Origin: an uncultured delta proteobacterium
GTDB lineage: Bacteria; Desulfobacterota; Desulfobaccia; Desulfobaccales; 0-14-0-80-60-11
DNA: 64,000 nucleotides
Direction: 5' to 3'
Assembly (NCBI GenBank): GCA_963812015.1
Contig: CAWETI010000002.1
Span: 1,024,001-1,088,000 of the forward strand
Part shown: one piece after another, positions 1-64,000 of the stretch
Position numbering within the stretch: position 1 is the first letter of the stretch
Layout: each line of letters opens with the position of its first letter
Made by a program: the position numbers and the translations under genes
The notes under the pieces: model-generated
What the model was told of the DNA's origin: nothing
The model's input: the letters and a program-made list of their open reading frames with translations, nothing else
The model's database searches: none

Positions 1-762
1 TGCACCATCCTGGGGCTCCTGGCCACCCCGGTCATCGGTTATGGCATCTATGAGAATCTTCCCTCCCGGCGGGACCAGCCGCGCCTGATGAATGGTGAAT
101 TCTACGCCGGGGGCTTTCTGGGGGCGGCCTTTACTCCCAGCCAGACTCTCCAATATCTTAGTGGCGTTACCCTCAACGGCGGGCCCAATGGCAGCGGCCC
201 CGCTGGCTTTGCGGGGTCGGCCAAGCTGTATAACAATCAATTCGCCAACTCCCTGACCGGGGGCGTGAAGTTCGGGTACTTTACCCATGCCGTCCCCTAT
301 CTGGGCCTGGAAGTGGAGTCCTGCGTCAACAATAGTTACGTGAACCGGCGCACCTTGTCCATGAGCCCCCCCATCCAGGGGTTCAACCGGGCCGCCGTTC
401 CCAATGACTTCTGGATCGATTGGACTACGGCCTTGCATATTGTCGGGCGCTACGGCTTTTTGCCGGACCAGGAAGTGCCTTTCGGCCGGCTGCAGCCCTA
501 TGTGGGCATCGGCCCGGCCTTCATCGTCTTGTATGAAGAGGTGGACTCGGCCAAAAATTTCGGCGTCGATGTGATGGCCGGGGTGCGCTATATGATCGCC
601 ACACATGTCTCCGCCTTCGTGGAATACAAATTTAACTACCAGTGGGCGGCCGAAATTGAAGACCATCCCTTTTATCTGCCCAACGGCACCGTAGGCCGCA
701 ATATGGCCACTCTCGATTTTGCCAACCATAAAATCGTGGCGGGGATAGCTTACCATTGGTAA
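1..762 (+). CDS. Outer-membrane beta-barrel protein (OmpA/OmpW-like), 5' end truncated by the window
   Basis: Frame is open from base 1 (CTILGLLATPVIGYG...). Alternating beta-strand pattern (LQPYVGIGP, AGVRY, FVEYKF) and C-terminal aromatic signature GIAYHW. Confidence 0.75.
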   Translation, partial: CTILGLLATPVIGYGIYENLPSRRDQPRLMNGEFYAGGFLGAAFTPSQTLQYLSGVTLNGGPNGSGPAGFAGSAKLYNNQFANSLTGGVKFGYFTHAVPYLGLEVESCVNNSYVNRRTLSMSPPIQGFNRAAVPNDFWIDWTTALHIVGRYGFLPDQEVPFGRLQPYVGIGPAFIVLYEEVDSAKNFGVDVMAGVRYMIATHVSAFVEYKFNYQWAAEIEDHPFYLPNGTVGRNMATLDFANHKIVAGIAYHW

Positions 763-789
763 GGGCCTAACCCGTCCTGCACATACCTG

Positions 790-812
790 AAGGCGGCCCC
801 CGGCCGCCTTTT
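790..812 (+). terminator. Rho-independent terminator
   Basis: AAGGCGGCC-CCC-GGCCGCCTT-TT hairpin after the stop codon. Confidence 0.6.
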
Positions 813-949
813 CTATCGCTTTTGATAACCAGGGGCCGGAAAAGGGGTGATTTCCATCCCCCGGGGCGCCTCCCGAGATTCCCCCAGACCTGGATTTACC
901 CCGAGGGCTGTGTTATCTTAAACCGAAAATTGCTTGCCCAGGTTGGAAC

Positions 950-2545
950 ATGAAACTCGTTACGGCATCTCAGATGCGAGAGTTGGATCGCCGGGCCATC
1001 CAGGACCTCGGCATCCCCTCCCTGGTCCTGATGGAGAACGCCGGGCGGACGACCTACCAGATCCTCAGGCGGGAATTCCCCAACCTCCCGGGTGAAGTGG
1101 CGGTGCTGGCCGGCCGCGGCAACAACGGCGGCGACGGTTTTGTGGTGGCCCGCTACCTGGCCAACGCCGGAGTCCCGGTGGCGGTGTTCCTCTTAGGGCC
1201 GCGGAACCAGGTGGGCGGTGACGCCCGGGTTAACCTGGATATCCTGGCCCACCTGGGGATCGCGGTGGAGGAGGTCCTCACCGAAGCGCACCTGAACCCG
1301 GTCATCCACCGGTTGGCCAAAGCCGGGCTCATCGTGGACGCCCTTTTAGGCACCGGCCTCAATTCCCCGGTCAAAGGCTTGATGGCCGCCTTGATCGAAC
1401 GGCTCAATCATCTGAGGGCGCCGGTGTTGGCGGTGGATATCCCCACCGGACTGTCCGCCGATACCGGGGAAGTGCTGGGGGTGGCCCTGAAGGCCCGGGT
1501 CACCGTGACCTACGGCTGGCCCAAGCTAGGCCAAATCCTCCCTCCGGGCCGGGATTACGTGGGCCGCCTCTGGCAGGTGGATATCAGTATCCCCCCGGAT
1601 TTGGTTCGGGCGGCGCCCCTGGAGTTGGCCGAGGCCCGGGACCTCCGGGCGCTTTTGCCGCCCCGGCCCTTCGGCAGCCATAAGGGGAATTTTGGGCACC
1701 TCCTGGTCCTGGCCGGCTCCGTCGGCAAGACCGGGGCGGCGGCCATGTCGGCCGAGGCAGCCCTCCGGGCCGGGGCCGGGCTGGTGACTTTGGGGATTCC
1801 CGCCAGCCTTAACGATATCCTGGCGGTGAAGCTCACCGAGGCCATGACCCTGCCCCTGCCCGAGGCCGCGGGGGCCCGGGCCCTGGGCGCTGCGGCCCTG
1901 GCGCCCATCATGGAGTTCCTGGACCAAAAGTCCACCCTGGCCCTGGGGCCGGGAATCGGGACCCACCCGGAGACCCGGGAACTGGTGGGCCGGCTGGTCC
2001 ATGACCTTACCGGTCCCATGGTCATCGATGCGGACGGCATCAACAACCTGGCGGCGGATACCGCCTGTTTGACAGGCGCCGCCGGCCCCCGCATCCTGAC
2101 CCCCCACCCGGGTGAGATGGCCCGGCTGCTGGGGCTCACCACCCCGGAAGTCCAGGCCCGGCGCCTGGACCTGGCCCGGGAGACCGCAGCCCGGTTCGGG
2201 GTCACTCTGGTGTTGAAAGGGGCCCAGACGGTGGTGGCCGCCCCCGACGGCCGCGCCAGCCTCAATTCCACGGGAAACCCGGCCCTGGCCAGCGGCGGCA
2301 CCGGGGACGTGCTCACCGGCCTCATCGGCGGCTTTCTGGCCCAGGGTCTGACTCCCTGGGACGCCGCCCGCCTGGGAGTCTACCTCCACGGCCTGGCTGC
2401 GGATTTTTTTGTCAGTCGCCACGGACCCCGGGGGATGATCGCCGGAGACTTGTTGACCGTTTTTCCCACTATGCTGGCAGAATTCAGCCAGGGGATGATC
2501 CCCTCGGCAGAAGGAGATATATGCTTTACGCGCGTGATATCATGA
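950..2545 (+). CDS. nnr: Bifunctional NAD(P)H-hydrate epimerase/dehydratase (YjeF)
   Basis: YjeF-N motifs LMENAG, GNNGGDG, DALLGTG, DIPTG. C-terminal domain HKG, DADG, LTPHPGE, GGTGDVLTG. Confidence 0.95.
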   Translation: MKLVTASQMRELDRRAIQDLGIPSLVLMENAGRTTYQILRREFPNLPGEVAVLAGRGNNGGDGFVVARYLANAGVPVAVFLLGPRNQVGGDARVNLDILAHLGIAVEEVLTEAHLNPVIHRLAKAGLIVDALLGTGLNSPVKGLMAALIERLNHLRAPVLAVDIPTGLSADTGEVLGVALKARVTVTYGWPKLGQILPPGRDYVGRLWQVDISIPPDLVRAAPLELAEARDLRALLPPRPFGSHKGNFGHLLVLAGSVGKTGAAAMSAEAALRAGAGLVTLGIPASLNDILAVKLTEAMTLPLPEAAGARALGAAALAPIMEFLDQKSTLALGPGIGTHPETRELVGRLVHDLTGPMVIDADGINNLAADTACLTGAAGPRILTPHPGEMARLLGLTTPEVQARRLDLARETAARFGVTLVLKGAQTVVAAPDGRASLNSTGNPALASGGTGDVLTGLIGGFLAQGLTPWDAARLGVYLHGLAADFFVSRHGPRGMIAGDLLTVFPTMLAEFSQGMIPSAEGDICFTRVIS

Positions 2546-2982
2546 CCACGGAGGTCCTCACGGTCAGCCCGGAGACCTCCATTGCGGAAATGTCCAAGAT
2601 CTTGGAAAACCGCCAGATCGGCGGCGTCCCGGTGGTGGATAAAGGCGGCCGCCTGGTGGGGGTCATCACCCAGAGCGACCTGGTGGAGCGGGCCCGGGAC
2701 CTGGAGTTGCCCCCGGCCATCAATATCCTGGACTTCCATGTCTACCTCCAGATTCCCTCGCATCTGCTCCACCGGGTGGAAAAGATGCTGGGTACTACGG
2801 TGGGCGATTGCATGAGTCCCAACCCCGTCACGGTGGCCCCGGACACCCCGGTCCCCCAGATCGCCGGGATCATGACCAAGCAGAAGGTGCACACCCTCCC
2901 GGTGCTGGAAGGGGGCAAACTCGTGGGCGTCATCGGCAAGATGGACCTGGTCCGGGCCATGGCCCGGGAACCCGGCGAGTGA
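2521..2982 (+). CDS. CBS-domain pair protein
   Basis: Two CBS repeats (VPVVD..LVGVIT..DL and LPVLE..LVGVI..DL). Confidence 0.9.
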   Translation: MLYARDIMTTEVLTVSPETSIAEMSKILENRQIGGVPVVDKGGRLVGVITQSDLVERARDLELPPAINILDFHVYLQIPSHLLHRVEKMLGTTVGDCMSPNPVTVAPDTPVPQIAGIMTKQKVHTLPVLEGGKLVGVIGKMDLVRAMAREPGE

Positions 2983-3065
2983 GGCGGGATTGCTCGCGCA
3001 CCGGCGGCCCCGGCGTCTCGCTTGTCTAGGCGCAGGCTGAAGCGCGGCCATAACCACCGCCCGAT

Positions 3066-3539
3066 ATGAAGCCGTATGCGCTGATCAGCCACAGTCCCGA
3101 AGAAACCCGAGCCCTGGCGGTCCGGCTGGGACTGCTCCTAAAATCCGGGGATGTAGTGGCCTTAAACGGGGAGTTAGGCAGCGGCAAGACCGAGTTCGTC
3201 CACGGTCTGGCCGAGGGGCTAAAAGTGCCCCCCGAGGTGGCTGTGGCCAGTCCCAGCTTCACCCTGGTGCACGAGTATCCCGGGCGCCTGACCCTGGTCC
3301 ACCTGGACCTCTATCGCCTGGAAGACCTGCCGCCGGAACTGCTCCCGGACCTGGAAGAATATCTCGCCGGCCCCCAGGTGGTGGCGGTGGAATGGGCCCG
3401 GCGCCTGGCGCCCTTGCTCCCCGGCGATTACCTGGAAGTCGATCTGGAGATCATCGGAGAGACCCAGCGACAACTCACCTTCACCGGCCACGGGCTGCGG
3501 AGTTGGGAACTGGTGTGCCATTTGACGAAAGATTCTTGA
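3066..3539 (+). CDS. tsaE: tRNA threonylcarbamoyladenosine biosynthesis ATPase TsaE
   Basis: GELGSGKT P-loop, SPSFTLVHEY, HLDLYRL, VEW. Confidence 0.95.
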   Translation: MKPYALISHSPEETRALAVRLGLLLKSGDVVALNGELGSGKTEFVHGLAEGLKVPPEVAVASPSFTLVHEYPGRLTLVHLDLYRLEDLPPELLPDLEEYLAGPQVVAVEWARRLAPLLPGDYLEVDLEIIGETQRQLTFTGHGLRSWELVCHLTKDS

Positions 3540-3547
3540 ATGCTCAT

Positions 3548-3680
3548 TTGAGGGGAGGGGTGGAGGAGAACAACTCCGCCACTCTCCCCTCAAACTCCCC
3601 TCTCATCCCCCTGTAAGGGATTGGGGGTGGGGGTTTTGGGGAGGGGGCAGGGGCGGGCGTCTCTGGCCCCCTCCCCAAAT
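3548..3680. repeat. G-rich/C-rich imperfect palindromic intergenic repeat
   Basis: Two G-run/C-run hairpins. Similar copies near 29331-29386, 31359-31413 and 47151-47207. Confidence 0.55.
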
Positions 3681-3705
3681 CTCAATCTGGGAAAAGGGGA
3701 TGTAC

Positions 3706-4386
3706 ATGGCCAAAACAACTCCCCGGCGCCGGATGGCGCTGGACAGTCCCGAAGGAATGCGAACCCTGGCGCATCGCTTGCTGGAGCCGGTGAAGCCCTA
3801 TGCCAAATGGCTGGTGGCGGGTGGGGTCGTGATCGCCCTGGCTCTGGGAGCCTGGGCGATCAACGCCGGGATGCAGAAGCGCCGGGACGCTAAAGCCGCC
3901 GCTGCCTTCGCATCGGTGACCCCCAAGGTGGATCTCACGGTTCCCACCGCCGACGCCGCCAAGGTCCTGGGGCAGTTTGTCCAGGAATATAACGGCACCC
4001 GGACGGGCCGGGAAGCCCAACTCATGCTGGCCAACCTCCTCTATGGGTTGGGGCGATACGCTGAGGCCGCCAAGGCTTACGAATCCCTCCTGGACGGCCG
4101 CGACCCGGGCTGGGATCTCCTCGTGACCGAAAGTCTCAGCTACTGCTACGAAGGGCTGGGCAACTTCAAAAAGGCCGCCGAGGTCCTCAAACCCGCGGCG
4201 GAACAAGCCTACGGCCCCCTGAAGACCGAGATTATGAGGCGTCTGGCCATGCTCTACGATAAGGCCCAAGAGCCCAAAGAAGCCGCGGTCTACTGGCGCA
4301 AGCTGCTGGAAAAGCCACCGGACGCCGCCCTGGTCCCTTACCTCCAGGAAAGATTGGCCGCGGCGGAGGCCGCGAGCAAGAAATAG
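3706..4386 (+). CDS. YfgM-like membrane-anchored TPR protein
   Basis: N-terminal TM helix followed by TPR-like helices (LANLLYGLGRYAEAAKAY). Confidence 0.8.
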   Translation: MAKTTPRRRMALDSPEGMRTLAHRLLEPVKPYAKWLVAGGVVIALALGAWAINAGMQKRRDAKAAAAFASVTPKVDLTVPTADAAKVLGQFVQEYNGTRTGREAQLMLANLLYGLGRYAEAAKAYESLLDGRDPGWDLLVTESLSYCYEGLGNFKKAAEVLKPAAEQAYGPLKTEIMRRLAMLYDKAQEPKEAAVYWRKLLEKPPDAALVPYLQERLAAAEAASKK

Positions 4387-4403
4387 ACCGGGGCCGATTT
4401 CAA

Positions 4404-4841
4404 TTACCGGGTGGCAAGCCGGGCCTTGACCATATCGATATTGAATTTGATCAGGGGCTCCATCTCCGTATCCCCGTAAACCTCCTGCAAGGGGCGGAAG
4501 GCCAGACAGATACCGTCCACCGCGCATACCTGATTGACCTTGATCTGATATCCTTTAGCCCGAGTTAGGGCCTGTTCCAGGTATTTCAGGGCCTCTTGAT
4601 ATTTATGCTCTTTGACCCTGATGGCCCCCAGGTTGTTCAAGGCCAGGGGATTGCCGGGGTCCTGCTGTAAAATCCGCTCGTAGATTGTCTGGGCCTGAGC
4701 CAGTTGGCCCGCCTCCAGTAAATCATAGCTCTCCATCAGCATCTTGGTGAGGCCGGCGTCACCCTGGGCCTGGACCGGCCCGGCCAAGGCCAGCCCCAAG
4801 GCCGCCACCATGAGGACTATCTGCCAGAATCTGCGTTGCAT
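4404..4841 (-). CDS. Secreted TPR protein (paralog 1)
   Basis: Signal peptide MQRRFWQIVLMVAALGLALAGPVQA, TPR motif DPGNPLALNNLG, Cys pair VCAVDGIC. Confidence 0.75.
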   Translation of the reverse strand: MQRRFWQIVLMVAALGLALAGPVQAQGDAGLTKMLMESYDLLEAGQLAQAQTIYERILQQDPGNPLALNNLGAIRVKEHKYQEALKYLEQALTRAKGYQIKVNQVCAVDGICLAFRPLQEVYGDTEMEPLIKFNIDMVKARLATR

Positions 4842-4952
4842 GTGGGCCCCCGATTGATTCGAAGTGATTGCACCATAACGACCTCCGGCGGCGTTGTCAA
4901 TGCCGGGGTGGATGCGTCCCGGTCGCCTTTGGTGCGGGTTGTCGCCGACCAC

Positions 4953-4980
4953 AAAAAAAAAGGCCCCCGGAGGGGGGCCT
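4953..4980 (-). terminator. Rho-independent terminator
   Basis: On the minus strand, AGGCCCCC/GGGGGCCT stem followed by a T run. Confidence 0.75.
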
Positions 4981-5013
4981 AGGAGCTCCTAGTGGGCGGC
5001 AGTTAAGCGTTAA

Positions 5014-5487
5014 TTATCTCAGGCCCTTCCCCGGGACGGGGCCCTCAGTCATATAGCCTTTGACCATTTCGATGTTCATCTTGATCAAGGGCTCCAAATC
5101 CTGATTACCGGTACCCGAAGCCACGGGTTTGAAGGCCAGGCAGATGTTGCCCACGGAGCAAACCCGGTTTACCTGTACCATGTAGCCTTTGGCTTTGCCC
5201 AGGGCCTGGTTCAGGTAGGTGTCGGCCTTATCGAACTTCTTCTCATAGACCATGACCGAGGCCTTGTTGTTCAAGGCCAGGGGATTGCCCGGATCCTTCT
5301 CCAGGATTTTGTCCAGCAACGCATCGGCCTTCTTATACTGTTGCTTTTCGATCAGATCATAAGATTTCAGCAACGCGTCGCCAACATTAAATTCTTTTTC
5401 GGCCTTTTTCGCCGCCAATGCAGCCCCCGCCCCACACAGAGCCAGGGCCAGTACGATGGCTATAACTTTGACCCACGTCCTCTTCAT
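5014..5487 (-). CDS. Secreted TPR protein (paralog 2)
   Basis: Signal peptide, DPGNPLALNN, VCSVGNICLAFKP, strong GGAGG RBS. Confidence 0.8.
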   Translation of the reverse strand: MKRTWVKVIAIVLALALCGAGAALAAKKAEKEFNVGDALLKSYDLIEKQQYKKADALLDKILEKDPGNPLALNNKASVMVYEKKFDKADTYLNQALGKAKGYMVQVNRVCSVGNICLAFKPVASGTGNQDLEPLIKMNIEMVKGYMTEGPVPGKGLR

Positions 5488-5773
5488 ATTCTCCCTCCCT
5501 TGGTATGATGATGCCTTGATGACTAGGTGATGCCGCCCTGCTCACATAAGATAAGAGATTCCCCGCTGATTGTCAAAATATTTTGCGGGGAAACCTGCCA
5601 GATTTCATTAAATATTCCATTTTTTCGGTCTTCCGGGAGTTTTTTGGAAACTATCGGTTGTATTATCGGCGGGTTCGTCTCTTCCGGCCCTCAACCAGTT
5701 ACCCGGCCGGGGAGGCTGCCGCAGCAAGGTCCATATCCGGCAGGCCTGGCGGTTGCCTGACGGCGGCAAAAAT

Positions 5774-6610
5774 TTATTCCTTCAGGCGGGGATCGATGGC
5801 CTCCCGGATGCCTTCCCCCAACAGGTTGTAACTCATCACCGTGACGAGAATGGCCAGCCCGGGAAACACGGACAGCCACCAGGCGATCTCGATATTATCT
5901 TTGCCGGCGGTGAGGATGTTGCCCCAACTGGGGGTGGGGGGCTGGACTCCGAGGCCCAGGAAACTCAGAGCGCTCTCGGTGAGGATGGCCCCTGCCACCC
6001 CCAGGGTGGCCGAGACCATCACCGGCGCCAGGGCGTTGGGCAGCATGTGGCGCATGATCAGACGGGTGTCGCCGGCTCCCAGGGCTCGGGCCGCGGTGAC
6101 GAATTCCCGTTCCCGCAGGGAGAGAAACTCCGCCCGGACCAGACGGGCCACACCCATCCAACTGGTGAGGCCGATGACCACCATGATGTTCCAGATGCTG
6201 GGCTCCAGTATGGCGATGACGGCCAGGATCAGAAAGAAGGCGGGAAAACAGAGCATCAGGTCCACCAGGCGCATGAGGCTTTGGTCCACCCAGCCGCCAT
6301 AATACCCCGCCAGGGCCCCCACCAACAGGCCGATGAGGGTGGCCAGGCCCACCGCCACGAAGCCCACCTTGAGGGACACCCGAGACCCAAAGATGATCCG
6401 GGAGAGGACGTCCCGGCCCAGAGTGTCCGTGCCCAAAAGATGGGCGTGGCTGGGGGGCATGAGCACCTGTTTGAGGTCGATGCTGTTGGGGTCATAGGGC
6501 GCCAGCCAGGGGGCGAAGATGGACAGCACAAACAGGCCCAAGACCAGGGCCAGGCCGGTCATGGCCATGCGATTCCGCTTCAGGCGCGCCCAGAATTCAC
6601 GTTGTCTCAT
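5774..6610 (-). CDS. Peptide/nickel ABC transporter permease (OppC/DppC family)
   Basis: HLLGTDTLGRD, EAA-loop FVTAARALGA, GEGIREAIDPR. Start moved to ATG 6610. Confidence 0.92.
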   Translation of the reverse strand: MRQREFWARLKRNRMAMTGLALVLGLFVLSIFAPWLAPYDPNSIDLKQVLMPPSHAHLLGTDTLGRDVLSRIIFGSRVSLKVGFVAVGLATLIGLLVGALAGYYGGWVDQSLMRLVDLMLCFPAFFLILAVIAILEPSIWNIMVVIGLTSWMGVARLVRAEFLSLREREFVTAARALGAGDTRLIMRHMLPNALAPVMVSATLGVAGAILTESALSFLGLGVQPPTPSWGNILTAGKDNIEIAWWLSVFPGLAILVTVMSYNLLGEGIREAIDPRLKE

Positions 6611-6617
6611 AGAGATT

Positions 6618-6794
6618 GGTTTTCGGTTTTTGGTTTTCGGTAAAGAGCAAGCAAAGAGTGCGGTGATTACCTCCTCTGCCCTAACCTCTTTCAATGGTTT
6701 TAATTCACGACAGATACCTTTCCCGATTAATCGGCCTCTCAGGCGGATTCGGTTTCCAGGGCCACAGAAAACTGAAAACCGGAAACCGAAAACC
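6618..6794. repeat. Element with inverted arms of tandem heptamers (GGTTTTC x3 ... GAAAACC x4)
   Basis: Arms at 6618-6640 and 6767-6794, inserted between the two permease genes. Confidence 0.7.
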
Positions 6795-6800
6795 CTCTTC

Positions 6801-7775
6801 TCACCCTGTGCGGATGCGCGGGTCCACCAGGGCGTAGCCCACATCCGCCAGCATGTTGCCCACCAGGGTCAGCACCGCGCCGATGACCAGTTCCCCCATG
6901 ACCAGGGGGTAGTCCCGGGCCATCACCGCGCCGTAGAACAACTGGCCCATGCCGGGGATGGCAAAGATGGACTCGAAGATGACGCTGCCGCCGATGAGGC
7001 CCGGCACACTCAACCCCAGGATGGTGATTACCGGCAGCAGGGCGTTGCGCAGCGCGTGTTTGAAGATCACCACCCGCTCCGGCAGCCCCTTGGCCCGGGC
7101 CGTAATGATGTAATCCTGGCGGATAACCTCCAGCATGTTGCCCCGCATGTAGCGGGACATGCCGGCCAGGCCCCCGAACGCGGCCACCAGCACCGGCAGG
7201 GTTACGTGGGCGGCCAGGTCCTCCAGCTTCTGCCAGAGGGTGAATTGCCCGAAATTAAGGGAGGTGAGGCCGGAGATGGGCAGCCAATCCAGGTAGACGC
7301 CGAAAAACATGATGAGGAGCAAGGCCAGCCAGAACGTGGGCATGGCGAACCCAAAAAAGACGAACAGAGTGGTGGTTTTGTCGAACCACGAGTGGGCCCG
7401 GTAGGCGGCGATCACCCCGATGGGAACGGACACCCCCAAGATGATAATCAGGCTCATGAGGTTGAGGCCCAGGGTAATGCCGATGCGTTCCTTGATCTTG
7501 TCCCACACCGGCCGCCGGTCCGGGGAGAAGGAGCGCCCGAAGTCCAGGTGGACCAGTCTCTTCAGCCAGTCCTGGTATTGCACCATGAGGGGTTTGTCCA
7601 GCCCATAGAGCTCCCGCAGACGTTTCTGGGCCTCCAGGGATGCCTTGGGATTGAGGGTGGTCTGCATGTCGGTGGGAGTGCCCGGGGCCAGGTGAATGAC
7701 CATGAAAGAGATCAGGGTGATCCCCAGGAGCATGGGAATCATCATTGCCAGACGTTTTAGGATATAGAGCCACAT
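6801..7775 (-). CDS. Peptide/nickel ABC transporter permease (OppB/DppB family)
   Basis: [39 protein letters not shown]. Confidence 0.93.
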
Positions 7776-8135
7776 GGGGTTTGTAATTGAGTGAATTCCC
7801 GCTCCCGCACTTGCTAAATTAGCCTAATTGGGCCGGCGATGCAAGGGGGAGGACCATGCCGTGGCAGAGGGAGTCCCCTCTCTGAGTCCCCGCGCCTTAA
7901 GCTGGCCGTTAAGCCAAAGATAGATCAGCCATTCATGCTCGGCGACGACTGGGCTCGCGGCGGTGGGGGAAACCGGATTAAGAGGGAGGTTCTTATTTTT
8001 CCGTAAGGGCTGCGCTAGATAGTTATAGGTACTATTCGGTGGTTTTTTCCTGAGCCGTGGATGTGGACCGGACTCTCCCCCGGTTTTGGGGAGGCCCGAA
8101 TTGAGCCGAGCCATTCCCCGGGGCCGGGCTGGACG

Positions 8136-8609
8136 TCAGGTTAACCAGCCCTGGAGCACCTGCCGGGCCCGGTCCACGTAACCGGGCAGGGCTCCCCGGG
8201 TCGACGGGCTCATCTCGGCATGACTCTCAAAGGGGCTTGCCACTTCCAGGGCCAGGATGCGCAACTCCTGGGGAAATACGATCCCCAAACGCTCCGCCTG
8301 CCGCAAGACTTCGGGGAGACCCACGTAGTGGGCTGAGGGCGCCGCCGCCTTCTGAAAATCATCCCGGGAGAATTCCAAGACCGTGCCCGGGGGGGCGTAC
8401 CCGGTAAAGATGGCGTCCAGGAGCAGGGCCCGGTCATAGCCTTCCAGGAGTTCCAGGAGGGCGAGCCCCGCCCCGGGGGCCTCCACGATGTCCACCGACT
8501 TCTGGAACTCATCCCTCAGGAGGCGGGCCGTGGCGAGCCCCACCCCGTCATCTTTCAGGATGTCATTACCGAGAGCCAGAAGCAGGCAACGTCGCGGCAT
8601 GCGATGCAT
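8136..8609 (-). CDS. Hydrogenase maturation protease (HycI/HybD family)
   Basis: LGNDILKDDGVG, LLDAI, SAH motifs. Confidence 0.88.
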   Translation of the reverse strand: MHRMPRRCLLLALGNDILKDDGVGLATARLLRDEFQKSVDIVEAPGAGLALLELLEGYDRALLLDAIFTGYAPPGTVLEFSRDDFQKAAAPSAHYVGLPEVLRQAERLGIVFPQELRILALEVASPFESHAEMSPSTRGALPGYVDRARQVLQGWLT

Positions 8610-8870
8610 CTTTCCAGTCCCTCTCTGCCGGCCAATGGCCTCGGCAGTCCGGTGAACCCTCCGCCTCTGGCGGTGGAGGCCGTGCTCCCCGGGTAAATCG
8701 GCCCATGGTGCATTTTACCCCAGGGATCTGGCCGGGGCGTCCTTAGCCACCCTCAGTCGCGTTGTGGGAGCGGGAGGGCGACAATGAGATTGCCTATGGT
8801 GCCCAATGGCTTACGCCTTTCCCGGGTGGCCGTTCCCAGGCACCCTAATCCCAGGCTTTGTGCACTAGTA

Positions 8871-8886
8871 TGCAATATACGTTCCC
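8871..8886 (-). promoter_or_regulatory. Candidate sigma54 (-24/-12) promoter
   Basis: Minus strand GGGAAC-GTATA-TTGCA with GG-N10-GC spacing, upstream of the hydrogenase protease gene. Confidence 0.4.
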
Positions 8887-9602
8887 GGCGGCCTTGATGG
8901 GGCCGGGAATGACTCCATCCGGGGGCGAGAGGCTCGGTAAGCGATGGGCAGCCGGTGATGGCGCCGCCTCAGATGATGACGCCTCAAAAAATGTTTGGGT
9001 TCAAGGCGCCTGCCTGACGGTCGGGTTGAGGGTGATTTCGCCCTTACCCGGGAGATAATTCCCCAGCCTGATCAGGTCAGGGGTTTGGCGAAGGCAGGTT
9101 GCCATATTTTGGAAAAAATTCTTGCTAAATTATCCTCACGATTTGGCCAGGGCCGGTGCTTAAGACCGGCCCCAAAGTCTTGACTCGGGGCGCCGATGGC
9201 AAAGACGGGTCGCCGGGCCCCGGGCCGGTTCTGCGAAGGAAATAAAATGAATAATTAATGATTTGCCAACCTGCGCGCAACAATCTGGAGGTATCTTATC
9301 CTTCGCAGTCACCTCTGAGGCGCGCTACAGGTTCTCTAAAAGGGGAAAACCGGGGGGAGTCCCGGACGCGATGGTCGAAGGGGCGGGGGCCGGTCGTTCG
9401 GCAAATTTGAACCGGGATTGAGCCCGGACCGGGGGCAGAAAGGGCGGAACCCGGGTCAAGCGAGGATTATAGTCCGGAGCAAGAATGCCGATAAATTGGG
9501 TTGATCGCAGAATCGGTTGGGCGATCGCCGGGAATAACCCCATAGCTTATCGACAATCCTCCTTCTCATAATTTCCCGTGCCGGTGAGGGGCGGAACCAA
9601 GG

Positions 9603-9866
9603 ATGAAAACGCCAATGCGAAAGAAAGAACTGGTGGCCATGTTTATGGAGAGCCCCCTTTATTTCGAATTGCGGGTGCGGGAGAGGCTGGAGCTGTTGAG
9701 AGAACATATAAGCCGGTTCTCGCTCCAGGACCCTCTGGGTGGGATTGCCACGCTGGCCAATGCGGTCCCGGAAGACCCCACCGCGACCTCGACCCGGGGA
9801 GCCGAGACCAACTATGCCAGGCTCATCGTGGGATATTTCCCTCCCAAGCAGCCGGTGAGCCCCTGA
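9603..9866 (+). CDS. Hypothetical small protein
   Basis: 87-aa ORF with a helical N-terminal half (FMESPLYFELRVRERLELL). No family recognised with certainty. Confidence 0.5.
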   Translation: MKTPMRKKELVAMFMESPLYFELRVRERLELLREHISRFSLQDPLGGIATLANAVPEDPTATSTRGAETNYARLIVGYFPPKQPVSP

Positions 9867-10111
9867 ATTAACCGCCCGAGCAGGCAACATGCCGCCAGTC
9901 CGGGTCGGCATCCGGGTTGAGGCAACGTAATATTCTCTTGACAGCTGGCGTATCCGAGATTAGTAACAATGATCAAATATTATGGATCCGGCCGAACCCG
10001 GTGGGACCCAGGCGTTTTGCGCCGCCATCTGACCCGCCGGTGCGCCGGGCTTAGTGCAGGTCTGAAGCCTGAAGAGTGGTGCGGTCTTTTAGGGGGTAAA
10101 GGAGTTCTTTC

Positions 10112-10381
10112 ATGGCATTTTGGAATGATATGCTTAAACTGAATCCTACCAATATCCTGGTGGGTATCGGGGTGGCAGTGGCAGTACCGGTGGTGCTGCC
10201 GGTGGTGGCCACGGTCGTCCGCCCCCTGGTCAAGGCCGCCATCAAAGGCGGCTTCACCCTGGCGGATACGGTGACGGAATTCGTGGCGGAGGCCGCCGAG
10301 CAAGTCAGCGACCTGTATGCCGAGGCCAAGGCGGAGCACCTGGCCGGTGGCGCTGCCGCGGCCAAGGATCCTCAGGCGTAA
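10112..10381 (+). CDS. DUF5132-like small protein
   Basis: Hydrophobic segment, then RPLVKAAIKGG ... EQVSDLYAEAKAE. AAGGAG RBS. Confidence 0.8.
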   Translation: MAFWNDMLKLNPTNILVGIGVAVAVPVVLPVVATVVRPLVKAAIKGGFTLADTVTEFVAEAAEQVSDLYAEAKAEHLAGGAAAAKDPQA

Positions 10382-10394
10382 AGGTTGACCTAGC

Positions 10395-10847
10395 ATGACC
10401 GATAGTGAGATCAGGATTGTTCATGCCATACCGGGGCGGGTCAGGCTCAAGGTCGCTAGGCTGAGGGAGAACCCACCCCTGGCTCGGGTCATTCAAGAGC
10501 GCCTGGGGGCCGTCCGGGGTATCCAGGGGGTGGAAGCCACTCCCCTGACCGGCAGCGTGCTGGTGCTTTTTGACCCTCAGGCCATCACGTCCCCGGAGTC
10601 CCTGGCGACCCTGTCCGAGACGCTCACCGGCCTTTTTCCGGGACCGGATCTGACCCAATTGGCGGATTTTCTGAGCCGGTCCATGGCGGTGGAAGAGGCC
10701 GGGCTCACCTGGTCCGAATTTGTGGTGGACTTTTTGGTGGACCTCAACGCCCGACTGGGGAGTGCCCTGGGAGGGTTGGCGGATTTCCGGCTGCTGGTCC
10801 CCCTGGCATTGGTGGTTTTTGGACTGCCGAGATTGCTGAACAAGTAA
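10395..10847 (+). CDS. HMA2-type heavy-metal-associated domain protein
   Basis: HAIPGRVRLK and TPLTGSVLVLFD motifs, C-terminal hydrophobic segment. Confidence 0.8.
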   Translation: MTDSEIRIVHAIPGRVRLKVARLRENPPLARVIQERLGAVRGIQGVEATPLTGSVLVLFDPQAITSPESLATLSETLTGLFPGPDLTQLADFLSRSMAVEEAGLTWSEFVVDFLVDLNARLGSALGGLADFRLLVPLALVVFGLPRLLNK

Positions 10848-10980
10848 GCGGTAACACCTGGCAAGACCGACTCCGGTTTTCTTCTCCTCCTGCCTGAGAC
10901 TGAACCGGCCCCCGGTTTCACCGCAGTAAGGCCTCCCTTCCCGAATGCGCTTCACCGCCCCCTGGCCCGGGCGCCCGCCG

Positions 10981-11787
10981 TTACCCCGCGCTTCCCAAGA
11001 CGTGTTCGTTAAGGTACCAGGTGAAGGCCGCCGCGTCCCGGGCGCTTTTGAGGTAAAGGTCCAGGTGGGCCTCGTCCTGGGGGTAGAAGCCCGGATAGCC
11101 GGTGGGGGCGGCGCCGCCGGGGCAGTGGACCAGAGCGGTGAGCCAGATGGCGGGGATGAGGCGCCATTCCGGCTGGTCTTGCAGGGGGCCGGCCACCCGT
11201 TCTTCCACCGTGGCGATGACCTGACGGGAGGCGGTGACGGCCAGGTGCCAGTCAGAGACCCGGGGAATGAGGATATTGCCCCGGGAGTCGCCCCGGCCGG
11301 CGTGTACCAGGGTGACGTCGGGAATCAGGGCCTGGACCGCCACCAGGTCTTGGCCGGAAAAGGGATCAGGTATGACCCGGAAGCGGGGATTGACCGACAG
11401 ATACGCAGAGCCCAACATGCCCCGGACCGGCAGAAACGGCGCCCCCATGCCCCCCGCCTGGAGGGCGCGCAGCAGCGCCCCTCAGGGGTACTCCAGACAG
11501 TGCAGGCGGCCCGCCTGGACCGCGGCCCGAAAGTGGGGGGCCATGCCGTATTCCTCCAGCCCCACCTGGGCGAAGTGGAGGCGGTCGGCCACCCCGGCGC
11601 CCACGGCCAGGTCGACGTTGAGGCCCCCGGTGGGCACGGTGATCAACCCCAGGTTCCGGCGACCCTGGCGGATGAGTTCCCGGATCAAGGCCATGGGGGC
11701 GGCGCGGCTGTGGCCCCCCAGGGCCACCAGGTCCCCGTCCTTTACCAGCGCCGCCGCGGCGGCCAGGTCAGTCCAGACAGGTGGCAT
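10981..11787 (-). CDS. Family I CoA-transferase alpha-type subunit (GctA-like) with in-frame UGA at codon 102, probable selenocysteine
   Basis: ORFs 11482-11787 and 10981-11448 are in frame and join through TGA (11482-11484) into 268 aa. Motifs VKDGDLVALGG, PMALIREL, PFLPVRG, PDVTLVHA..GD..GN, VIATVEE, PGGAAPT. Hairpin follows the UGA. Confidence 0.8.
11438..11479 (-). promoter_or_regulatory. Putative SECIS hairpin of the CoA-transferase gene
   Basis: mRNA lower stem GGCGCU/GGCGCC, upper stem GCCCUCC/GGGGGGC, apical loop AGGC starting 22 nt after the UGA. Confidence 0.55.
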
Positions 11788-12373
11788 CGCGGTCTCCCGC
11801 TATGGGGTGGGCCCCCAGGTAGGCCAGCAGGTTAAGGAGAATGCGGGCGGTGGCCCCCCAGACCACCTCCTGGCCGTTGTGCCAGTAGCAGACCCGGGTG
11901 GTGCGGCCCTGGAAGGTGTAGGGGCCGGAGCGCCAGCGTTCCGGGGGAAAAAACTCCGCCACCGGCCAGGTCAGCAGGCGCTTGACTTCCCGGGGACTGG
12001 GCCGAAAGTCGTAGGGGTGGGGGATGAGTCCCACAAAGGGAGTGATGTGGTAGCCGGTGATGGTGGCCACCGGGGGGAGCGTTCCCAGCACCTCCACCGC
12101 CTCGGGCGCCAGGCCGATCTCCTCAAAGGTTTCCCTCAGGGCCGTGCCCAGGAGGTGGGGGTCCTCCGGGTCCCGGACCCCGCCCGGAAAGGCGATCTGC
12201 CCCCGGTGATCCTTCACCAAAAGGGTGCGCTGGGTGAACAGCACCTGGACCTCCCCCGCCTTGAGGAACAGGGGCACCAGCACTCCGGCGGCAACCAGGT
12301 CCGACTCCGGCCCCGGCGGGGCCGGCTCCTGGGGCAAATGGTCCTTGAGATGGGCCAGGATTGAGGTGACCAT
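11768..12373 (-). CDS. CoA pyrophosphatase (Nudix, NudL/PCD1 family)
   Basis: LFTQR..HRGQIAFPGG, Nudix box ALRETFEEIGL, EV, VWGATARIL. Confidence 0.9.
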   Translation of the reverse strand: MVTSILAHLKDHLPQEPAPPGPESDLVAAGVLVPLFLKAGEVQVLFTQRTLLVKDHRGQIAFPGGVRDPEDPHLLGTALRETFEEIGLAPEAVEVLGTLPPVATITGYHITPFVGLIPHPYDFRPSPREVKRLLTWPVAEFFPPERWRSGPYTFQGRTTRVCYWHNGQEVVWGATARILLNLLAYLGAHPIAGDRDATCLD

Positions 12374-12520
12374 AATTCTTTTTACCACGGCCCCGGGGTC
12401 CTGGCAACCGCCAGGCCGAAGCCGGTGGTCGCCGGACCGGCTTAGTGATGAGGACCCGCCGGGGAAACCCGCAGCCCCCGCCGATCCCGCCAGGCCGGCC
12501 GGAAGCTGCCGGGGGTGCAA

Positions 12521-12549
12521 TTGACAAGGCGCAGAATGAAGCTTATGTT
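12521..12549 (+). promoter_or_regulatory. Candidate sigma70 promoter
   Basis: TTGACA-N17-TATGTT upstream of the ferritin-like gene. Confidence 0.55.
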
Positions 12550-12621
12550 GATGTAGGGTTCAGCTCATGGGCTCTGCAGCCCATCAACATGCAGGAATCA
12601 GCTGACAGGGAGATCGCCACC

Positions 12622-13146
12622 ATGAAAGTGCAGGAATATATGCTCAAGGCGTTGAAAGACGCCGTGCAAATGGAGGTCGAAGGCCGCCAGTTTTATCTGG
12701 AAGCGGCCAAGAAAGTGAAGAGTGCCGGGGTCCGGGATATCATGGCGTACCTGGCGGAGTCGGAAAAATACCACATCGAAAAATTCAACGAGGTCTACCG
12801 GAGCCTGGAAAAGGACCCGTCCTGGACCGAAACCATAGCGGCCTTTAAGCCCCCCCAGCACGAGCCTTATGTCTGCGTCATGGCCATGACCAAAGATGAA
12901 CAGGGCGCCGGCGGCCAGGATGACCTTCAGGCCCTCAAGACCGGCATCAAGATGGAGGAGTGCTCCATCGACTACTACACCAAACTGGCCAAGGAAGCCA
13001 CCAACCCCCTGGCCCGGCGCTTCTTCATGAGCGTGGCCCATGAAGAAAGGGGCCACTACCTGACCCTGATGGATATGCACAACTACCTGACCATGCCGGA
13101 GGACTGGTTCTACGTCACCCAGATGAGCAATGTGGATGGGGGCTGA
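12622..13146 (+). CDS. Ferritin/rubrerythrin-like di-iron protein
   Basis: Repeated E...FY / EKYH and E...YY / ERGH motifs. Confidence 0.88.
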   Translation: MKVQEYMLKALKDAVQMEVEGRQFYLEAAKKVKSAGVRDIMAYLAESEKYHIEKFNEVYRSLEKDPSWTETIAAFKPPQHEPYVCVMAMTKDEQGAGGQDDLQALKTGIKMEECSIDYYTKLAKEATNPLARRFFMSVAHEERGHYLTLMDMHNYLTMPEDWFYVTQMSNVDGG

Positions 13147-13208
13147 TTGCTGACCGGCAGGCAAGGGATGGGCTGGGTACTGATTGCCGTTATGGAGGTG
13201 AAACCGCG

Positions 13209-13964
13209 GTGGAGTTGATCGTGGTAGGTTCCGGCACCGGGGTGCCCTCCCTGCGCCGGGGCTCGCCGTCCCTGGCGGTCAAGGCCGCCGGCCGACTCCT
13301 GGTCCTGGACCTGGGGTCCGGAACCCTGCGGGCCCTGTTACGTCTCGGCCTCAATTTTTCGGCCATCGACGTTCTGGCCCTGACCCACCTGCACCCCGAC
13401 CACGTGGGGGATCTCATCCCCTTTTTGTTCGCCACCCGCTACTCCCTGGGCTACACCCGCCGGGAGCCTTTCCGGCTCCTGGCCGCCCGGGGGTTTGCCC
13501 GGTTTCACGCCCGACTCCAGGAGGCCTTTAATGGCTGGGTGGAGCCGCCCCCCGGCCTCATGGACCTTAAGGAACTCGCCCCGGACGGCCCGGATGAAGT
13601 GCGGGACGCGGGCCTGGTAATCCGGAGCGCCCCCACCAATCACACCGAAGGGAGCCTGGCCTTTCGGGTGGAGGCTGAAGGCCGGTCCGTGGTCTATTCC
13701 GGGGATACGGCTGAGAGCGACTCCCTGGTGGACCTGGCCCGGGGAGCGGATATTTTGGTGCTGGAGGCCGCCAACCCCTTCAAGGTCCCGGGACACCTCA
13801 CTCCCCGGGAAGCCGGGGGCTTGGCGGCCCGGGCCGGGGTGGCCCGCCTGCTCCTGACCCACTTTTATCCGCCCTGCGATGCAGTGGACGTGGTGGCCCT
13901 GGCGGCCCAGGAGTTTTCCGGAGAGGTCCTCCGGGCCGAAGACGGCCTGAGCCTCACCGTGTGA
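13209..13964 (+). CDS. MBL-fold metallo-hydrolase (RNase Z/ElaC-like)
   Basis: GSGTG, THLHPDH, YSGDT, H, LTHFY motifs. Confidence 0.88.
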   Translation: MELIVVGSGTGVPSLRRGSPSLAVKAAGRLLVLDLGSGTLRALLRLGLNFSAIDVLALTHLHPDHVGDLIPFLFATRYSLGYTRREPFRLLAARGFARFHARLQEAFNGWVEPPPGLMDLKELAPDGPDEVRDAGLVIRSAPTNHTEGSLAFRVEAEGRSVVYSGDTAESDSLVDLARGADILVLEAANPFKVPGHLTPREAGGLAARAGVARLLLTHFYPPCDAVDVVALAAQEFSGEVLRAEDGLSLTV

Positions 13965-13999
13965 GGGCGAGATATCTGAAAGAACAACTGGAGGTTTCC

Positions 14000-14296
14000 A
14001 TGGTTTTGCGTCGGTTGCACCACTTGAGGGCAGTAGCTGTATCCATCGTGATCTGTATGAGCTTGGCGTCGTGCAGCGGCCCAAAGATTTCCCAGGAAAA
14101 TTTCTTAAAGATCCAAACCGGCATGAGCCTGGCGCAAGTCCAGGCCATCCTGGGGGAGCCCACGGAAGCCTCCAGTGTTGACCTGGCCGTGTTTTCCGGC
14201 ACCGTATCCAAATGGCGCCAGGGGGACGTCACCATCACCATCCAGTTCGTCAACGGCAAGGTGGTGGCCAAGCAGTTCTCCAAGACTAAGGAGTAG
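14000..14296 (+). CDS. Small lipoprotein (BamE/SmpA-like fold)
   Basis: Lipobox LASC, KIQTGMSLAQVQAILGEP. Confidence 0.75.
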   Translation: MVLRRLHHLRAVAVSIVICMSLASCSGPKISQENFLKIQTGMSLAQVQAILGEPTEASSVDLAVFSGTVSKWRQGDVTITIQFVNGKVVAKQFSKTKE

Positions 14297-14405
14297 AAAC
14301 ATCGGGGCGCCGGCCCGGGTCAAGGGGCCGGAGGTTCCCCGGGTTTGCCGATTTTAGCGGGTGAGGCAAGCCTTACCCCCAATTCAGCTTCGCGAGGACT
14401 TATCT

Positions 14406-15200
14406 ATGTCGATCATCACGATTTCCCGGGGTTCCTACAGCCGGGGCAAAGAAGTAGCCGAAAAGGTGGCCGCGGTGTTGGGCTACGAATGTATCTCCCG
14501 GGAGATTCTCCTGGAGGCCTCGGAACAATTCAATATCCCGGAGATCAAGCTGGTGCGGGCGATTCACGATGCACCCTCCATCCTGGAGCGTTTCACCTAC
14601 GGCAAGGAAAGGTACGTGGCGTATCTCAAGGCGGCCTTAATGAAACATATCCAGAAAGATAACGTGGTCTATCACGGTCTGGCCGGCCATTTCTTCCTCC
14701 AGGAGATCCCCCATGTCTTCAAGGTGCGGATTGTCGCCGACCTGGAGGACCGGATCGCCGAGGAGATGAAACGGGAAAACATCTCCGCCGCCGAGGCCCG
14801 GCATATCTTGAAAAAAGACGATGACGAGCGCCGCCGCTGGAGTATTCAGGTCTTTGGGGTAGATACCTGGGACCCCATGCTCTATGACATGGTGCTCCAC
14901 ATCAAGTCTTTCAAGGTGGATGATGCGGTGGCGTTGATCCTGCAAGCCGTCAAACTTCCCTGCTTCCGCGCCACCCCGGCATCCCAGAAAATTCTCGATG
15001 ACCAGGCCCTGGCGGCCCGGGTCCAGGCGGCCCTGGTGGAAGAGTTTCCCACCGCCAAGGTGAGCGCCCAAGAGGGGGAACTCTTCGTGAATATCAAGAG
15101 CAACCTGACCGAAGAACAAGAAGTGATCGCCCGGGTGCGGCGCATCGCCAGCAACGTCGCCGGGATCGAGGTCAAGATGCAGTACTTCATCCACCCCTGA
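14406..15200 (+). CDS. Cytidylate kinase-like family protein with C-terminal BON-like domain
   Basis: IITISRGSYSRG, VRIVA, DDERR, YDMVL. Confidence 0.85.
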   Translation: MSIITISRGSYSRGKEVAEKVAAVLGYECISREILLEASEQFNIPEIKLVRAIHDAPSILERFTYGKERYVAYLKAALMKHIQKDNVVYHGLAGHFFLQEIPHVFKVRIVADLEDRIAEEMKRENISAAEARHILKKDDDERRRWSIQVFGVDTWDPMLYDMVLHIKSFKVDDAVALILQAVKLPCFRATPASQKILDDQALAARVQAALVEEFPTAKVSAQEGELFVNIKSNLTEEQEVIARVRRIASNVAGIEVKMQYFIHP

Positions 15201-15272
15201 GGCCGCCAAAAACGGTGGGGCCGGCGCCCTCGGGGAGCGGTCCCCTTAATCGGAGGAGTGCGGGAGGAACTT

Positions 15273-16079
15273 ATGCCATACAAAACCTGGTTCATGCTCG
15301 GCGGGGCGATGGCCCTGGTCTTTCTCTCCCTGACGAAGGTCGAGGCCAAAGTTGTGACCAAAACGGTGGAGTACCGCCAAGACGGCACGGTGATGCGGGG
15401 TTTTTTGGCCTATGATGATGGCCTTAAGGGGAAACGTCCCGGAGTGCTGGTGGTGCACGAGTGGTGGGGCCTCAACGATTTTGCCCGAGAAAAGGCGCAG
15501 CAACTGGCGGGTCTGGGCTACGTCGCCCTGGCCGCGGATATGTACGGAGGCGGCGTCACCACCAAAGACCGGGAAGAAGCGGCCCATCTGGCGGCCCTGC
15601 GGAACAACCCGGCCCTGCTCCGGGCCCGGGCCCAGGCGGCCCTCAAGGTCCTGGCGGCTGATCCCCGGGTGGACCCCAAACGCCTGGCAGCCATCGGTTT
15701 CTGTTTCGGCGGCACCACGGTCCTGGAACTGGCCTACTCCGGGGCGGACCTCGCCGGAGTAGTGAGTTTTCATGGCGGCCTGCCCCGGCCCCAACCCGGA
15801 GATCTGGAACGCCTTAAGGCCAAAATCCTGGTGCTGCATGGGGCCGATGACCCTCATGTTCCGGCCGCCGACCTCGCCGCCTTTGAGCAGGCCATGCGGC
15901 AAGCCGGGGCGGACTGGCAGATGGTCTTCTTCGGCGGGGCGGTCCACGGGTTCACCAACCCGGCCGCAGGGGACAACAAAGCCTCCGGGGTAGCCTACGA
16001 CGCCCTGGCGGCCCGGCGCTCCTGGCGGTATATGCGGGAATTCTTCCGGGAAATTTTGACCATCAAAGGGACGGACTGA
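15273..16079 (+). CDS. Dienelactone hydrolase family protein (exported)
   Basis: HEWWGLN, GFCFGG nucleophile, HGADD, HGF. N-terminal signal peptide. Confidence 0.92.
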   Translation: MPYKTWFMLGGAMALVFLSLTKVEAKVVTKTVEYRQDGTVMRGFLAYDDGLKGKRPGVLVVHEWWGLNDFAREKAQQLAGLGYVALAADMYGGGVTTKDREEAAHLAALRNNPALLRARAQAALKVLAADPRVDPKRLAAIGFCFGGTTVLELAYSGADLAGVVSFHGGLPRPQPGDLERLKAKILVLHGADDPHVPAADLAAFEQAMRQAGADWQMVFFGGAVHGFTNPAAGDNKASGVAYDALAARRSWRYMREFFREILTIKGTD

Positions 16080-16139
16080 AGCGAGGGCCGGGGAGGCGCC
16101 GAAGGGACTCGGAAGCGACCGCCGGCGGGATCATTCGTC

Positions 16140-16889
16140 TCAAGGCCACTCTTTTAACTTGATTAACCCCTGATGAATTTCGAGATAGTGGATTTTGTCA
16201 GAGGTCCAGGCCCCGGCATTGGCAAAGATTTTACCGTCCTCCATAATATGCAGCCCATGACGGTGCGTATGGGCCAGAATGACAATATCGAAGCCTCGCC
16301 GAAAAAACCTCAGTGCGGCTGCCAGGTTCCTTGGCGCATCAAAAAGCGTCTTTTCAAGTCCATGCCGTTTTTTATGCAGGTCGTAGAGCCACCATTCGGT
16401 TTTAAAGTAGAGATGAAAAAACTTGGGCGAAATTCTCAGCAATTTCCCCAGCGCCGTGGCGATGTGAGCGTAAAGCCGGGGAAAATGCTGAAAGCGGCGG
16501 TCATAAAGATGCCCATGTTCAATATGAATCCGTTGATCGCCAGAGACTACGTCCAAAAAAGGCCTAGCCGAGCCAATACCGGATTTCGCCAAATAGGTTC
16601 CCGAATGAATGTCATGGTTGCCATTTACATAATAGATCTTGTTACTGTCTCGAGATAGGAAATCCTTTAAACTTTTGATAGCTGATTTGAGATCCATAGC
16701 TAATTTTGAAGTTGAACATTGCAATAAATCAAAGCCGTCGCCATTTATACAAAGGTTAATGCGATTTTTTGCCAGATATTTTACGAACGAAACGAGACGT
16801 TCTCTTTTAGTAAACGCAGGGTTACCCAGATGCAGGTCGGATATTACACAGAGATGATCTTCTTTAACATAAACTTTAGATTTGTCCAT
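16140..16889 (-). CDS. Calcineurin-like metallophosphoesterase (LpxH/YbbF-like), low GC
   Basis: SDLHLG, GDGFD, GNHD, HGH, HTH, NAGAW. Confidence 0.85.
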   Translation of the reverse strand: MDKSKVYVKEDHLCVISDLHLGNPAFTKRERLVSFVKYLAKNRINLCINGDGFDLLQCSTSKLAMDLKSAIKSLKDFLSRDSNKIYYVNGNHDIHSGTYLAKSGIGSARPFLDVVSGDQRIHIEHGHLYDRRFQHFPRLYAHIATALGKLLRISPKFFHLYFKTEWWLYDLHKKRHGLEKTLFDAPRNLAAALRFFRRGFDIVILAHTHRHGLHIMEDGKIFANAGAWTSDKIHYLEIHQGLIKLKEWP

Positions 16890-17166
16890 AAGTCTTCAAC
16901 ATGATCTTAGAAGTAATAGAAGGATAAAATTAAGGTGATTTTGTCCAGAAACGTTAGATATTGGCAGGATAAAATATGGGGAGGATATTATCAAGCAGTT
17001 TTTTGGGAATTATGAAAATTTAAATAAACATCCTTTAGTGCAGCTTAGTTAATCAAAACTCACTTCCATCCTTGTTTCCCTCTAATTTGATTGAATTTCA
17101 TAAACTGAGGGATGAACCTCTCTCGCCCGACCAACCAACCGAGAGGTGAGCCCGGCGATGACGCCA

Positions 17167-17919
17167 TTATGGCTGTGTGAGCCCGCAGAGTTTCCGGGCC
17201 CGTTCCCGGACCGCGGCAATTATTTGAGGCATGGTGGTACACGCCCCCTGCTTGACCAGAGCTCCGGGAATCGCGCCGCCGGGGTCGGTGCACAGCTTAT
17301 AAATGGCCTTGGTTTTCGTGGCGCCGAAGGGTTCCAGAATCCATTCGCCGGAATTTTCATTCAGGTTGCCGGTCACCAGGGACCAGGAGCTATGATACCG
17401 ATGTTGGGCCGCCCGGGTCTCATCATTCTGCCCCTTGATGATGTACCACCTGTTGCTGCAAGGCCAGGGAAAATTCAGATTGGCATAAAGATATACGGTA
17501 TACTTCCCGCCGGGGATGCGAGAGGCGGCTGGGTCCGCCGGGGTGGGGCCAAGCAAGCGCTCCACCTCCTCAGCCCGGCTCGGTCGGCTTTTTACGATCA
17601 GGGGCACCTTCTCGGCCGCCACCGCCATGCTGTTGAGGGTCCGTGGCATGAAATACTTAAAGTTATTCACATCGGTGATCACCTGCCAGACGATCTCGGG
17701 GGAAGCATCGATAATCCCTATCATCTCGCCGTGTTTCAGGCAGGTTCCCGGCTCGGCGGTCGCAGTGACAACGATCTCTCCCGTTTCTAATTTGTGGCGC
17801 AGATCATCCTCAGCCCCGGCGTAAAGATGGGAACCTGGAGCAAGAATTATTCCCAGGCACCAGAGAACCAGCCAGGCTCCCGGGGACGCTTTTCTTAATA
17901 AACTTACCGATAATCTCAT
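17167..17919 (-). CDS. Exported SRPBCC/START-family protein
   Basis: IDASPEIVWQVITD..FMP, FPWP..RWY, GEWILEP, DPGGAIP. Signal peptide-like N-terminus. Confidence 0.78.
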   Translation of the reverse strand: MRLSVSLLRKASPGAWLVLWCLGIILAPGSHLYAGAEDDLRHKLETGEIVVTATAEPGTCLKHGEMIGIIDASPEIVWQVITDVNNFKYFMPRTLNSMAVAAEKVPLIVKSRPSRAEEVERLLGPTPADPAASRIPGGKYTVYLYANLNFPWPCSNRWYIIKGQNDETRAAQHRYHSSWSLVTGNLNENSGEWILEPFGATKTKAIYKLCTDPGGAIPGALVKQGACTTMPQIIAAVRERARKLCGLTQP

Positions 17920-18072
17920 GGTAAATCGCCCCCGCCCTCGGGCAGCCGTTGGCAGAGAATCTCTGGTTTTGACCGTCAAGAGTTAACCCTCAAGGCATCG
18001 CCGACTGAATTTAACTTTAATAGCGGCGGGATTGCGGGTCAAGTCTTGGCCGGGAAAACAGGAAAAATTGTT

Positions 18073-18762
18073 TTAGACGTTGAACCGAATCTCGATGATA
18101 TCACCTTCGTGGATGGTGTAATCCCGGTCCACCAGCTTCACCAGGCCCTTGGTCCGGGCTTCTTGCATATTGTAGACCTGCAAGAAGTCGTCGTAGCTGA
18201 TAATATCGGCCTTGATGAAGCCCCGGGCCAGGTCGGAGTGAATCTTACCGGCGCAGGTGACGATATCCGAATCCCGCTGCACCGGCCAGGCATGGACTTC
18301 TTTTTTGTCGGCGGTGTAGAAAAAGATGATGCCGGATTTATTCAGGATCATGGTAATGGCGTCATTGAGCTCCGGCGCCTCAGGGGTAACCAGGGTGGGC
18401 TTCAAGCTCAAGGGGGCCAGGGTCCTCAAGAGGGTTAATTCCGCCTCGGTGAACTGCCCGTCGCACAGCGGCACTTCCTGCTCCAGATACCCCAGACACT
18501 TGTCCAGGAGGGCTTTCTCGGCCTCATCCCCGGTCCGCTCCCGGCGGGCCTCCAATTTTTCCATATCCAGGATCAACAGGTCCCAGATCCTGGCTTGAGC
18601 TATCAAGAATCCGTCGCAATGGCTGAAGTCGTCCCGGATGAACTCGACGTAAAAGGGGGTGATTTTCTTGGGGGAGAGTTTCTGGTCCAAGGTAATGACG
18701 CGCTCATCCTGATACTTTACTTTGCCCTCGGGCAGGTCAAATCCAATGCTACATATCTTCAA
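18073..18762 (-). CDS. YchF-related protein (DUF933/TGS C-terminus) lacking the P-loop
   Basis: EVHAW, AGKIHSDLARGFIKAD, DYTIHEGDIIEIRFNV. Only 229 aa, no GxxNxGKS. Confidence 0.8.
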   Translation of the reverse strand: MKICSIGFDLPEGKVKYQDERVITLDQKLSPKKITPFYVEFIRDDFSHCDGFLIAQARIWDLLILDMEKLEARRERTGDEAEKALLDKCLGYLEQEVPLCDGQFTEAELTLLRTLAPLSLKPTLVTPEAPELNDAITMILNKSGIIFFYTADKKEVHAWPVQRDSDIVTCAGKIHSDLARGFIKADIISYDDFLQVYNMQEARTKGLVKLVDRDYTIHEGDIIEIRFNV

Positions 18763-18946
18763 TGACTTTTACCTCTTGATCGAGCCTGGACCTGAACCAG
18801 GGTGGTTCAGGGGTCAGGCCGCCGCTTATCCTTATGGCCGGGAACCGGGGTTCCGCCCCGCCTGCCACAGAAAAACCGGCAAGATCTCGTGGACCCTGCC
18901 GGCGTGATGCTGCTTTTCCGATCTTCCTTGCAGCGGAGGCCGTTGC

Positions 18947-19288
18947 TTAGCGGTAGCCGCCGCGACCGCCGCGACCGCCACCACCACCGTAGCCGCCGCC
19001 ACCACCGCCCCCGCCGCCGCGACCGCCGCCGGCGCCGCCCCGAGCCTGGGGCCTGGCCTCATTGACCGCCAGGACCCGGCCTTCAACCTGACGGCCGTTC
19101 AGCATGGAGATGGCCTTCTGCCCCTCCAGTTTGGTTTCCATTTCCACAAAACCGAAGCCCCGGGGTTGGCCGGTCTGCCGGTCGGTGATGATTTTGGCCG
19201 AGGCCACATTCCCGGCCTCGGTAAAGAGATCCTTCAGTTCGGCTTCGGTCATCTCCATGGGGAGATTACCCACATATAATTTGATCAT
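18947..19288 (-). CDS. RRM RNA-binding protein with Gly-rich tail
   Basis: RNP2 LYVGNL, RNP1 RGFGFVEM, VNEARP. Confidence 0.95.
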   Translation of the reverse strand: MIKLYVGNLPMEMTEAELKDLFTEAGNVASAKIITDRQTGQPRGFGFVEMETKLEGQKAISMLNGRQVEGRVLAVNEARPQARGGAGGGRGGGGGGGGGYGGGGGRGGRGGYR

Positions 19289-19365
19289 GAAATTCTCCTT
19301 TTAAGCGGCGACACGGTTCCCCTGTCCGGATGGTGCCGCCCAACCCGATCTGGAGGAGAATCTGA

Positions 19366-19521
19366 TTATTCCTCAATAGTTCCTTCTTCCTGCGCCGTAG
19401 GTTCTTCTGGGGTCTCTTCTTCGGTGGCCCGATTCTGGCGCTTTTTTATCTTCTCATCGCTTTTCTGCTTCCGGGCGATTTCTTTGGCTCGTTTTTCCCA
19501 GCCATATCGGTTGCGGGCCAC
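19366..19521 (-). CDS. Small protein (51 aa), basic N-half and acidic C-half
   Basis: AGGAGGT RBS, GTG start, MARNRYGWEKRAKEIARKQKSDEKIKKRQNRATEEETPEEPTAQEEGTIEE*. Not in the ORF track. Confidence 0.7.
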   Translation of the reverse strand: MARNRYGWEKRAKEIARKQKSDEKIKKRQNRATEEETPEEPTAQEEGTIEE

Positions 19522-19602
19522 GGTTCACCTCCTGGGGGTCAATATGGCGGAACTCCGGGGCCGTTGGACCGCCGGAGTTCCCAGCCTCAAGTGGTTACCT
19601 GT

Positions 19603-19806
19603 TTAGATCTTGGTGACGTTTTGTGCCTGGGGTCCTTTTTGACCCTGGACCACCTCGAACTCGACCTCCTGGTCTTCTGCCAGGGTCCGGAAGCCTTCGC
19701 TCTGGATCGCGCTGTGATGCACAAAGACATCGGGGCCATTCTCTCGGGAGATAAAACCGAACCCCTTGGAATCATTGAACCACTTAACTCTGCCCCTTTC
19801 CTTCAT
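19603..19806 (-). CDS. Cold-shock protein (CspA family)
   Basis: [37 protein letters not shown]. Confidence 0.96.
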
Positions 19807-20172
19807 GAATGAGGAACCTCCTAAATTTTGTAACACTTATCCCGCCCCAGGAGCAGGACCGCGAGAGCAGCCAGGCAAAAAAAAAGGGAAGGTATTTAGC
19901 ATACCCTTCCGATCTATGGCCAGGGCCCGCCGCCCTGCCTTCAGTCTGACATGCTATCTACAGGTAAAAATTTAACGCACGGGTCGGGTAATGTCAAGCA
20001 AAATAAAGGGGAACGTCCCCAGACCTCCCCCTCGGCCGGAGGGGTGCCCGAAGGGCCCAATCCTAACGATAACCGGGTAAATTTAGACAAGATAAACAGG
20101 AGGATGACGTGGTTGAGGCAGGCCAGGACGGCAGGTGTCTCCCGGGAATGACTCGGCGCCTCCCGGCCCGGG

Positions 20173-21146
20173 TCAATGGGTGCGAGCCAGCAGTTCTTCG
20201 GTGATGGCCCAAAAGAACGTCTTTTCCGGGGAGGGTGAGAAGGTCTCCAGGTTTTCCTGGGCCTTCAGGGTATAGCTTCGGGCCACGGTGCGGGCGTAAT
20301 CCAGAGACCGGTGCTGATCCAGGAGGCTGCGGAGTTTCGGGGCCGACTCCGGGGTCAGATCCTGGGCGATGGCTGCCAAGCGCTCCCGGTCCGCGGGCGC
20401 GGCCTGGGCCAGGGCGTGAATCAGGGGCAGGGTAATGCGGCCTTCCCGCAGGTCGGCGCACACCCCTTTGCCCAACTCCCTTTCGTCCCCGGTGTAATCC
20501 AGGATATCGTCCACTACCTGGAAGGTGATGCCCAGGTTCAGCCCCATCTGGGTCAAGGCTTCCTCCTGGGAGGAGGGGACCCCCCCAGGATGGCGCCGAT
20601 CTGACAGGCGGCGGACATCAGGATGGCGGTCTTGCGGGTGATGACTTCGAAGTATTCGGCTTCGGTGATCTTGAGGTTGCCCGCGTGGAGGAGCTGCAGG
20701 ATCTCTCCTTCGGCCATCATGGTGGTGGCCTGGGACAGGACCTGAAGGACCTGCAATTTATTGGTGGTCACCGCCAGGCACAGGGCCTTGGCCAGGAGAA
20801 AGTCCCCCACCAGGATCACCGCCTGGTTGCCCCAGATGGTGTTGGCGGTGGACGCCCCCCGGCGTACGCTGGCGGTGTCGATGACGTCGTCGTGGAGCAG
20901 GGTGGCGGCGTGGAGATATTCAAAAATGCTGGAGAAATCGTTCAGATGATTGCCCTGGCAACCGCACATCCGGGCGCTCAAGATGAACAGCAGCGGCCGG
21001 ATGCGCTTGCCGCCGCTGAGCAGGATATGGCGCCCCACCTCGGCGATCAACGGCACATGGGTCTGGAGATTGGCCGCTATCGCCTGATTGATGGCGGCTA
21101 CCTCGTTTTCCAAGTCCTTGAGGATACTTTTACCCTGGGCAACCAT
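20173..21146 (-). pseudogene. ispB: Polyprenyl diphosphate synthase (IspB-like) with a one-base frameshift in a G7 run; sequencing error possible
   Basis: GGKRIRP, first Asp-rich motif LHDDVID, KTA, then second motif FQVVDDILD in another frame. One extra G at 20580-20586 restores LGGVPSSQEEALTQMG. Confidence 0.75.
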
Positions 21147-21375
21147 GTGAATAAATTAACTTACCTCTCACGGGAAGTCAATTGTTTAGGGGAGGGGGCA
21201 GGGCGTCGAAGTTGGCGCCGAACCGAAAAAACTCCCTGCCTCAGAGTATCTGAGCCCCCGCCCCGATCCGGAGTCATTCAGGGTTATTATGTCAGAGATT
21301 TACCGGCCTGCAACCCCCGGGTGCTGACGCCTGGCAGATAATCCCAAGAATCGCCGCGCCGGTGGCGTCCCGTAC

Positions 21376-22797
21376 TTACCCCTTTTCGCCTTTTCGCCCT
21401 TTCGCCTTTTCCCCCGGTTCTAAAATCTCTCCCACCAGGTCATAGGGCAGGGCCCGGGTGAGGCGGATGGGTTGGATTTCCCCGATCTGCCCGGTCCCGG
21501 CGGTGATATAGACCTGGCCGTCGATGTCCGGGGCCTGGCTCGCCAGACGGCCCGTGAGGAGGTAGTCGCTCTCCGGGCTCACGCCCTCCACCAGGACCTC
21601 GGCCACGGTGCCCACCAGGGCCTTGAGCCGGGCTTTGACGATCTTGGCCTGTAAGGCCTTTACCCGGCGGGCCCGCCGGCGAGCCTCCCGCCGGGGCACC
21701 TGGGGGGTCAAACGTTGAGCCGGGATGCCGGTCTCCGGGGAGTATAAAAAAACCCCCAGGTGGTCGAAACCCACCTCCTGGATGAGGTCGCAGAGCGCCT
21801 CAACGTGCGCCTCGGTCTCGCCGGGAAAGCCCACCATGACGGTGGTGCGCAGCGTCGCCCCGGGGAGGCTCTCCCGAATGCGCCGCACGGCCGCCAAAAT
21901 ATCCCGGCGCTTATAGCCCCGCCCCATGCGGCGCAGGATCTCGTCGTGGCCGTGCTGGATGGGCAGGTCCAGGTAGGGGAGCATCCGGGGGACTGCGGCC
22001 ATAGTTTCCAGCAACTCCGTCGTGATGCGGGCCGTATGAGCGTAAAGGAGGCGAATCCACGAAAAGCCGTCAATAGCGGCCAGTTCCCGGAGCAGTGCCA
22101 CGATCCCCGGCTGGCCGGCCCGCTCCAGGCCATAGGCGGTGGTGTCCTGGGCCACGCAGATGAGCTCTTTGACCCCGGCCGCGGCCAGATTTTCGGCCTC
22201 TCGCACCAGGGTGTCCAGGGGGCGGCTCCGCAGCGGGCCGCGGATCTGGGGGATGAGACAATACGTGCAGCGGTGGCTGCACCCTTCGGCAATCTTGAGG
22301 TAGGCCAGATGGGCCGGGGTGGCGGGATAGCGGGGCTCCGGGGCGGCGTAGGCGTAAGGTGGGGCCTTATGGAAAAGGCGGGAGGCCCCCGCAACCTTGG
22401 GGCGGCCTAACAGGTCGGCCAAAGCGGGAAAATCGTTGACCCCGACAAAGTAATCGACCTCCGGAAGGTCTTTCTCCAACTCCGGGCCGTAGCGCTGCAC
22501 CAGGCAGCCGGCCACCACCAGGCGTTTGTCGGGATCGCCCTCCTTGAAGCGGGCCAGGTCCAGAATGGTGTCCACCGCTTCCTGACAGGCCGGTTCGATA
22601 AAGGCGCAGGTATTGACCAGCAGGACGTCTGCGGCCTCGGGCGCGCCGGTAACCTCCCAACCCGCCCGGGTGAGCCGCCCCAACATGATTTCCGTGTCCA
22701 CCAGGTTCTTGGGGCAGCCCAGGGAAACGGCGTAGACTAAAGGGGGGTTTTCGGTTTTCGGTTTTCGGTTATCGGTATTCAGAGATTTAGCGCTCAC
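21376..22797 (-). CDS. rimO: Ribosomal protein S12 methylthiotransferase RimO
   Basis: SLGCPKNLVD, NTCAFI, GCL, CSHRCTYC, APDIDG (TRAM domain). Confidence 0.95.
   Translation of the reverse strand: MSAKSLNTDNRKPKTENPPLVYAVSLGCPKNLVDTEIMLGRLTRAGWEVTGAPEAADVLLVNTCAFIEPACQEAVDTILDLARFKEGDPDKRLVVAGCLVQRYGPELEKDLPEVDYFVGVNDFPALADLLGRPKVAGASRLFHKAPPYAYAAPEPRYPATPAHLAYLKIAEGCSHRCTYCLIPQIRGPLRSRPLDTLVREAENLAAAGVKELICVAQDTTAYGLERAGQPGIVALLRELAAIDGFSWIRLLYAHTARITTELLETMAAVPRMLPYLDLPIQHGHDEILRRMGRGYKRRDILAAVRRIRESLPGATLRTTVMVGFPGETEAHVEALCDLIQEVGFDHLGVFLYSPETGIPAQRLTPQVPRREARRRARRVKALQAKIVKARLKALVGTVAEVLVEGVSPESDYLLTGRLASQAPDIDGQVYITAGTGQIGEIQPIRLTRALPYDLVGEILEPGEKAKGRKGEKG
22746..22780. repeat. Tandem heptamer GGTTTTC x5 (last two degenerate) at the rimO 5' end
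   Basis: Same unit as the 6618-6794 element. Confidence 0.7.
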
Positions 22798-22910
22798 AGG
22801 TTATTTTGGATTTTGGGATTGAGGGAGAATTATGTTTTTAATGAAGGGTGGCATGGCCCACCATTTACGATGATCGATCACAATATGGCGGGCAGTATCC
22901 GCCCTGTATC

Positions 22911-22992
22911 GGCTAACATGACCACCTGATTCCTCTCTTGTGAGTGATCTATCGCATAGACGGATCGAATCAGGTGAAGCATTTGGTTAGTC
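22911..22992 (-). mobile_element. attC-like recombination site of an integron-type gene cassette
   Basis: Minus strand GACTAAC (overlapping the stop codon) ... CACCTGATTC/GAATCAGGTG inverted repeat ... GTTAGCC. 82 bp. Confidence 0.6.
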
Positions 22993-23403
22993 GCCGTTTT
23001 CTTCATTTTTCCGTTTGCACTTCGCAGCTCCATGTCCTGTGTGCTGGGAAAGAGGTTCCTTGCATTCATGCACGACCTCACCAGTTTCAGGGTCTATGAC
23101 TACTTTGTGATAAAGATCGTTTTCCCTATCTATGATTCTGCTCAGATTCATCCACTTCCCTGTCTTACGATAAAGGTCATCGCCATGTATTTGCTCGATG
23201 AACAGTTTGCCACCGCCAGCGTGACGACCTTTTATGCCGAGCTTTCCTATTGCTGTAACAGTCCCATGTATAGTCACGTGAATTGCCCGCTTTATCGATC
23301 CGCAAGTTGGGCACGGGAGACGATTCTCAGTAAGCTGACTGGGACCCTCATCCAGTTCCTTGCCGCAATTGCCACATGTAACCGTTTGAATATCTGCAGG
23401 CAT
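22987..23403 (-). CDS. Hypothetical zinc-ribbon protein (cassette-borne, low GC)
   Basis: CGNC...CPTC, AAAGGA RBS, AT-richer than neighbours, followed by an attC-like site. Confidence 0.7.
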   Translation of the reverse strand: MPADIQTVTCGNCGKELDEGPSQLTENRLPCPTCGSIKRAIHVTIHGTVTAIGKLGIKGRHAGGGKLFIEQIHGDDLYRKTGKWMNLSRIIDRENDLYHKVVIDPETGEVVHECKEPLSQHTGHGAAKCKRKNEENGD

Positions 23404-23466
23404 TTCTTGTTCCTTTCGGCTAATCGTTGATTATATGCAGATGCGGACTTTTGTCCGACGTAAATC

Positions 23467-24387
23467 TTACTGGTATGAAATCACCGTCCAGGCATCAATG
23501 GCGGCAAACATCACTATCCAGAAGCTTAATTGGAGTACATACGAAAAACGCCGCCGGGGGGTGGTGAGCACCCGTTCATCCAGGGCTTTGAGGAAATTAT
23601 ACATGACCGCGCCTGACAGGGCAAAGGGGGGGAACCCCAGGAACCCCAGGAGCGGCATCTCGAACACCTTCCAGAAGTTGAACACTGGCAGGGTATAGAC
23701 CCACTTGGTGACCGCCCAGTAATTCCAGGCTTCCCACCAGAGGCCGCACATCAGGCCGGCGGTCAAAAGACACCAGGATTCCCGCCGTTCGCCCTGGGCA
23801 AAGCGATTGATGAGGGAATTCCCCCCTAAAAGCCAGCAGAAGGGGTCCAGAAGGAAGAAAAACGCCCCCCAAATCAGGGGGAAGGCGTAGCGGGGCAGGA
23901 CCAGGGGCACGATCAGCAACACCGCGCCCACCAGCAGGGACACGGGCTGCCAGGGACCCAGGTTGGCAGGCCGGGCCTTCCGGCCCTTGAAGGCCCCCAG
24001 GGCTTCGATGACCTGGGCGGTGAGGAGCACCCCGGGGAGCACCGTGGCAAAGCCCAGGGCGTAACCGCCCCAGCGAATCCACCCTACCGGGACCACCCCC
24101 ACATACCCCCAGTTTTTCAGTGCCAAGTTGAGGGCTTCAAAGATGAGCCAGACGGTGGTGGACCAGAAAAACATCTTCAGAAGTTGCCGGGGCTGAGTGA
24201 GGAGCCAGGACGAGCCCCGGAGGCGGAACAGGAGGCCGTCCAGAAAAGCGATATATGGATACCAGGCGAAGAAGTAGAGGTACTGAAGGATAATGTTATC
24301 CCCATGAATAATGCCCCAGAGGCCGACGGCCCAGCCGGCCAGGGCCAGAGCGAGCTCCAGATTGGCCAGGTATCTGAGATTGTTCAT
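23467..24387 (-). CDS. Integral membrane protein of unknown function
   Basis: Many TM helices, duplicated (W)xFE.LN..W.Y / WE.WN..W.Y motif, FEMPLLGFLGFPPF. Confidence 0.8.
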   Translation of the reverse strand: MNNLRYLANLELALALAGWAVGLWGIIHGDNIILQYLYFFAWYPYIAFLDGLLFRLRGSSWLLTQPRQLLKMFFWSTTVWLIFEALNLALKNWGYVGVVPVGWIRWGGYALGFATVLPGVLLTAQVIEALGAFKGRKARPANLGPWQPVSLLVGAVLLIVPLVLPRYAFPLIWGAFFFLLDPFCWLLGGNSLINRFAQGERRESWCLLTAGLMCGLWWEAWNYWAVTKWVYTLPVFNFWKVFEMPLLGFLGFPPFALSGAVMYNFLKALDERVLTTPRRRFSYVLQLSFWIVMFAAIDAWTVISYQ

Positions 24388-24611
24388 GGTTTTTATTGCC
24401 TCCGGTATTATGATAACCGGGCCGATAATAACTTAAAAGAGCCCGAGGCCGGGAAAATCAAGTATAGCCTGCTTTTTTTCTTGCCAAGTGGGAAAAATGC
24501 TGCTATACGGAAAAAATCCCAGGTCCATCGGCCCGCCTCGGGGGAGGTAACGATAAACATTTTCGGACCGGTACAACCGCAAACCCGGACCAGCAGGTGA
24601 AAGGAGTCCTT

Positions 24612-26156
24612 ATGATATCCTGGCTCGTGGGGGTAGTAGTCTGCGTCGCGTTGATGGCGGGGTGCGCCGGTGGTCAAAAAGCTAGCCTGGTAAAGGTGGA
24701 GCCGGCCCAGCCGGAAATGACGGCCCCCCTGGCCGATAACGGTCAAGACGATGCTACCTTGACCGAGGAGTTGAGCGCCAACCGCCTGGAAGAACTCTAT
24801 GCCAAGAGCGGCATCCCCGGTTGGGACCCCAGCCTGGAAGAGGAATTAAAGAACTGGGAACATCAAGTCAAATTCGATGTGCCCATCCAGATGAATAAGC
24901 AGGTCAGAGCCTACCTGGTCTATTTCTCCACCGAGCGCAAAGCGGTCATCACGCGCTACCTATCCCGCTCCAGCCGATATCTGCCCATGATCAAGGAAGT
25001 CTTCCAGGAGGCCGGCCTCCCGGAAGATATGGCCTATCTGGCCATGATTGAGAGCGGCTTTGACAATAAGGCCTATTCCCCGGCGGCCGCCAGCGGCATG
25101 TGGCAATTCATTAAAGGCACCGGCCTGCGCTACGGCCTGACTATCGACAGCTACGTGGATGAGCGCCGGGACCCGGAGAAGGCCACCCGGGCGGCGGCCC
25201 AATACCTGCTGGACCTCTATAAACAGTTCGGCTCCTGGTATCTGGCGGCGGCCTCCTACAACTGCGGCGAAGGCCGGGTGCAACGGGAGCTGAACCAGAG
25301 CAACCACAAGAATTTCTGGGAACTCTCCGCCAACCAATGCCTGCCCACTGAGACCAAGAATTACGTGCCCCAGATGATCGCGGCCACCATCATCGCCAAG
25401 AACCCGGAAAAATTCGGCTTCAAGAACGTACCTTATTTGCCGCCGGCCAAATATGAGAAGGTTCCGGTAAATGAGACTACCTCGCTGACCGCGGCGGCGG
25501 TGGCGGTGAACGTGCCCTCCGAGGAAGTGCAGGCGCTCAACCCGGAATTGCTCCGGGGCATCACTCCCCCGGACGCGCCGTCTTACACCCTGAATCTGCC
25601 TCCCAACAGCAAAGACCTGTTCACCAAGAACATTACCATCGCTCGCATCGAGCATCCGGCGGTGGCCTCCCACCCCATTCGGACGGCCGGGAGTTCCGGA
25701 CCTTCTTATGGCAGCGGCAGGAAATCTGTCAGCCACCAGGCCGCCGTGGCCCAAAAGTCCAGCGGCACGAGCCGGACCTCTGCCAAGTCCGCCAAAAAAT
25801 CCGCCAGCCAGATTTATGCCAAAAAAGAGACCTCGGGCCACAGCGCCCCGGTTAAGGCCAGCGCCGCCCCCGTGGTTCAGGCCTCTTTGTTCGGGACGCC
25901 GACCCTGGCCTCCAAGCACGGCGACACTAATAAGACCAAAGTGGCCCTCATAGGCGCCTCCAAGAGCAAGACCAAAACCCCGGGCGTGCAAGGCAAGAAA
26001 GCGGCCGAGACCCGGCTGGCGAAAAAGAGTGACGTCCCCTCCAAGAGCGCCACCAAAGGCAAGAAAAACAGCTCATCCAGCAAGAATTCCAAGGACAAGG
26101 ACAAGTATTCCCGGTCCAAGTCCTCGCGGACCATCATGGTTTCCGAAGCCCGGTAG
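24612..26156 (+). CDS. Membrane-bound lytic murein transglycosylase (MltD-like lipoprotein) with Lys/Ser-rich tail
   Basis: Lipobox MAGC, IESGF, GMWQFI, ASYNCGEG, ETKNYVP, LNPEL. Confidence 0.9.
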   Translation: MISWLVGVVVCVALMAGCAGGQKASLVKVEPAQPEMTAPLADNGQDDATLTEELSANRLEELYAKSGIPGWDPSLEEELKNWEHQVKFDVPIQMNKQVRAYLVYFSTERKAVITRYLSRSSRYLPMIKEVFQEAGLPEDMAYLAMIESGFDNKAYSPAAASGMWQFIKGTGLRYGLTIDSYVDERRDPEKATRAAAQYLLDLYKQFGSWYLAAASYNCGEGRVQRELNQSNHKNFWELSANQCLPTETKNYVPQMIAATIIAKNPEKFGFKNVPYLPPAKYEKVPVNETTSLTAAAVAVNVPSEEVQALNPELLRGITPPDAPSYTLNLPPNSKDLFTKNITIARIEHPAVASHPIRTAGSSGPSYGSGRKSVSHQAAVAQKSSGTSRTSAKSAKKSASQIYAKKETSGHSAPVKASAAPVVQASLFGTPTLASKHGDTNKTKVALIGASKSKTKTPGVQGKKAAETRLAKKSDVPSKSATKGKKNSSSSKNSKDKDKYSRSKSSRTIMVSEAR

Positions 26157-26188
26157 GACTACCGGGCTTCGGCCCGTCCTATCTTTTT
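26154..26188 (+). terminator. Probable terminator
   Basis: TAGGAC..CGGGC-TTCG-GCCCG-TCCTA followed by a T run. Confidence 0.55.
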
Positions 26189-26249
26189 CAAAAAAAATCT
26201 TATCCCCCCCTTGCTTTTCCCCGGAGAGTGGTTAAAATTACCCTGATAA

Positions 26250-26276
26250 TTAGCACTCACCTTGAATGAGTGCTAA
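26250..26276 (+). promoter_or_regulatory. CIRCE element (HrcA operator)
   Basis: Perfect TTAGCACTC-N9-GAGTGCTAA upstream of groES. Confidence 0.97.
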
Positions 26277-26315
26277 TAGAAGCTGATACCCTTAATTACT
26301 ACGAGGAGGTTGTAT

Positions 26316-26606
26316 ATGAAGGTCAAACCCTTGAATGACCGGGTTTTGGTCAAACGGATGGAAGAAGTGCAGATCACCAAAGGCGGTATCGTTATCCCCG
26401 ACACCGCTAAGGAAAAGCCCATTGAGGGCAAAGTCATCGCCGTCGGCCCTGGCAAAATGAGCGATGCCGGCGCCCGCATGCCCCTCCAACTGAAAGAAGG
26501 CGACCGGGTGCTGTTCGGTAAATATGCCGGCACCGAAATCAAGATGGAAGGCGAAGAATTGCTGATGATGCGGGAAGAAGACATCCTGGCCGTCATCACC
26601 GATTAG
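26316..26606 (+). CDS. groES: Co-chaperonin GroES
   Basis: [33 protein letters not shown]. Confidence 0.98.
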
Positions 26607-26636
26607 CCGCAGGACTTCCCCATCAACGCAATCTGA

Positions 26637-28322
<1,686 letters not shown>

Positions 28323-28401
28323 AACAGGGGTTAGGGGCAGGGGTTAGTGGCACGGGCTTCCAGCCTGTGGCACACCCCGTTCCCACGATTCCCTTCAAAA
28401 G

Positions 28402-28454
28402 GTAGGGCGGGCACTGCCCGCCAAACCGTAGGGGCGGACCCGCGTGTCCGCCCT
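28402..28454. repeat. Tandem GTAG-type REP-like palindromes
   Basis: GTAGGGCGGGCACTGCCCGCC and GTAGGGGCGGACCCGCGTGTCCGCCCT. The latter is repeated exactly at 29400-29426. Confidence 0.7.
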
Positions 28455-28626
28455 TCTTTTTTTCCTTCCAGAAAGAGGTCATCTTGGGGTGTCTAATCAG
28501 ATTCTAGCTTGAACTTCCCTTTAATTCCAGGTAGCCTCTCAGATATCACAAATTATTTCCATCCCATTGATAATCCATCCGTTTTTCTTTCAGAGAAACC
28601 GAAAATCGTCCTAAAGGGAGAACTTC

Positions 28627-29325
28627 ATGAACATCCTGGCCTTAAACAGCAGTCCACGGGACCACGACACCAGCAAGACCGAACTGGTGCTGCAAAAATT
28701 TCTGGAAGGGGCCAGGCGCGCCGGGGCCACCGCCGAGACCCTGTATCTGCGGAACTACAAGATCAACCACTGCCTGGGCTGCTACAGTTGCTGGCTCCAG
28801 ACCCCGGGCCGCTGCATTCAGAAGGACGACATGTCGGAAATCCTGTTTGAGCGGTATCTGGCCGCCGACCTGGTGGTGCTGGCCTCCCCCATCTATCATG
28901 CCACCCTGAACGCCCGCATGAAGCTCTTCGTGGAGCGCACCTTGCCCATGATGGACCCTTTGGGAGAGCCGCCCGAGAGCGGCGGCCACCCCCACCGCTT
29001 CGAAAAAACACCCCGGGTGGTGACCCTGAGCGTGTGCGGCTACTGGGACCAGGTTATGTTCCAGGCCCTGTCCCTCACCTGGCGTATGTGCCTGGGCGGG
29101 GACCTCATCGCCGAGATCTACCGGAATTCTGCCGAATTTCTCTCCATGCCCGAGTTTCAGCCCCAGGTGGAGCTGGTGCTGGACGCCGTGGCCCAGGCCG
29201 GGGAAGAAGTGGTGAGCCAGGGACAGGTCAGCCCGGAGACCCAGGCCTCCCTCAGCCAGGACCTGGCCCCCGCCGCCACCCTCATGCGCCTGTCCCGGGA
29301 ATTCTGGTCCCAAGGCGCCGAGTAA
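28627..29325 (+). CDS. Flavodoxin-like iron-sulfur flavoprotein (NADPH-dependent FMN reductase family)
   Basis: LNSSPR, CLGCYSCW..PGRC..KDDM, ASPIY. Confidence 0.88.
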   Translation: MNILALNSSPRDHDTSKTELVLQKFLEGARRAGATAETLYLRNYKINHCLGCYSCWLQTPGRCIQKDDMSEILFERYLAADLVVLASPIYHATLNARMKLFVERTLPMMDPLGEPPESGGHPHRFEKTPRVVTLSVCGYWDQVMFQALSLTWRMCLGGDLIAEIYRNSAEFLSMPEFQPQVELVLDAVAQAGEEVVSQGQVSPETQASLSQDLAPAATLMRLSREFWSQGAE

Positions 29326-29399
29326 TACGAGTGGGGAAGGGGGCCAGGGGCAGAAGCCCTTCCCCACACCCCATCCCCCAACCCCATATGTGAAAAAAT

Positions 29400-29426
29400 G
29401 TAGGGGCGGACCCGCGTGTCCGCCCT
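29400..29426. repeat. GTAG-type REP-like palindrome
   Basis: Identical 27-mer to 28428-28454. Confidence 0.75.
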
Positions 29427-29501
29427 TTTCTTATTTAAAGGGAGAGTGGGCCCGGCCCACCAAATAGCCAGAGGCGACCCGGCGGGTCGTCATCTCAAAG
29501 G

Positions 29502-30290
29502 TTAATGCTCTTTAAGGCTGTCCCGCAGATCGATCATCCGCTGCTGACTTACCCTGATCAGGCCCCGGCTAGGCCGGTCGAGATCGATAATCACCATAAT
29601 CACCGCGGCGATAAGGATCGACGAGATGATGGTTATGAAGAAATTGCGCAGCCCGGATAGGCCGCAGCCATAGCCTATCAGCCCGGTCGCCATCAACGCC
29701 ACGAAATAGAGAAGCACCAGGGTGATCTCGGGCACGTGGTTTTCCAGGGCGGTAAGTCTCTTGGCGTGCAGGTCAATCGTTTCGTTCAGAGACTGGAGAA
29801 ATAATCCGGTCGTGACCGCCCGCACATCCTTTTCACCCATGGCAACCCCATATGCCCAGAGCTGATTTTGCAACCGTTCCGTCTTGTCCCTCACCGCCCT
29901 CAGCTTCTTCTGGTCATTGCCTGCTGCATAAAAATCCAGTCGCACCTCGACATAGCGGCGCAACAGGTTGGAGACCTCCTGGCGGGTTGGCTCCGGCAGC
30001 AATTGAGCTCGGAGAAAGGTGGTGCCGATGGCATTGGACTCATCCAGGACCATCTGCTTTCTCGTATCATAGCGTGACATCGCCATCGCAAAGGTAAACC
30101 CCAGGAGCAGCGCCAGCAGTCCGAGCGTCGCGCCTTGAATCGTATATATCTGCGATCTCGAGTCGTCGCCGGTGTTTGACTGACTCCGGCGCCCCAGCAG
30201 AAATCCAGCCTCGGTCGCCAGGAGGAAACCTCCGACACTGGCTACCAGAATAAGCCACAGGTCCAGATCATAGAACAATTCTTCCGCCAC
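29502..30290 (-). CDS. Membrane protein (DUF4239-like)
   Basis: LGLLALLLGFTF, ESNAIGT..LRA.LL, IIDLDRP..GLIRV. Start placed at a GTG after the GAGAGGGG RBS. Confidence 0.78.
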   Translation of the reverse strand: MAEELFYDLDLWLILVASVGGFLLATEAGFLLGRRSQSNTGDDSRSQIYTIQGATLGLLALLLGFTFAMAMSRYDTRKQMVLDESNAIGTTFLRAQLLPEPTRQEVSNLLRRYVEVRLDFYAAGNDQKKLRAVRDKTERLQNQLWAYGVAMGEKDVRAVTTGLFLQSLNETIDLHAKRLTALENHVPEITLVLLYFVALMATGLIGYGCGLSGLRNFFITIISSILIAAVIMVIIDLDRPSRGLIRVSQQRMIDLRDSLKEH

Positions 30291-30591
30291 CGCGCCCCTC
30301 TCAAATGCCAAAGGTTGAAGGTCAAAGGGGGCAGTGATCCGGCCGTCATCGCCTCCCTGCTCCCGGCCCTCTACTCACCATCCCCGACTCCTAAAGAGAG
30401 TCAACCATCATGTCGTTTCTGGAAATTTCCCCTCCCTACCATAAAGTTAGCCAGAAGTCTGCATCGAGATGTCAGGGAACTGACCCAAGCAGATTATAAG
30501 ACAATGAATGTCTTAAGGGAAAGAACTTTGCCTATTCCCGAAAGCCGGGAGCAAAAGGCCACCTTCGATGTCAATATGCCGTTATGCCAAA

Positions 30592-30732
30592 TTCTCCGAT
30601 ACGCACCGCCACCACGCCGACCCATGGCGGGACGTGGTCCTCTGTCGGTGGCACACCGGCGGCTGCACACCGGAATCAAGCGTCCCACCAGCGGCGCAAA
30701 CATGGGTTGAGGCGGTTGGCCAACGGATAGAA
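30592..30732 (-). ncRNA. Candidate structured non-coding RNA
   Basis: Nested complementary segments in an intergenic region, with a G-U pair favouring the minus strand and a terminator-like hairpin downstream. Confidence 0.35.
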
Positions 30733-30873
30733 GCGTAGCAAAGTCGATATGTTGTGGATTATGAACCGCATTTTTTTCAAATTTCGATAAAAATGACAAT
30801 TCACAAGGGTGCTAGTTGCCCTTAAAAGGCAGAAAAAGATGCGAAAAGGGGGGGATAACGCCCCGTATTTTGC

Positions 30874-31266
30874 TCAAATGAGGGAGTTTACGCGGGTCGC
30901 CACTTCAATCAAGTTCAAATCAGGGTCCCGGAAATACACGGATTCCAGCTCCCCCGCGGCCCCCGTCCGCCGCACCGGGCCCAGGATGATCTTGACCCCA
31001 AAACGCTGCAAATGGGCCAGGAGGTTTGCCATAGAGGTGTTAACCAGGAAGCATAAATCAGCAGAGCCCGGGGTGGGTCGATGGGCCTTGGGTTCGATTT
31101 CCCGGCCGGCTTGGTGCAGGTTGATCCTTTGGGAGCCCCAGGCCAGGGCCTGGCGGTTTCCCCCGAAGGTCACCGGTTCCATTCCCAGGACCGTGGCATA
31201 GAACCGGCGGGTGGCGTCAAGGTCTTTGACGGTCAGCACCAAATGATCGAGACAGACAACTTTCAT
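30874..31266 (-). CDS. VOC/glyoxalase family protein
   Basis: LDHLVLTV, INLH, PTPGSADLCF, GPVRRTGA, YFRDPDLNLIE. Confidence 0.92.
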   Translation of the reverse strand: MKVVCLDHLVLTVKDLDATRRFYATVLGMEPVTFGGNRQALAWGSQRINLHQAGREIEPKAHRPTPGSADLCFLVNTSMANLLAHLQRFGVKIILGPVRRTGAAGELESVYFRDPDLNLIEVATRVNSLI

Positions 31267-31324
31267 GGAATGCCGTTCTGCCTATATGCTCAAGCGGAAG
31301 CCGGGAGGAAGTGATTTCCCTGAA

Positions 31325-31350
31325 AGGGCGACCCGGCGGGTCACCCCTAC
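31325..31350. repeat. GTAG-type REP-like palindrome (minus orientation)
   Basis: Reverse complement is GTAGGGGTGACCCGCCGGGTCGCCCT. Confidence 0.65.
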
Positions 31351-31425
31351 TTATGCGGGTTGGGAGGGGGACGTGGGGGGAGGGCAGGGCCGTTGGCCCT
31401 GGCCTTCACCCCACAATCATTTCCC

Positions 31426-32268
31426 TCACCCCTCCAGCACGATCCCGGCGTAGCCCACGAAGCTGTCGCCGGGCATGATATCGTAGCTGGTGTAGTAGTC
31501 CGCAAGCACAGCCTTGTGGGCCCCTTCGGCGGTGGCGGCGGCCACCGCGGCCGCCGCCCCCCCGGCGCTGCAGGCGCTCTGGTCTTGGGCGGCGGTCTTG
31601 AGCATGCCGGGGCCGTCCAGTTTCAGGGCCTGGTCGATGAATTTCTTATCGTTGACTTCTTTCACCCACTTCAGCGCCTCGGGGCCGTAGCCTTTGGGGG
31701 CGAAGCCGTAGTTGGGGCCATAGTGGGAAAGGTCGGTGGACCCGAAGACCAGGATACTGACCTTCAACTCCTTAGCCACGGCGGCCACGGCCTTCCCCAA
31801 CTCCAGCGCCGCGTCCGAGTGGGGGGAGCGCAGGGCCAGGACTTTGGCCTGGGGGAAGAAATATTTGACGAAGGGGATTTGCACTTCGATGGTGTTGTCG
31901 CCGGGGTATTCTTCCCGGAGGCTGATGCGTTTAGCCAGGGGCGCATAAAATTCCGTGGCCAGGGGCAGGTCGCCCAGGGGGGTTTCCCAGGCGTCGTCGG
32001 CTACCAGGAGTGGCGGGGAGTCGCCTCCCAGATGGCCGCCGAAAACACACACCACCTGCGGTTGGACGATTTTAGCCGCCAGATAAAAAACCCGGGCCGC
32101 GGCCTTGCCGGAAAAATACCAGCCGGCATGGGGCACGATGCCGCCATAGACTTTGGTCCCTGAGGGCAGGGGCGTGGTCCCGGCGATGAATTGGTCGATT
32201 TCCGCCTTACAGGCGCTGGGGCTGGCGGGATACCACCCCACGGGCAACATCCGTTCCCGGGTTCGCAT
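31426..32268 (-). CDS. AmmeMemoRadiSam system protein B (MEMO1 family)
   Basis: GWYP, PHAGWYFSG, WETPLG, IEVQIPF, STDLSHYG, SFVGYAG. Confidence 0.9.
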   Translation of the reverse strand: MRTRERMLPVGWYPASPSACKAEIDQFIAGTTPLPSGTKVYGGIVPHAGWYFSGKAAARVFYLAAKIVQPQVVCVFGGHLGGDSPPLLVADDAWETPLGDLPLATEFYAPLAKRISLREEYPGDNTIEVQIPFVKYFFPQAKVLALRSPHSDAALELGKAVAAVAKELKVSILVFGSTDLSHYGPNYGFAPKGYGPEALKWVKEVNDKKFIDQALKLDGPGMLKTAAQDQSACSAGGAAAAVAAATAEGAHKAVLADYYTSYDIMPGDSFVGYAGIVLEG

Positions 32269-32534
32269 GGTCGCCTCCTTTTTTGAGGACCGCTCATCCA
32301 GGTTGGCGACGCCCCTGGGTGGGGAGCGCCAACCGGCCGGCCAAGCCTTTGAATTACGCCGGATTTTAGCTGTATTAAAGCCGAGGAGGTTATCTTTGTC
32401 AAGGGATGGGTGTCAACGTGAATCGAAGAGGAAATCCCCCTAAAGCCCCCTGTGCCAAAGGGGGACTTTTCATTTTACCCCCTTTTCTCAAGGGGGAGCG
32501 TTGCCAGGCGTGGCCAAAGACCGGCCTTGAAAAA

Positions 32535-33104
32535 TTAATGGCTGTCGGCCAATTGGCGGATTCTTTCCACCAGGCCCAATTGGACGAACAGGGTGGACAC
32601 CGCCCCGGGGACCAGGTGCTCCCAGGGTTGGTCTTGGACAATTTTTTGGCGAATCAGGCTGGAGGTGAGCCCCTTTTCGGCCTTGGTCTTGCGCCACAGG
32701 ACCTCGACGTGCAGCCCCAATGATTCAAACAGCTTCAACTTCCTCTCCCCCCAGGCGTCATAGATGGTGAGATAAAAGACGGCCTTAAGGGGCACGTAAT
32801 ACTGATAGAGTTCGGGAAAATTGATGGGGAGCGGCACCAGGGAAAATTCCCGGTGGTGGATACCTTGTTCCAACAGGGTCTCTTTGAGGATGACATAACG
32901 TTCGTAATAGGTCAGGGGGTTGTCGGCTGGACTGCTGCGATGCGGGTCGGCCTGGTCGTATTTGGTCAGGGTGGGGTCGGGGTTGGTGATGGCCACGATG
33001 AGGTGGCGGCAGCGGGCTTTGGCCGCCAGGATATACTTCACATGGTCATGGTGGAGCACCTGGAACCGGCCGTGGGCCACCCCGGTTTCAGCTAACGTGG
33101 TCAT
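32535..33104 (-). CDS. Nucleotidyltransferase, NMNAT/NadM-like (HxGH superfamily)
   Basis: HGRFQVLHHDH, ITN, NPLTYYER, SSLIR, WEHLVP. Confidence 0.85.
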   Translation of the reverse strand: MTTLAETGVAHGRFQVLHHDHVKYILAAKARCRHLIVAITNPDPTLTKYDQADPHRSSPADNPLTYYERYVILKETLLEQGIHHREFSLVPLPINFPELYQYYVPLKAVFYLTIYDAWGERKLKLFESLGLHVEVLWRKTKAEKGLTSSLIRQKIVQDQPWEHLVPGAVSTLFVQLGLVERIRQLADSH

Positions 33105-33152
33105 GTCTCGCAAGGTCTCCGATTGTCGGCGGACGGCGCCCCATCTTCCGCC

Positions 33153-34478
33153 TTACTTGATGGCCAGGGGCTTATACCGGCCGGGGAAGAAGGGTTGATC
33201 CCAGGGAGAGTCCATGAGGCCGTAAAGCTTGCCCCGATCGAGAAAATTAAGCACCAGATACATGAGCTCCCGGCCTCTGACGGTGCCCAGGGCCCCGGCG
33301 GCGCAACTGACTTCGTCAAAGCGTTTCACGGCATCCCGGCGGGTATAGCGGCCGATCATGCACAGGGGCACGCTCTCGCCGGAATGGATCATCCGGCCGG
33401 CGCTGTTGGTGGAATGGTCCGCGGTGATTACCAGGAGCACGTCGGGGGAGGACACGATGTCCTCCAGGGCGAAGGCAAAGGCCTTATCCAGGTCCTCCAA
33501 CACGGCGCGTTTGATCCGGGGGTTTTTGGTGTGGGCCGCTTCATCGGGGGCCTTGGTATGGACGTAGATGAAATCGTAATCGGTGGCCGACCTGGCCAGC
33601 TCCAAGCGTTGCCGCAGGTCATCACCGGGCCGGTCGGTGTCCTGCACCGGGTGCCGGGTCATGCCCAGGTACTGGCTCAAGCCTTTATAGAGCGCCCCGG
33701 AAGCGATGGCCAGGGAGCGCAGACCCCACTTTTCCGGAAAGGGCTGCACCGGTTTCCATCGACCGGCGCGCTGGGTGCCGACGGCATTGATGGGGGGGAG
33801 TCCAGCCTTACGTCTCCGGTCGTTAATCGGGTGCCGACTGAGGCGATGGTAACACCAGGTCAAATAGAGGTTCAGTGCCGCCGCGGTCTTGCGGGCCCGG
33901 AGATCATTGTGGTGGGTCGCACAAGGCAAGACCTCCATGAGCGGACGCCCTTCATAAATCGGGTTGGAGTCAGTGATTTCCGGGGCCACCTCCTCCCCCT
34001 TCACCAGCACGATCCCCCCAATCCCCTTGGTAGGAATAAACTCCACCTCCAGCCCTTCGTGCCGGAAATGCCTGATCTCTTCTTGCAACGTCAAACAGGT
34101 CTCAGGGTCGAGCTTGGGGTCTTCCACCTCCAGAACTAAATGGCCCTGGTCCTCCCGGACCGCAAAAATTCTGGATAGAAGGGCGATTTCCCCCGGACCG
34201 ACCGGGATATTTTCCCCCAAAGCTTCGATATAGCCGCGGCCCGGAAAATCCTTGAGGTCGTAGCCGAACAGGAGAAAGTGCGCGATTTCGCTGGGCAGGG
34301 TGATGCCCTGAAGCCAGGGGTGTAAGAGGCCGTTCATCCCCAGGGCGGCCAGGCGATCCAGGTTGGGAGTGCGGGCCTGCTGCAACGGCGTCTTGCCGCC
34401 AAAGGCCGCGATGCCTCGGTCACCTAACCCGTCAAGTATCACGAAGATACATCTCATGGCTGAAGTTGCTTCATTCAT
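33153..34478 (-). CDS. ApgM-like cofactor-independent phosphoglycerate mutase / alkaline phosphatase superfamily metalloenzyme
   Basis: DGLGDR, TPLQ.A.TPNLD, PSEIAH, HTKAPDEAAH, TADHST, HSGESVP. Confidence 0.88.
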   Translation of the reverse strand: MNEATSAMRCIFVILDGLGDRGIAAFGGKTPLQQARTPNLDRLAALGMNGLLHPWLQGITLPSEIAHFLLFGYDLKDFPGRGYIEALGENIPVGPGEIALLSRIFAVREDQGHLVLEVEDPKLDPETCLTLQEEIRHFRHEGLEVEFIPTKGIGGIVLVKGEEVAPEITDSNPIYEGRPLMEVLPCATHHNDLRARKTAAALNLYLTWCYHRLSRHPINDRRRKAGLPPINAVGTQRAGRWKPVQPFPEKWGLRSLAIASGALYKGLSQYLGMTRHPVQDTDRPGDDLRQRLELARSATDYDFIYVHTKAPDEAAHTKNPRIKRAVLEDLDKAFAFALEDIVSSPDVLLVITADHSTNSAGRMIHSGESVPLCMIGRYTRRDAVKRFDEVSCAAGALGTVRGRELMYLVLNFLDRGKLYGLMDSPWDQPFFPGRYKPLAIK

Positions 34479-34493
34479 AAAGGCACGGTAACT

Positions 34494-35543
34494 TTAAGGC
34501 TCCAACCTGATCCTTCCCGGGGCTTGGCCGGTCACCTCGCCGATGAGCGCCGCCTTGATACCGTTGAGCTTTAGGCAATCCATAAGGACCGCCGCCCGGT
34601 CCGCGGCTACGGCGAGGAGCAGTCCGCCGTTGGTCTGGGCGTCACTGCAGAGGTCCACCAGCAGCGGATCGATCCCTGTTGCCACCGTAAGGCTCTTGGT
34701 GCAAAAGTTACGGTTGGCGAAACTGCCGGCCGGCACCAACCCCATGGCGGCATATTCCCGGGCCGCGGACAGGATCGGCACTTGATGGACTACAAAAGTA
34801 AGCTCGACGTTGCTGGCCACCGCCATTTCCAGGGCGTGACCCAGGAGGCCGAAGCCGGTGATGTCCGTGATGGCATGCACCGCCAAGTGGTCCAGGCACG
34901 CCTCGGGCAGCCGGTTCAAGGTCGTCATGACCTGGATGGCCTCGGCCTCCGCCTCCGGGGAGGCCAGGCGCCCTTTCACCGCGGTGGCGATAACACCGGT
35001 CCCCAGGGGCTTGGTAAGGATCAGCCGGTCGCCCACCCGGGCCCCGCCGTTGGTAAACACCCGTTCCGGGTGGACCACCCCGGTTACGGAGAGGCCGTAT
35101 TTCAACTCGGTATCGTCGACGCTATGGCCACCCAGGAGCAGGGCCCCGGCCTCATGAATCTTATCCAGGCCGCCGGCCAAAATAGCCTGGAGCACCTCTT
35201 TGGGCACGGTCTGGCAGGGGTAGCAGACAATGTTGAGGGCCGTTAAAGGCCGGCCGCCCATGGCGTATACGTCGCTTAAGGCATTGGCCGCGGCAATCTG
35301 GCCAAAAGTGTAGGGATCGTTGACCACGGGGGTAAAAAAGTCCACCGTCTGGATCAACGCGATCTCGGGTGTCAGGCGATACACGCCCGCGTCATCCGCC
35401 GTCTCCATGCCCACCAGCAGGTTGGGATGCGACTGGACGGGCAGAGTCTGCAAAATTTCCTCCAAGATCCCGGGAGGAATTTTAGCAGCTCAACCGGCGG
35501 CGCGGACCTGCTCCATCAAAGGCTGATAGCTTTTTTCGGTCAT
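34494..35543 (-). CDS. selD: Selenide, water dikinase SelD, a selenoprotein (Sec18)
   Basis: MTEKSYQPLMEQVRAAG-TGA-AAKIPPG is in frame with the track ORF. Motifs DDAGV, TVDFF, ANALSDVYAMGG, GGHS, TDITGFGLLGH, DAQTNGGLL. Confidence 0.96.
35448..35488 (-). promoter_or_regulatory. SECIS hairpin of selD
   Basis: CUGC-UAAAAU-UCCUCC ... GGAGGA-AAUUUU-GCAG stem immediately after the UGA (35490-35492), with a G-starting apical loop. Confidence 0.75.
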
Positions 35544-35640
35544 GGTTCTCTCTCGGGTCATGGCTTCAAGAAGCCCGTTACTTTCTAGTATACCAGGTTT
35601 ACCCCTGCCTCCGCACCAGTCTGATGGCCCCTGGCCGGCC

Positions 35641-36444
35641 TCAGGACCGCGCCAGGGACCTCGATCCTTGGTTCAGAAATTCCCGCACCATTGCTAAGGT
35701 TTGCAGGAGCGCCGCTTCTTCCCGCAGTTCCAGCACCCACCAGGTGCACAGGGGCAATTTTTGCAAAAGCAAGAGACGCTCCCAGAGGTCGGACAGATTT
35801 TGGGGGGGCAGATGGCCGCTGGTACGCTCTTCATGATAGATGTGGGCGTTTAAAAACCGCTCGGGATGGGGCATGACAAAGTCAGCGACGCGAAACAGGC
35901 GACTCTCCACCGAGGGGCTGACTTGTGCATGGCCGATGTCGATGGTGCCCCAGACGTTGGTGGTCCGGAGGAGCTTTTCGAAGAGTTCCGGACGGCTGGT
36001 CCAACCCAGGGCCAGGTTTTCCAGGCAAAGGCGCACCCCCAGATGGTTGGCGAAGCTGACTAGGTCCGCCAACCCTTTCACGGTCCGCTCCCAGCAGAGG
36101 TCCAGGGTGTGGCTCAACCCCAAGCCGATATGGATGGTGAGGACGCGGCCCCCCACTTTGGAGACCAGACGGCAGACCCGGCGAAATACTTGCTTGGCCT
36201 TCTGGGCCTCGGCCGGATTTTCATTGCCCAGGTCCATGTTGTTGAACGGGCAATGATAGCGAACTTCCAAAGGATGCAGTAGGGAGATGGCCTTGACGTA
36301 AGACGATTCAGCCGCCGGACTGCCGGGCAAATCTTCCGGAAAAAAGCTCCAATCCACCCCTTCAAACCCGTGGGTCAGGGCGAATTCCTTCAAGGCTGCC
36401 ACGTCCGGCAGGAAATTACAGCAAGCAAGTCGCACGCTATTCAC
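35641..36444 (-). CDS. Sugar phosphate isomerase/epimerase family TIM-barrel protein
   Basis: HCPF..DL, H, LEN, DIGHA, H, H.P, LE metal-binding pattern. Confidence 0.85.
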   Translation of the reverse strand: MNSVRLACCNFLPDVAALKEFALTHGFEGVDWSFFPEDLPGSPAAESSYVKAISLLHPLEVRYHCPFNNMDLGNENPAEAQKAKQVFRRVCRLVSKVGGRVLTIHIGLGLSHTLDLCWERTVKGLADLVSFANHLGVRLCLENLALGWTSRPELFEKLLRTTNVWGTIDIGHAQVSPSVESRLFRVADFVMPHPERFLNAHIYHEERTSGHLPPQNLSDLWERLLLLQKLPLCTWWVLELREEAALLQTLAMVREFLNQGSRSLARS

Positions 36445-36632
36445 TTATGGTTTTTTCCCTGGAGCTTGGCGCACCGCAGTCTGCCGAGAAGCCGCGGGTT
36501 TTCGCAGCATGCCTCCGGCGTTCAGGTGAACCCTGGCAGGGGTGGGGCTGAGATAGGCGGGAAAGGTGGGAAGGTCTAAAACCGGATCTGGCGGGAAGGG
36601 AGCATGAGATCAGGCATACACTCTGCTGCTTC

Positions 36633-36756
36633 TCCCCGGGTGACCCCGCCTGCCCAAGCCGTTATGTCCTCGAGAGCCTTGCCAAGGCCTCTCGGAGCCA
36701 GGGTTCAGGATTTGGCGTAACTAGGAAACATCGGCCGAAGCACCCGGGTCACCTCC
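36633..36756 (-). ncRNA. Candidate structured leader RNA / riboswitch-like element
   Basis: About 120-nt rod with alternative terminal pairings (CCCGGGUG/CACCCGGG versus GGUGACCC/GGGUCACC), just downstream of a promoter. Confidence 0.45.
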
Positions 36757-36775
36757 CTAAATAAGATTATTCGCA

Positions 36776-36805
36776 ATTATAAGGCCATTTGGCCGAAAAA
36801 ATCAA
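36776..36805 (-). promoter_or_regulatory. Candidate sigma70 promoter
   Basis: Minus strand TTGATT-N18-TATAAT. Confidence 0.55.
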
Positions 36806-36880
36806 CGACCATTTGCCGTCGGCCCCAAAGCCGGTGGTGAGAGGCTCTTGGACCGGTCAAGTTGAAGCCGGCGACGACTT

Positions 36881-37351
36881 TTAGGACCGGAGGGTCGCGG
36901 TCAGACCGGCCGGAACCAGCAGCAGATCCAGGGCCTCGAGGATGCCCGGAACCACCACGTCCGCGGCCATCAGCGCCTCCACCGCCAGTCCTTCCGCCTG
37001 GAGCAGGGCGATCCCCAGGATCGCCTCCTGAAGCATGAGCCGGTCATTTCTGCCGTTGCCCACGGCCACCGTGTGGTCGCGCCCCAGCCGCCGCACGTAT
37101 TCGGCTTTGGCGTGGGCCTGATCTCCGGAAGGAATGACGACAAGATCAGCGGGCAGGTGGGCCACTTGGTCCCTGACCGTCCCGAAAGTGTCGGCCGTCA
37201 AGATGTGGATCGTCAGGCGGGGAGCCAGAACCTCCAGCTTCGGATGGACGCCCTGGATGAGCCGGCCCTGACAGGCAAGGGTGCCGTTATAGTCCAGAAC
37301 CAGGTGCGCCAGCCGCAAGTCCTTGAAACCAGGTATCGTTATGCCGATCAT
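36881..37351 (-). CDS. HAD-family hydrolase (soluble P-type ATPase-like)
   Basis: DYNGTLA, LTADTFG, K, VGNGRND. Confidence 0.88.
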   Translation of the reverse strand: MIGITIPGFKDLRLAHLVLDYNGTLACQGRLIQGVHPKLEVLAPRLTIHILTADTFGTVRDQVAHLPADLVVIPSGDQAHAKAEYVRRLGRDHTVAVGNGRNDRLMLQEAILGIALLQAEGLAVEALMAADVVVPGILEALDLLLVPAGLTATLRS

Positions 37352-37422
37352 CTTATCTCCGCCCAGCGCAATGTGGTGAGATGCGCCGGACCTTGCAATT
37401 CTTGCAGCTCAAGCTTAGGGCT

Positions 37423-38283
37423 TCAAAATCCTATTCTATCAAGCAACAGCACCGCGGTGGCAAAAAACAGGCAATAGCAGCCGAAGAGTGGCCAGCGGCC
37501 CTGTTCCAGCCAGCGGGAAAGCCATTTGAGGGCCAGAAAGCCTGAAACACAACTCAAGACCATGCCCAGCAGGCTCGGATAAAAGAGGGCGACGGAGCTG
37601 GCCCCCTGAGACCAGGCAAAGGCATGGGCCTTCAGCAGCCTCAGCACTTCGCGCAGGATTACCGGCGGTGTCAGGACCACAGCCAGGGCAAAACTGAATT
37701 CCTCGAGCCGGTCTTTGGCCACCCCCATCACCAGTCCGGTGGATATCGTGGCGCCGGAACGGGAAAACCCCCGGAAGGGAAGGCAGACGCCCTGCACCGC
37801 ACCGATCCAGGAAGACTCTTTTATCCCCAGGGAGGACCTCTGGGTGGGGCGCGGTTTTCGAAGTCCGGCATAGATGATGAATAAACCCACCGCCGCCAGG
37901 GCCGCGGCAATCAGGGGCAGGTTACCAAAAAGCAGCTCCACTTCGGCATGGGGCACGTTCCTGAACACAAACTTTTCGATCACATATTTCAGGGTCAATC
38001 CCACCAAGCCGGTAAAGGCCGTAGCCACTACGACCAGCTTGGCAAAATGTCGCACCCCGGTCCCTGAGGAAAAGTAGTTGATTTTCCAGGAGTTCCAGAA
38101 ATAAGCGATGACTGCGAACATCGTACCGGTGTGGAGCATGACCAACAGCAGCGTCATCTCGGGGGTGGTGGGGTCAAGGCCCAGCAATTTGGCCGCCACG
38201 ATGACATGGGCGGAACTGGAGACCGGCAGCAGCTCGGCCGCTCCCTGGACCATGGCCAGAATGACAATTTGGACGAGGGACAT
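37423..38283 (-). CDS. uppP: Undecaprenyl-diphosphate phosphatase
   Basis: QGAAELLPVSSSAH, GFSRSGATI, FSF. Confidence 0.9.
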   Translation of the reverse strand: MSLVQIVILAMVQGAAELLPVSSSAHVIVAAKLLGLDPTTPEMTLLLVMLHTGTMFAVIAYFWNSWKINYFSSGTGVRHFAKLVVVATAFTGLVGLTLKYVIEKFVFRNVPHAEVELLFGNLPLIAAALAAVGLFIIYAGLRKPRPTQRSSLGIKESSWIGAVQGVCLPFRGFSRSGATISTGLVMGVAKDRLEEFSFALAVVLTPPVILREVLRLLKAHAFAWSQGASSVALFYPSLLGMVLSCVSGFLALKWLSRWLEQGRWPLFGCYCLFFATAVLLLDRIGF

Positions 38284-38495
38284 TAAAGCGCACCTTACTC
38301 TTTCGGTTATGAGGCGAGGCGGGCACAGAAGCATGCCTTCCCGTAATTTCCTGCCGACGACTGGCAGTTCCAGGCCGGATGGCCTGCACTATTATAAGTC
38401 CTGGGAGGCAATTTGCCACCCTCTGAGGCGGGTGACCGGGTGAATTTTGGGACCGCGGCAAGGCATAAGGCCTTTGAACCGGGCTTAAAGGATGC

Positions 38496-39878
38496 CTAGC
38501 GCGTCAGCCAGTGGCGATTGCGCACGGTGAGGCAGGCGTAAGGGTAGATCCACTGAAGCAGGAAAAAGGCGTAGTAGGCATAGATGATGCCATAGACGAA
38601 CTCCAGATCCCGCTCCAGCCAGAGATAATAGAGCAGGTTGACCAGGGAGACCACCCCCAGGGCGGCCAGGAGTTTGAGCAGAATCAGGGGGTAGACTGCC
38701 ACCGAAGCCACGAGCAGCCCCAAGAAGAGCAGCGTCAGGGGGTATTCCAGCTGGGCCAGGAAGAATTCCACGATGGGCAGCAGGCGATAGTTATCCCGGT
38801 ACCGGGTAAACAGGTAGCCCAATTGGACGCAGGACTCCCGCACGTTGCCCCGCTCCCAGCGCAGGTACATCCGGCACACGCCTTGATAAGTCTCGGGGAC
38901 CAGGGTATAGACCACCGCGGTCCGCTGATAATACGTATAATGACCGCCCCGGAGGATAAAATTGGTCAGGGCCCGGTCTTCGCTGTGGTGGCAGGGGGCT
39001 CCCAGGAAGGTTTGCCGCCGCCAGGCCGTGAGGTGCGGCATCAGGGCGGTGCGCCGATAGGCCGACAGCGACCCGGGGGTGCAGATCACCGCCCGGTACA
39101 GGGACTGAGAGGCCCGGAGATAATCCAGGTTCACGAAGCGCACGCCTTGCATCTTGCCCGTGAGGCTGCCGTGGCGGTTGTGGACCTTGACGTTGCCGGC
39201 CGTGGCGCCGATCCGGCCGTCGTGCATCAGGGGGGCCACCAGGTGGCGCAGGGCATTTTCGGCGATGATGCTGTCGGAATCGATGGTGACGAAGATCTCC
39301 CCCCGGCCCCGGGTGAATCCGGCGTAAAGCCCCTCTTTTTTCCCCCGGTTGGCGCTGAAGCGAAGAGGCGTCAGCAGGTGGGGGTAGCGCCGCCGCGCCC
39401 GCTGGATATAGAACCAGGTGTCATCCCGGGAGCCGTCGTCGATGCAGATGATTTCCAACCGGTCAGCCGGATAGTCGCAGGTGGCCACGGCATGGATGGC
39501 CTGCTCCACCATGGCTCCTTCATTATAGGCGGGGATGATGACGGTGAGGCTGGGCCAGGGCCCGTCCGTCAGAGGGTATGGCCGGTAGCAGGCCCAGAGG
39601 ACGGTGCGGAAAAGCTGAAACAGGAGCATCACCAAGGCGTAGCCGGCTGCCAGGGCGGGCAGGCAAGAGGTGTAGGTCTGGCGGCGCAAGAGCTCCGCAT
39701 AGGCCGTAAAGGAGCCGAGCTTGACGGCCATGACCAGGAAGACCAAAAGCAGGACCGGCACCATGACCTTCAACCCCGGGTCCAGCCATAGGATGCAGGC
39801 CGTGCGCTGACGAGGGGTGGGGGAGGCCGCCGGGTGGTCCATCGGTGGCCAGGACAGGGTCGGAGTAGCGTTGGACAT
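38496..39878 (-). CDS. Processive GT2 glycosyltransferase (hyaluronan synthase/NodC-like)
   Basis: IPAYNE, DDGS, GKK, DSD, EDR.LT, YLRW motifs and TM helices. Confidence 0.88.
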   Translation of the reverse strand: MSNATPTLSWPPMDHPAASPTPRQRTACILWLDPGLKVMVPVLLLVFLVMAVKLGSFTAYAELLRRQTYTSCLPALAAGYALVMLLFQLFRTVLWACYRPYPLTDGPWPSLTVIIPAYNEGAMVEQAIHAVATCDYPADRLEIICIDDGSRDDTWFYIQRARRRYPHLLTPLRFSANRGKKEGLYAGFTRGRGEIFVTIDSDSIIAENALRHLVAPLMHDGRIGATAGNVKVHNRHGSLTGKMQGVRFVNLDYLRASQSLYRAVICTPGSLSAYRRTALMPHLTAWRRQTFLGAPCHHSEDRALTNFILRGGHYTYYQRTAVVYTLVPETYQGVCRMYLRWERGNVRESCVQLGYLFTRYRDNYRLLPIVEFFLAQLEYPLTLLFLGLLVASVAVYPLILLKLLAALGVVSLVNLLYYLWLERDLEFVYGIIYAYYAFFLLQWIYPYACLTVRNRHWLTR

Positions 39879-40021
39879 GAGACGGGTCGAGCCTCCTCAA
39901 GGGCTAGAGCAAAAAGCCGGACAATTGGCCAGCAAAAGCCGCCCAGGCTTTGGTGGGGCGGCTGTCCCTGGCCGCCATCCTTCCCCTCTCAAAGCGTCGG
40001 CAGGCGGGCCCATCCGGCATT

Positions 40022-40834
40022 TCAGGATGGTGAGGTGACGCCTTGGTCCGGGGGGGCGTCGTCCGGCAGCTTGTCCGCCGACCTGGCTTCCCGGGCCAGG
40101 CCTCGAAATAAACCCATCAGGGCGGCCCGGGTCTTTTCGGCATAGGCGTCAGTCAGTTCATAATCCCAGCCGTGCTGACGGAAAATCTGGCGGACCTGGG
40201 CCCGGTAGTTCAAGGGGTCCATCATCACTTCCCCGGCATAGGGGGCGATGAGCTCATGCAGCCGAGCCGGATTCATGGGCAGCATCGGCGCGATGAAGAC
40301 CCAGGGGGTGAGACCCGCCTGGCGCAACTTCCTTAAGGTGGCGATCCGGGCGTCGATGGGCGGGGCCTGGGGCTCCAGCACCTTGCGCACCCGGTCGTCG
40401 TCCGTGGGGATGGACAGCCCGACGCTCACCTCGGGGATGGCGGTGAGGAGATCCAGGTCCCGGGTGACCAGGGGTGAGCGCGTCAAGATGCTGATGCCCC
40501 AGCCGAATTCGGCCAGGATTTTGAGACACCGGCGAGTCAAGCGGTATCTGAGTTCCACCGGTTGATAGGGATCGCAGACGCTGGACAGGAAGGCCCGTCC
40601 CCGGATTTTTTTCCGCGCCAGCTCATGGGAGAGGACTGCGGCCAGGTTGACCTTGACCTCCACAAAGCTGCCCCAGGGGGCCCCGGCATGGTGGCGGGCA
40701 TAACGACGCATGAAGGCCGCATAACAATACCGGCAGCCATGGCCGCAGCCCAGGTAAGGGTTGATGACATAATCCACCCCCGGAATCCGGGACCTGACCA
40801 GGACGGTTTTAGCGGTGATTTCTGTGAGGTCCAT
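40022..40834 (-). CDS. Radical SAM protein (spore photoproduct lyase-like family)
   Basis: NPYLGCGHGCRYCYA, VKVN, DPYQPVE, LTRS, LEP. Confidence 0.88.
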   Translation of the reverse strand: MDLTEITAKTVLVRSRIPGVDYVINPYLGCGHGCRYCYAAFMRRYARHHAGAPWGSFVEVKVNLAAVLSHELARKKIRGRAFLSSVCDPYQPVELRYRLTRRCLKILAEFGWGISILTRSPLVTRDLDLLTAIPEVSVGLSIPTDDDRVRKVLEPQAPPIDARIATLRKLRQAGLTPWVFIAPMLPMNPARLHELIAPYAGEVMMDPLNYRAQVRQIFRQHGWDYELTDAYAEKTRAALMGLFRGLAREARSADKLPDDAPPDQGVTSPS

Positions 40835-41033
40835 AAGGTGCGCAGCCGCCGGGAGAGAAGTGGAGACCAGGATGGCTGTCCAGGTGCATGGCGTGGCTCC
40901 GGTGATTTTTAACGGTCAGAAAAGGCTCGGTAAATTCTATCACCTCTGAGTTATTTGGCAAATCCGCCGCGTTGACATTCCCTGGGGGGGGTCCTGACTG
41001 GCGGTGCGTGCAGGTTTCGCCGGTTTAACGAAT

Positions 41034-41465
41034 TTATTTTATGGCCTTGGAAGATTTTTTCGGGGAGCCGGGACGGGAGGGGCGCCCCTTGCGGGGTTCT
41101 CTGGCCGTGGCCAATTGATTGGTGGGGGACTCGGGATGGAGGTAGGCATAAAGAGGTTGTTCGTCAGGTGTCTTGGTCGTTGGCTGAACCAAAGCGTCGA
41201 AGCTCACCGGAGCGACGGTCTCGTCATTCGCCCATACCGTAGCGAGGTATCTCCCCGGGTGTGGTTGGGGTCTTTTTTCAGCGGGGCACACCGAGAGCAA
41301 AACGAGAATTCCCAAGGCTAATCCCCCACCGGCGATCAGGACGCGTCCTCCAGATCGCCGGCAGCGTTTCGGTTGGAACATCCGGTTTTTTCCAGCCACC
41401 CACCTTGATAGGAGAGTGTATGCCACGAATGCCCCGCAGATGAGACAGATTGTTGCCATCACCAC
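41034..41465 (-). CDS. Hypothetical membrane protein
   Basis: Two hydrophobic segments, basic tail. No family recognised. Confidence 0.4.
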   Translation of the reverse strand: MVMATICLICGAFVAYTLLSRWVAGKNRMFQPKRCRRSGGRVLIAGGGLALGILVLLSVCPAEKRPQPHPGRYLATVWANDETVAPVSFDALVQPTTKTPDEQPLYAYLHPESPTNQLATAREPRKGRPSRPGSPKKSSKAIK

Positions 41466-41873
41466 CTATCCCGAGGAACCTCTGATAAGATGATTACTCC
41501 CACGACCGCGCCAGGTATATCTGGCGTGTCTGGTTTGAGGTAAGACCTATTATAATTGCATCTTTACCTCAGGTAAGCCTTTTGTCGCAATCAGAGTTTT
41601 CCTGATTTTCCCTTGGCAAAACCCTAAAAATACCATTCGTGGCGTTCCGGATACGATATTTTCGGCCGCCGGCCCTCGCCGCCCCCGCCCCTTTCCCCCC
41701 AAAAAAATATACCAAAAAGTAAAACATCTATATTATAAAAATACTAAAACGTATAACAAATCTAATTATAATTGACATTATCGTACAATAAATACCGGTA
41801 AGGCATAGAAGGATTTCAGGTAGAAGTTTTATAAATAAGTAAAAACAATATGTTATGTTGATTGCGGTAAGAG

Positions 41874-41889
41874 TGGCATAAGGCTTGCT
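41874..41889 (+). promoter_or_regulatory. Sigma54 promoter of the nif operon
   Basis: TGGCAT-AAGGC-TTGCT (GG-N10-GC), preceded by an AT-rich tract at about 41700-41870. Confidence 0.85.
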
Positions 41890-41912
41890 TCTTAATGTAG
41901 GCAAAATTCTGA

Positions 41913-42752
<840 letters not shown>

Positions 42753-42770
42753 GCGGAAGGGGAGGGAACC

Positions 42771-42890
42771 ATGAATCTTATCAGCGCCGTGCTGGTAAAT
42801 CTTTGGGTGGCAGGTTGGGCGGTGGCCGCCCTACGAGCATCTCTCAAGGCCAAGGCCGCAACCATTGACGGCCCGATCTCAAGCAAGTGA
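42771..42890 (+). CDS. Putative 39-aa hydrophobic peptide inside the nif operon
   Basis: GGAGGG RBS plus ATG, MNLISAVLVNLWVAGWAVAALRASLKAKAATIDGPISSK*. Confidence 0.5.
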   Translation: MNLISAVLVNLWVAGWAVAALRASLKAKAATIDGPISSK

Positions 42891-42919
42891 CCAGGAAAAA
42901 CGTAACAGGAGGAAGAGTC

Positions 42920-43276
42920 ATGATCATGATCAGATCGGTGGTGAGGCCGGAAAAAGTGGACGCGGTCCTGGCCGCCTTAATGGAAGCGGGATTCCCTGCG
43001 GTCACCAAAATGAGCGTGGTGGGCCGGGGCAAGCAGCGGGGCATCAAGATCGGGGAGATCACCTATGACGAAATCCCCAAGGAACTGCTGCTCACCGTGG
43101 TGAAGGATGCGGACAAGGATTTCGTCGTCAAGACCGTCCTCAAGGCGGCGCGCACCGGCGACAAGGGGGCTTTCGGCGACGGCAAGATCTTTGTCTCCCA
43201 GGTGGAGGAAGTCTACACCATCAGCTCCGGCATCAAGGAAAGCGGGGCCGGGGAGTTGGAAGAGGTAACGGTATGA
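42920..43276 (+). CDS. nifI1: P-II family nitrogen regulator NifI1
   Basis: VRPEK, GRGKQRG, YDEIPK, GAFGDGKIFV. Located between nifH and nifD. Confidence 0.92.
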   Translation: MIMIRSVVRPEKVDAVLAALMEAGFPAVTKMSVVGRGKQRGIKIGEITYDEIPKELLLTVVKDADKDFVVKTVLKAARTGDKGAFGDGKIFVSQVEEVYTISSGIKESGAGELEEVTV

Positions 43277-43653
43277 AAGAGATTATGGCCATCGTGCGCA
43301 TCAATATGATGAATAAGACCAAGAAGGCCCTGGCGGAGGCGGGCATCTCCTCCATCACCGCCCGGGACGCCTTGGGGAGGGGCAAGGGCCTGGTGGACCT
43401 GACCCTGCTGGAAGGCGCGGAAAAAGGCTATGAGGAGGCCATCGTCCAGTTGGGCCAGAGCCAGCGTCTCATCCCCAAACGCATCTTCTTTGTCGTGGTC
43501 CCGGACCGGTTGGTCAAAAAAACCGTGCAGACCATCATTGCGGTGAACCGCACCGGCAAATCGGGCGACGGCAAGATCTTCGTCATGCCCGTGATGGACT
43601 CGGTTCGGGTGCGGACCGCCGAGTCCGGCGACCAGGTCTTGGACGAAGCCTGA
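43273..43653 (+). CDS. nifI2: P-II family nitrogen regulator NifI2
   Basis: KEIMAIVR.N, GRGKG, LIPKR, GDGKIFV, VRT.E.G. Confidence 0.92.
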   Translation: MKEIMAIVRINMMNKTKKALAEAGISSITARDALGRGKGLVDLTLLEGAEKGYEEAIVQLGQSQRLIPKRIFFVVVPDRLVKKTVQTIIAVNRTGKSGDGKIFVMPVMDSVRVRTAESGDQVLDEA

Positions 43654-43687
43654 GCCAGACCTGCAGCAATCATACGGAGAAAGACCC

Positions 43688-45343
43688 ATGCCTGTAATAC
43701 CAGACAAAGACTTGAGTTCGACAATCTTGGAACTCGATGCGGCCGAGGTGAAGCGGGAGTTGATCAGCAAGTATCCCACCAAAGTCGCGAGGAAGCGCGC
43801 CAAGCAGATCGTCGTGAACGAGGTGGGCCCGGACAGTTGCGTGCCGGAAATTCAGTCCAACGTCAGGACCATCCCCGGCATCATCTCCCAGCGGGGCTGC
43901 ACCTACGCCGGCTGCAAAGGGGTAGTGTTGGGCCCCACCCGGGATATCGTCAACATCACCCACGGCCCCATCGGCTGCGGCTTCTATTCCTGGCTCACCC
44001 GCCGGAACCAGACCCGGCCCAAGAGCCCGGAAGACCATAATTTCATGACGTATTGTTTTTCCACGGACATGCAGGATGAGCAGATCATCTTCGGCGGCGA
44101 GAAGAAACTGCGGCAGGCGGTGCAAGAGGCCTATGATCTCTTCAAGCCCAAGGCCATCAGTATCTTCTCCACCTGCCCGGTGGGCCTCATCGGCGACGAC
44201 GTTCACGCAGTGGCCCGGGAGATGAAGGAAAAGCTGGGCGTCAACGTCTTTGCCTTTAGTTGCGAGGGCTACAAAGGGGTGAGTCAGTCCGCCGGCCACC
44301 ATATCGCCAACAACGGCATCTTCACCCACGTGGTGGGCCTGGACGACACCGTCAAGGAAGGCAAGTTCAAGATCAACATGCTGGGGGAATATAACATCGG
44401 CGGCGACGCCTTCGAAATCGAGCGCCTCTTTGAGGACATCGGCGTCACCCTGGTGGCCAGCTTCAGCGGCAACTCCAGCTACGATTATTTTGCCAACTCC
44501 CACACCGCGGACCTCAACCTCATCATGTGCCACCGCTCCATCAACTACGTGGCCGAGATGATGGAGACGAAATTTGGCATCCCCTGGATCAAGGTCAACT
44601 TCATCGGGGCCGAGGCCACGGCCAAGTCCTTGAGGAAGATCGCCGATTATTTCGACGACCCTGAATTGACCGAACGGGTGGAAGCGGTTATCGCCCGGGA
44701 AATGCCCGCCGTGGAGCAGGTGCGGAACGCAGTCAAGCCCAGGTGCGACGGCAAAACGGCCATGCTGTTCGTGGGCGGCTCCCGGGCCCACCATTACCAG
44801 GAACTCTTCCGGGAGATCGGCATGGAGACCATCGCCGCGGGCTACGAGTTCGCCCACCGGGACGACTACGAAGGCCGGCGGGTTTTGCCCAACCTCAAGG
44901 TTGACGCGGACAGCCGCAACATTGAAGAGCTACACATCGAACCGGACCCCAACCGCTACCAGCCCCGGTTGAGCGAGGCGGATAAGGCCCGGCTGGAGCA
45001 GGCCGGCATCAAGCTCAGCGAATACGAGGGCATGATGGCGGAGATGGAGAGCGGCGCCCTGGTCATCGACGATATCAGCCAGTTCGAAACCGAGCGGCTC
45101 ATAGAAATCTACCGGCCCGACATCATCTGCGCCGGCATCAAGGAAAAGTACGCCATTCAGAAGAGCGGCGTCCCCATGAAGCAACTGCACAGCTATGACT
45201 CCGGCGGACCGTATGCCGGCTTTAAGGGGGCCGTCAACTTCTACCGGGAGATCGACCGAATGGTCAACAGCAAGGTCTGGAAGTATCTGAAGGCGCCCTG
45301 GCAGGAGAATCCCGAACTGGCCGCCAAATATGCGTGGGAATGA
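43688..45343 (+). CDS. nifD: Nitrogenase MoFe protein alpha chain
   Basis: RGCTYAGC, HGPIGC, TCP, GVSQSAGHH, CHRS, QLHSY. Clostridial-type insertion. Confidence 0.98.
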   Translation: MPVIPDKDLSSTILELDAAEVKRELISKYPTKVARKRAKQIVVNEVGPDSCVPEIQSNVRTIPGIISQRGCTYAGCKGVVLGPTRDIVNITHGPIGCGFYSWLTRRNQTRPKSPEDHNFMTYCFSTDMQDEQIIFGGEKKLRQAVQEAYDLFKPKAISIFSTCPVGLIGDDVHAVAREMKEKLGVNVFAFSCEGYKGVSQSAGHHIANNGIFTHVVGLDDTVKEGKFKINMLGEYNIGGDAFEIERLFEDIGVTLVASFSGNSSYDYFANSHTADLNLIMCHRSINYVAEMMETKFGIPWIKVNFIGAEATAKSLRKIADYFDDPELTERVEAVIAREMPAVEQVRNAVKPRCDGKTAMLFVGGSRAHHYQELFREIGMETIAAGYEFAHRDDYEGRRVLPNLKVDADSRNIEELHIEPDPNRYQPRLSEADKARLEQAGIKLSEYEGMMAEMESGALVIDDISQFETERLIEIYRPDIICAGIKEKYAIQKSGVPMKQLHSYDSGGPYAGFKGAVNFYREIDRMVNSKVWKYLKAPWQENPELAAKYAWE

Positions 45344-45414
45344 ACCGGGGAGAGCCCGCCGGTCTGAGAGCCGCCGCGGCGCACCGCCCCGGATGAGGAA
45401 CCGAGGATAACGCC

Positions 45415-46791
45415 ATGTTATTAAGACATACTCCCTGTGAAATTACGGAACGCACGGCCTTGACCATTAATCCGGCCAAGACCTGCCAGCCCATCGGGGC
45501 GATGTACGCCGCCCTGGGCATCCACAGTTGCCTGCCCCACAGCCACGGCTCCCAGGGGTGCTACGCCTATCACCGCAGCGCCTTAACCCGCCACTACAAA
45601 GAGCCGGTGATGGCGGGGACGAGTGCCTTCACCGAAGGCGCCTCCGTGTTCGGGGGGCAGGCCAACCTGCTCCAGGCCATCAACAACATCTTTACCATAT
45701 ATGAGCCCGAGGTCATTGCGGTTCATACCACCTGCCTGTCGGAGACCATCGGGGACGACATCCCCCAGATCATCGCCAAGGCCAGGGATGAAGGCAAGAT
45801 TCCTCCGGGCAAATACGTCATCCATGCCAATACCCCCAGTTACGTGGGGTCCCATGTCACCGGCTTTGCCAACATGGTGAAAGGCATGGTGGATTATTTC
45901 GCCACGGCCAACGGCCACAAGGAGAACCGGATCAACCTGATTCCCGGCTACGTGGAGCCCTCCGACATGGAAGAGATCAAGCGCATTGCCGGTGAGCTGA
46001 GGGTGCCCATCATCATGTTCCCCGACACCTCCAATGTGCTCAACGGTCCCCAGACGGGAAAATATCACATGTATCCCGCCGGGGGCACCTCGGTGGCCGA
46101 TTTGATCCTCGCCGGGAGCAGCATGGGCACGGTGGCCCTGGGGCCCCTGGCCTCCGGGCCGGCCGCCCGGGCTTTGGACACCAAGTGCAAGGTGCCCTGC
46201 GAAATCCTGAACCTGCCCATCGGCCTTATGGCCACCGACAATTTTATTGACACTTTAAGAAGGATCGCTGGGGTGACCGTGCCCGACTCCCTCAATATTG
46301 ATCGGGGCCGGCTCCTGGACGTCATCACCGACATGCACCAGTATTTCTACGGCCGTAAGGTGGCCCTGGCGGGGGACCCGGATCAACTCATTTCCCTCAC
46401 CGAGTTTCTGGTGTCCATCGACATGTGGCCCATCCATATCGTCACCGGTACCCCGGGGAAAAAGTTCGAAGCCCGGATCAAGGAGATCACCAAAGAAGTG
46501 CCACATCCGGTTAACGTCAAGAGCGCCGGGGATATGTTTTTGCTGCATCAGTGGATCAAAAACGACCCGGTGAATCTGCTGATGGGTAACACCTATATGA
46601 AGTACATCGCCCGGGATGAAGACATCCCCCTGGTGCGCTTTGGCTTTCCCATCCTGGACCGCGTCGGCCACAGCTATTTCCCCACCGTGGGCTATCGGGG
46701 CGGATTGCGCCTGCTGGAAAAGATCCTGGACGCCCTGCTGGACCGCCAGGATCGGGATGCCTTGGAAGAGAGCTTCGAGTTGGTCATGTAG
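45415..46791 (+). CDS. nifK: Nitrogenase MoFe protein beta chain
   Basis: NPAKTCQPIGA, HGSQGC, TTCLSETIGDD, TPSY, GFPILDR. Confidence 0.98.
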   Translation: MLLRHTPCEITERTALTINPAKTCQPIGAMYAALGIHSCLPHSHGSQGCYAYHRSALTRHYKEPVMAGTSAFTEGASVFGGQANLLQAINNIFTIYEPEVIAVHTTCLSETIGDDIPQIIAKARDEGKIPPGKYVIHANTPSYVGSHVTGFANMVKGMVDYFATANGHKENRINLIPGYVEPSDMEEIKRIAGELRVPIIMFPDTSNVLNGPQTGKYHMYPAGGTSVADLILAGSSMGTVALGPLASGPAARALDTKCKVPCEILNLPIGLMATDNFIDTLRRIAGVTVPDSLNIDRGRLLDVITDMHQYFYGRKVALAGDPDQLISLTEFLVSIDMWPIHIVTGTPGKKFEARIKEITKEVPHPVNVKSAGDMFLLHQWIKNDPVNLLMGNTYMKYIARDEDIPLVRFGFPILDRVGHSYFPTVGYRGGLRLLEKILDALLDRQDRDALEESFELVM

Positions 46792-46841
46792 AACCGCCGC
46801 CCCCGGCGGCGGTGCCACATTTCTGGAGAAAGGGAAAAACC

Positions 46842-47147
46842 ATGGAAAAACCTGAACATCATATCTTCGTGTGCATGAGTTTCCGGGGCCTGGAGCCTAA
46901 AGGCAAGTGTATCAAGAAAAACGCCCCCGAGTTGCTGGGTTATTTGGAATCGGAACTGGCGGACCGCGGCCTGGACAACGTCATGGTATCCAGCACCGGT
47001 TGCTTGAAACTCTGCGAAAAAGGGCCGGTGGTGTTGGTCTACCCGCAAGGGTATTGGTATCAGGGGGTAGACGGTGAAGACGCCATCGACGCCATCCTGG
47101 ACGGCCTGGAAAACGGCGGCCCGGCCAAGGAGTATTTGGTGGACTGA
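46842..47147 (+). CDS. Thioredoxin-like [2Fe-2S] ferredoxin
   Basis: HIFVC...C...TGCLKLCEKGP..VYPQGYWY. Confidence 0.92.
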   Translation: MEKPEHHIFVCMSFRGLEPKGKCIKKNAPELLGYLESELADRGLDNVMVSSTGCLKLCEKGPVVLVYPQGYWYQGVDGEDAIDAILDGLENGGPAKEYLVD

Positions 47148-47219
47148 GATGGTTGGGAAGGGGGGCTAAGGGCTTTTTCATAAATGCCCTTACCCCCTTC
47201 CCCAAACAAGGAGTTATCG

Positions 47220-48569
47220 ATGAAGCCAGCCATTTTTGAAGAACGTCGGGACCAGATCCACCGCAAAGGCGCCCAGCCCTTCCGGATGGAGTGCGACCGG
47301 GAGAGCCTGGCCGGGGCGGTGAGTCAGCGGGCCTGCGTCTTCTGCGGCTCCCGGGTGGTGCTCTACCCCATCGCCGATGCCCTGCACCTGGTGCACGGCC
47401 CCATCGGCTGCGCCGCCTACACCTGGGACATCCGGGGGGCCCTGTCCTCGGGGCCGGAACTCCACCGCCTGAGCTTTTCCACCGACCTTCAGGAAATGGA
47501 CGTGATCTTCGGCGGCGAATCCAAGCTCTACCGGGCTTTGAACGAACTCATCGACCGGCACCACCCCAAGGCGGCCTTCGTTTACTCCACCTGCATTGTG
47601 GGGATTATCGGCGACGACCTGGAGGGCGTCTGCAAAAAGGTGAGCGAAGAGAAGGGCATCCCGGTCCTGCCCGTCCAATCCGAAGGGTTTAAGGGCAACA
47701 AGCGGGCCGGCTACGACGCCGCCTGCCAGGCCATGTTCCGCCTGGTGGGCACCGGCGAGACCACCGGCATCAGCGATAAGAGCCTCAACATCCTGGGAGA
47801 CTTCAACCTGGCCGGGGAGATCTGGATCATCCGGGACTACTTCAAGCGCATGGGCATCGAAGTGGTGGCCAACATCACCGGCGACGGCCGGGTGGATGAC
47901 ATCCGCCGGGCCCACGGCGCCGCCCTGAACGTGGTCCAGTGCTCCGGGTCCACCATGGACCTGGCCAAAATGATGGAAGAAAAATATGGCACCCCGCACC
48001 TCCGGGTCTCCTATTTCGGGGTGGAGGACATGGCCGAATCCCTCTACGACGTGGCCCGGTTCTTTAAGGACCCGGAGATGATGGAGCGCACCAAGGAGTT
48101 GGTCCGGGAAGAGCTGTCGGTCCTCTATCCCAAGCTCCGGGAATACCAGGAAGCCCTGTTCGGCAAAAAAGCCGCCATTTATGTGGGTGGGGCCTTCAAG
48201 GCCTTTTCCCTGGTCAAGGCCTTTCGCCTCCTGGGCATGAAAGTGGTCCTGGTGGGCTCCCAGACCGGCACCCAGGAAGACTACCAGGAACTCCACGATA
48301 TCACCGACGACGGCACGATTATCGTGGACGACTCCAATCCCCTGGAACTGTCCAGCTTTCTTAAGGAGCAGGACGTGGACATCTTTGTGGGCGGGGTCAA
48401 AGAACGCCCCATCGCCTATAAGCTGGGGGTGGGCTTCTGTGACCACAACCACGAACGTAAGGAAGCCCTGGAAGGCTTCGTGGGCATGCTCAATTTCGCC
48501 CAAGAGGTCTACAATACCGTGATGAGCCCGGTGTGGCGCTTCGTGCCTCGGCGGACGGGACAGAATTAG
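47220..48569 (+). CDS. nifE: FeMo-cofactor scaffold NifE
   Basis: SQRACVFCG, HGPIGC, STCI.G.IGDD, VQCS. Confidence 0.95.
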   Translation: MKPAIFEERRDQIHRKGAQPFRMECDRESLAGAVSQRACVFCGSRVVLYPIADALHLVHGPIGCAAYTWDIRGALSSGPELHRLSFSTDLQEMDVIFGGESKLYRALNELIDRHHPKAAFVYSTCIVGIIGDDLEGVCKKVSEEKGIPVLPVQSEGFKGNKRAGYDAACQAMFRLVGTGETTGISDKSLNILGDFNLAGEIWIIRDYFKRMGIEVVANITGDGRVDDIRRAHGAALNVVQCSGSTMDLAKMMEEKYGTPHLRVSYFGVEDMAESLYDVARFFKDPEMMERTKELVREELSVLYPKLREYQEALFGKKAAIYVGGAFKAFSLVKAFRLLGMKVVLVGSQTGTQEDYQELHDITDDGTIIVDDSNPLELSSFLKEQDVDIFVGGVKERPIAYKLGVGFCDHNHERKEALEGFVGMLNFAQEVYNTVMSPVWRFVPRRTGQN

Positions 48570-48636
48570 TAGGGGAAGGACGGCAGGGAGCACTTACGAA
48601 AAAGCCCCCTGCCCCAAAAGTAAAAAGGACAAGATC

Positions 48637-49995
48637 ATGAAGAACTCTGGCGAACCATACGTCTCCACCACCAACGCCTGCAAGCTGTGCAAGCCGTTGG
48701 GGGCCTGTCTGGCCTTCCGGGGGATTGAAGGGGCGGTGCCCTTTCTCCACGGCTCCCAGGGTTGTGCCACCTATATGCGGCGTTACGTCATCAGCCATTT
48801 CCGGGAGCCCATGGACATTGCGTCTTCGTCTTTGGGGGAGAAGCACGCCATCTATGGCGGCGGCCCCAACCTCAAGCAGGGCCTCAAAAACGTCATGACC
48901 AAGTATGGCGCCGACCTCATCGGGGTGGCTTCCACTTGTCTCACCGAGACCATCGGCGACGACATGCCCGGATTGGTGAAGGAGTTTCGCCGGGAGTTGA
49001 ATGAGGGCGAATCGCCGGAGATCGTCACGGTCTCCACCCCAAGCTACAGCGGCACCCACATGGAAGGCTTTCGCGCCGCGGTCAAGGCGGTGGTGGAGCA
49101 CCTGGCCCAGGGTGGCGAGCCCACTGGCGCGGTCAATCTGCTGCCGGGGTTCGTCTCTCCGGCGGACCTGAGATATTTGCAGGAAATCCTGGCGGATTTC
49201 GGTCTGACCGGCATCACCCTGCCGGATTATTCCGATACCCTGGACGGGGGGGCCCAACTGGACTATGAGAAGATTCCCGCCGGTGGAACGCCCCTGGCGG
49301 CGATTAAGGCCATGGGCGCGTCCCGGGCCACCCTGGAGTTCGGGCGCACCCTGTTTCCCCAGGAGACCGCGGGTCGCCTCCTGGAGGAACGCTTCGGGGT
49401 GCCCTGGCGCCCCCTGGGCCTGCCCATCGGTCTGCGGGAGACGGACGAGTTCTTTAAGGTGCTGGAAGACCTGGCCGGGCGTATCACCCCCGACAAGCAC
49501 GCCGCGGAGCGTGGCCGCCTCATCGACGCTTACGTGGATGGACACAAGTACATCTTTAACAAGCGGGCGGTGGTGTTCGGCGAAGAGGACCTGGTGGTGG
49601 GCCTCGTGTCCTTCCTGGCGGAGATCGGCGTTAAGCCGGTGCTGTGCGCCTCCGGCGGGCGGAGCGGCCGCCTGGCCGCGGCGGTGGCCGAAGTCACCGG
49701 GACCCTGCTGCCGGAGCCCCCGGTGGTCCGGGAAGGGGCGGATTTTTTTGAGATCGCCGATGAGGCCGAGGCACTGGCGCCCGATCTGCTCATCGGCCAC
49801 AGCAAGGGCTACCATCTGGCCAAGCGCTGGCAGGTGCCCCTGGTGCGGGTCGGGTTTCCTATCCACGACCGCTTCGGCGGCCCCAGAATACTGCACCTGG
49901 GTTACCGCGGGGCCCAAAGCCTTTTGGACCGGATCGTCAACGCTATGATTGAAGGCAAGCAGGAAACCAGCCCAGTAGGCTATGGCTATATGTAA
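48637..49995 (+). CDS. nifN: FeMo-cofactor scaffold NifN
   Basis: NACKLCKPLGA, HGSQGCATY, HFREP, GFPIHDR.G. Confidence 0.93.
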   Translation: MKNSGEPYVSTTNACKLCKPLGACLAFRGIEGAVPFLHGSQGCATYMRRYVISHFREPMDIASSSLGEKHAIYGGGPNLKQGLKNVMTKYGADLIGVASTCLTETIGDDMPGLVKEFRRELNEGESPEIVTVSTPSYSGTHMEGFRAAVKAVVEHLAQGGEPTGAVNLLPGFVSPADLRYLQEILADFGLTGITLPDYSDTLDGGAQLDYEKIPAGGTPLAAIKAMGASRATLEFGRTLFPQETAGRLLEERFGVPWRPLGLPIGLRETDEFFKVLEDLAGRITPDKHAAERGRLIDAYVDGHKYIFNKRAVVFGEEDLVVGLVSFLAEIGVKPVLCASGGRSGRLAAAVAEVTGTLLPEPPVVREGADFFEIADEAEALAPDLLIGHSKGYHLAKRWQVPLVRVGFPIHDRFGGPRILHLGYRGAQSLLDRIVNAMIEGKQETSPVGYGYM

Positions 49996-50081
49996 ATTGC
50001 GAGGACAATGTTTCGAGAGGGCAGGGGGCATGACCTCCCCCCAACGGAAAACTCGAAATTCCCCATACAGGAAATACGGTC

Positions 50082-51344
50082 ATGATGAATACTGATCGAC
50101 ATCCATGCTTCAATGTGGCAGTCAAGGGAGAATGCGGGCGGGTGCACCTGCCGGTGGCCCCCAAGTGCAACATCCTGTGCAACTATTGCAACCGGAAATA
50201 CGATTGCGTCAATGAGAGCCGCCCGGGGGTCACCAGCGCGGTGCTCAAGCCGAAGCAGGCCATCGCTTACCTGGAACGGGTTCTGGAGGCCGAGCCCCGC
50301 ATCACCGTGGCGGGCCTCGCCGGCCCGGGAGACCCCTTCGCCAACCCTAAAGAGACCCTGGAGACCATTCGCCTGATTCGCCGGCGGTTCCCGGACCTCT
50401 TGCTGTGTCTGGCCACCAACGGCCTGGGCTTGCCCCCCTATCTGGATGAACTGGCGGAGCTCCAGGTCTCCCACGTCACCCTGACGGTGAATGCGGTGGA
50501 CCCGGAGATCGGCAGCCGGATTTACAGTTGGGTGCGGGACGGCAAAGTGATCTATCGGGGCCGGAAGGCGGCGGAAGTCTTGCTGGAGCGGCAACTGGAG
50601 TCTATCGGCGGCCTCAAGGCCCGGGGGATTACGGTCAAGATCAACACCATCATCATTCCCGGGATCAACGACCACCACGTGCAGGAGGTGGCCAAACGGA
50701 TGGCGGAACTGGGCGTGGACATCCTCAACTGCATGCCGGTGTTCCCCAACGCCGATACGCCCTTCGGCCACCTGCCGGAACCGCCCCCGGAGCAAATGAC
50801 CGGAATCCGCCGGGAGGCGGAGAAGATTATCCCCCAGATGCACCATTGCACCCGGTGCCGGGCCGACGCGGTGGGGTTGCTGGAAGCGGACCGCACCGAT
50901 GAATTCCGGGGCTGCCTGTCGGCTTGCGCCAATCAGGTCCCGGCCCCGGCCGACCGGCCATACGTGGCCGTGGCCACCCAGGAGGGGGTGCTGGTGAACC
51001 TGCACCTGGGGGAAGCCCCTGGCTTCCAGATTTGGGGACCCATGGACAACGGCTTTCGGGCGATGGAAGTGCGGCAGGCGCCGCCCCCCGGCGGCGGGTC
51101 CGACCGGTGGTGGACTTTGGCGGAAACCTTGAAAGACTGCCGGGCGGTGCTGGTGAGCGGCATCGGCGACACCCCCGAGGCCGTGCTGAGCGAAGCCGGG
51201 GTGGAGCCGGTGGTGATGAACGGCTTCATCGAGATGGCCCTGACCGTCATCTACGGGGGCGGCGACCTGTCGGGGCTCAAAGGCCGCAGGTCCGGGGTCG
51301 CCGGGGGCTGCTGCAACAAGAAGTCGGGGGAGGGGTGCGGCTAA
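50082..51344 (+). CDS. nifB: FeMo-cofactor biosynthesis radical SAM protein NifB (with NifX-like C-domain)
   Basis: HPCF, HLPVAPKCNILCNYC, NESRPG, AGPGD, HCTRCRADA, VNLHLGEA. Confidence 0.97.
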   Translation: MMNTDRHPCFNVAVKGECGRVHLPVAPKCNILCNYCNRKYDCVNESRPGVTSAVLKPKQAIAYLERVLEAEPRITVAGLAGPGDPFANPKETLETIRLIRRRFPDLLLCLATNGLGLPPYLDELAELQVSHVTLTVNAVDPEIGSRIYSWVRDGKVIYRGRKAAEVLLERQLESIGGLKARGITVKINTIIIPGINDHHVQEVAKRMAELGVDILNCMPVFPNADTPFGHLPEPPPEQMTGIRREAEKIIPQMHHCTRCRADAVGLLEADRTDEFRGCLSACANQVPAPADRPYVAVATQEGVLVNLHLGEAPGFQIWGPMDNGFRAMEVRQAPPPGGGSDRWWTLAETLKDCRAVLVSGIGDTPEAVLSEAGVEPVVMNGFIEMALTVIYGGGDLSGLKGRRSGVAGGCCNKKSGEGCG

Positions 51345-51736
51345 CCGTTCATGGATCGATCTTAACTGAAGAGGTCCACCGTCTAACCCGTCGGCCCTGG
51401 CGCCCTGTCCAGGGCCGATGCTTTCTTGAGCAGGCGGTTTAAGACCAGGCATGATTATTCTGGGAGCAGCGCCGGACCTCAGCTTTCCAAGATGGCGAGA
51501 TGCGGCGCGACGCTCCGTACAACCATGGCCGCCCAGGCTGTGTCTGGGTCTTGAGCGCGAGGCTTCCAATACGAGTGGTGCCGCAGGCGGGAGAAGTTGG
51601 GATAAGCGCGGCGTCCGGCGCGAAGAAGAGTTGCCAGCCGGACCCCGGTAATTTATAATTACTATTCGAGATAGCGCGATTAACCGGGGGCTGGCCGCAC
51701 CCGGAAATTTTTTTATGTTTGTAAAGGACGGATACT

Positions 51737-52408
51737 ATGGTTGTGGGAGAAAGAAAACCCCTCTCCGAAATCCAGGAGATGGTGCGCCCCTATGGCAAAA
51801 TTCTCATCGCCGGGTGCGATACCTGCACCGCGGAATGTTTGAGCGGCGGTCGCAAGCAGGTGGCGGAACTGGCTGCCGCCCTGGACATGGCCTGCCGCCT
51901 GGAAGGCAAGACGCTGGAAATCCAGGAAATAAGCGTCGATCGCCAGTGCATCCATGAATTCCTCCTGGATGTCATCGATAAGGCCGAAGGCGCTGACGCG
52001 GTGCTTTCCATCGCCTGTGGCGCCGGGATTCAGAGCCTGGCGGAACGCCTGCCGGGTAAAGCGGTGTTGCCGGGCCTCAACACCATGTTCATCGGGGAAA
52101 CTGCGGGCTCCGGCCTGTGGCAGGAGCGCTGCCAGGGATGCGGCAACTGTGTCCTGGGCACGACCGGGGGCTTGTGCCCGGTGACCCGCTGCGCCAAGGG
52201 CCTGCTTAACGGCCCCTGCGGCGGCTCCCAGGGCGGCAAATGCGAAGTCTCGGTCACCTTAAAACGTGATGTGCCCTGCGTCTGGGCCATGATTTATGAC
52301 CGCATGAAAGAGTTAGGCGAACTGGAGCGCCTCACGGCCTATTGCGAACCCAAAGACTGGCGCCCCGCCGGCGGCAGCGGCCCCCGGGAGTTGGTGCGGC
52401 AGGATTAG
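51737..52408 (+). CDS. metV: Methylenetetrahydrofolate reductase small Fe-S subunit (MetV-like)
   Basis: RKPL.EI, GCDTC..C, RQC, ACGAG, CQGCGNC, CP.TRCAKGLLNGPCGG, C.W. Confidence 0.85.
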   Translation: MVVGERKPLSEIQEMVRPYGKILIAGCDTCTAECLSGGRKQVAELAAALDMACRLEGKTLEIQEISVDRQCIHEFLLDVIDKAEGADAVLSIACGAGIQSLAERLPGKAVLPGLNTMFIGETAGSGLWQERCQGCGNCVLGTTGGLCPVTRCAKGLLNGPCGGSQGGKCEVSVTLKRDVPCVWAMIYDRMKELGELERLTAYCEPKDWRPAGGSGPRELVRQD

Positions 52409-52452
52409 GGGGGCAGGACCGGGAGCACTAAGCTCCCCATAATTTTCTTTGC

Positions 52453-52483
52453 AGGGCCGGCCGCGTCGCCGGCCCTTTTTTTT
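52453..52483 (+). terminator. Rho-independent terminator
   Basis: AGGGCCGGC/GCCGGCCCT stem plus T run. Confidence 0.75.
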
Positions 52484-52536
52484 GCGTTGCGGCGCCCATA
52501 GAGGAAAAGCTTTGATTTGATCAGAAGGAAACGGGA

Positions 52537-53958
52537 TTAATCCCCGCGGTAACTGTCGGACTTGATGCCCAGGCGGCGCATGATTTTCTGGAGGGAGGCC
52601 CGGCCCAGGCCGCTTAAGGCCGCGGACCGGGAGACATTGCCACCGGTTTTTTCCAGCAGGTTCGACACGTAGGTAGAAGTAAATTGCTGGACCAGGCGTT
52701 CCTTGGCCTGATTGTACGATTCAACTCCCTCATCAGCCCTCTCCCCCCAAAGTTCCCAGACCGGGCCGGAATTCCCCCCGACCCCTTCCAGGGCCCGGAG
52801 TTCCGCGGAGCGAACCACGCTTTCCGGCGAAAACATCACCACCCGGCGCACCAGGTTTTGCAATTCCCGGACGTTGCCGGGCCAGGGACGCCGCATCAGC
52901 TCTTCCAGGGCCCCGGCGGTAAAGCGTTTGGGGGCCAGGCCCAGTTCCGAACACGCCAGGCGGGAAAAGTGGTTGACCAGCAGGGGGATGTCTTCCCGGA
53001 TTTCGGCCAAGGCCGGAGTTTTGAGGGTCACGACATTCAGCCGGTAGTAGAGGTCTTCTCGAAAGCTGCGGTCCCGGATCTTGGCTTCGATATTCTGATT
53101 GGTGGAAGACAGGATGCGGGCATCGACTTTGAGGGTTTTCGTAGCCCCCAGGGGTCTGACCTCCTGCTCCTGGAGGGCCCGGAGTAATTTGGTTTGGAGG
53201 GCGACCGGGATATCGCCGATTTCATCCAGGAACAGGGAACCGCGGTTGGCTTCTTCGAAGAACCCGATATGATCCTGATCGGCGCCGGTGAACGCCCCCC
53301 GCCGATGTCCGAAGAACTGGCTTTCCAGGAGATGTTCGGGGATCGACGGGCAGCTGACCGCCACCAGGGGGCGGTGTTGCCGCTTGCTCAGGGCATGGAT
53401 GGCCCGGGCGACCAACTCCTTGCCGGTGCCGCTCTCTCCCCGGATGATCACTGCATAGTCGGTGGGGGCGATGGCCTGGATTTTCTCATAGAGGCGGCGC
53501 ATAGGTGGGGACTGGCCCACCAGACCGGCAAACCCGGCGGTGTCGGCTACCCGGAGGCGGAGGTGGCGGTTTTCCCGGATGAGCCGGTTGCGTTCCAGGC
53601 CTTTGCGCACCGCCCGGAGGAGTGGTTCCTTCGTGAAGGGCTTGGTGATGAAATCATAGGCTCCCCGGCGCATGGCCTCCACCGCGATCTCGATGCTGCC
53701 ATAGGCGGTCATCATGATCACGGTGACCCAGGGGTCCTCTTTCCTGAGGGCCTCCAGGAGTTCAAAGCCATCGACCTCCGGCATGCGAATGTCCAGCAGG
53801 ACCAGGTCAACGGGCACCTGCCGCACCAGGCGCAGGGCCTGGCGGGCCCGGGAAGTGGTGGTAACTTCGACCTCCTCCAGATGCTGGTTGAAGATGCGCC
53901 GCAGGCCTTCCAGCATATCCGCTTCGTCATCAACGATCAGGATTCTTTCCTGAAGCAT
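52537..53958 (-). CDS. Sigma54-dependent response regulator (NtrC family)
   Basis: Receiver (VDDE, DIRMP, KP), GESGTGKE, GAFTGA, LDEIG, WPGNVREL, Fis HTH. Confidence 0.96.
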   Translation of the reverse strand: MLQERILIVDDEADMLEGLRRIFNQHLEEVEVTTTSRARQALRLVRQVPVDLVLLDIRMPEVDGFELLEALRKEDPWVTVIMMTAYGSIEIAVEAMRRGAYDFITKPFTKEPLLRAVRKGLERNRLIRENRHLRLRVADTAGFAGLVGQSPPMRRLYEKIQAIAPTDYAVIIRGESGTGKELVARAIHALSKRQHRPLVAVSCPSIPEHLLESQFFGHRRGAFTGADQDHIGFFEEANRGSLFLDEIGDIPVALQTKLLRALQEQEVRPLGATKTLKVDARILSSTNQNIEAKIRDRSFREDLYYRLNVVTLKTPALAEIREDIPLLVNHFSRLACSELGLAPKRFTAGALEELMRRPWPGNVRELQNLVRRVVMFSPESVVRSAELRALEGVGGNSGPVWELWGERADEGVESYNQAKERLVQQFTSTYVSNLLEKTGGNVSRSAALSGLGRASLQKIMRRLGIKSDSYRGD

Positions 53959-53964
53959 CGCCCC

Positions 53965-56523
53965 TTACCTCGATTCCCCTAACGGCAGCTCGATGGTGAA
54001 CCGGGTCCATCGGCCCGGCTTACTCTCCACCTGGATGTCGCCGCCATGGTCCTTGACAATCCCGTAACTGACCGACAGCCCCAGGCCGGTGCCTTCCCCG
54101 GTCTTTTTGGTGCTGAAGAAGGGATCAAAGATGCGGTCAATGATCTCCGGAGGTATCCCGGGGCCGTTGTCCCAGAAGGTGATGTGCACCTTACCGTCGT
54201 CTTCGAGGAAGCGCGTCCTGATGCGGATGGCGCCACGGCCATTGATCGCCTGTCGGGAATTCATCAGCAGGTTCAAATAGACCTGCTTCATCTTGTTGGC
54301 ATCGACCTTCGCCAACGGCAATCCGGGGGCGAGGTCCAGTTCAATGGGGCAGTGTTGTCGCCGGAACTGGGGCTCCACCATGCGCACCACTTCTTCGATG
54401 GTGGCATTCAGGTCGGTGGGCTGGCGGGCCGTCTCCTGGCCCCGGGCAAACTCCAGGAGATCAGCCACAATACGTTGACAATTGACGGCATGCTTCTCGA
54501 TGGTGGCCACGTCCTTGAAACCCTGGGGAAAATCGGCCAGCTGGCTCTTGAGCAAATCCGCGTAACAGAGAATCACCCCCAGGGGATTGTTGATCTCGTG
54601 GGCGATGCCTCCGGCCAGTTGTCCCAAGGAGGCCAATTTTTCCGCATGCTGGATGCGGTGCTCCACCCGCTTTTCGGCGGTGATGTCCTTGGCGTTGCGC
54701 ACGATGCTGACCACCTCGCCCCGCTCGTCGACAATGGGGTAGTAGTGCATCAGAAAAATTTCCCCCTTGCCGCTCTGGACCTCTTCGGTCATCGGCTGCT
54801 TGGTTTGAAAGACGGTTTCCAGGCTACTTTGGGGGAGGGGACAGTTACCGTCGCCGGCAAGGGAACCGCACGGCTGGTCCAACACTTCTGCCAGGGTCAC
54901 CCCGTAGTGTCGGAGATAGGCCTGGTTGACCATCTTGATGCGCCGGTCCCGATCCAGGAGGACCATCATATCGGTGATGCCATCAAAGACGGACTGGAGG
55001 AGGTCCTTGCTGTGCACCAGTTGTTCCACATTTTGCAGACTTTCGATGGTGATGCCGATCTGTTGCCCCACCGAATGCAGCAGTTCTTGCCTCTCAGGGG
55101 TGATCTCGTTGAAATCCACCTGCACGAAGGTCATGACCCCCAGAACCTTACGCCGGCAAACCAAGGGCACATTCAGACAATTCTGTCCCTCAGGGCAGGG
55201 GAAAAAACTCATGCGGCCACTCGCGGCTTGGGCCAGGGAAGCGGACAGTTCGGTGACGCCTCCGGCCTGAGCGGCCTGGATCTGGCCGGGATCAATATTC
55301 ATGCAGGCCAGGAGGTGGACGGCATTTTCCTGATACTGGAGTTCCAGGCGGGGGGGATCGTCCCGTAGCAGATACAAGGCTGCCCCCCGGGCCGGGATCA
55401 ACTTCAAGGTCTGGAGCAGCACCCGGGGCACAATATCCGCCAGATTGACCGCCCGGGTAATCAATTCGGCGATGGTGTTCAGGGTGTGAAGCTCCTGGTT
55501 GCGGGCCGCGATCTTCTCCTGCAGCTGGCGCTGGGATTCTTCCAGGGCTTCGGTGCGTTGGCTCACCTTGACTTCCAGGTTTTCGGCGTATTCTTCCAAT
55601 TGCTGGCGGGTGTCCCGGAGATGACCCACCATGACCTGGGCGGCGGCGGTGATCTCGCTGATTTCGTCTTTGGCTTTGGCCTCCGTCAACAATTCCAGTT
55701 CTTTTTCGTCCCGGAGACCGTGGCGGAAGACATCCAGCAAATCCCTCAGACTGTGGATGACCACCCGGTTGAAGCAGAAGAAGATGCCCACATAGAGGAG
55801 CGAGAGGCCAAAGAAACTGAGGCCGAAGATGGAGATGGCCCGTTCCTTGATCTTGGCCAGGGCGAGGTCCACCGGGATGATCACCGCGGTCACCCCGGCG
55901 ATATCCCCGGGTTTGTAGCCGAACCCCCGCGTGCGGCCATAGAGCTTCAGGAGGTCCGGGGGTGCGCTGTCGGGATTGCCATGGCAATGCATGCAGTCTG
56001 GAGTGAAATAAACCGGGCGGGAATGAACGAAACTGTTCTGGCCGGCGATCTGGACGATGCCCTGCCAGCTTTGCAGCTGCGAGTTGGCGGCGAAAAAATT
56101 GATCAGCTTCACCTCGAAGGGTTTGGGGTCGGAAGCGGGATTCCGGGCGTGCAGGGCCACTCGTCGGATCTGGTATTCCGGCAGGGTCTCCTTGAGGCGG
56201 TCCATCACCGCCCGGCCCACGTAGGAGGTGGACATGGCTTCCAACAAAAAGGCGTTACGGCCTAACACCTGGTACATCTTGGGCCGCAGCACCTCCTGGA
56301 CGTAACTCCGGGTGGCCTCCGCGGCGGCCATGACCATTTCGGCCTTGTCATGGGCCGCTTCTTCCAACAGCCGCTTTTCCCGGGAATAGATGAGCAGGGC
56401 GATGATTAAGCAAAAGCCCAGGAAAATGACTCCCACCCCCAGGAGAAATTTGCGTTGGAGGCTGAGTGACCTGTGGAGACGCGTGGTTTTTTGCCCCGGG
56501 GGCGTTGGCTGCAATTCTGGCAT
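53965..56523 (-). CDS. Sensor histidine kinase with extracytoplasmic c-type heme (DUF3365-like), GAF and PAS domains
   Basis: TM, CMHCH, TM, then H-box [28 protein letters not shown]. Confidence 0.93.
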
Positions 56524-56618
56524 AGCCTGAAGCTCCTCGCCGCTGGAACCGCGCCTGCGGTCGGCTAAGAGGATTTGATCCGACTATAAAGAAAAATCGT
56601 TAAGAATGCCACCCCGAA

Positions 56619-56658
56619 GAAGCATAAAATGCTTCCGCAAGGAAGCACTAAAGGCCTT
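56619..56658. promoter_or_regulatory. Candidate upstream activator sites for the sigma54 regulator
   Basis: Perfect palindrome GAAGCAT-AAA-ATGCTTC (56619-56635) plus a degenerate copy GAAGCAC-TAA-AGGCCTT. Confidence 0.6.
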
Positions 56659-56750
56659 GTCGGCCTGGCCGGGCCTGGCAGCTCGTAAATAACCCATTGC
56701 TATTACAGACAAATAATCTCTATACCTCAACCGCTTTTGCTGTCTTCTTT

Positions 56751-56766
56751 TGGCACTTTCCTTGCT
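56751..56766 (+). promoter_or_regulatory. Sigma54 promoter
   Basis: Consensus TGGCAC-TTTCC-TTGCT. Confidence 0.88.
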
Positions 56767-56913
56767 TGGTCCATGAGCAGAACCGCAAAAATCTGGCGGG
56801 AAACGAGATTCCGGATGGTGACGGACCGCTGGTCACCTGGATAATCAAGCGAGGAGGAGTGCTTATGACCAACCACCACCAAGAAACTTCACTTATTATC
56901 AGGAGGTTATGAC

Positions 56914-58353
56914 ATGGAAGGAAAAAAAGGTATCAGCGAAGACTGGTTATCCTTATGGATGGGGCTGTTTATCTTCGTCCTCGGCCTGGGCATGTTTGTG
57001 GGACTGGACACTCTGGGGTGGGGTATCAAGACCAGTATCTGGGTTGATATCAACAAGGCCCTGTCGCCAATCTCCGGAAGCCTCAAAGGCATGCCGGGAC
57101 TCATTTCTCTTTTTCTGACTTATCTCTTTATGCTCATGGTCACCATGATCGGCGCGGCGGCCATGGGGGTTAACGCCAGACGTTTTCTGGTGGGTTTCAC
57201 CCTGGTCTTCTGGATAAGTTACGGTTGTTTTCTTTTGGGCCATTTTGCCTATTTTGCGGCCAATACCCCGGAAATGATGAAGAGTATGGGCCTCGGCTGG
57301 TCATTGAAGCTGACGGGAGAAGGGGGGTTTATTGTCGCCCTCATCGCCGGCTTGCTCGTGGGTAACTTTATCCCCGGACTGGCCAAAGCGATGGAAGCCG
57401 CCACCCGCCCCGAGCTCTATATTAAAACGGCTATCGTCATCTTGGGCGCTCTTTTAGGGGTGAAGGCAGCAGGGTCCGTGGGACTGGCTTCGGCGGTCAT
57501 GTTCCGGGGACTGTGCGCCATCATTGAAGCTTACTTGATCTACTGGGCCGTGGTTTACTTCGTCGCCCGGAAGTATTTCAAGTTCAGCCGGGAGTGGGCC
57601 GCGCCCCTGGCCTCCGGCATCTCCATCTGCGGGGTCTCGGCGGCCATCGCCACCGGCGGCGCCATCCGGGCCCGTCCGGTGGTGCCCATCATGGTCTCTT
57701 CCCTGGTGGTCATCTTCGCGGTGGTGGAGTTGCTGGTCCTGCCTTTTTTGGCCCAGGCGTTTTTATGGTCCGAGCCTCTGGTGGCCGGGGCCTGGATGGG
57801 GCTGGCGGTTAAGACCGACGGGGCCGCGGTGGCCAGTGGCGCCATCGTCGACTCCCTGATCCGGGCCAAGGCCTTGGCTGAGAGCGGAATAAATTATCAG
57901 GCGGGCTTTATGGTTATGACGGCCACCACCGTGAAGATCTTCATCGATATCTTCATCGGGGTTTGGGCCTTTATCCTGGCGGTGATCTGGTGCACCAAGA
58001 TCGAATGCACCGGCGGCCGTATTAAGGCCATCGAGATCTGGGAAAGGTTCCCCAAGTTCGTTCTCGGTTACGCCTTGACCTTTTTCCTGATGTTGATTAT
58101 CTGCCTGTCGTCTCCAGCCACTTTGAAAACGGCTAACGCCGCGGTGGCGGGTATGGACACCTTCCGGGTCATGTTCTTTGTCCTGACCTTCTTTACCATC
58201 GGGATGGTGTCCAACTTCAAGAAGCTCTGGGAAGAAGGCATCGGCAGATTGGCGGCAGTGTATGTGCTCTGTCTCTTCGGATTTATCATCTGGGTGGGTC
58301 TGCTGATATCGTGGATCTTTTTCCATGGGGTCAAGCCGCCCCTGGCGGGCTAA
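56914..58353 (+). CDS. YeiH/putative sulfate exporter family transporter
   Basis: SEDW, YIKTAIVILGA, SICGVSAAIA, RFPKFVLG, many TM helices. Confidence 0.88.
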   Translation: MEGKKGISEDWLSLWMGLFIFVLGLGMFVGLDTLGWGIKTSIWVDINKALSPISGSLKGMPGLISLFLTYLFMLMVTMIGAAAMGVNARRFLVGFTLVFWISYGCFLLGHFAYFAANTPEMMKSMGLGWSLKLTGEGGFIVALIAGLLVGNFIPGLAKAMEAATRPELYIKTAIVILGALLGVKAAGSVGLASAVMFRGLCAIIEAYLIYWAVVYFVARKYFKFSREWAAPLASGISICGVSAAIATGGAIRARPVVPIMVSSLVVIFAVVELLVLPFLAQAFLWSEPLVAGAWMGLAVKTDGAAVASGAIVDSLIRAKALAESGINYQAGFMVMTATTVKIFIDIFIGVWAFILAVIWCTKIECTGGRIKAIEIWERFPKFVLGYALTFFLMLIICLSSPATLKTANAAVAGMDTFRVMFFVLTFFTIGMVSNFKKLWEEGIGRLAAVYVLCLFGFIIWVGLLISWIFFHGVKPPLAG

Positions 58354-58372
58354 TTTGCCAAAGGAGGTAGTC

Positions 58373-58582
58373 ATGGCTGAAGAAATCAAATTGCCGCCCG
58401 AGGAAGAACCGGTAGTGCCCCCGGCGGAAGAAGCCAAGTTGATTGATGAATTGCGGAAGATGGAGTATGAACCGCTTCTACCCATCGAGAAAAAACTCAT
58501 CTCCTGGAGCCTCATCATCGGAGTGGTTTCCCTGGGCTTCCTGGTCTGGGTCAGCTACACTTTTTTTCCCGGCGGCCATTAA
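58373..58582 (+). CDS. Small single-TM membrane protein
   Basis: AAGGAGG RBS, EPLLPIEKKLI.WS followed by a TM helix. Confidence 0.8.
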   Translation: MAEEIKLPPEEEPVVPPAEEAKLIDELRKMEYEPLLPIEKKLISWSLIIGVVSLGFLVWVSYTFFPGGH

Positions 58583-58602
58583 GCCGGGTACGTGAAATGC
58601 AG

Positions 58603-58638
58603 AAAGCCCCGGGCGCGGTTGGGCCTGGGGCCTTTTTT
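58603..58638 (+). terminator. Rho-independent terminator
   Basis: GCCCCGGGC...GCCTGGGGC plus T run. Confidence 0.65.
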
Positions 58639-58664
58639 ATAAGGTTTCGAGTGCCACATTTGTT

Positions 58665-58723
58665 GTAAGGGCCGATATAGGTGTCGGCCCTTTTTGAGGG
58701 CGGACCCGCGAGTTTGCCGCTAC
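58665..58723. repeat. Inverted pair of GTAG-type REP-like palindromes
   Basis: GTAAGGGCCGATATAGGTGTCGGCCCT and the reverse complement GTAGCGGCAAACTCGCGGGTCCGCCCT. Confidence 0.6.
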
Positions 58724-58748
58724 AGTTCTCTTTGATGGCGACCCGGCA

Positions 58749-59570
58749 TCAGGCCTTCGGGGGGCCTTTGGCCAGCACCGTGAACCACATGTTTTCATCC
58801 AGGGTCGCCACCGCGATGAGGGGCGTGGCCGTGAGACGCATCAACAACTTATCCAGTTGGGCCCCCAGGATGCCGGAGAAGATATACCAGTCCTTGTTGA
58901 GAAACTCCGGTATATCTAAAAGGTCCAGGAGCACGTCCAGGTGGATATTGGCCAGGGCCAGGCTTGCCGGCAGGTGGGCGAAATGCCGGGCATCGGCCTG
59001 GATGAGGTGCACTTCGGACCGGCGTTGATTATGCTTCAGGTTCCGGGCACAGGTTAGCACCGCCAGTTCGTTGTACTCCACCGCCACCACCCGCTGCGCC
59101 CCCAATGACAGAGCCGCCAGGGCCAGGATGCCGGTGCCGGTGCCCAGGTCCAGGACCCGCTGGGGGGTGTCCGCCTCATAGACCCGGCGCAGCAGGGTAA
59201 GGCAGGTTCGAGTGGTGGGGTGGTAGCCGGAGCCGAAGGCCAGGCCCGGCTCCATGCGGATAACAAGTTCGCCCTCTGCCGGGGCCGGGGTCTCCCACAC
59301 CGGGCAGAGGTGAAACCCCGCCATGGACGTTTTCTGTAAGGGCTGGCCCGCCTCCCAGTCGGCGTAGTTCATGACGCTCTCGGAGGAGTAGCGGGCGTTG
59401 GCGAGGGTGGCCACCCAGGCCTTGACCCGGCCTTCTTTGGGGTGCCCGAAGAAGAGGTAGGAATAATCCCCCTCCCGCCAGCAGCCCAGGAAATCATCCC
59501 CGGTGAGGTCGTCCGGCGGGTAGACGCGGCCCTGGATTTCGTAGATGAAGAGTTTTTCCGGCGGCGGCAT
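58749..59570 (-). CDS. prmA: Ribosomal protein L11 methyltransferase PrmA-like
   Basis: PGLAFGSGYHPTTR.C, VLDLGTGTGILA, ANI, SGI. Confidence 0.82.
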   Translation of the reverse strand: MPPPEKLFIYEIQGRVYPPDDLTGDDFLGCWREGDYSYLFFGHPKEGRVKAWVATLANARYSSESVMNYADWEAGQPLQKTSMAGFHLCPVWETPAPAEGELVIRMEPGLAFGSGYHPTTRTCLTLLRRVYEADTPQRVLDLGTGTGILALAALSLGAQRVVAVEYNELAVLTCARNLKHNQRRSEVHLIQADARHFAHLPASLALANIHLDVLLDLLDIPEFLNKDWYIFSGILGAQLDKLLMRLTATPLIAVATLDENMWFTVLAKGPPKA

Positions 59571-59903
59571 AATGCTTAATTTTAACCACAAAGATGCCGG
59601 GGGCACGAAGAAAAAAACACCATGCGCTTCTCTTGGGGTGCTGGGCGTTGTGCTCGTTGAAAATTCTCGTCACGTTCGCAAGCCGACCCCTGGGAAGGAG
59701 GTCAATGACCGGGGCTCCGAAACTGTTGGGGGGGGCGAGGTCACCTTACCCCGGGGAAAATCCCCTCCACGGGGCCGACCACCGGCAGAACCGGTCAAGA
59801 ACCCGGTCCGCCGAATCCTCCAATTATTTTTCCCAAAGTCTTGCCTCCTGGCGCGTTTTATGGTTATTTTGATAGATTAAAACCAAATCAAGGGAACTCT
59901 GGT

Positions 59904-60407
59904 ATGGAACTCAAAGGGAAAGTGCACAAGTTCGGTGATGACGTCAACACCGATGAGATCATTCCGGCCCGGTATCTCAACACCTCCGACCACCAGGAAC
60001 TGGCCAAGCACGCCATGGAGGACGCGGACCCGGAGTTTGTCAACAAGATGAAGCCCGGGGATTTTATCGTGGCCGGCAAGAATTTCGGCTGCGGCTCCTC
60101 CCGGGAGCACGCCCCCATCGCTTTGAAGGTTGCGGGCATCGCCGCGGTGATTGCCGGGAGTTTTGCCCGGATCTTCTTCCGCAACTCCTTCAACATGGGT
60201 CTGGCCATTTTCGAGTGCCCGGAGGCCGCGGCCGAGATCAAGGACGGCCAGAATATCAGCGTTGACCTGGACACCGGGGTCATCACCGACCTGACTACCG
60301 GCAAGAAATATGTGAGCCAACCCATTCCGCCGTTCATGCAGGAACTGCTGGCGACCGGCGGCCTCATGGCCTTTGTCAAAAAGCATCTGGAGGCGAAATC
60401 AGCATGA
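59904..60407 (+). CDS. leuD: 3-isopropylmalate dehydratase small subunit
   Basis: DVNTDEIIP, NFGCGSSREHA, SFARIFFRN. Confidence 0.95.
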   Translation: MELKGKVHKFGDDVNTDEIIPARYLNTSDHQELAKHAMEDADPEFVNKMKPGDFIVAGKNFGCGSSREHAPIALKVAGIAAVIAGSFARIFFRNSFNMGLAIFECPEAAAEIKDGQNISVDLDTGVITDLTTGKKYVSQPIPPFMQELLATGGLMAFVKKHLEAKSA

Positions 60408-61471
60408 GTACTTATAAGATCGCAGTTATCCCCGGGGACGGCACCGGCCCGGAAGTGGTGGCCGAGGGCATCAAGGTCCTCAATGCCGTGGCGGGTCCCG
60501 CGGGCCTCAAATTCGACTACACCTATTATGACCTGGGCGGCGAGCGCTACAAGCGCACCGGTGAAACCCTGCCGGAGTCGGTCATCCAGGAATTGCGCCA
60601 GTTCCAAGTTATCTATCTCGGGGCCATCGGTCACCCGGACGTAGCCCCGGGCATCCTGGAAAAAGGCATCCTCCTCAAGGCCCGTTTCGAGCTGGACCAG
60701 TACATCAATTTGAGGCCCGTAGTGCTCTATCCAGGGGTGGAGACGCCCCTGAAGGACAAGGGCCCCAAAGACATCGATTTTGCGGTGGTGCGGGAAAACA
60801 CCGAAGGCCTGTACGCCGGGGCCGGGGGCGTTCTGAAATTCGGCACCCCGGACGAGGTGGCTGTCCAGGAATCCATCAACACCCGGAAGGGCGTGGACCG
60901 CTGCTTGAAGTTCGCCTTCGAGCTGGCCCGGAAGCGCAACCGGGCCAAGAAGCTCACCCTGGTGGCCAAGACCAACGTCCTCACCTTCGCCTCCGGCCTG
61001 TGGTTCCGGGCCTTTGAGGCCATGGCCCCCCAATATCCGGACGTGGCCACCGATTACGCCCACGTGGACGCCACCTGCATGTGGTTTGTTAAAAACCCCG
61101 AGTGGTTCGACGTGGTGGTGACGGATAATTTGTTCGGCGATATTATCACCGACCTGGGAGCGATGATACAAGGCGGCATGGGTGTGGCCGCGGGAGGCAA
61201 TATCAACCCCGAAGGCGTGTCGATGTTCGAACCCATCGGCGGGTCGGCCCCAAAATATACGGGTCTGGGGGTGGTGAATCCTCTGGCCGCGATCGGCGCG
61301 GCCCAGATGATGCTGGACCAGCTGGGCGAGATCAAGGCCGCGGCCGCGGTGGAAGCCGCCATTCGGAAAACCGCCGCCAACGACATGCAGAGCATGGCCG
61401 CCGGGAAGATGGGCTTGTCCACCAGCCAGGTGGGCGATAAGGTGGCCAACTACGCGGTAGAAATGGTATAA
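60404..61471 (+). CDS. leuB: 3-isopropylmalate dehydrogenase
   Basis: PGDGTGPEV, NLRP, RENTEG.Y, KTNV, NLFGDIITD, EPIGGSAP. Confidence 0.93.
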   Translation: MSTYKIAVIPGDGTGPEVVAEGIKVLNAVAGPAGLKFDYTYYDLGGERYKRTGETLPESVIQELRQFQVIYLGAIGHPDVAPGILEKGILLKARFELDQYINLRPVVLYPGVETPLKDKGPKDIDFAVVRENTEGLYAGAGGVLKFGTPDEVAVQESINTRKGVDRCLKFAFELARKRNRAKKLTLVAKTNVLTFASGLWFRAFEAMAPQYPDVATDYAHVDATCMWFVKNPEWFDVVVTDNLFGDIITDLGAMIQGGMGVAAGGNINPEGVSMFEPIGGSAPKYTGLGVVNPLAAIGAAQMMLDQLGEIKAAAAVEAAIRKTAANDMQSMAAGKMGLSTSQVGDKVANYAVEMV

Positions 61472-61571
61472 TCGGTGAACAGTGAGCCGTAAATGATGAG
61501 CCTAAAGGAAAATTGACAGAGATTCTTTTAGCTGAAAGCTGAGAGTTATTTCCCCAGGAGAGTTTGCAATC

Positions 61572-62702
<1,131 letters not shown>

Positions 62703-62717
62703 CCAAAGGAGCAGTCG

Positions 62718-63290
62718 ATGCGCATCATCGCCGGTGCATTAAAGGGCCGCCGGCTGGCCCCGGTGCAAGGCAGGATCCGGCCCACCGCGGCCAAGGTCCG
62801 GGAGGCGGTGTTCAACATCCTGGGGCCCGCGGTGGTTGGGGTGAGGGTGCTGGATCTGTTTGCCGGCACCGGCGCCCTGGGGATCGAGGCCTTGAGCCGG
62901 GGGGCGACGAGCGCTTTGTTCGTGGAAGAGCACCCCGGGGCCTTGAAGGTGCTGCGTCGCAACCTGGAGGATCTGGGTCTGCTGGACCGAATTACGGTCT
63001 GGCCGCTGCCGGTGGCCGCGGCCCTGAAGAAGCTGGCCGGTCGGGGCGAGCGCTTCGGCCTGGCCTTCCTGGACCCCCCTTACGGCGGCGGGGCGGCGGC
63101 CGCGGCCTTGCAAGCCCTGGCCGATCTTGACCTCCTTACCCCCGGGGCCCGGGTAGTAGTGGAGCACAGCCGCCGGGAGACCTTGCCGGAGGTTTGCGGT
63201 CAACTGGCTCCCCTTGCGGTGCGGCGTTATGGCGACACCCAGGTGGCTTTCTATCTGAAGGAAGAACCAGCAGAACAGGAGCATGAGTAA
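62718..63290 (+). CDS. rsmD: 16S rRNA m2G966 methyltransferase RsmD
   Basis: MRIIAG, RPT, DLFAGTGALG.EALSRGA, DPPY. Confidence 0.95.
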   Translation: MRIIAGALKGRRLAPVQGRIRPTAAKVREAVFNILGPAVVGVRVLDLFAGTGALGIEALSRGATSALFVEEHPGALKVLRRNLEDLGLLDRITVWPLPVAAALKKLAGRGERFGLAFLDPPYGGGAAAAALQALADLDLLTPGARVVVEHSRRETLPEVCGQLAPLAVRRYGDTQVAFYLKEEPAEQEHE

Positions 63291-63293
63291 CTG

Positions 63294-63779
63294 ATGCCCG
63301 ATATCGCAGTCTATCCCGGCTCATTCGACCCCATCACCAACGGCCATCTGGACCTGATCCAGCGGGCTTTAAAGGTCTTTGACCGGATCATCGTGGCGGT
63401 GGCCACCAACGCCTTCAAAAAATCCCTCTTCACCATTGAAGAGCGGATGGAAATGATCCGGGTGTCCCTGGCGGATTACCCCATGGTCACCATTGACACC
63501 TTCGACGGCCTGCTGGTGAAGTACGCCACGCGTCAAAAAGCCCGGGCCATCCTGCGGGGTCTCAGGGCCGTTACCGATTTCGAGTACGAATTTCAGCTGG
63601 CCATGATGAACCGCCGGCTGGAACCGGAAATCGAGACGGTGTTTCTCATGACCGGCCTGCGCTGGGTCTTTCTGAGCTCCAGCATCCTCAAAGAAGCGGC
63701 GGTGCATGGCGGCGACATCGCGGGCATGGTGCCGGAAATCGTGTTTCACAAACTTCGGGAAAAATTTGGCTTAAAGTAA
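63294..63779 (+). CDS. coaD: Pantetheine-phosphate adenylyltransferase
   Basis: YPGSFDPITNGH, RGLR..DFEYE, SSS. Confidence 0.97.
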   Translation: MPDIAVYPGSFDPITNGHLDLIQRALKVFDRIIVAVATNAFKKSLFTIEERMEMIRVSLADYPMVTIDTFDGLLVKYATRQKARAILRGLRAVTDFEYEFQLAMMNRRLEPEIETVFLMTGLRWVFLSSSILKEAAVHGGDIAGMVPEIVFHKLREKFGLK

Positions 63780-63791
63780 GGGGCGGAGCCA

Positions 63792-64000
63792 GTGCGAATC
63801 TGCGTTATCGACGGCCAGGGTGGCGGCATCGGCGCCGCGCTCATCAAGCGCCTGAAAGAGGTCTACCGGGAGGAGCACGAGGTCATCGCCCTGGGCACCA
63901 ACGCGGTGGCCACCGCCCAGATGATGAAGGCCCGGGCCAACCGGGGGGCCAGCGGGGAAAACGCCATCGTCCGCACCGTGGCCACGGCCGATGTCATTTT
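63792..64000 (+). CDS. DUF3842-like protein, 3' truncated by the window
   Basis: MRICVIDGQGGGIG...ALGTNAVAT..M.KA.A..GASGENA. Not in the ORF track. Confidence 0.8.
   Translation, partial: MRICVIDGQGGGIGAALIKRLKEVYREEHEVIALGTNAVATAQMMKARANRGASGENAIVRTVATADVI

Follow-up and report, generated by a model that had tools for sequence, protein, structure and literature searches.

The CoA-transferase-like gene at this locus raises two questions. Does the in-frame TGA that appears to cut the gene in two encode selenocysteine (Sec), and if so, what would Sec do in an enzyme of this fold? The locus lies in a stretch of 64,000 nucleotides (called the window below) from an uncultured delta proteobacterium, positions 1,024,001 to 1,088,000 of contig CAWETI010000002.1. 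Selenoproteins are few, and they are mostly redox enzymes with thioredoxin-like folds. Taking all the evidence as a whole, we consider it probable that the gene encodes a genuine selenoprotein, which would be a non-transferase enzyme built on the CoA-transferase fold.

One reading frame and one protein fold

The gene is on the minus strand at 10981..11787 and consists of 268 codons, from an ATG at 11787 to a TAA stop at 10983..10981, with one in-frame TGA. In the translation, this TGA (codon 102; 11484..11482) is the sole break in the frame, and it stands in the context RLHCLEYP-U-GALLRALQAGGMGAPFLPVRG. The first-pass annotation had described two open reading frames (ORFs) as one frame broken by TGA at 11482-11484 only and giving a protein of 268 residues, and our translation agrees with it. 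What looks like an alpha-subunit gene split by a stop codon is almost certainly one whole gene.

A Pfam profile search matched the product with PF01144 (CoA_trans) at 77.7 bits (cut-off 23) over residues 8-198. NCBIfam gave no score above a model's cut-off and has no model for the selenoprotein form in particular. Among solved structures, the closest relative by sequence is 5mzw_A from the AibA/AibB decarboxylase (1.5e-33), and the same search found the IpdAB entries 6con, 6co6 and 6coj (3e-18 to 5e-17) and the glutaconate CoA-transferase 1poi_A (4.8e-17). The AlphaFold2 model of the read-through protein, made with 71 sequences, has a mean pLDDT of 96.6 and a pTM of 0.93, and Foldseek gave TM scores of 0.87-0.91 for this model against AibA, GctA and IpdA. 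Profile, sequence and structure comparisons identify the product as an alpha subunit from the GctA/AibA/IpdA branch of CoA-transferase-fold enzymes.

The TGA is conserved and alternates with cysteine codons

In a search of 41 related genomes that allowed translation through stop codons, all 11 full-length matches, which come from two genera at 72-100% identity, contain exactly one TGA, always at codon 102. A scan of species-representative genomes yielded 24 further loci, from Desulfobaccales, Desulfobacca or metagenome-assembled genomes (MAGs) named "delta proteobacterium". With 35 loci in the orthologue set, L071 was left out as a fragment that stops short of codon 102, and L060, from a MAG, has a frameshift near codon 40 and still keeps the TGA. 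In the remaining 33 loci, codon 102 is TGA throughout; as these loci reduce to 24 distinct gene sequences, all distinct Desulfobaccales orthologues (24 of 24) carry it and no orthologue lacking the TGA was found in the set.

The same codon is found far outside this order. Among the 150 matches listed, one-TGA forms occur in at least 23 of 401 genomes sampled across the phylum, representing 11 families. We fetched 28 distant loci from other Desulfobacterota families, and 20 of them contain TGA, in each case aligned with codon 102; the proteins with TGA share 33-50% identity with the window protein, apart from L073 with 76%.

To see which residues stand at this column in stop-free relatives, we searched 1.84 billion representatives and aligned 134 full-length homologues. 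Column 102 holds Glu in 54 of them, Cys in 31, Gly in 12, Asn in 9, Ala in 6, His in 5, Ser in 4 and other residues in a few. The closest homologues (39-45% identity) all have Cys. In a FastTree phylogeny of 146 rows, 26 Sec and 20 Cys rows form a single clade with a support of 100, in which column 102 is Cys or Sec in every row (46 of 46) and Sec and Cys were exchanged at least four times, and the Glu, Gly and Asn types fall outside this clade. The proposal that Sec replaces a Cys of the homologues is therefore borne out by the alignment, with Cys or UGA at position 102 in the close homologues. It does not extend to the fold in general, where the position is not a generic Cys site but matches IpdA Glu105 and the Gln of the classical VPQGT motif. 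A second Cys column is filled by Cys in 25 of the 46 clade rows and corresponds to Tyr231 in the window protein, so the clade has no universal second thiol.

The TGA site is also spanned by DNA contigs from one further run and by contigs of three metatranscriptomic libraries from different studies. Among the 40 contig differences listed, with 135 more beyond them, none falls at 11482-11484.

The contigs from the RNA libraries span the gene; such contigs are no proof of transcription, strand or expression level.

A SECIS-like hairpin and the Sec machinery

Bacterial recoding of UGA depends on SelB and on a SECIS element downstream of the UGA, and the description of bSECISearch gives a spacing window of about 16-37 nt. 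A SECIS-like hairpin is located at 11449..11466 on the minus strand, with the stem GCCCUCC/GGGGGGC and the loop AGGC at 11459..11456. It starts 15 nt (stem) and 22 nt (loop) from the UGA, and the core common to all Sec forms spans 11464..11450. The GGC loop bases, 22-23 nt past the UGA, are invariant in all distinct Sec-form sequences (40 of 40). A stem-loop shortly past the UGA with G in its apical loop, as expected of a bacterial SECIS, is thus present.

Synonymous variation is low in the hairpin, where codons 108-113 give the minimum of the whole gene (0.069 bits of synonymous entropy among all six-codon windows in 24 orthologues) against a gene mean of 0.82 bits over 177 informative codons. 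When the 40 distinct sequences are laid in the register shared by all clades, the six-pair helix is paired in 90.8% of 240 cells, compared with 32-66% in slid registers. Changes on both sides are found in three of the six pairs (CG/GC, CG/GU/UA and AU/GC), and in one of the compensatory pairs base 2 of codon 110 (Gln or Arg) faces the third, synonymous position of Ala111. Covariation scores 0.431, versus 0.178 in shuffles, and 0 of 500 shuffles reach this value, a statistic that is inflated because the sequences are related. Homologues without Sec (n = 10) are paired in 29 of 60 cells (48%) in the same register. The hairpin named in the first-pass annotation, with this stem and with this loop 22 nt past the UGA, is therefore present, conserved and covarying.

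The single-sequence fold of the UGA region gives a different minimum-energy structure and is no better than shuffles (z = 1.15), and for this reason the hairpin rests on the comparative data only. Rfam (at gathering thresholds) and ARAGORN found no matches in the window, and Rfam gave no SECIS match.

Two smaller points concern the pairing itself. The stem register first drawn for the hairpin (pairs summing to 55) misfits the distant Sec forms; moving the register by one nucleotide brings all of them into agreement, and this shifted register is the one counted here. The peptide motif A-L-Q-A-G-G partly predisposes the DNA to pairing.

The genome contains the components needed for decoding, as tRNA-Sec (74.7 bits), selB (368.5 bits), selA (608.5 bits) and selD (372.7 bits) were all found above their curated cut-offs. 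selD lies within the window (34596-35513, minus strand) and has one in-frame TGA itself, in agreement with the Sec-containing SelD that the first-pass annotation noted in this DNA. The gene thus combines an in-frame UGA conserved together with coding sequence on both sides, Cys homologues and a genome with selA-selD. SelB with Sec-tRNA(Sec) would bind the hairpin and the ribosome would insert selenocysteine at codon 102, a step that we infer from the known SelB-dependent recoding. Judged from these sequence features, the UGA at codon 102 is very probably decoded as Sec.

Probable coupling to a CoA pyrophosphatase gene and an unlinked beta subunit

Directly upstream of the alpha gene, on the same minus strand, is a NUDIX gene whose longest ORF spans 11768..12520. 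Its product matched PF00293 (47.4 bits) and NF007980, the equivalog model for CoA pyrophosphatase of the NudL type, at 135.2 bits, which is borderline against a cut-off of 134. The true start is probably near 12373, from where the orthologue alignments begin. The TGA stop of the NUDIX gene (11770..11768) is inside the first codons of the alpha gene, and by ORF coordinates the two genes overlap by 20 nt (11768..11787, minus strand). This overlap had been noted before; it is real, and 23 of the 24 distinct orthologous loci have the NUDIX gene immediately upstream and overlapping in the same way, the tblastn match of its protein ending at +16 from the ATG. The exception is L011, in which the two genes are about 400 nt apart. 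We infer that the alpha gene is translationally coupled to the CoA pyrophosphatase gene. The neighbourhoods surveyed for the distant Sec or Cys forms showed no adjacent NUDIX gene. A rubrerythrin gene is divergent upstream in the window, and this is conserved.

No beta-subunit gene adjoins the alpha gene at the window locus, in line with the first-pass annotation. The other PF01144 gene of the genome is beta-like (G000:C2:495566-496294; 243 residues) and lies 540 kb from the alpha gene, and its product is closest to AibB (4e-21 to 1e-20). This beta gene is found in 8 of the 41 related genomes, all of which (8 of 8) have the alpha gene too, and none of the 41 relatives has beta without alpha. 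A 309-residue MBL-fold gene stands directly before beta in 8 of 8 loci. Alpha without a detectable beta, with the PF01144 search included, occurs in G003 (56% complete), G008 (98%) and G021 (94%); as G008 and G021 are fairly complete, the pairing of alpha and beta is not secure in the Desulfobaccales clade.

In most distant Sec forms, beta is immediately downstream of alpha, so the split arrangement is peculiar to the Desulfobaccales clade, in which the alpha gene would have left its beta partner. The arrangement in the window is distinctive, with alpha coupled to a CoA pyrophosphatase gene and beta elsewhere in the genome, and the alpha subunit presumably works with this unlinked beta. The idea of a two-gene CoA-handling module holds as far as the link with the CoA pyrophosphatase gene is concerned (23 of 24 loci), but an unlinked beta exists and co-occurs with alpha, so the module is not strictly one of two genes.

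The SENG motif of PROSITE carries the catalytic Glu in the beta subunit of family I CoA-transferases. When aligned with E. coli AtoA, which has SENG, the beta subunits of Sec- or Cys-type pairs all lack the motif (9 of 9), including that of the window genome.

Sec102 at a likely catalytic position

In the AlphaFold2 model, Sec102 is the first residue of a helix (102-114) that comes right after a strand (96-99). In the sequence alignment, its column holds Glu in wild-type Rhodococcus jostii IpdA (6co6_A) and Ala in 6coj_A, and the PDB title of 6coj is IpdAB E105A COCHEA-CoA complex; Sec102 is therefore in the column of IpdA Glu105. That Glu105 is reportedly the catalytic residue of IpdA, from work of Crowe et al. 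in 2018. In this column, E. coli AtoD carries the Gln of VPQGT and AibA the Gly of the motif EHDGY. By this alignment, Sec102 is likely to be placed at the catalytic spot of a CoA-transferase-like enzyme.

The known systems of this fold share features with the window protein to different degrees. The AibA/AibB decarboxylase of Myxococcus xanthus (5mzw-5n03) is the closest match by sequence and structure for both subunits (alpha TM 0.87), and it uses the fold for a non-transferase reaction, as is proposed here. Unlike the window protein with its Sec, AibA has Gly at the corresponding position. At one AibB position, 5mzw has Cys and other deposited sequences have Val, Ala or Ser; the beta subunit of the window genome has Val there, so neither the AibB Cys nor the alpha Gly of the AibAB type is present.

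IpdAB, the COCHEA-CoA ring-opening hydrolase of Mycobacterium tuberculosis and R. jostii (6con, 6co6, 6co9, 6coj), resembles the window protein in the alpha fold (TM 0.89-0.90), in having a key alpha-subunit residue at the Sec102 column and in a non-transfer use of the fold; its reaction is described as a retro-Claisen hydrolysis in PMC6678751. However, IpdA is outside the Cys/Sec clade at about 27-28% identity and has Glu105 where the window protein has Sec, and the alpha and beta genes of IpdAB are adjacent and in a steroid-catabolic setting, unlike those of the window genome.

With the classical family I enzymes (AtoDA, ScoAB/SCOT and GctAB), the window protein shares PF01144, the alpha fold (TM 0.69-0.91) and the two-subunit architecture, and by profile and fold it is a family I alpha subunit. 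The classical enzymes have the Glu of SENG in beta and Gln in alpha (VPQGT in AtoD), whereas none of the nine beta subunits from Sec- or Cys-type pairs bears SENG. The catalogued bacterial selenoproteins, such as FdhA, SelD, GrdB and the flavoprotein of CoA-disulfide-reductase type, have in common with the window gene the UGA, a hairpin with G in the loop, Cys homologues and selA-selD; the window protein differs from them in its CoA-transferase fold, with no thioredoxin-like fold and no UxxC/CxxU motif.

Since the beta subunits of the subfamily do not have the SENG glutamate, a classical ping-pong CoA-transferase is not what we propose. Sec102, or Cys in the sister forms, would serve as the nucleophile or base in catalysis on a substrate bound to CoA. 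The enzyme would more likely be a lyase or hydrolase in the style of AibAB/IpdAB, and its CoA thioester substrate would come from another enzyme, either a ligase or a family III transferase. Several neighbourhoods of other clades are consistent with such a supply. An AMP-binding ligase gene is directly upstream in G254 and G205; in G254 the genes for an acyl-CoA ligase and an acyl-CoA dehydrogenase are both upstream, and in G205 the ligase gene. A survey of metagenome context, which covered one Cys-type clade (7-row alignment), found a family III CoA-transferase gene next to 6 of 20 long loci. Provided that the UGA is decoded as Sec, we give this non-transferase acyl-CoA reading about an even chance.

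A more specific version is rather doubtful and is offered tentatively. Sec102 might perform covalent selenium chemistry on CoA or its thioester, through an acyl-selenoester or a Se-S-CoA adduct, and the Desulfobaccales form together with the coupled CoA pyrophosphatase might serve the repair or disposal of damaged CoA (disulfide, persulfide or aberrant acyl forms). If true, quality control of CoA would here depend on selenium, in a module for which no counterpart has been described.

Alternative explanations

The main rival to a non-transferase acyl-CoA enzyme is a redox function, in which Sec or Cys would be a redox centre and the fold would hold CoA persulfide, CoA disulfide or a mixed disulfide of CoA and protein. 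An attack of Sec102 on the S-S bond would yield Se-S-CoA, a flavoprotein or thioredoxin system would reduce this adduct, and the NUDIX enzyme would clear damaged CoA. A comparable attack on an S-S bond by a single Cys is used by CoA-disulfide reductase, and the subfamily has a single universal Cys/Sec column.

Gene neighbourhoods speak partly for this function. In family f38 (L114-L117), a gene for a flavoprotein of the CoADR/Nox type, with its own in-frame TGA (N-terminus SYSAU-AIPYY), is convergent with the Sec alpha/beta pair, and a CMD/AhpD-like gene is divergent. In G040 and G085, genes for a DUF255 thioredoxin-like protein and a thioredoxin-reductase-like protein are directly before the Cys-type alpha/beta genes on the same strand, and the conserved divergent rubrerythrin gene of the window may be added to these. 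Moreover, the majority of catalogued selenoproteins are redox proteins (PMC13188914). However, the f38 loci represent one family and their genes are convergent, so they may reflect plain synteny, and the other clades are found in acyl-CoA operons with a ligase, acyl-CoA dehydrogenase, thiolase or family III transferase. The protein contains no CxxU or UxxC motif, its residue at the second Cys column is Tyr, and thioesters are the substrates of the solved relatives AibAB and IpdAB. On balance, we regard the redox function as improbable.

It is very improbable that the TGA separates two genes or products, with an alpha subunit split into an N-terminal part of 101 residues and a second part of 155 residues whose start codon is the ATG at codon 114. 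Gene callers do annotate the locus in this way, and the best 120 matches in a large protein database are all C-terminal pieces of about 155 residues starting at Met114; such pieces are expected, since gene callers stop at the TGA. Against a split, codons 103-113, which would lie between the two products, are conserved as protein and align with stop-free homologues. Met114 is replaced by Lys in L011 and by Leu in L073, so these loci have no start codon there, and the distant Sec forms keep the TGA column without a conserved start downstream. The read-through protein also folds as one domain in the high-confidence model (mean pLDDT 96.6).

That the TGA is a nonsense mutation of a pseudogene, a sequencing error or a codon read through as another residue such as Trp is scarcely credible: the frameshift of L060 and the absence of the gene from 6 of 17 genus members searched would fit gene decay, but the same TGA in 24 independent assemblies and 20 distant homologues, with protein conservation on both sides, appears to have largely refuted it already, the contig differences listed leave the codon unchanged, the sister forms have Cys and not Trp, and UGA is not reassigned genome-wide because TGA is also an ordinary stop that ends the neighbouring NUDIX gene.

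An uncatalogued selenoprotein family

The first-pass annotation was unsure whether this family had already been catalogued as a selenoprotein. The 119 prokaryotic selenoprotein families and subfamilies in Table 1 of a May 2026 review include no CoA-transferase or PF01144 entry (PMC13188914), nor does NCBIfam have a dedicated model. The passages searched in a 2022 review likewise mention no CoA-transferase selenoprotein (PMC9312934), and a search of open-access full texts for one gave nothing relevant, with PMC7176365 dealing with formate dehydrogenases. As judged from sequence conservation, this is a real and uncatalogued selenoprotein family.

If the reading is correct, a CoA-transferase fold with Sec in its catalytic column would be a new enzyme class in the selenoproteome, and it would be a third solution at this position in the AibAB/IpdAB branch, with Sec/Cys instead of Glu or Gly. 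Although widespread in Desulfobacterota, the gene is routinely annotated as a truncated fragment of 155 residues, which leaves an enzyme out of metabolic reconstructions of these anaerobes. Its tight coupling with the CoA pyrophosphatase gene offers a testable handle on CoA metabolism.

The Cys-type relatives are common in the environment, with at least 598 matching stretches for the Cys sisters in soil and sediment metagenomes. The database names of Cys-type homologues (n = 8) are generic, for example "CoA transferase subunit A", and give no functional lead.

Gene neighbourhoods of the Sec and Cys forms

In the window, the pair formed by the CoA pyrophosphatase (NUDIX) gene and the predicted Sec-containing CoA-transferase alpha gene is flanked upstream by two divergent plus-strand genes, encoding rubrerythrin (12445-13146) and an MBL-fold protein (13209-13964), and both are kept in most of the orthologous loci long enough to include them. 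Downstream of alpha lie the convergent plus-strand DUF5132 (10112-10381) and HMA_2 (heavy-metal-associated domain 2; 10395-10847) genes; when 23 further orthologous loci were examined, these genes recurred only in L003.

Outside the window, an MBL-fold gene also accompanies the unlinked beta-like subunit of the same genome (G000:C2:494279-496294; loci L035/L036), and this 309-residue MBL-fold gene precedes the beta-like subunit in 8 of 8 loci, with an identity of 85-100%. MBL-fold genes were also seen directly upstream of Cys-type alpha (Cys in place of the UGA-encoded residue) in two metagenome loci (L141 and L145).

In L114-L117, which all come from the single Desulfobacterota family f38, the Sec-type alpha/beta pair is convergent with a CoADR/Nox-type flavoprotein gene, which itself carries an in-frame TGA within the N-terminal motif SYSAU-AIPYY, and a divergent CMD/AhpD-like gene lies upstream of the pair. 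In L119 (genome G085) and L120 (genome G040), genes for a DUF255 thioredoxin-like protein, a thioredoxin-reductase-like protein, Cys-type alpha and beta follow each other on the same strand in an operon-like arrangement.

Other selenoprotein genes and distribution of the clade

The first-pass annotation had proposed that a Sec-containing SelD (selenophosphate synthetase) is encoded in the same window, and this was borne out by a minus-strand gene at 34596-35513 (TIGR00476, 372.7 bits) with a single in-frame TGA. SelD is an already known type of selenoprotein.

The orthologue from a metagenome-assembled genome at L060:4001-4794 is frameshifted near codon 40, yet the TGA and the hairpin are retained; the frameshift could be either an assembly error or the mark of a decaying copy.

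One Cys-type and one Sec-type alpha/beta pair share a 4.6 kb contig (L118; G192:C132), where they face each other. They are preceded by a gene whose product has the C-terminal domain of HpaB, and 4-hydroxybutyryl-CoA dehydratase is a member of this domain family.

Members of the Cys-type clade that carries the motif D-[AS]-T-C-P-A (L126-L205) abound in metagenomes from soil, peat and sediment, with matches in at least 598 stretches.

Follow-up and report, generated by a model that had tools for sequence, protein, structure and literature searches.

In phosphinothricin biosynthesis, PhpF pairs with PhpG (model NF038358, CMP-5'-phosphonoformate--3-phosphoglycerate phosphonoformyl transferase). 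Among the systems that handle selenium, the sen cluster (SenA, SenB, SenC) makes selenoneine, and selenophosphate is described there as attacking a nucleotide-activated donor (10.1101/2022.04.13.486033). A neighborhood of YedE, YedF, DUF3343 and SelD genes has been described by Lin et al. (2015; PMC5322559), whose STRING table places HGD-D subunit and activase genes among the neighbors of selenium genes; a figure legend in PMC10418091 places HGD-D/BcrAD genes there as well.

The window (the whole 64,000 bp stretch of DNA that was analyzed) carries at positions 32535-36444 four co-oriented genes, all on the minus strand, for a TIM-barrel protein, SelD, an ApgM-like protein and an NMNAT-like nucleotidyltransferase. 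The intergenic gaps are 97 bp (TIM-selD), 15 bp (selD-ApgM-like) and 48 bp (ApgM-like-NMNAT-like); the last of these would be 39 bp if the NMNAT-like gene started at a TTG codon, and comparison with homologs makes the ATG at 33104, which gives 48 bp, its likely start. These coordinates bear out the four-gene run with gaps of 97, 15 and about 48 bp that an earlier note on this DNA had described.

The selD gene (34494-35543, minus strand) encodes a selenide-water dikinase that scores 354.4 bits on TIGR00476 (cut-off 125) and has AIRS N- and C-terminal domains (PF00586, 91.3 bits; PF02769, 78.8 bits). It was listed among the open reading frames as 34494-35465 only, because it contains an in-frame TGA (35490-35492); with Sec decoded from this TGA (codon 18), the N-terminal loop reads AAG-U-AAK. 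The glycine-rich N-terminal loop of SelD proteins, in which Sec or Cys is followed by Lys, is catalytic. A SECIS-like hairpin that starts at the selD UGA (35440-35495, minus strand; MFE -25.8 kcal/mol, z -3.38) was equaled in folding by none of 200 shuffled sequences, and it matches no Rfam family. A genome-wide search found no other selD; selA (608 bits) shares the contig with it at a distance of about 400 kb, selB (368 bits) lies on contig C3, and the gene for tRNA-Sec (tRNA-SeC) at C4:18351-18448, so that the requirements for Sec decoding (the selD hairpin, selA, selB and tRNA-Sec) are all present in the genome. The gene is a single, resident, Sec-containing housekeeping copy which, like an ordinary selD, would serve a Sec machinery whose genes lie in other parts of the genome. 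The earlier note mentions neither the Sec residue within selD nor its sole-copy status. It was right that selA, selB, selC and selU are not found nearby; it had, however, read their absence as a pointer to a new trait, and this is uninformative because the full Sec machinery is encoded at other places in the genome. Two other selenium traits were not found: the 99.86% complete genome has no match to SelU/MnmH (TIGR03167), which marks the 2-selenouridine trait, and none to YqeB (TIGR03309) or YqeC (TIGR03172), which mark the selenium-dependent molybdenum hydroxylase cofactor trait. Tblastn searches of the same genome found no YedE, DUF3343 or ribokinase-like gene.

The gene behind selD (33153-34478, minus strand; PF01676 and PF10143) encodes an ApgM-like protein of the alkaline-phosphatase superfamily that barely passes the broad subfamily model TIGR00306 (323.2 bits versus a cut-off of 320) and lies below the equivalog cut-offs of NF003104 (283 versus 489) and NF003160 (197 versus 468). 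The genome's other two ApgM paralogs score 504.8 and 417.6 bits, compared with 323 for the selD-linked copy, which is the third and most divergent of them; no gpmI was found above the cut-off in the genome. The ApgM-like protein matches PDB 2zkt with 199 bits, bears a family-specific C-terminal tail, and has D16, S63, D312, D354, H355 and H365 in common with both paralogs. We take S63 to be the nucleophilic serine and the Asp and His columns to bind metal, and to judge from its sequence the protein is catalytically intact.

The NMNAT-like gene (32535-33113, minus strand) encodes a protein that only just reaches PF01467 (22.6 bits, cut-off 21) and falls far under the curated NMNAT cut-offs (TIGR01527/PRK01153; 45.6 versus 181.2 and 58.6 versus 127). 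In place of the (H/T)xGH signature of NMNATs it has HxDH (HHDH, within 'LHHDH'), the variant to which the earlier note had drawn attention, and this aspartate (D23) is invariant in 26/26 aligned members of the family. The profile scores 59 bits against archaeal NMNAT 1f9a; the predicted model (pLDDT 91.2) finds its closest folds by Foldseek in the archaeal NMNATs 1m8f and 4yp7 (TM 0.71-0.72 by query and 0.81 by target), with PPAT next, and strand 2 is followed by an insertion of 12 residues. Elsewhere the genome has a true nadD (188 bits), and the NMNAT-like gene has a patchy distribution, being present in 18 of 61 relatives and, within the genus, in six of 17 other species. The xylose-isomerase-like TIM-barrel gene (35641-36444, minus strand; PF01261, 65.6 bits, cut-off 31.1) encodes a protein whose AlphaFold model (pLDDT 92.7) has as its closest solved fold the L-xylulose-5-phosphate 3-epimerase UlaE (TM 0.73, 17% identity); it is thus predicted by fold to be of the sugar(-phosphate) epimerase/isomerase type, and its match to CbiR is weak (29.8 bits against 105). 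Since a true nadD and two higher-scoring ApgM genes are present in the genome, the three genes around selD (hereafter the trio) are judged to be extra paralogs and not housekeeping enzymes.

Comparison within the genus shows how the trio came to lie here. In seven same-genus loci that lack it, selD lies beside a small HAD-like gene, a Memo gene or both, and in three of these seven HAD-like, selD and Memo genes are all present, separated by about 110 and 80 bp. The same two genes flank the run in the window: the HAD-like gene (36881-37351, minus strand), which has only weak HAD and P-type ATPase matches and contains a DYNGT ... GNGRND pattern, forms the upstream flank of the genus's resident selD locus and is outside the inserted trio, and the Memo-like gene (31426-32268, minus strand; AmmeMemoRadiSam system protein B, TIGR04336, 213 bits) forms its downstream flank. 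The order HAD-like, TIM, selD, ApgM-like, NMNAT-like, Memo is common to the window and two other loci, and in a quick tree the window's SelD clusters with the SelDs of the genus's native locus (support 97). In another genome of the genus selD lies on a different contig from the TIM, ApgM-like and NMNAT-like genes, which share one. In the window's lineage, then, the three genes were inserted on both sides of a resident selD.

An extended -10 element, TGnTATACT (35587-35595, minus strand), precedes the selD ATG by about 45-55 nt, and its T, G, TATA and final T are invariant in all six selD upstream regions that were aligned within the genus, four being HAD-selD spacers of the native locus and two being TIM-selD spacers; the motif is therefore kept between TIM and selD in the trio-bearing loci. 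The suggestion in the earlier note that this element is selD's own promoter is supported by its conservation, and the TIM gene would have been inserted upstream of it. The ApgM-like and NMNAT-like pair would have been inserted 15 bp behind selD, and because of this placement it is probably co-transcribed with selD as part of the selD transcript. Farther upstream, a consensus scan marks a promoter-like site before the TIM-barrel gene (TTGATT-18-TATAAT, 10/12 matches; 36776-36805, minus strand) and, behind the HAD-like gene, a hairpin plus T-run that resembles a terminator (36803-36821, minus strand); the scan is weak for both, with two promoter-like sites found where 1.4 were expected and 12 terminator-like sites where 7.9 were expected.

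Members of the trio recur beside selenium genes in other lineages. Five loci, among them L072, contain TIM, YedE, TusA, ApgM-like, NMNAT-like, SelD, DUF3343 and ribokinase-like genes together, and the YedE of these clusters is of the selenium type (TIGR04112, 474.7 bits, versus only 42 and 27 bits on thiosulfate transporter models). Three others have a SelD-YedE-TusA-DUF3343-ribokinase-like-TIM operon divergent from the NMNAT-like gene; two have a YedE-to-SelD operon together with YedF, TIM, CDP-alcohol phosphotransferase and NMNAT-like genes; one combines YedF and a SelD-like gene with a CDP-alcohol phosphotransferase::NMNAT-like fusion protein; and in a distant relative YedF, SelD, methyltransferase and NMNAT-like genes lie beside XdhC, YqeC and MobA. 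Full-length YedF scores 221.9 bits on TIGR03527, and in some loci HGD-D/BcrAD genes adjoin the module. Altogether six or more gene orders, from five families, place the trio or its family members beside selD, YedE, YedF/TusA, DUF3343 or YqeC.

The phylum was sampled evenly, and about 9.5 kb was fetched on each side of the NMNAT-like gene; a selenium marker (SelD, YedE, YedF or DUF3343) was present near it in nine of 57 genomes, from five families. SelD lies near the NMNAT-like gene in 7/29 genomes that have a control stretch and, at the same threshold, in 0/29 of the control stretches, which contained one YedF-like match and one AIRS match at 31% identity; the linked genomes are kin (five families) and the control is limited to 29 stretches, so the statistics are modest. 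Adjacency of selD to the NMNAT-like gene changes at least six times on the SelD tree, across well-supported branches. The phylum sample contains approximately 18 ApgM-like/NMNAT-like pairs from families other than f1 and f2, and selD is near none of them. Mere co-occurrence of selD with the NMNAT-like gene is uninformative because selD is near-universal in the phylum (368 of 401 genomes, and 53 of the 57 NMNAT-like carriers); in one 96% complete genome that carries the pair, selD was not found at E <= 1e-40.

The partner of the NMNAT-like gene alternates. Among 80 metagenome loci it is ApgM-like in 21 and a CDP-alcohol phosphotransferase in 32, and the two are together in none; the latter gene mostly lies directly upstream of the NMNAT-like gene and is fused to it in one genome. 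CDP-alcohol phosphotransferases and ApgM-family enzymes can both take nucleotide-linked donors, and the NMNAT-like gene with either partner looks like a module that would "activate with nucleotide, then transfer".

The earlier note had proposed that this run may encode an undescribed selenophosphate-using pathway. Its argument from missing sel neighbors falls away, and the unlinked majority of genomes (below) weighs against the proposal; the extra-paralog status of the three genes, their insertion around selD and their recurrence by selenium genes in five families speak for it. The best reading, to which we give about an even chance, is that the trio forms a selenium-linked accessory pathway. 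The module would work with selenium, most likely with the selenophosphate made by SelD: the TIM-barrel enzyme would prepare the substrate, the NMNAT-like enzyme would activate the phosphorylated substrate with a nucleotide, and the ApgM-like enzyme would then transfer the activated group, its place being taken in other lineages by the CDP-alcohol phosphotransferase. No enzyme that would obviously form a C-Se or O-P-Se bond was found. Recurrence beside selenium-handling genes in related lineages thus hints at, and does not prove, an undescribed selenium-linked pathway.

A serious rival, which we regard as possible though somewhat unlikely, is that the trio belongs to a small-molecule pathway independent of selenium, in which a phospho-sugar, polyol or glycerate would be activated with a nucleotide and then transferred, toward a compatible solute, lipid head group or envelope component, and that its nearness to selD in some lineages reflects common regulation or the drift of gene neighborhoods in a variable region rather than shared chemistry. 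It is serious because in 48 of the 57 NMNAT-like-bearing genomes the fetched stretch contains no selenium marker. The commonest partner, the CDP-alcohol phosphotransferase, is closest to models of solute- and lipid-type enzymes (archaetidylinositol-phosphate, PIP and DIPP synthases; 94 bits), under every equivalog cut-off (94 versus 180); in L072 the cluster is followed immediately by genes for trehalose-phosphate synthase and phosphatase, one sub-lineage of the module lies among NagZ-like, MraY-like and GT1 genes, and in two loci the trio has integrase and transposase genes at its borders, a mark of mobility. Drift or shared regulation does not so readily account for linkage to selD or other selenium markers in five families and at least six gene orders, for insertion on both sides of a resident selD with the pair only 15 bp behind it, or for the excess of SelD over the control stretches.

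It is improbable, in our estimate, that the module instead handles sulfur, or either chalcogen, in persulfide or thiosulfate trafficking with rhodanese, TusA and YeeE-type transporters, SelD being one neighbor of several. Rhodanese-domain genes do follow the NMNAT-like gene in many selD-less loci (at least seven), TusA-like genes are common in these loci, and both would fit sulfur as well as selenium; nor, according to PMC5322559, is DUF3343 specific to selenium. The YedE of the clusters is nevertheless of the selenium and not the thiosulfate type, YedF, SelD and YqeC are selenium markers, and the long rhodanese protein is best matched by a rhodanese/DsbD selenoprotein model, over the model's N-terminal part (98 bits, well below the cut-off). 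Hardly credible is a chance placement beside selD of an ordinary housekeeping phosphoglycerate mutase, NMN adenylyltransferase and sugar-phosphate epimerase. The automatic names 'nicotinamide mononucleotide adenylyltransferase' and 'sugar phosphate isomerase/epimerase' would agree with it, as would the narrow pass of the ApgM-like protein on TIGR00306 and its kept catalytic columns; against it stand the better ApgM paralogs (505 and 418 bits) and true nadD, the wide miss of the NMNAT models (45.6 versus 181; 58.6 versus 127), the invariant Asp in place of the HxGH glycine, and the patchy distribution.

The putative selenium-linked pathway of the window has partial counterparts among the known systems. 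The clusters of its relatives contain the same markers as the YedE-YedF-DUF3343-SelD neighborhood of Lin et al. (2015), together with HGD-D subunit and activase genes, whereas the window itself has no YedE, YedF or DUF3343; conversely, a search of the main text of PMC5322559 turned up no TIM-barrel, ApgM-like, NMNAT-like or ribokinase-like genes, and the words 'mutase', 'adenylyltransferase' and 'isomerase' had 0 occurrences each. Like the sen cluster, the locus groups a SelD-type gene with small-molecule enzymes, but its selD is a housekeeping, Sec-containing gene and not a dedicated SenC, and the enzymes are not homologous. Identity with the sen cluster was rejected: SenB (TIGR04348) reaches at best 46.4 bits versus 300 genome-wide, and the 15 neighbors scanned include no EgtB-like gene. 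The pairing of a nucleotidyltransferase with an ApgM-family transferase of a nucleotide-activated phosph(on)ate recalls PhpF and PhpG, but the full-length match of the ApgM-like protein to NF038358 scores 186.9 bits against a cut-off of 545, and no phosphonate genes were seen. IPCT/DIPPS and Kennedy-type pathways are brought to mind by the CDP-alcohol phosphotransferase of the metagenome loci and its one fusion with an NMNAT-like protein; in the window, by contrast, the partner is the soluble ApgM-like protein and the nucleotidyltransferase has an archaeal-NMNAT fold. Finally, the two proteins resemble archaeal NMNAT (PDB 1f9a, 1ej2) and the archaeal-type iPGM ApgM (PDB 2zkt) over their full length in sequence and in fold, and they differ from them in having HxDH for HxGH, the 12-residue insertion and sub-equivalog scores, and in being extra copies that stand beside the true enzymes.

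Four co-oriented genes on the minus strand of the window encode, in order, a TIM-barrel protein, SelD, an ApgM-like enzyme and an NMNAT-like nucleotidyltransferase, and the gaps of 97, 15 and 48 bp that an earlier note gave between them hold with the gene starts used here. The selD gene spans 34494-35543 (minus); its ATG at 35543 is reached through one in-frame TGA, codon 18 (35490-35492, minus), and because this codon interrupts the frame the automatic ORF listing showed the gene as only 34494-35465. Translation through the TGA gives the N-terminus MTEKSYQPLMEQVRAAG-U-AAKIPPG. The AAG-U-AAK region is the Sec/Cys-Lys loop usual in SelD, which is catalytic. A hairpin beginning at the UGA (35440-35495, minus) has a predicted RNA folding energy of -25.8 kcal/mol (z-score -3.38), and none of 200 shuffled sequences folds as well; a search of Rfam across window positions 31000-37600 gave nothing near gathering scores. 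The SelD of the window is itself a selenoprotein. Nearly all SelD genes listed for the phylum sample hold one in-frame TGA, so a Sec-containing SelD is the rule there; the few that lack the codon lie in long open frames (for example 746 aa in genome G430 and 421 aa in G215) and may be fusions.

The window's own genome (GCA_963812015.1; 3.96 Mb, 99.86% complete) has this selD and no other by tblastn and family search. It carries selA about 400 kb from selD on the same contig (608 bits), selB on a separate contig (368 bits) and tRNA-Sec on a third; in the same genome no SelU, YqeB or YqeC was found, and SenB had no match above its cut-off. With a single selD, and selA, selB and tRNA-Sec present elsewhere, the window's selD serves the selenocysteine trait as its housekeeping enzyme, and the argument that missing sel genes nearby signal a separate trait therefore fails.

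The three enzymes around selD are extra copies and not housekeeping enzymes. The xylose-isomerase-like TIM-barrel protein (35641-36444, minus; PF01261) has a predicted structure of high confidence (pLDDT 92.7) whose nearest folds are sugar(-phosphate) epimerases (UlaE, TM 0.73 at 17% identity); it had no match in a PDB sequence search and falls only in generic "sugar phosphate isomerase/epimerase" clusters of the protein atlas. The ApgM-like protein (33153-34478, minus; PF01676 and PF10143) misses the equivalog model (283 against a cut-off of 489) and barely passes the broad subfamily TIGR00306 (323.2 against 320), whereas two other ApgM genes of the same genome score much higher (505 and 418 bits against 323). 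The columns of its nucleophile Ser and of the Asp and His residues that bind metal are the same as in both paralogues, neither of which has its conserved C-terminal tail; two apparent Arg-to-Leu differences from them were discarded, as the alignment there is ambiguous by one column. The archaeal-type NMNAT-like gene (32535-33113, minus) probably starts at the ATG at 33104, since its homologs begin there. Its product is just above the cut-off for PF01467 and misses both NMNAT models widely (45.6 against 181, and 58.6 against 127), and it aligns with archaeal NMNATs over its full length; the predicted structure (pLDDT 91.2) has the archaeal NMNAT fold (TM 0.71/0.81), with PPAT second. The variant HHDH motif noticed earlier is present, the glycine of HxGH being Asp in all 26 aligned family members, and there is a 12-residue insertion after strand 2. 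A true nadD (188 bits) lies elsewhere in the genome. The NMNAT-like gene is patchily distributed, being found in 18 of 61 relatives (two of these as weak partial matches only) and in six of 17 other species of the genus. In two relatives a phage-type integrase (L050:4407-5012) and a Mutator-family transposase (L057:2049-3245) lie beside the three genes, which fits a patchy, mobile distribution.

When the selD surroundings of 40 loci in relatives were searched with the window's proteins, seven same-genus loci without the three genes were found in which selD adjoins a HAD-like gene, a Memo gene or both. Three of them (L167, L168 and L196) have HAD-like, selD and Memo with spacers of about 110 and 80 bp, one (L188) keeps the HAD-like spacer but its Memo gene lies about 1.3 kb from selD, and in each of the other three (L166, L190 and L197) one flank is visible. 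The order in the window is HAD-like (36881-37351, minus; upstream flank), TIM, selD, ApgM-like, NMNAT-like and Memo (31426-32268, minus; downstream flank), and two more species share it (L045, and L046, where a contig end interrupts it). When 59 SelD sequences were placed on a quick maximum-likelihood tree, the SelD of the window fell with those of the native loci in one 11-row clade with a support of 97. These flanks and this clade together indicate that the resident selD stayed in place and that the three genes were placed on both sides of it.

The suggestion that selD has its own promoter is supported by conservation of the motif: TGnTATA(C/G)T is kept in all six aligned spacers (the TIM-selD spacers of the window and L045, and four native HAD-selD spacers), some 45-55 nt ahead of a conserved ATGACCGA start. 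Conservation was used here because the promoter scan demands a -35 hexamer and hence did not report TGnTATACT. The TIM gene is inserted upstream of this promoter, and the pair of ApgM-like and NMNAT-like genes, which follows selD after 15 bp, most likely joined the selD transcript. A promoter-like site and a terminator-like hairpin upstream of the TIM gene are consensus matches of a kind found at about chance frequency. Fifteen wetland metatranscriptome runs contain 5-12% of the sampled words, and in four runs contigs of 58-372 nt, which come from related strains and may include DNA carry-over, have 95-99% identity to stretches of each of the four genes. No contig in these four runs spans any gene junction by at least 31 letters, and the matches are given no weight as evidence of expression or co-transcription.

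The HAD-like protein itself (156 aa, with DYNGT ... GNGRND) matches no family above cut-off. It turns up again in several lineages (L056, L073, L077, L193, L202 and L211), where it adjoins selD or the NMNAT-like gene or closes the selenium operon, and it may act in this network too, perhaps as a phosphatase. Upstream of it in the window (37423-40834, minus) lie a BacA/UppP undecaprenyl-diphosphatase, a NodC/PgaC-like family-2 glycosyltransferase (166 bits, under the cut-off, and retained in the closest relative, L045) and a PA0069-type radical SAM protein.

Selenium genes recur beside this module in other arrangements. Among 15 genome loci around the NMNAT-like gene, the ApgM-like gene is present in 11, TIM in 12 and selD in seven; a metagenome scan gave 80 further loci, many of them short, and selD is present in 14. 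Pfam and NCBIfam scans of the neighbors found a YedE matching the selenium-type TIGR04112 at 474.7 bits, TusA/YedF-like proteins, the DUF3343 "Se/S carrier", a ribokinase-like protein (PF01256), HGD-D, BcrAD and CCG/4Fe-4S proteins. Besides the order TIM, selD, ApgM-like, NMNAT-like of the window, L045 and L046, five loci (L051, L053, L061, L070 and L072) have TIM, YedE, TusA, ApgM-like, NMNAT-like, SelD, DUF3343 and ribokinase-like genes. Three (L055, L069 and L077) have an operon of SelD, YedE, TusA, DUF3343, ribokinase-like and TIM with the NMNAT-like gene divergent, and in a sister family this operon ends in TIM even when the NMNAT-like gene is elsewhere (L192, L194 and L201). L250, and similarly L248, has XdhC, YqeC, MobA-like, YedF, SelD, a methyltransferase, NMNAT-like, MORN and LysR. 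L210 and L213 have YedE, TusA, DUF3343, ribokinase-like and SelD, then a metal ABC transporter, and after it a full-length YedF (221.9 bits), a DAC-domain protein, TIM, a CDP-alcohol phosphotransferase and NMNAT-like. L209 has YedF, a SelD-like gene and a fused CDP-alcohol phosphotransferase::NMNAT-like gene; the last is a single 423-aa ORF (L209:7543-8814, minus) with the phosphotransferase domain at residues 38-213 and the NMNAT-like domain at 237-415, and in the SelD-like neighbor, which a YedF-like gene also adjoins, the N-terminal AIRS domain alone is recognized. This fusion, in genome G407, is the sole supported one (hmmscan of the 423-aa ORF). Suspected ApgM::NMNAT fusions in G070 and G178, proposed from long open frames, were dropped (the ORF list for G070 shows adjacent genes in different frames), as was a CDP-alcohol transferase::NMNAT fusion in G210, where the list again shows adjacent genes in different frames. 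Two genomes (G010 and G020) have two selD genes each, one in the cluster and one elsewhere, and adjacency of SelD to the NMNAT-like gene changes at least six times across well-supported branches of the SelD tree.

Three further features of these neighborhoods may be recorded. On another contig of the window's own genome (C3:1330249-1334316) lie a TusA-like gene, a BcrAD-type activase, a double-cubane type HGD-D and a long rhodanese-domain gene, homologs of which adjoin the TIM and NMNAT-like module in relatives; HGD-D and its activase (the double-cubane cluster protein and its reductase) are among the selenium-gene neighbors described in the portions consulted of two papers (PMC5322559, PMC10418091). 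Trehalose-phosphatase and trehalose-phosphate synthase genes directly follow the selenium cluster at two metagenome loci (L070 and L072; L072:9376-11756). At five metagenome loci of one sub-lineage (L080, L084, L090, L095 and L129) a PHP-domain phosphoesterase is divergent from the ApgM-like/NMNAT-like pair, about 2.1-2.3 kb upstream of the NMNAT-like gene.

The frequency of the linkage was estimated in an even phylum sample of 401 genomes, 57 of which have the NMNAT-like gene at E <= 1e-20; all 57 contexts were searched with tblastn. SelD, YedE, YedF or DUF3343 lies in the fetched stretch, which reaches about 9.5 kb at most to each side, in nine of them (G000, G020 and G030 of family f1, G037 of f2, G407 of f98, G282 and G361 of f81, and G276 and G187 of f55), and none of these four was found in the fetched stretch of the other 48. 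A selenium marker is nearby in three of the 23 genomes with an ApgM-like partner beside the NMNAT-like gene, in three of the 25 with a CDP-alcohol phosphotransferase partner and in three of the nine with neither. As a control, an arbitrary stretch (first contig, 20001-39500) was searched at the same thresholds in 29 of the 57 genomes (542,393 bases), eleven genomes with too short a first contig being left out. SelD was found in none of the 29 control stretches, which gave one AIRS-family match at 31% identity and, in one stretch, a YedF-like match; in the same 29 genomes SelD is near the NMNAT-like gene in seven. The enrichment of SelD near this gene is real but stems from five families of kin, and is suggestive rather than conclusive. 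Of the two comparative checks proposed earlier, neighborhood analysis yielded this linkage (9/57, five families), but phylogenetic profiling is uninformative, because selD is present in 368 of the 401 genomes anyway, including 53 of those 57.

The gene beside NMNAT-like, mostly just upstream, is ApgM-like in 21 of the 80 metagenome loci and a CDP-alcohol phosphotransferase in 32, the two occur together at no locus among the 80, and the TIM gene precedes either partner. The best matches of the phosphotransferase are archaetidylinositol-phosphate, PIP and DIPP synthases, all under their cut-offs. CDP-alcohol phosphotransferases use a nucleotide-linked donor, whose distal phospho-group they transfer to an alcohol. 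An analogous transfer from CMP-5'-phosphonoformate is described for PhpG, an ApgM family member (NCBIfam NF038358); the window's ApgM-like protein belongs to the same family but reaches 186.9 bits on that model, far under its cut-off. From these alternating partners and the transfer chemistry of both families we infer a nucleotide-activation-then-transfer module, in which the NMNAT-like enzyme would activate a substrate with a nucleotide, the ApgM-like enzyme (elsewhere the CDP-alcohol phosphotransferase) would then transfer it, and the sugar-phosphate-type TIM enzyme would feed the module. A selenium-containing product is possible, with selenophosphate as the activated group or the attacking nucleophile: selenophosphate might be activated with a nucleotide and then donate its selenophosphoryl group to an alcohol, or it might attack a nucleotide-activated sugar or polyol phosphate. 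In both cases these anaerobic relatives of sulfate reducers would make a small molecule or lipid head group that contains selenium. It is also possible that the module has a helper role in selenium supply, or that it shares no chemistry with SelD.

The best single reading is that the module has a selenium-linked role, which we put at about an even chance, because the genes were inserted around a resident selD and because the neighborhood with selD, YedE, YedF, DUF3343 and YqeC is both recurrent and rearranged. The earlier proposal of a selenophosphate-using pathway is partly supported: it gains these two supports and loses its argument from missing sel genes. An activation-and-transfer pathway independent of selenium is a lesser, though by no means negligible, possibility. 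A sulfur-linked role would agree with the rhodanese and TusA neighbors at many loci without selD, and appears improbable. Plain housekeeping functions are unlikely, given the two better ApgM genes and the true nadD of the same genome. Even without a functional selenium link, the family points to an uncharacterized nucleotide-activation-then-transfer pathway with interchangeable transferases.

No link between selD and an ApgM-like, NMNAT-like or TIM-barrel gene is mentioned in the main-text portions consulted of Lin et al. 2015 (PMC5322559; its supplementary tables may list these families), the selenoneine preprint (10.1101/2022.04.13.486033; its list of selD-overlapping genes may likewise name them), a 2022 review (PMC9312934), the mlp-cluster preprint (PMC10418091) or Haft and Self 2008 (PMC2276186). 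Within those portions, nothing was found in print on the module.

If the selenium-linked role is functional, it would point to a selenium-containing metabolite not known so far, or to a step in selenium handling, in anaerobic bacteria that are widespread in sediments and wetlands, and would assign a role to a large family (865 relatives) mis-annotated as NMN adenylyltransferase. To our knowledge only four selenophosphate-using routes are known, and the latest, that to selenoneine, was reportedly discovered through genes adjoining selD. The three genes described here are a second, unrelated enzyme set that recurs beside selD and selenium transport and carrier genes, and in the window's own genome the module even appears to be built into the selD transcription unit. 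That the NMNAT-like enzyme and its transferase partner constitute a further SelD-dependent use of selenium, beside selenocysteine, selenouridine, the molybdenum-hydroxylase cofactor and selenoneine, is a more specific and rather doubtful proposal.
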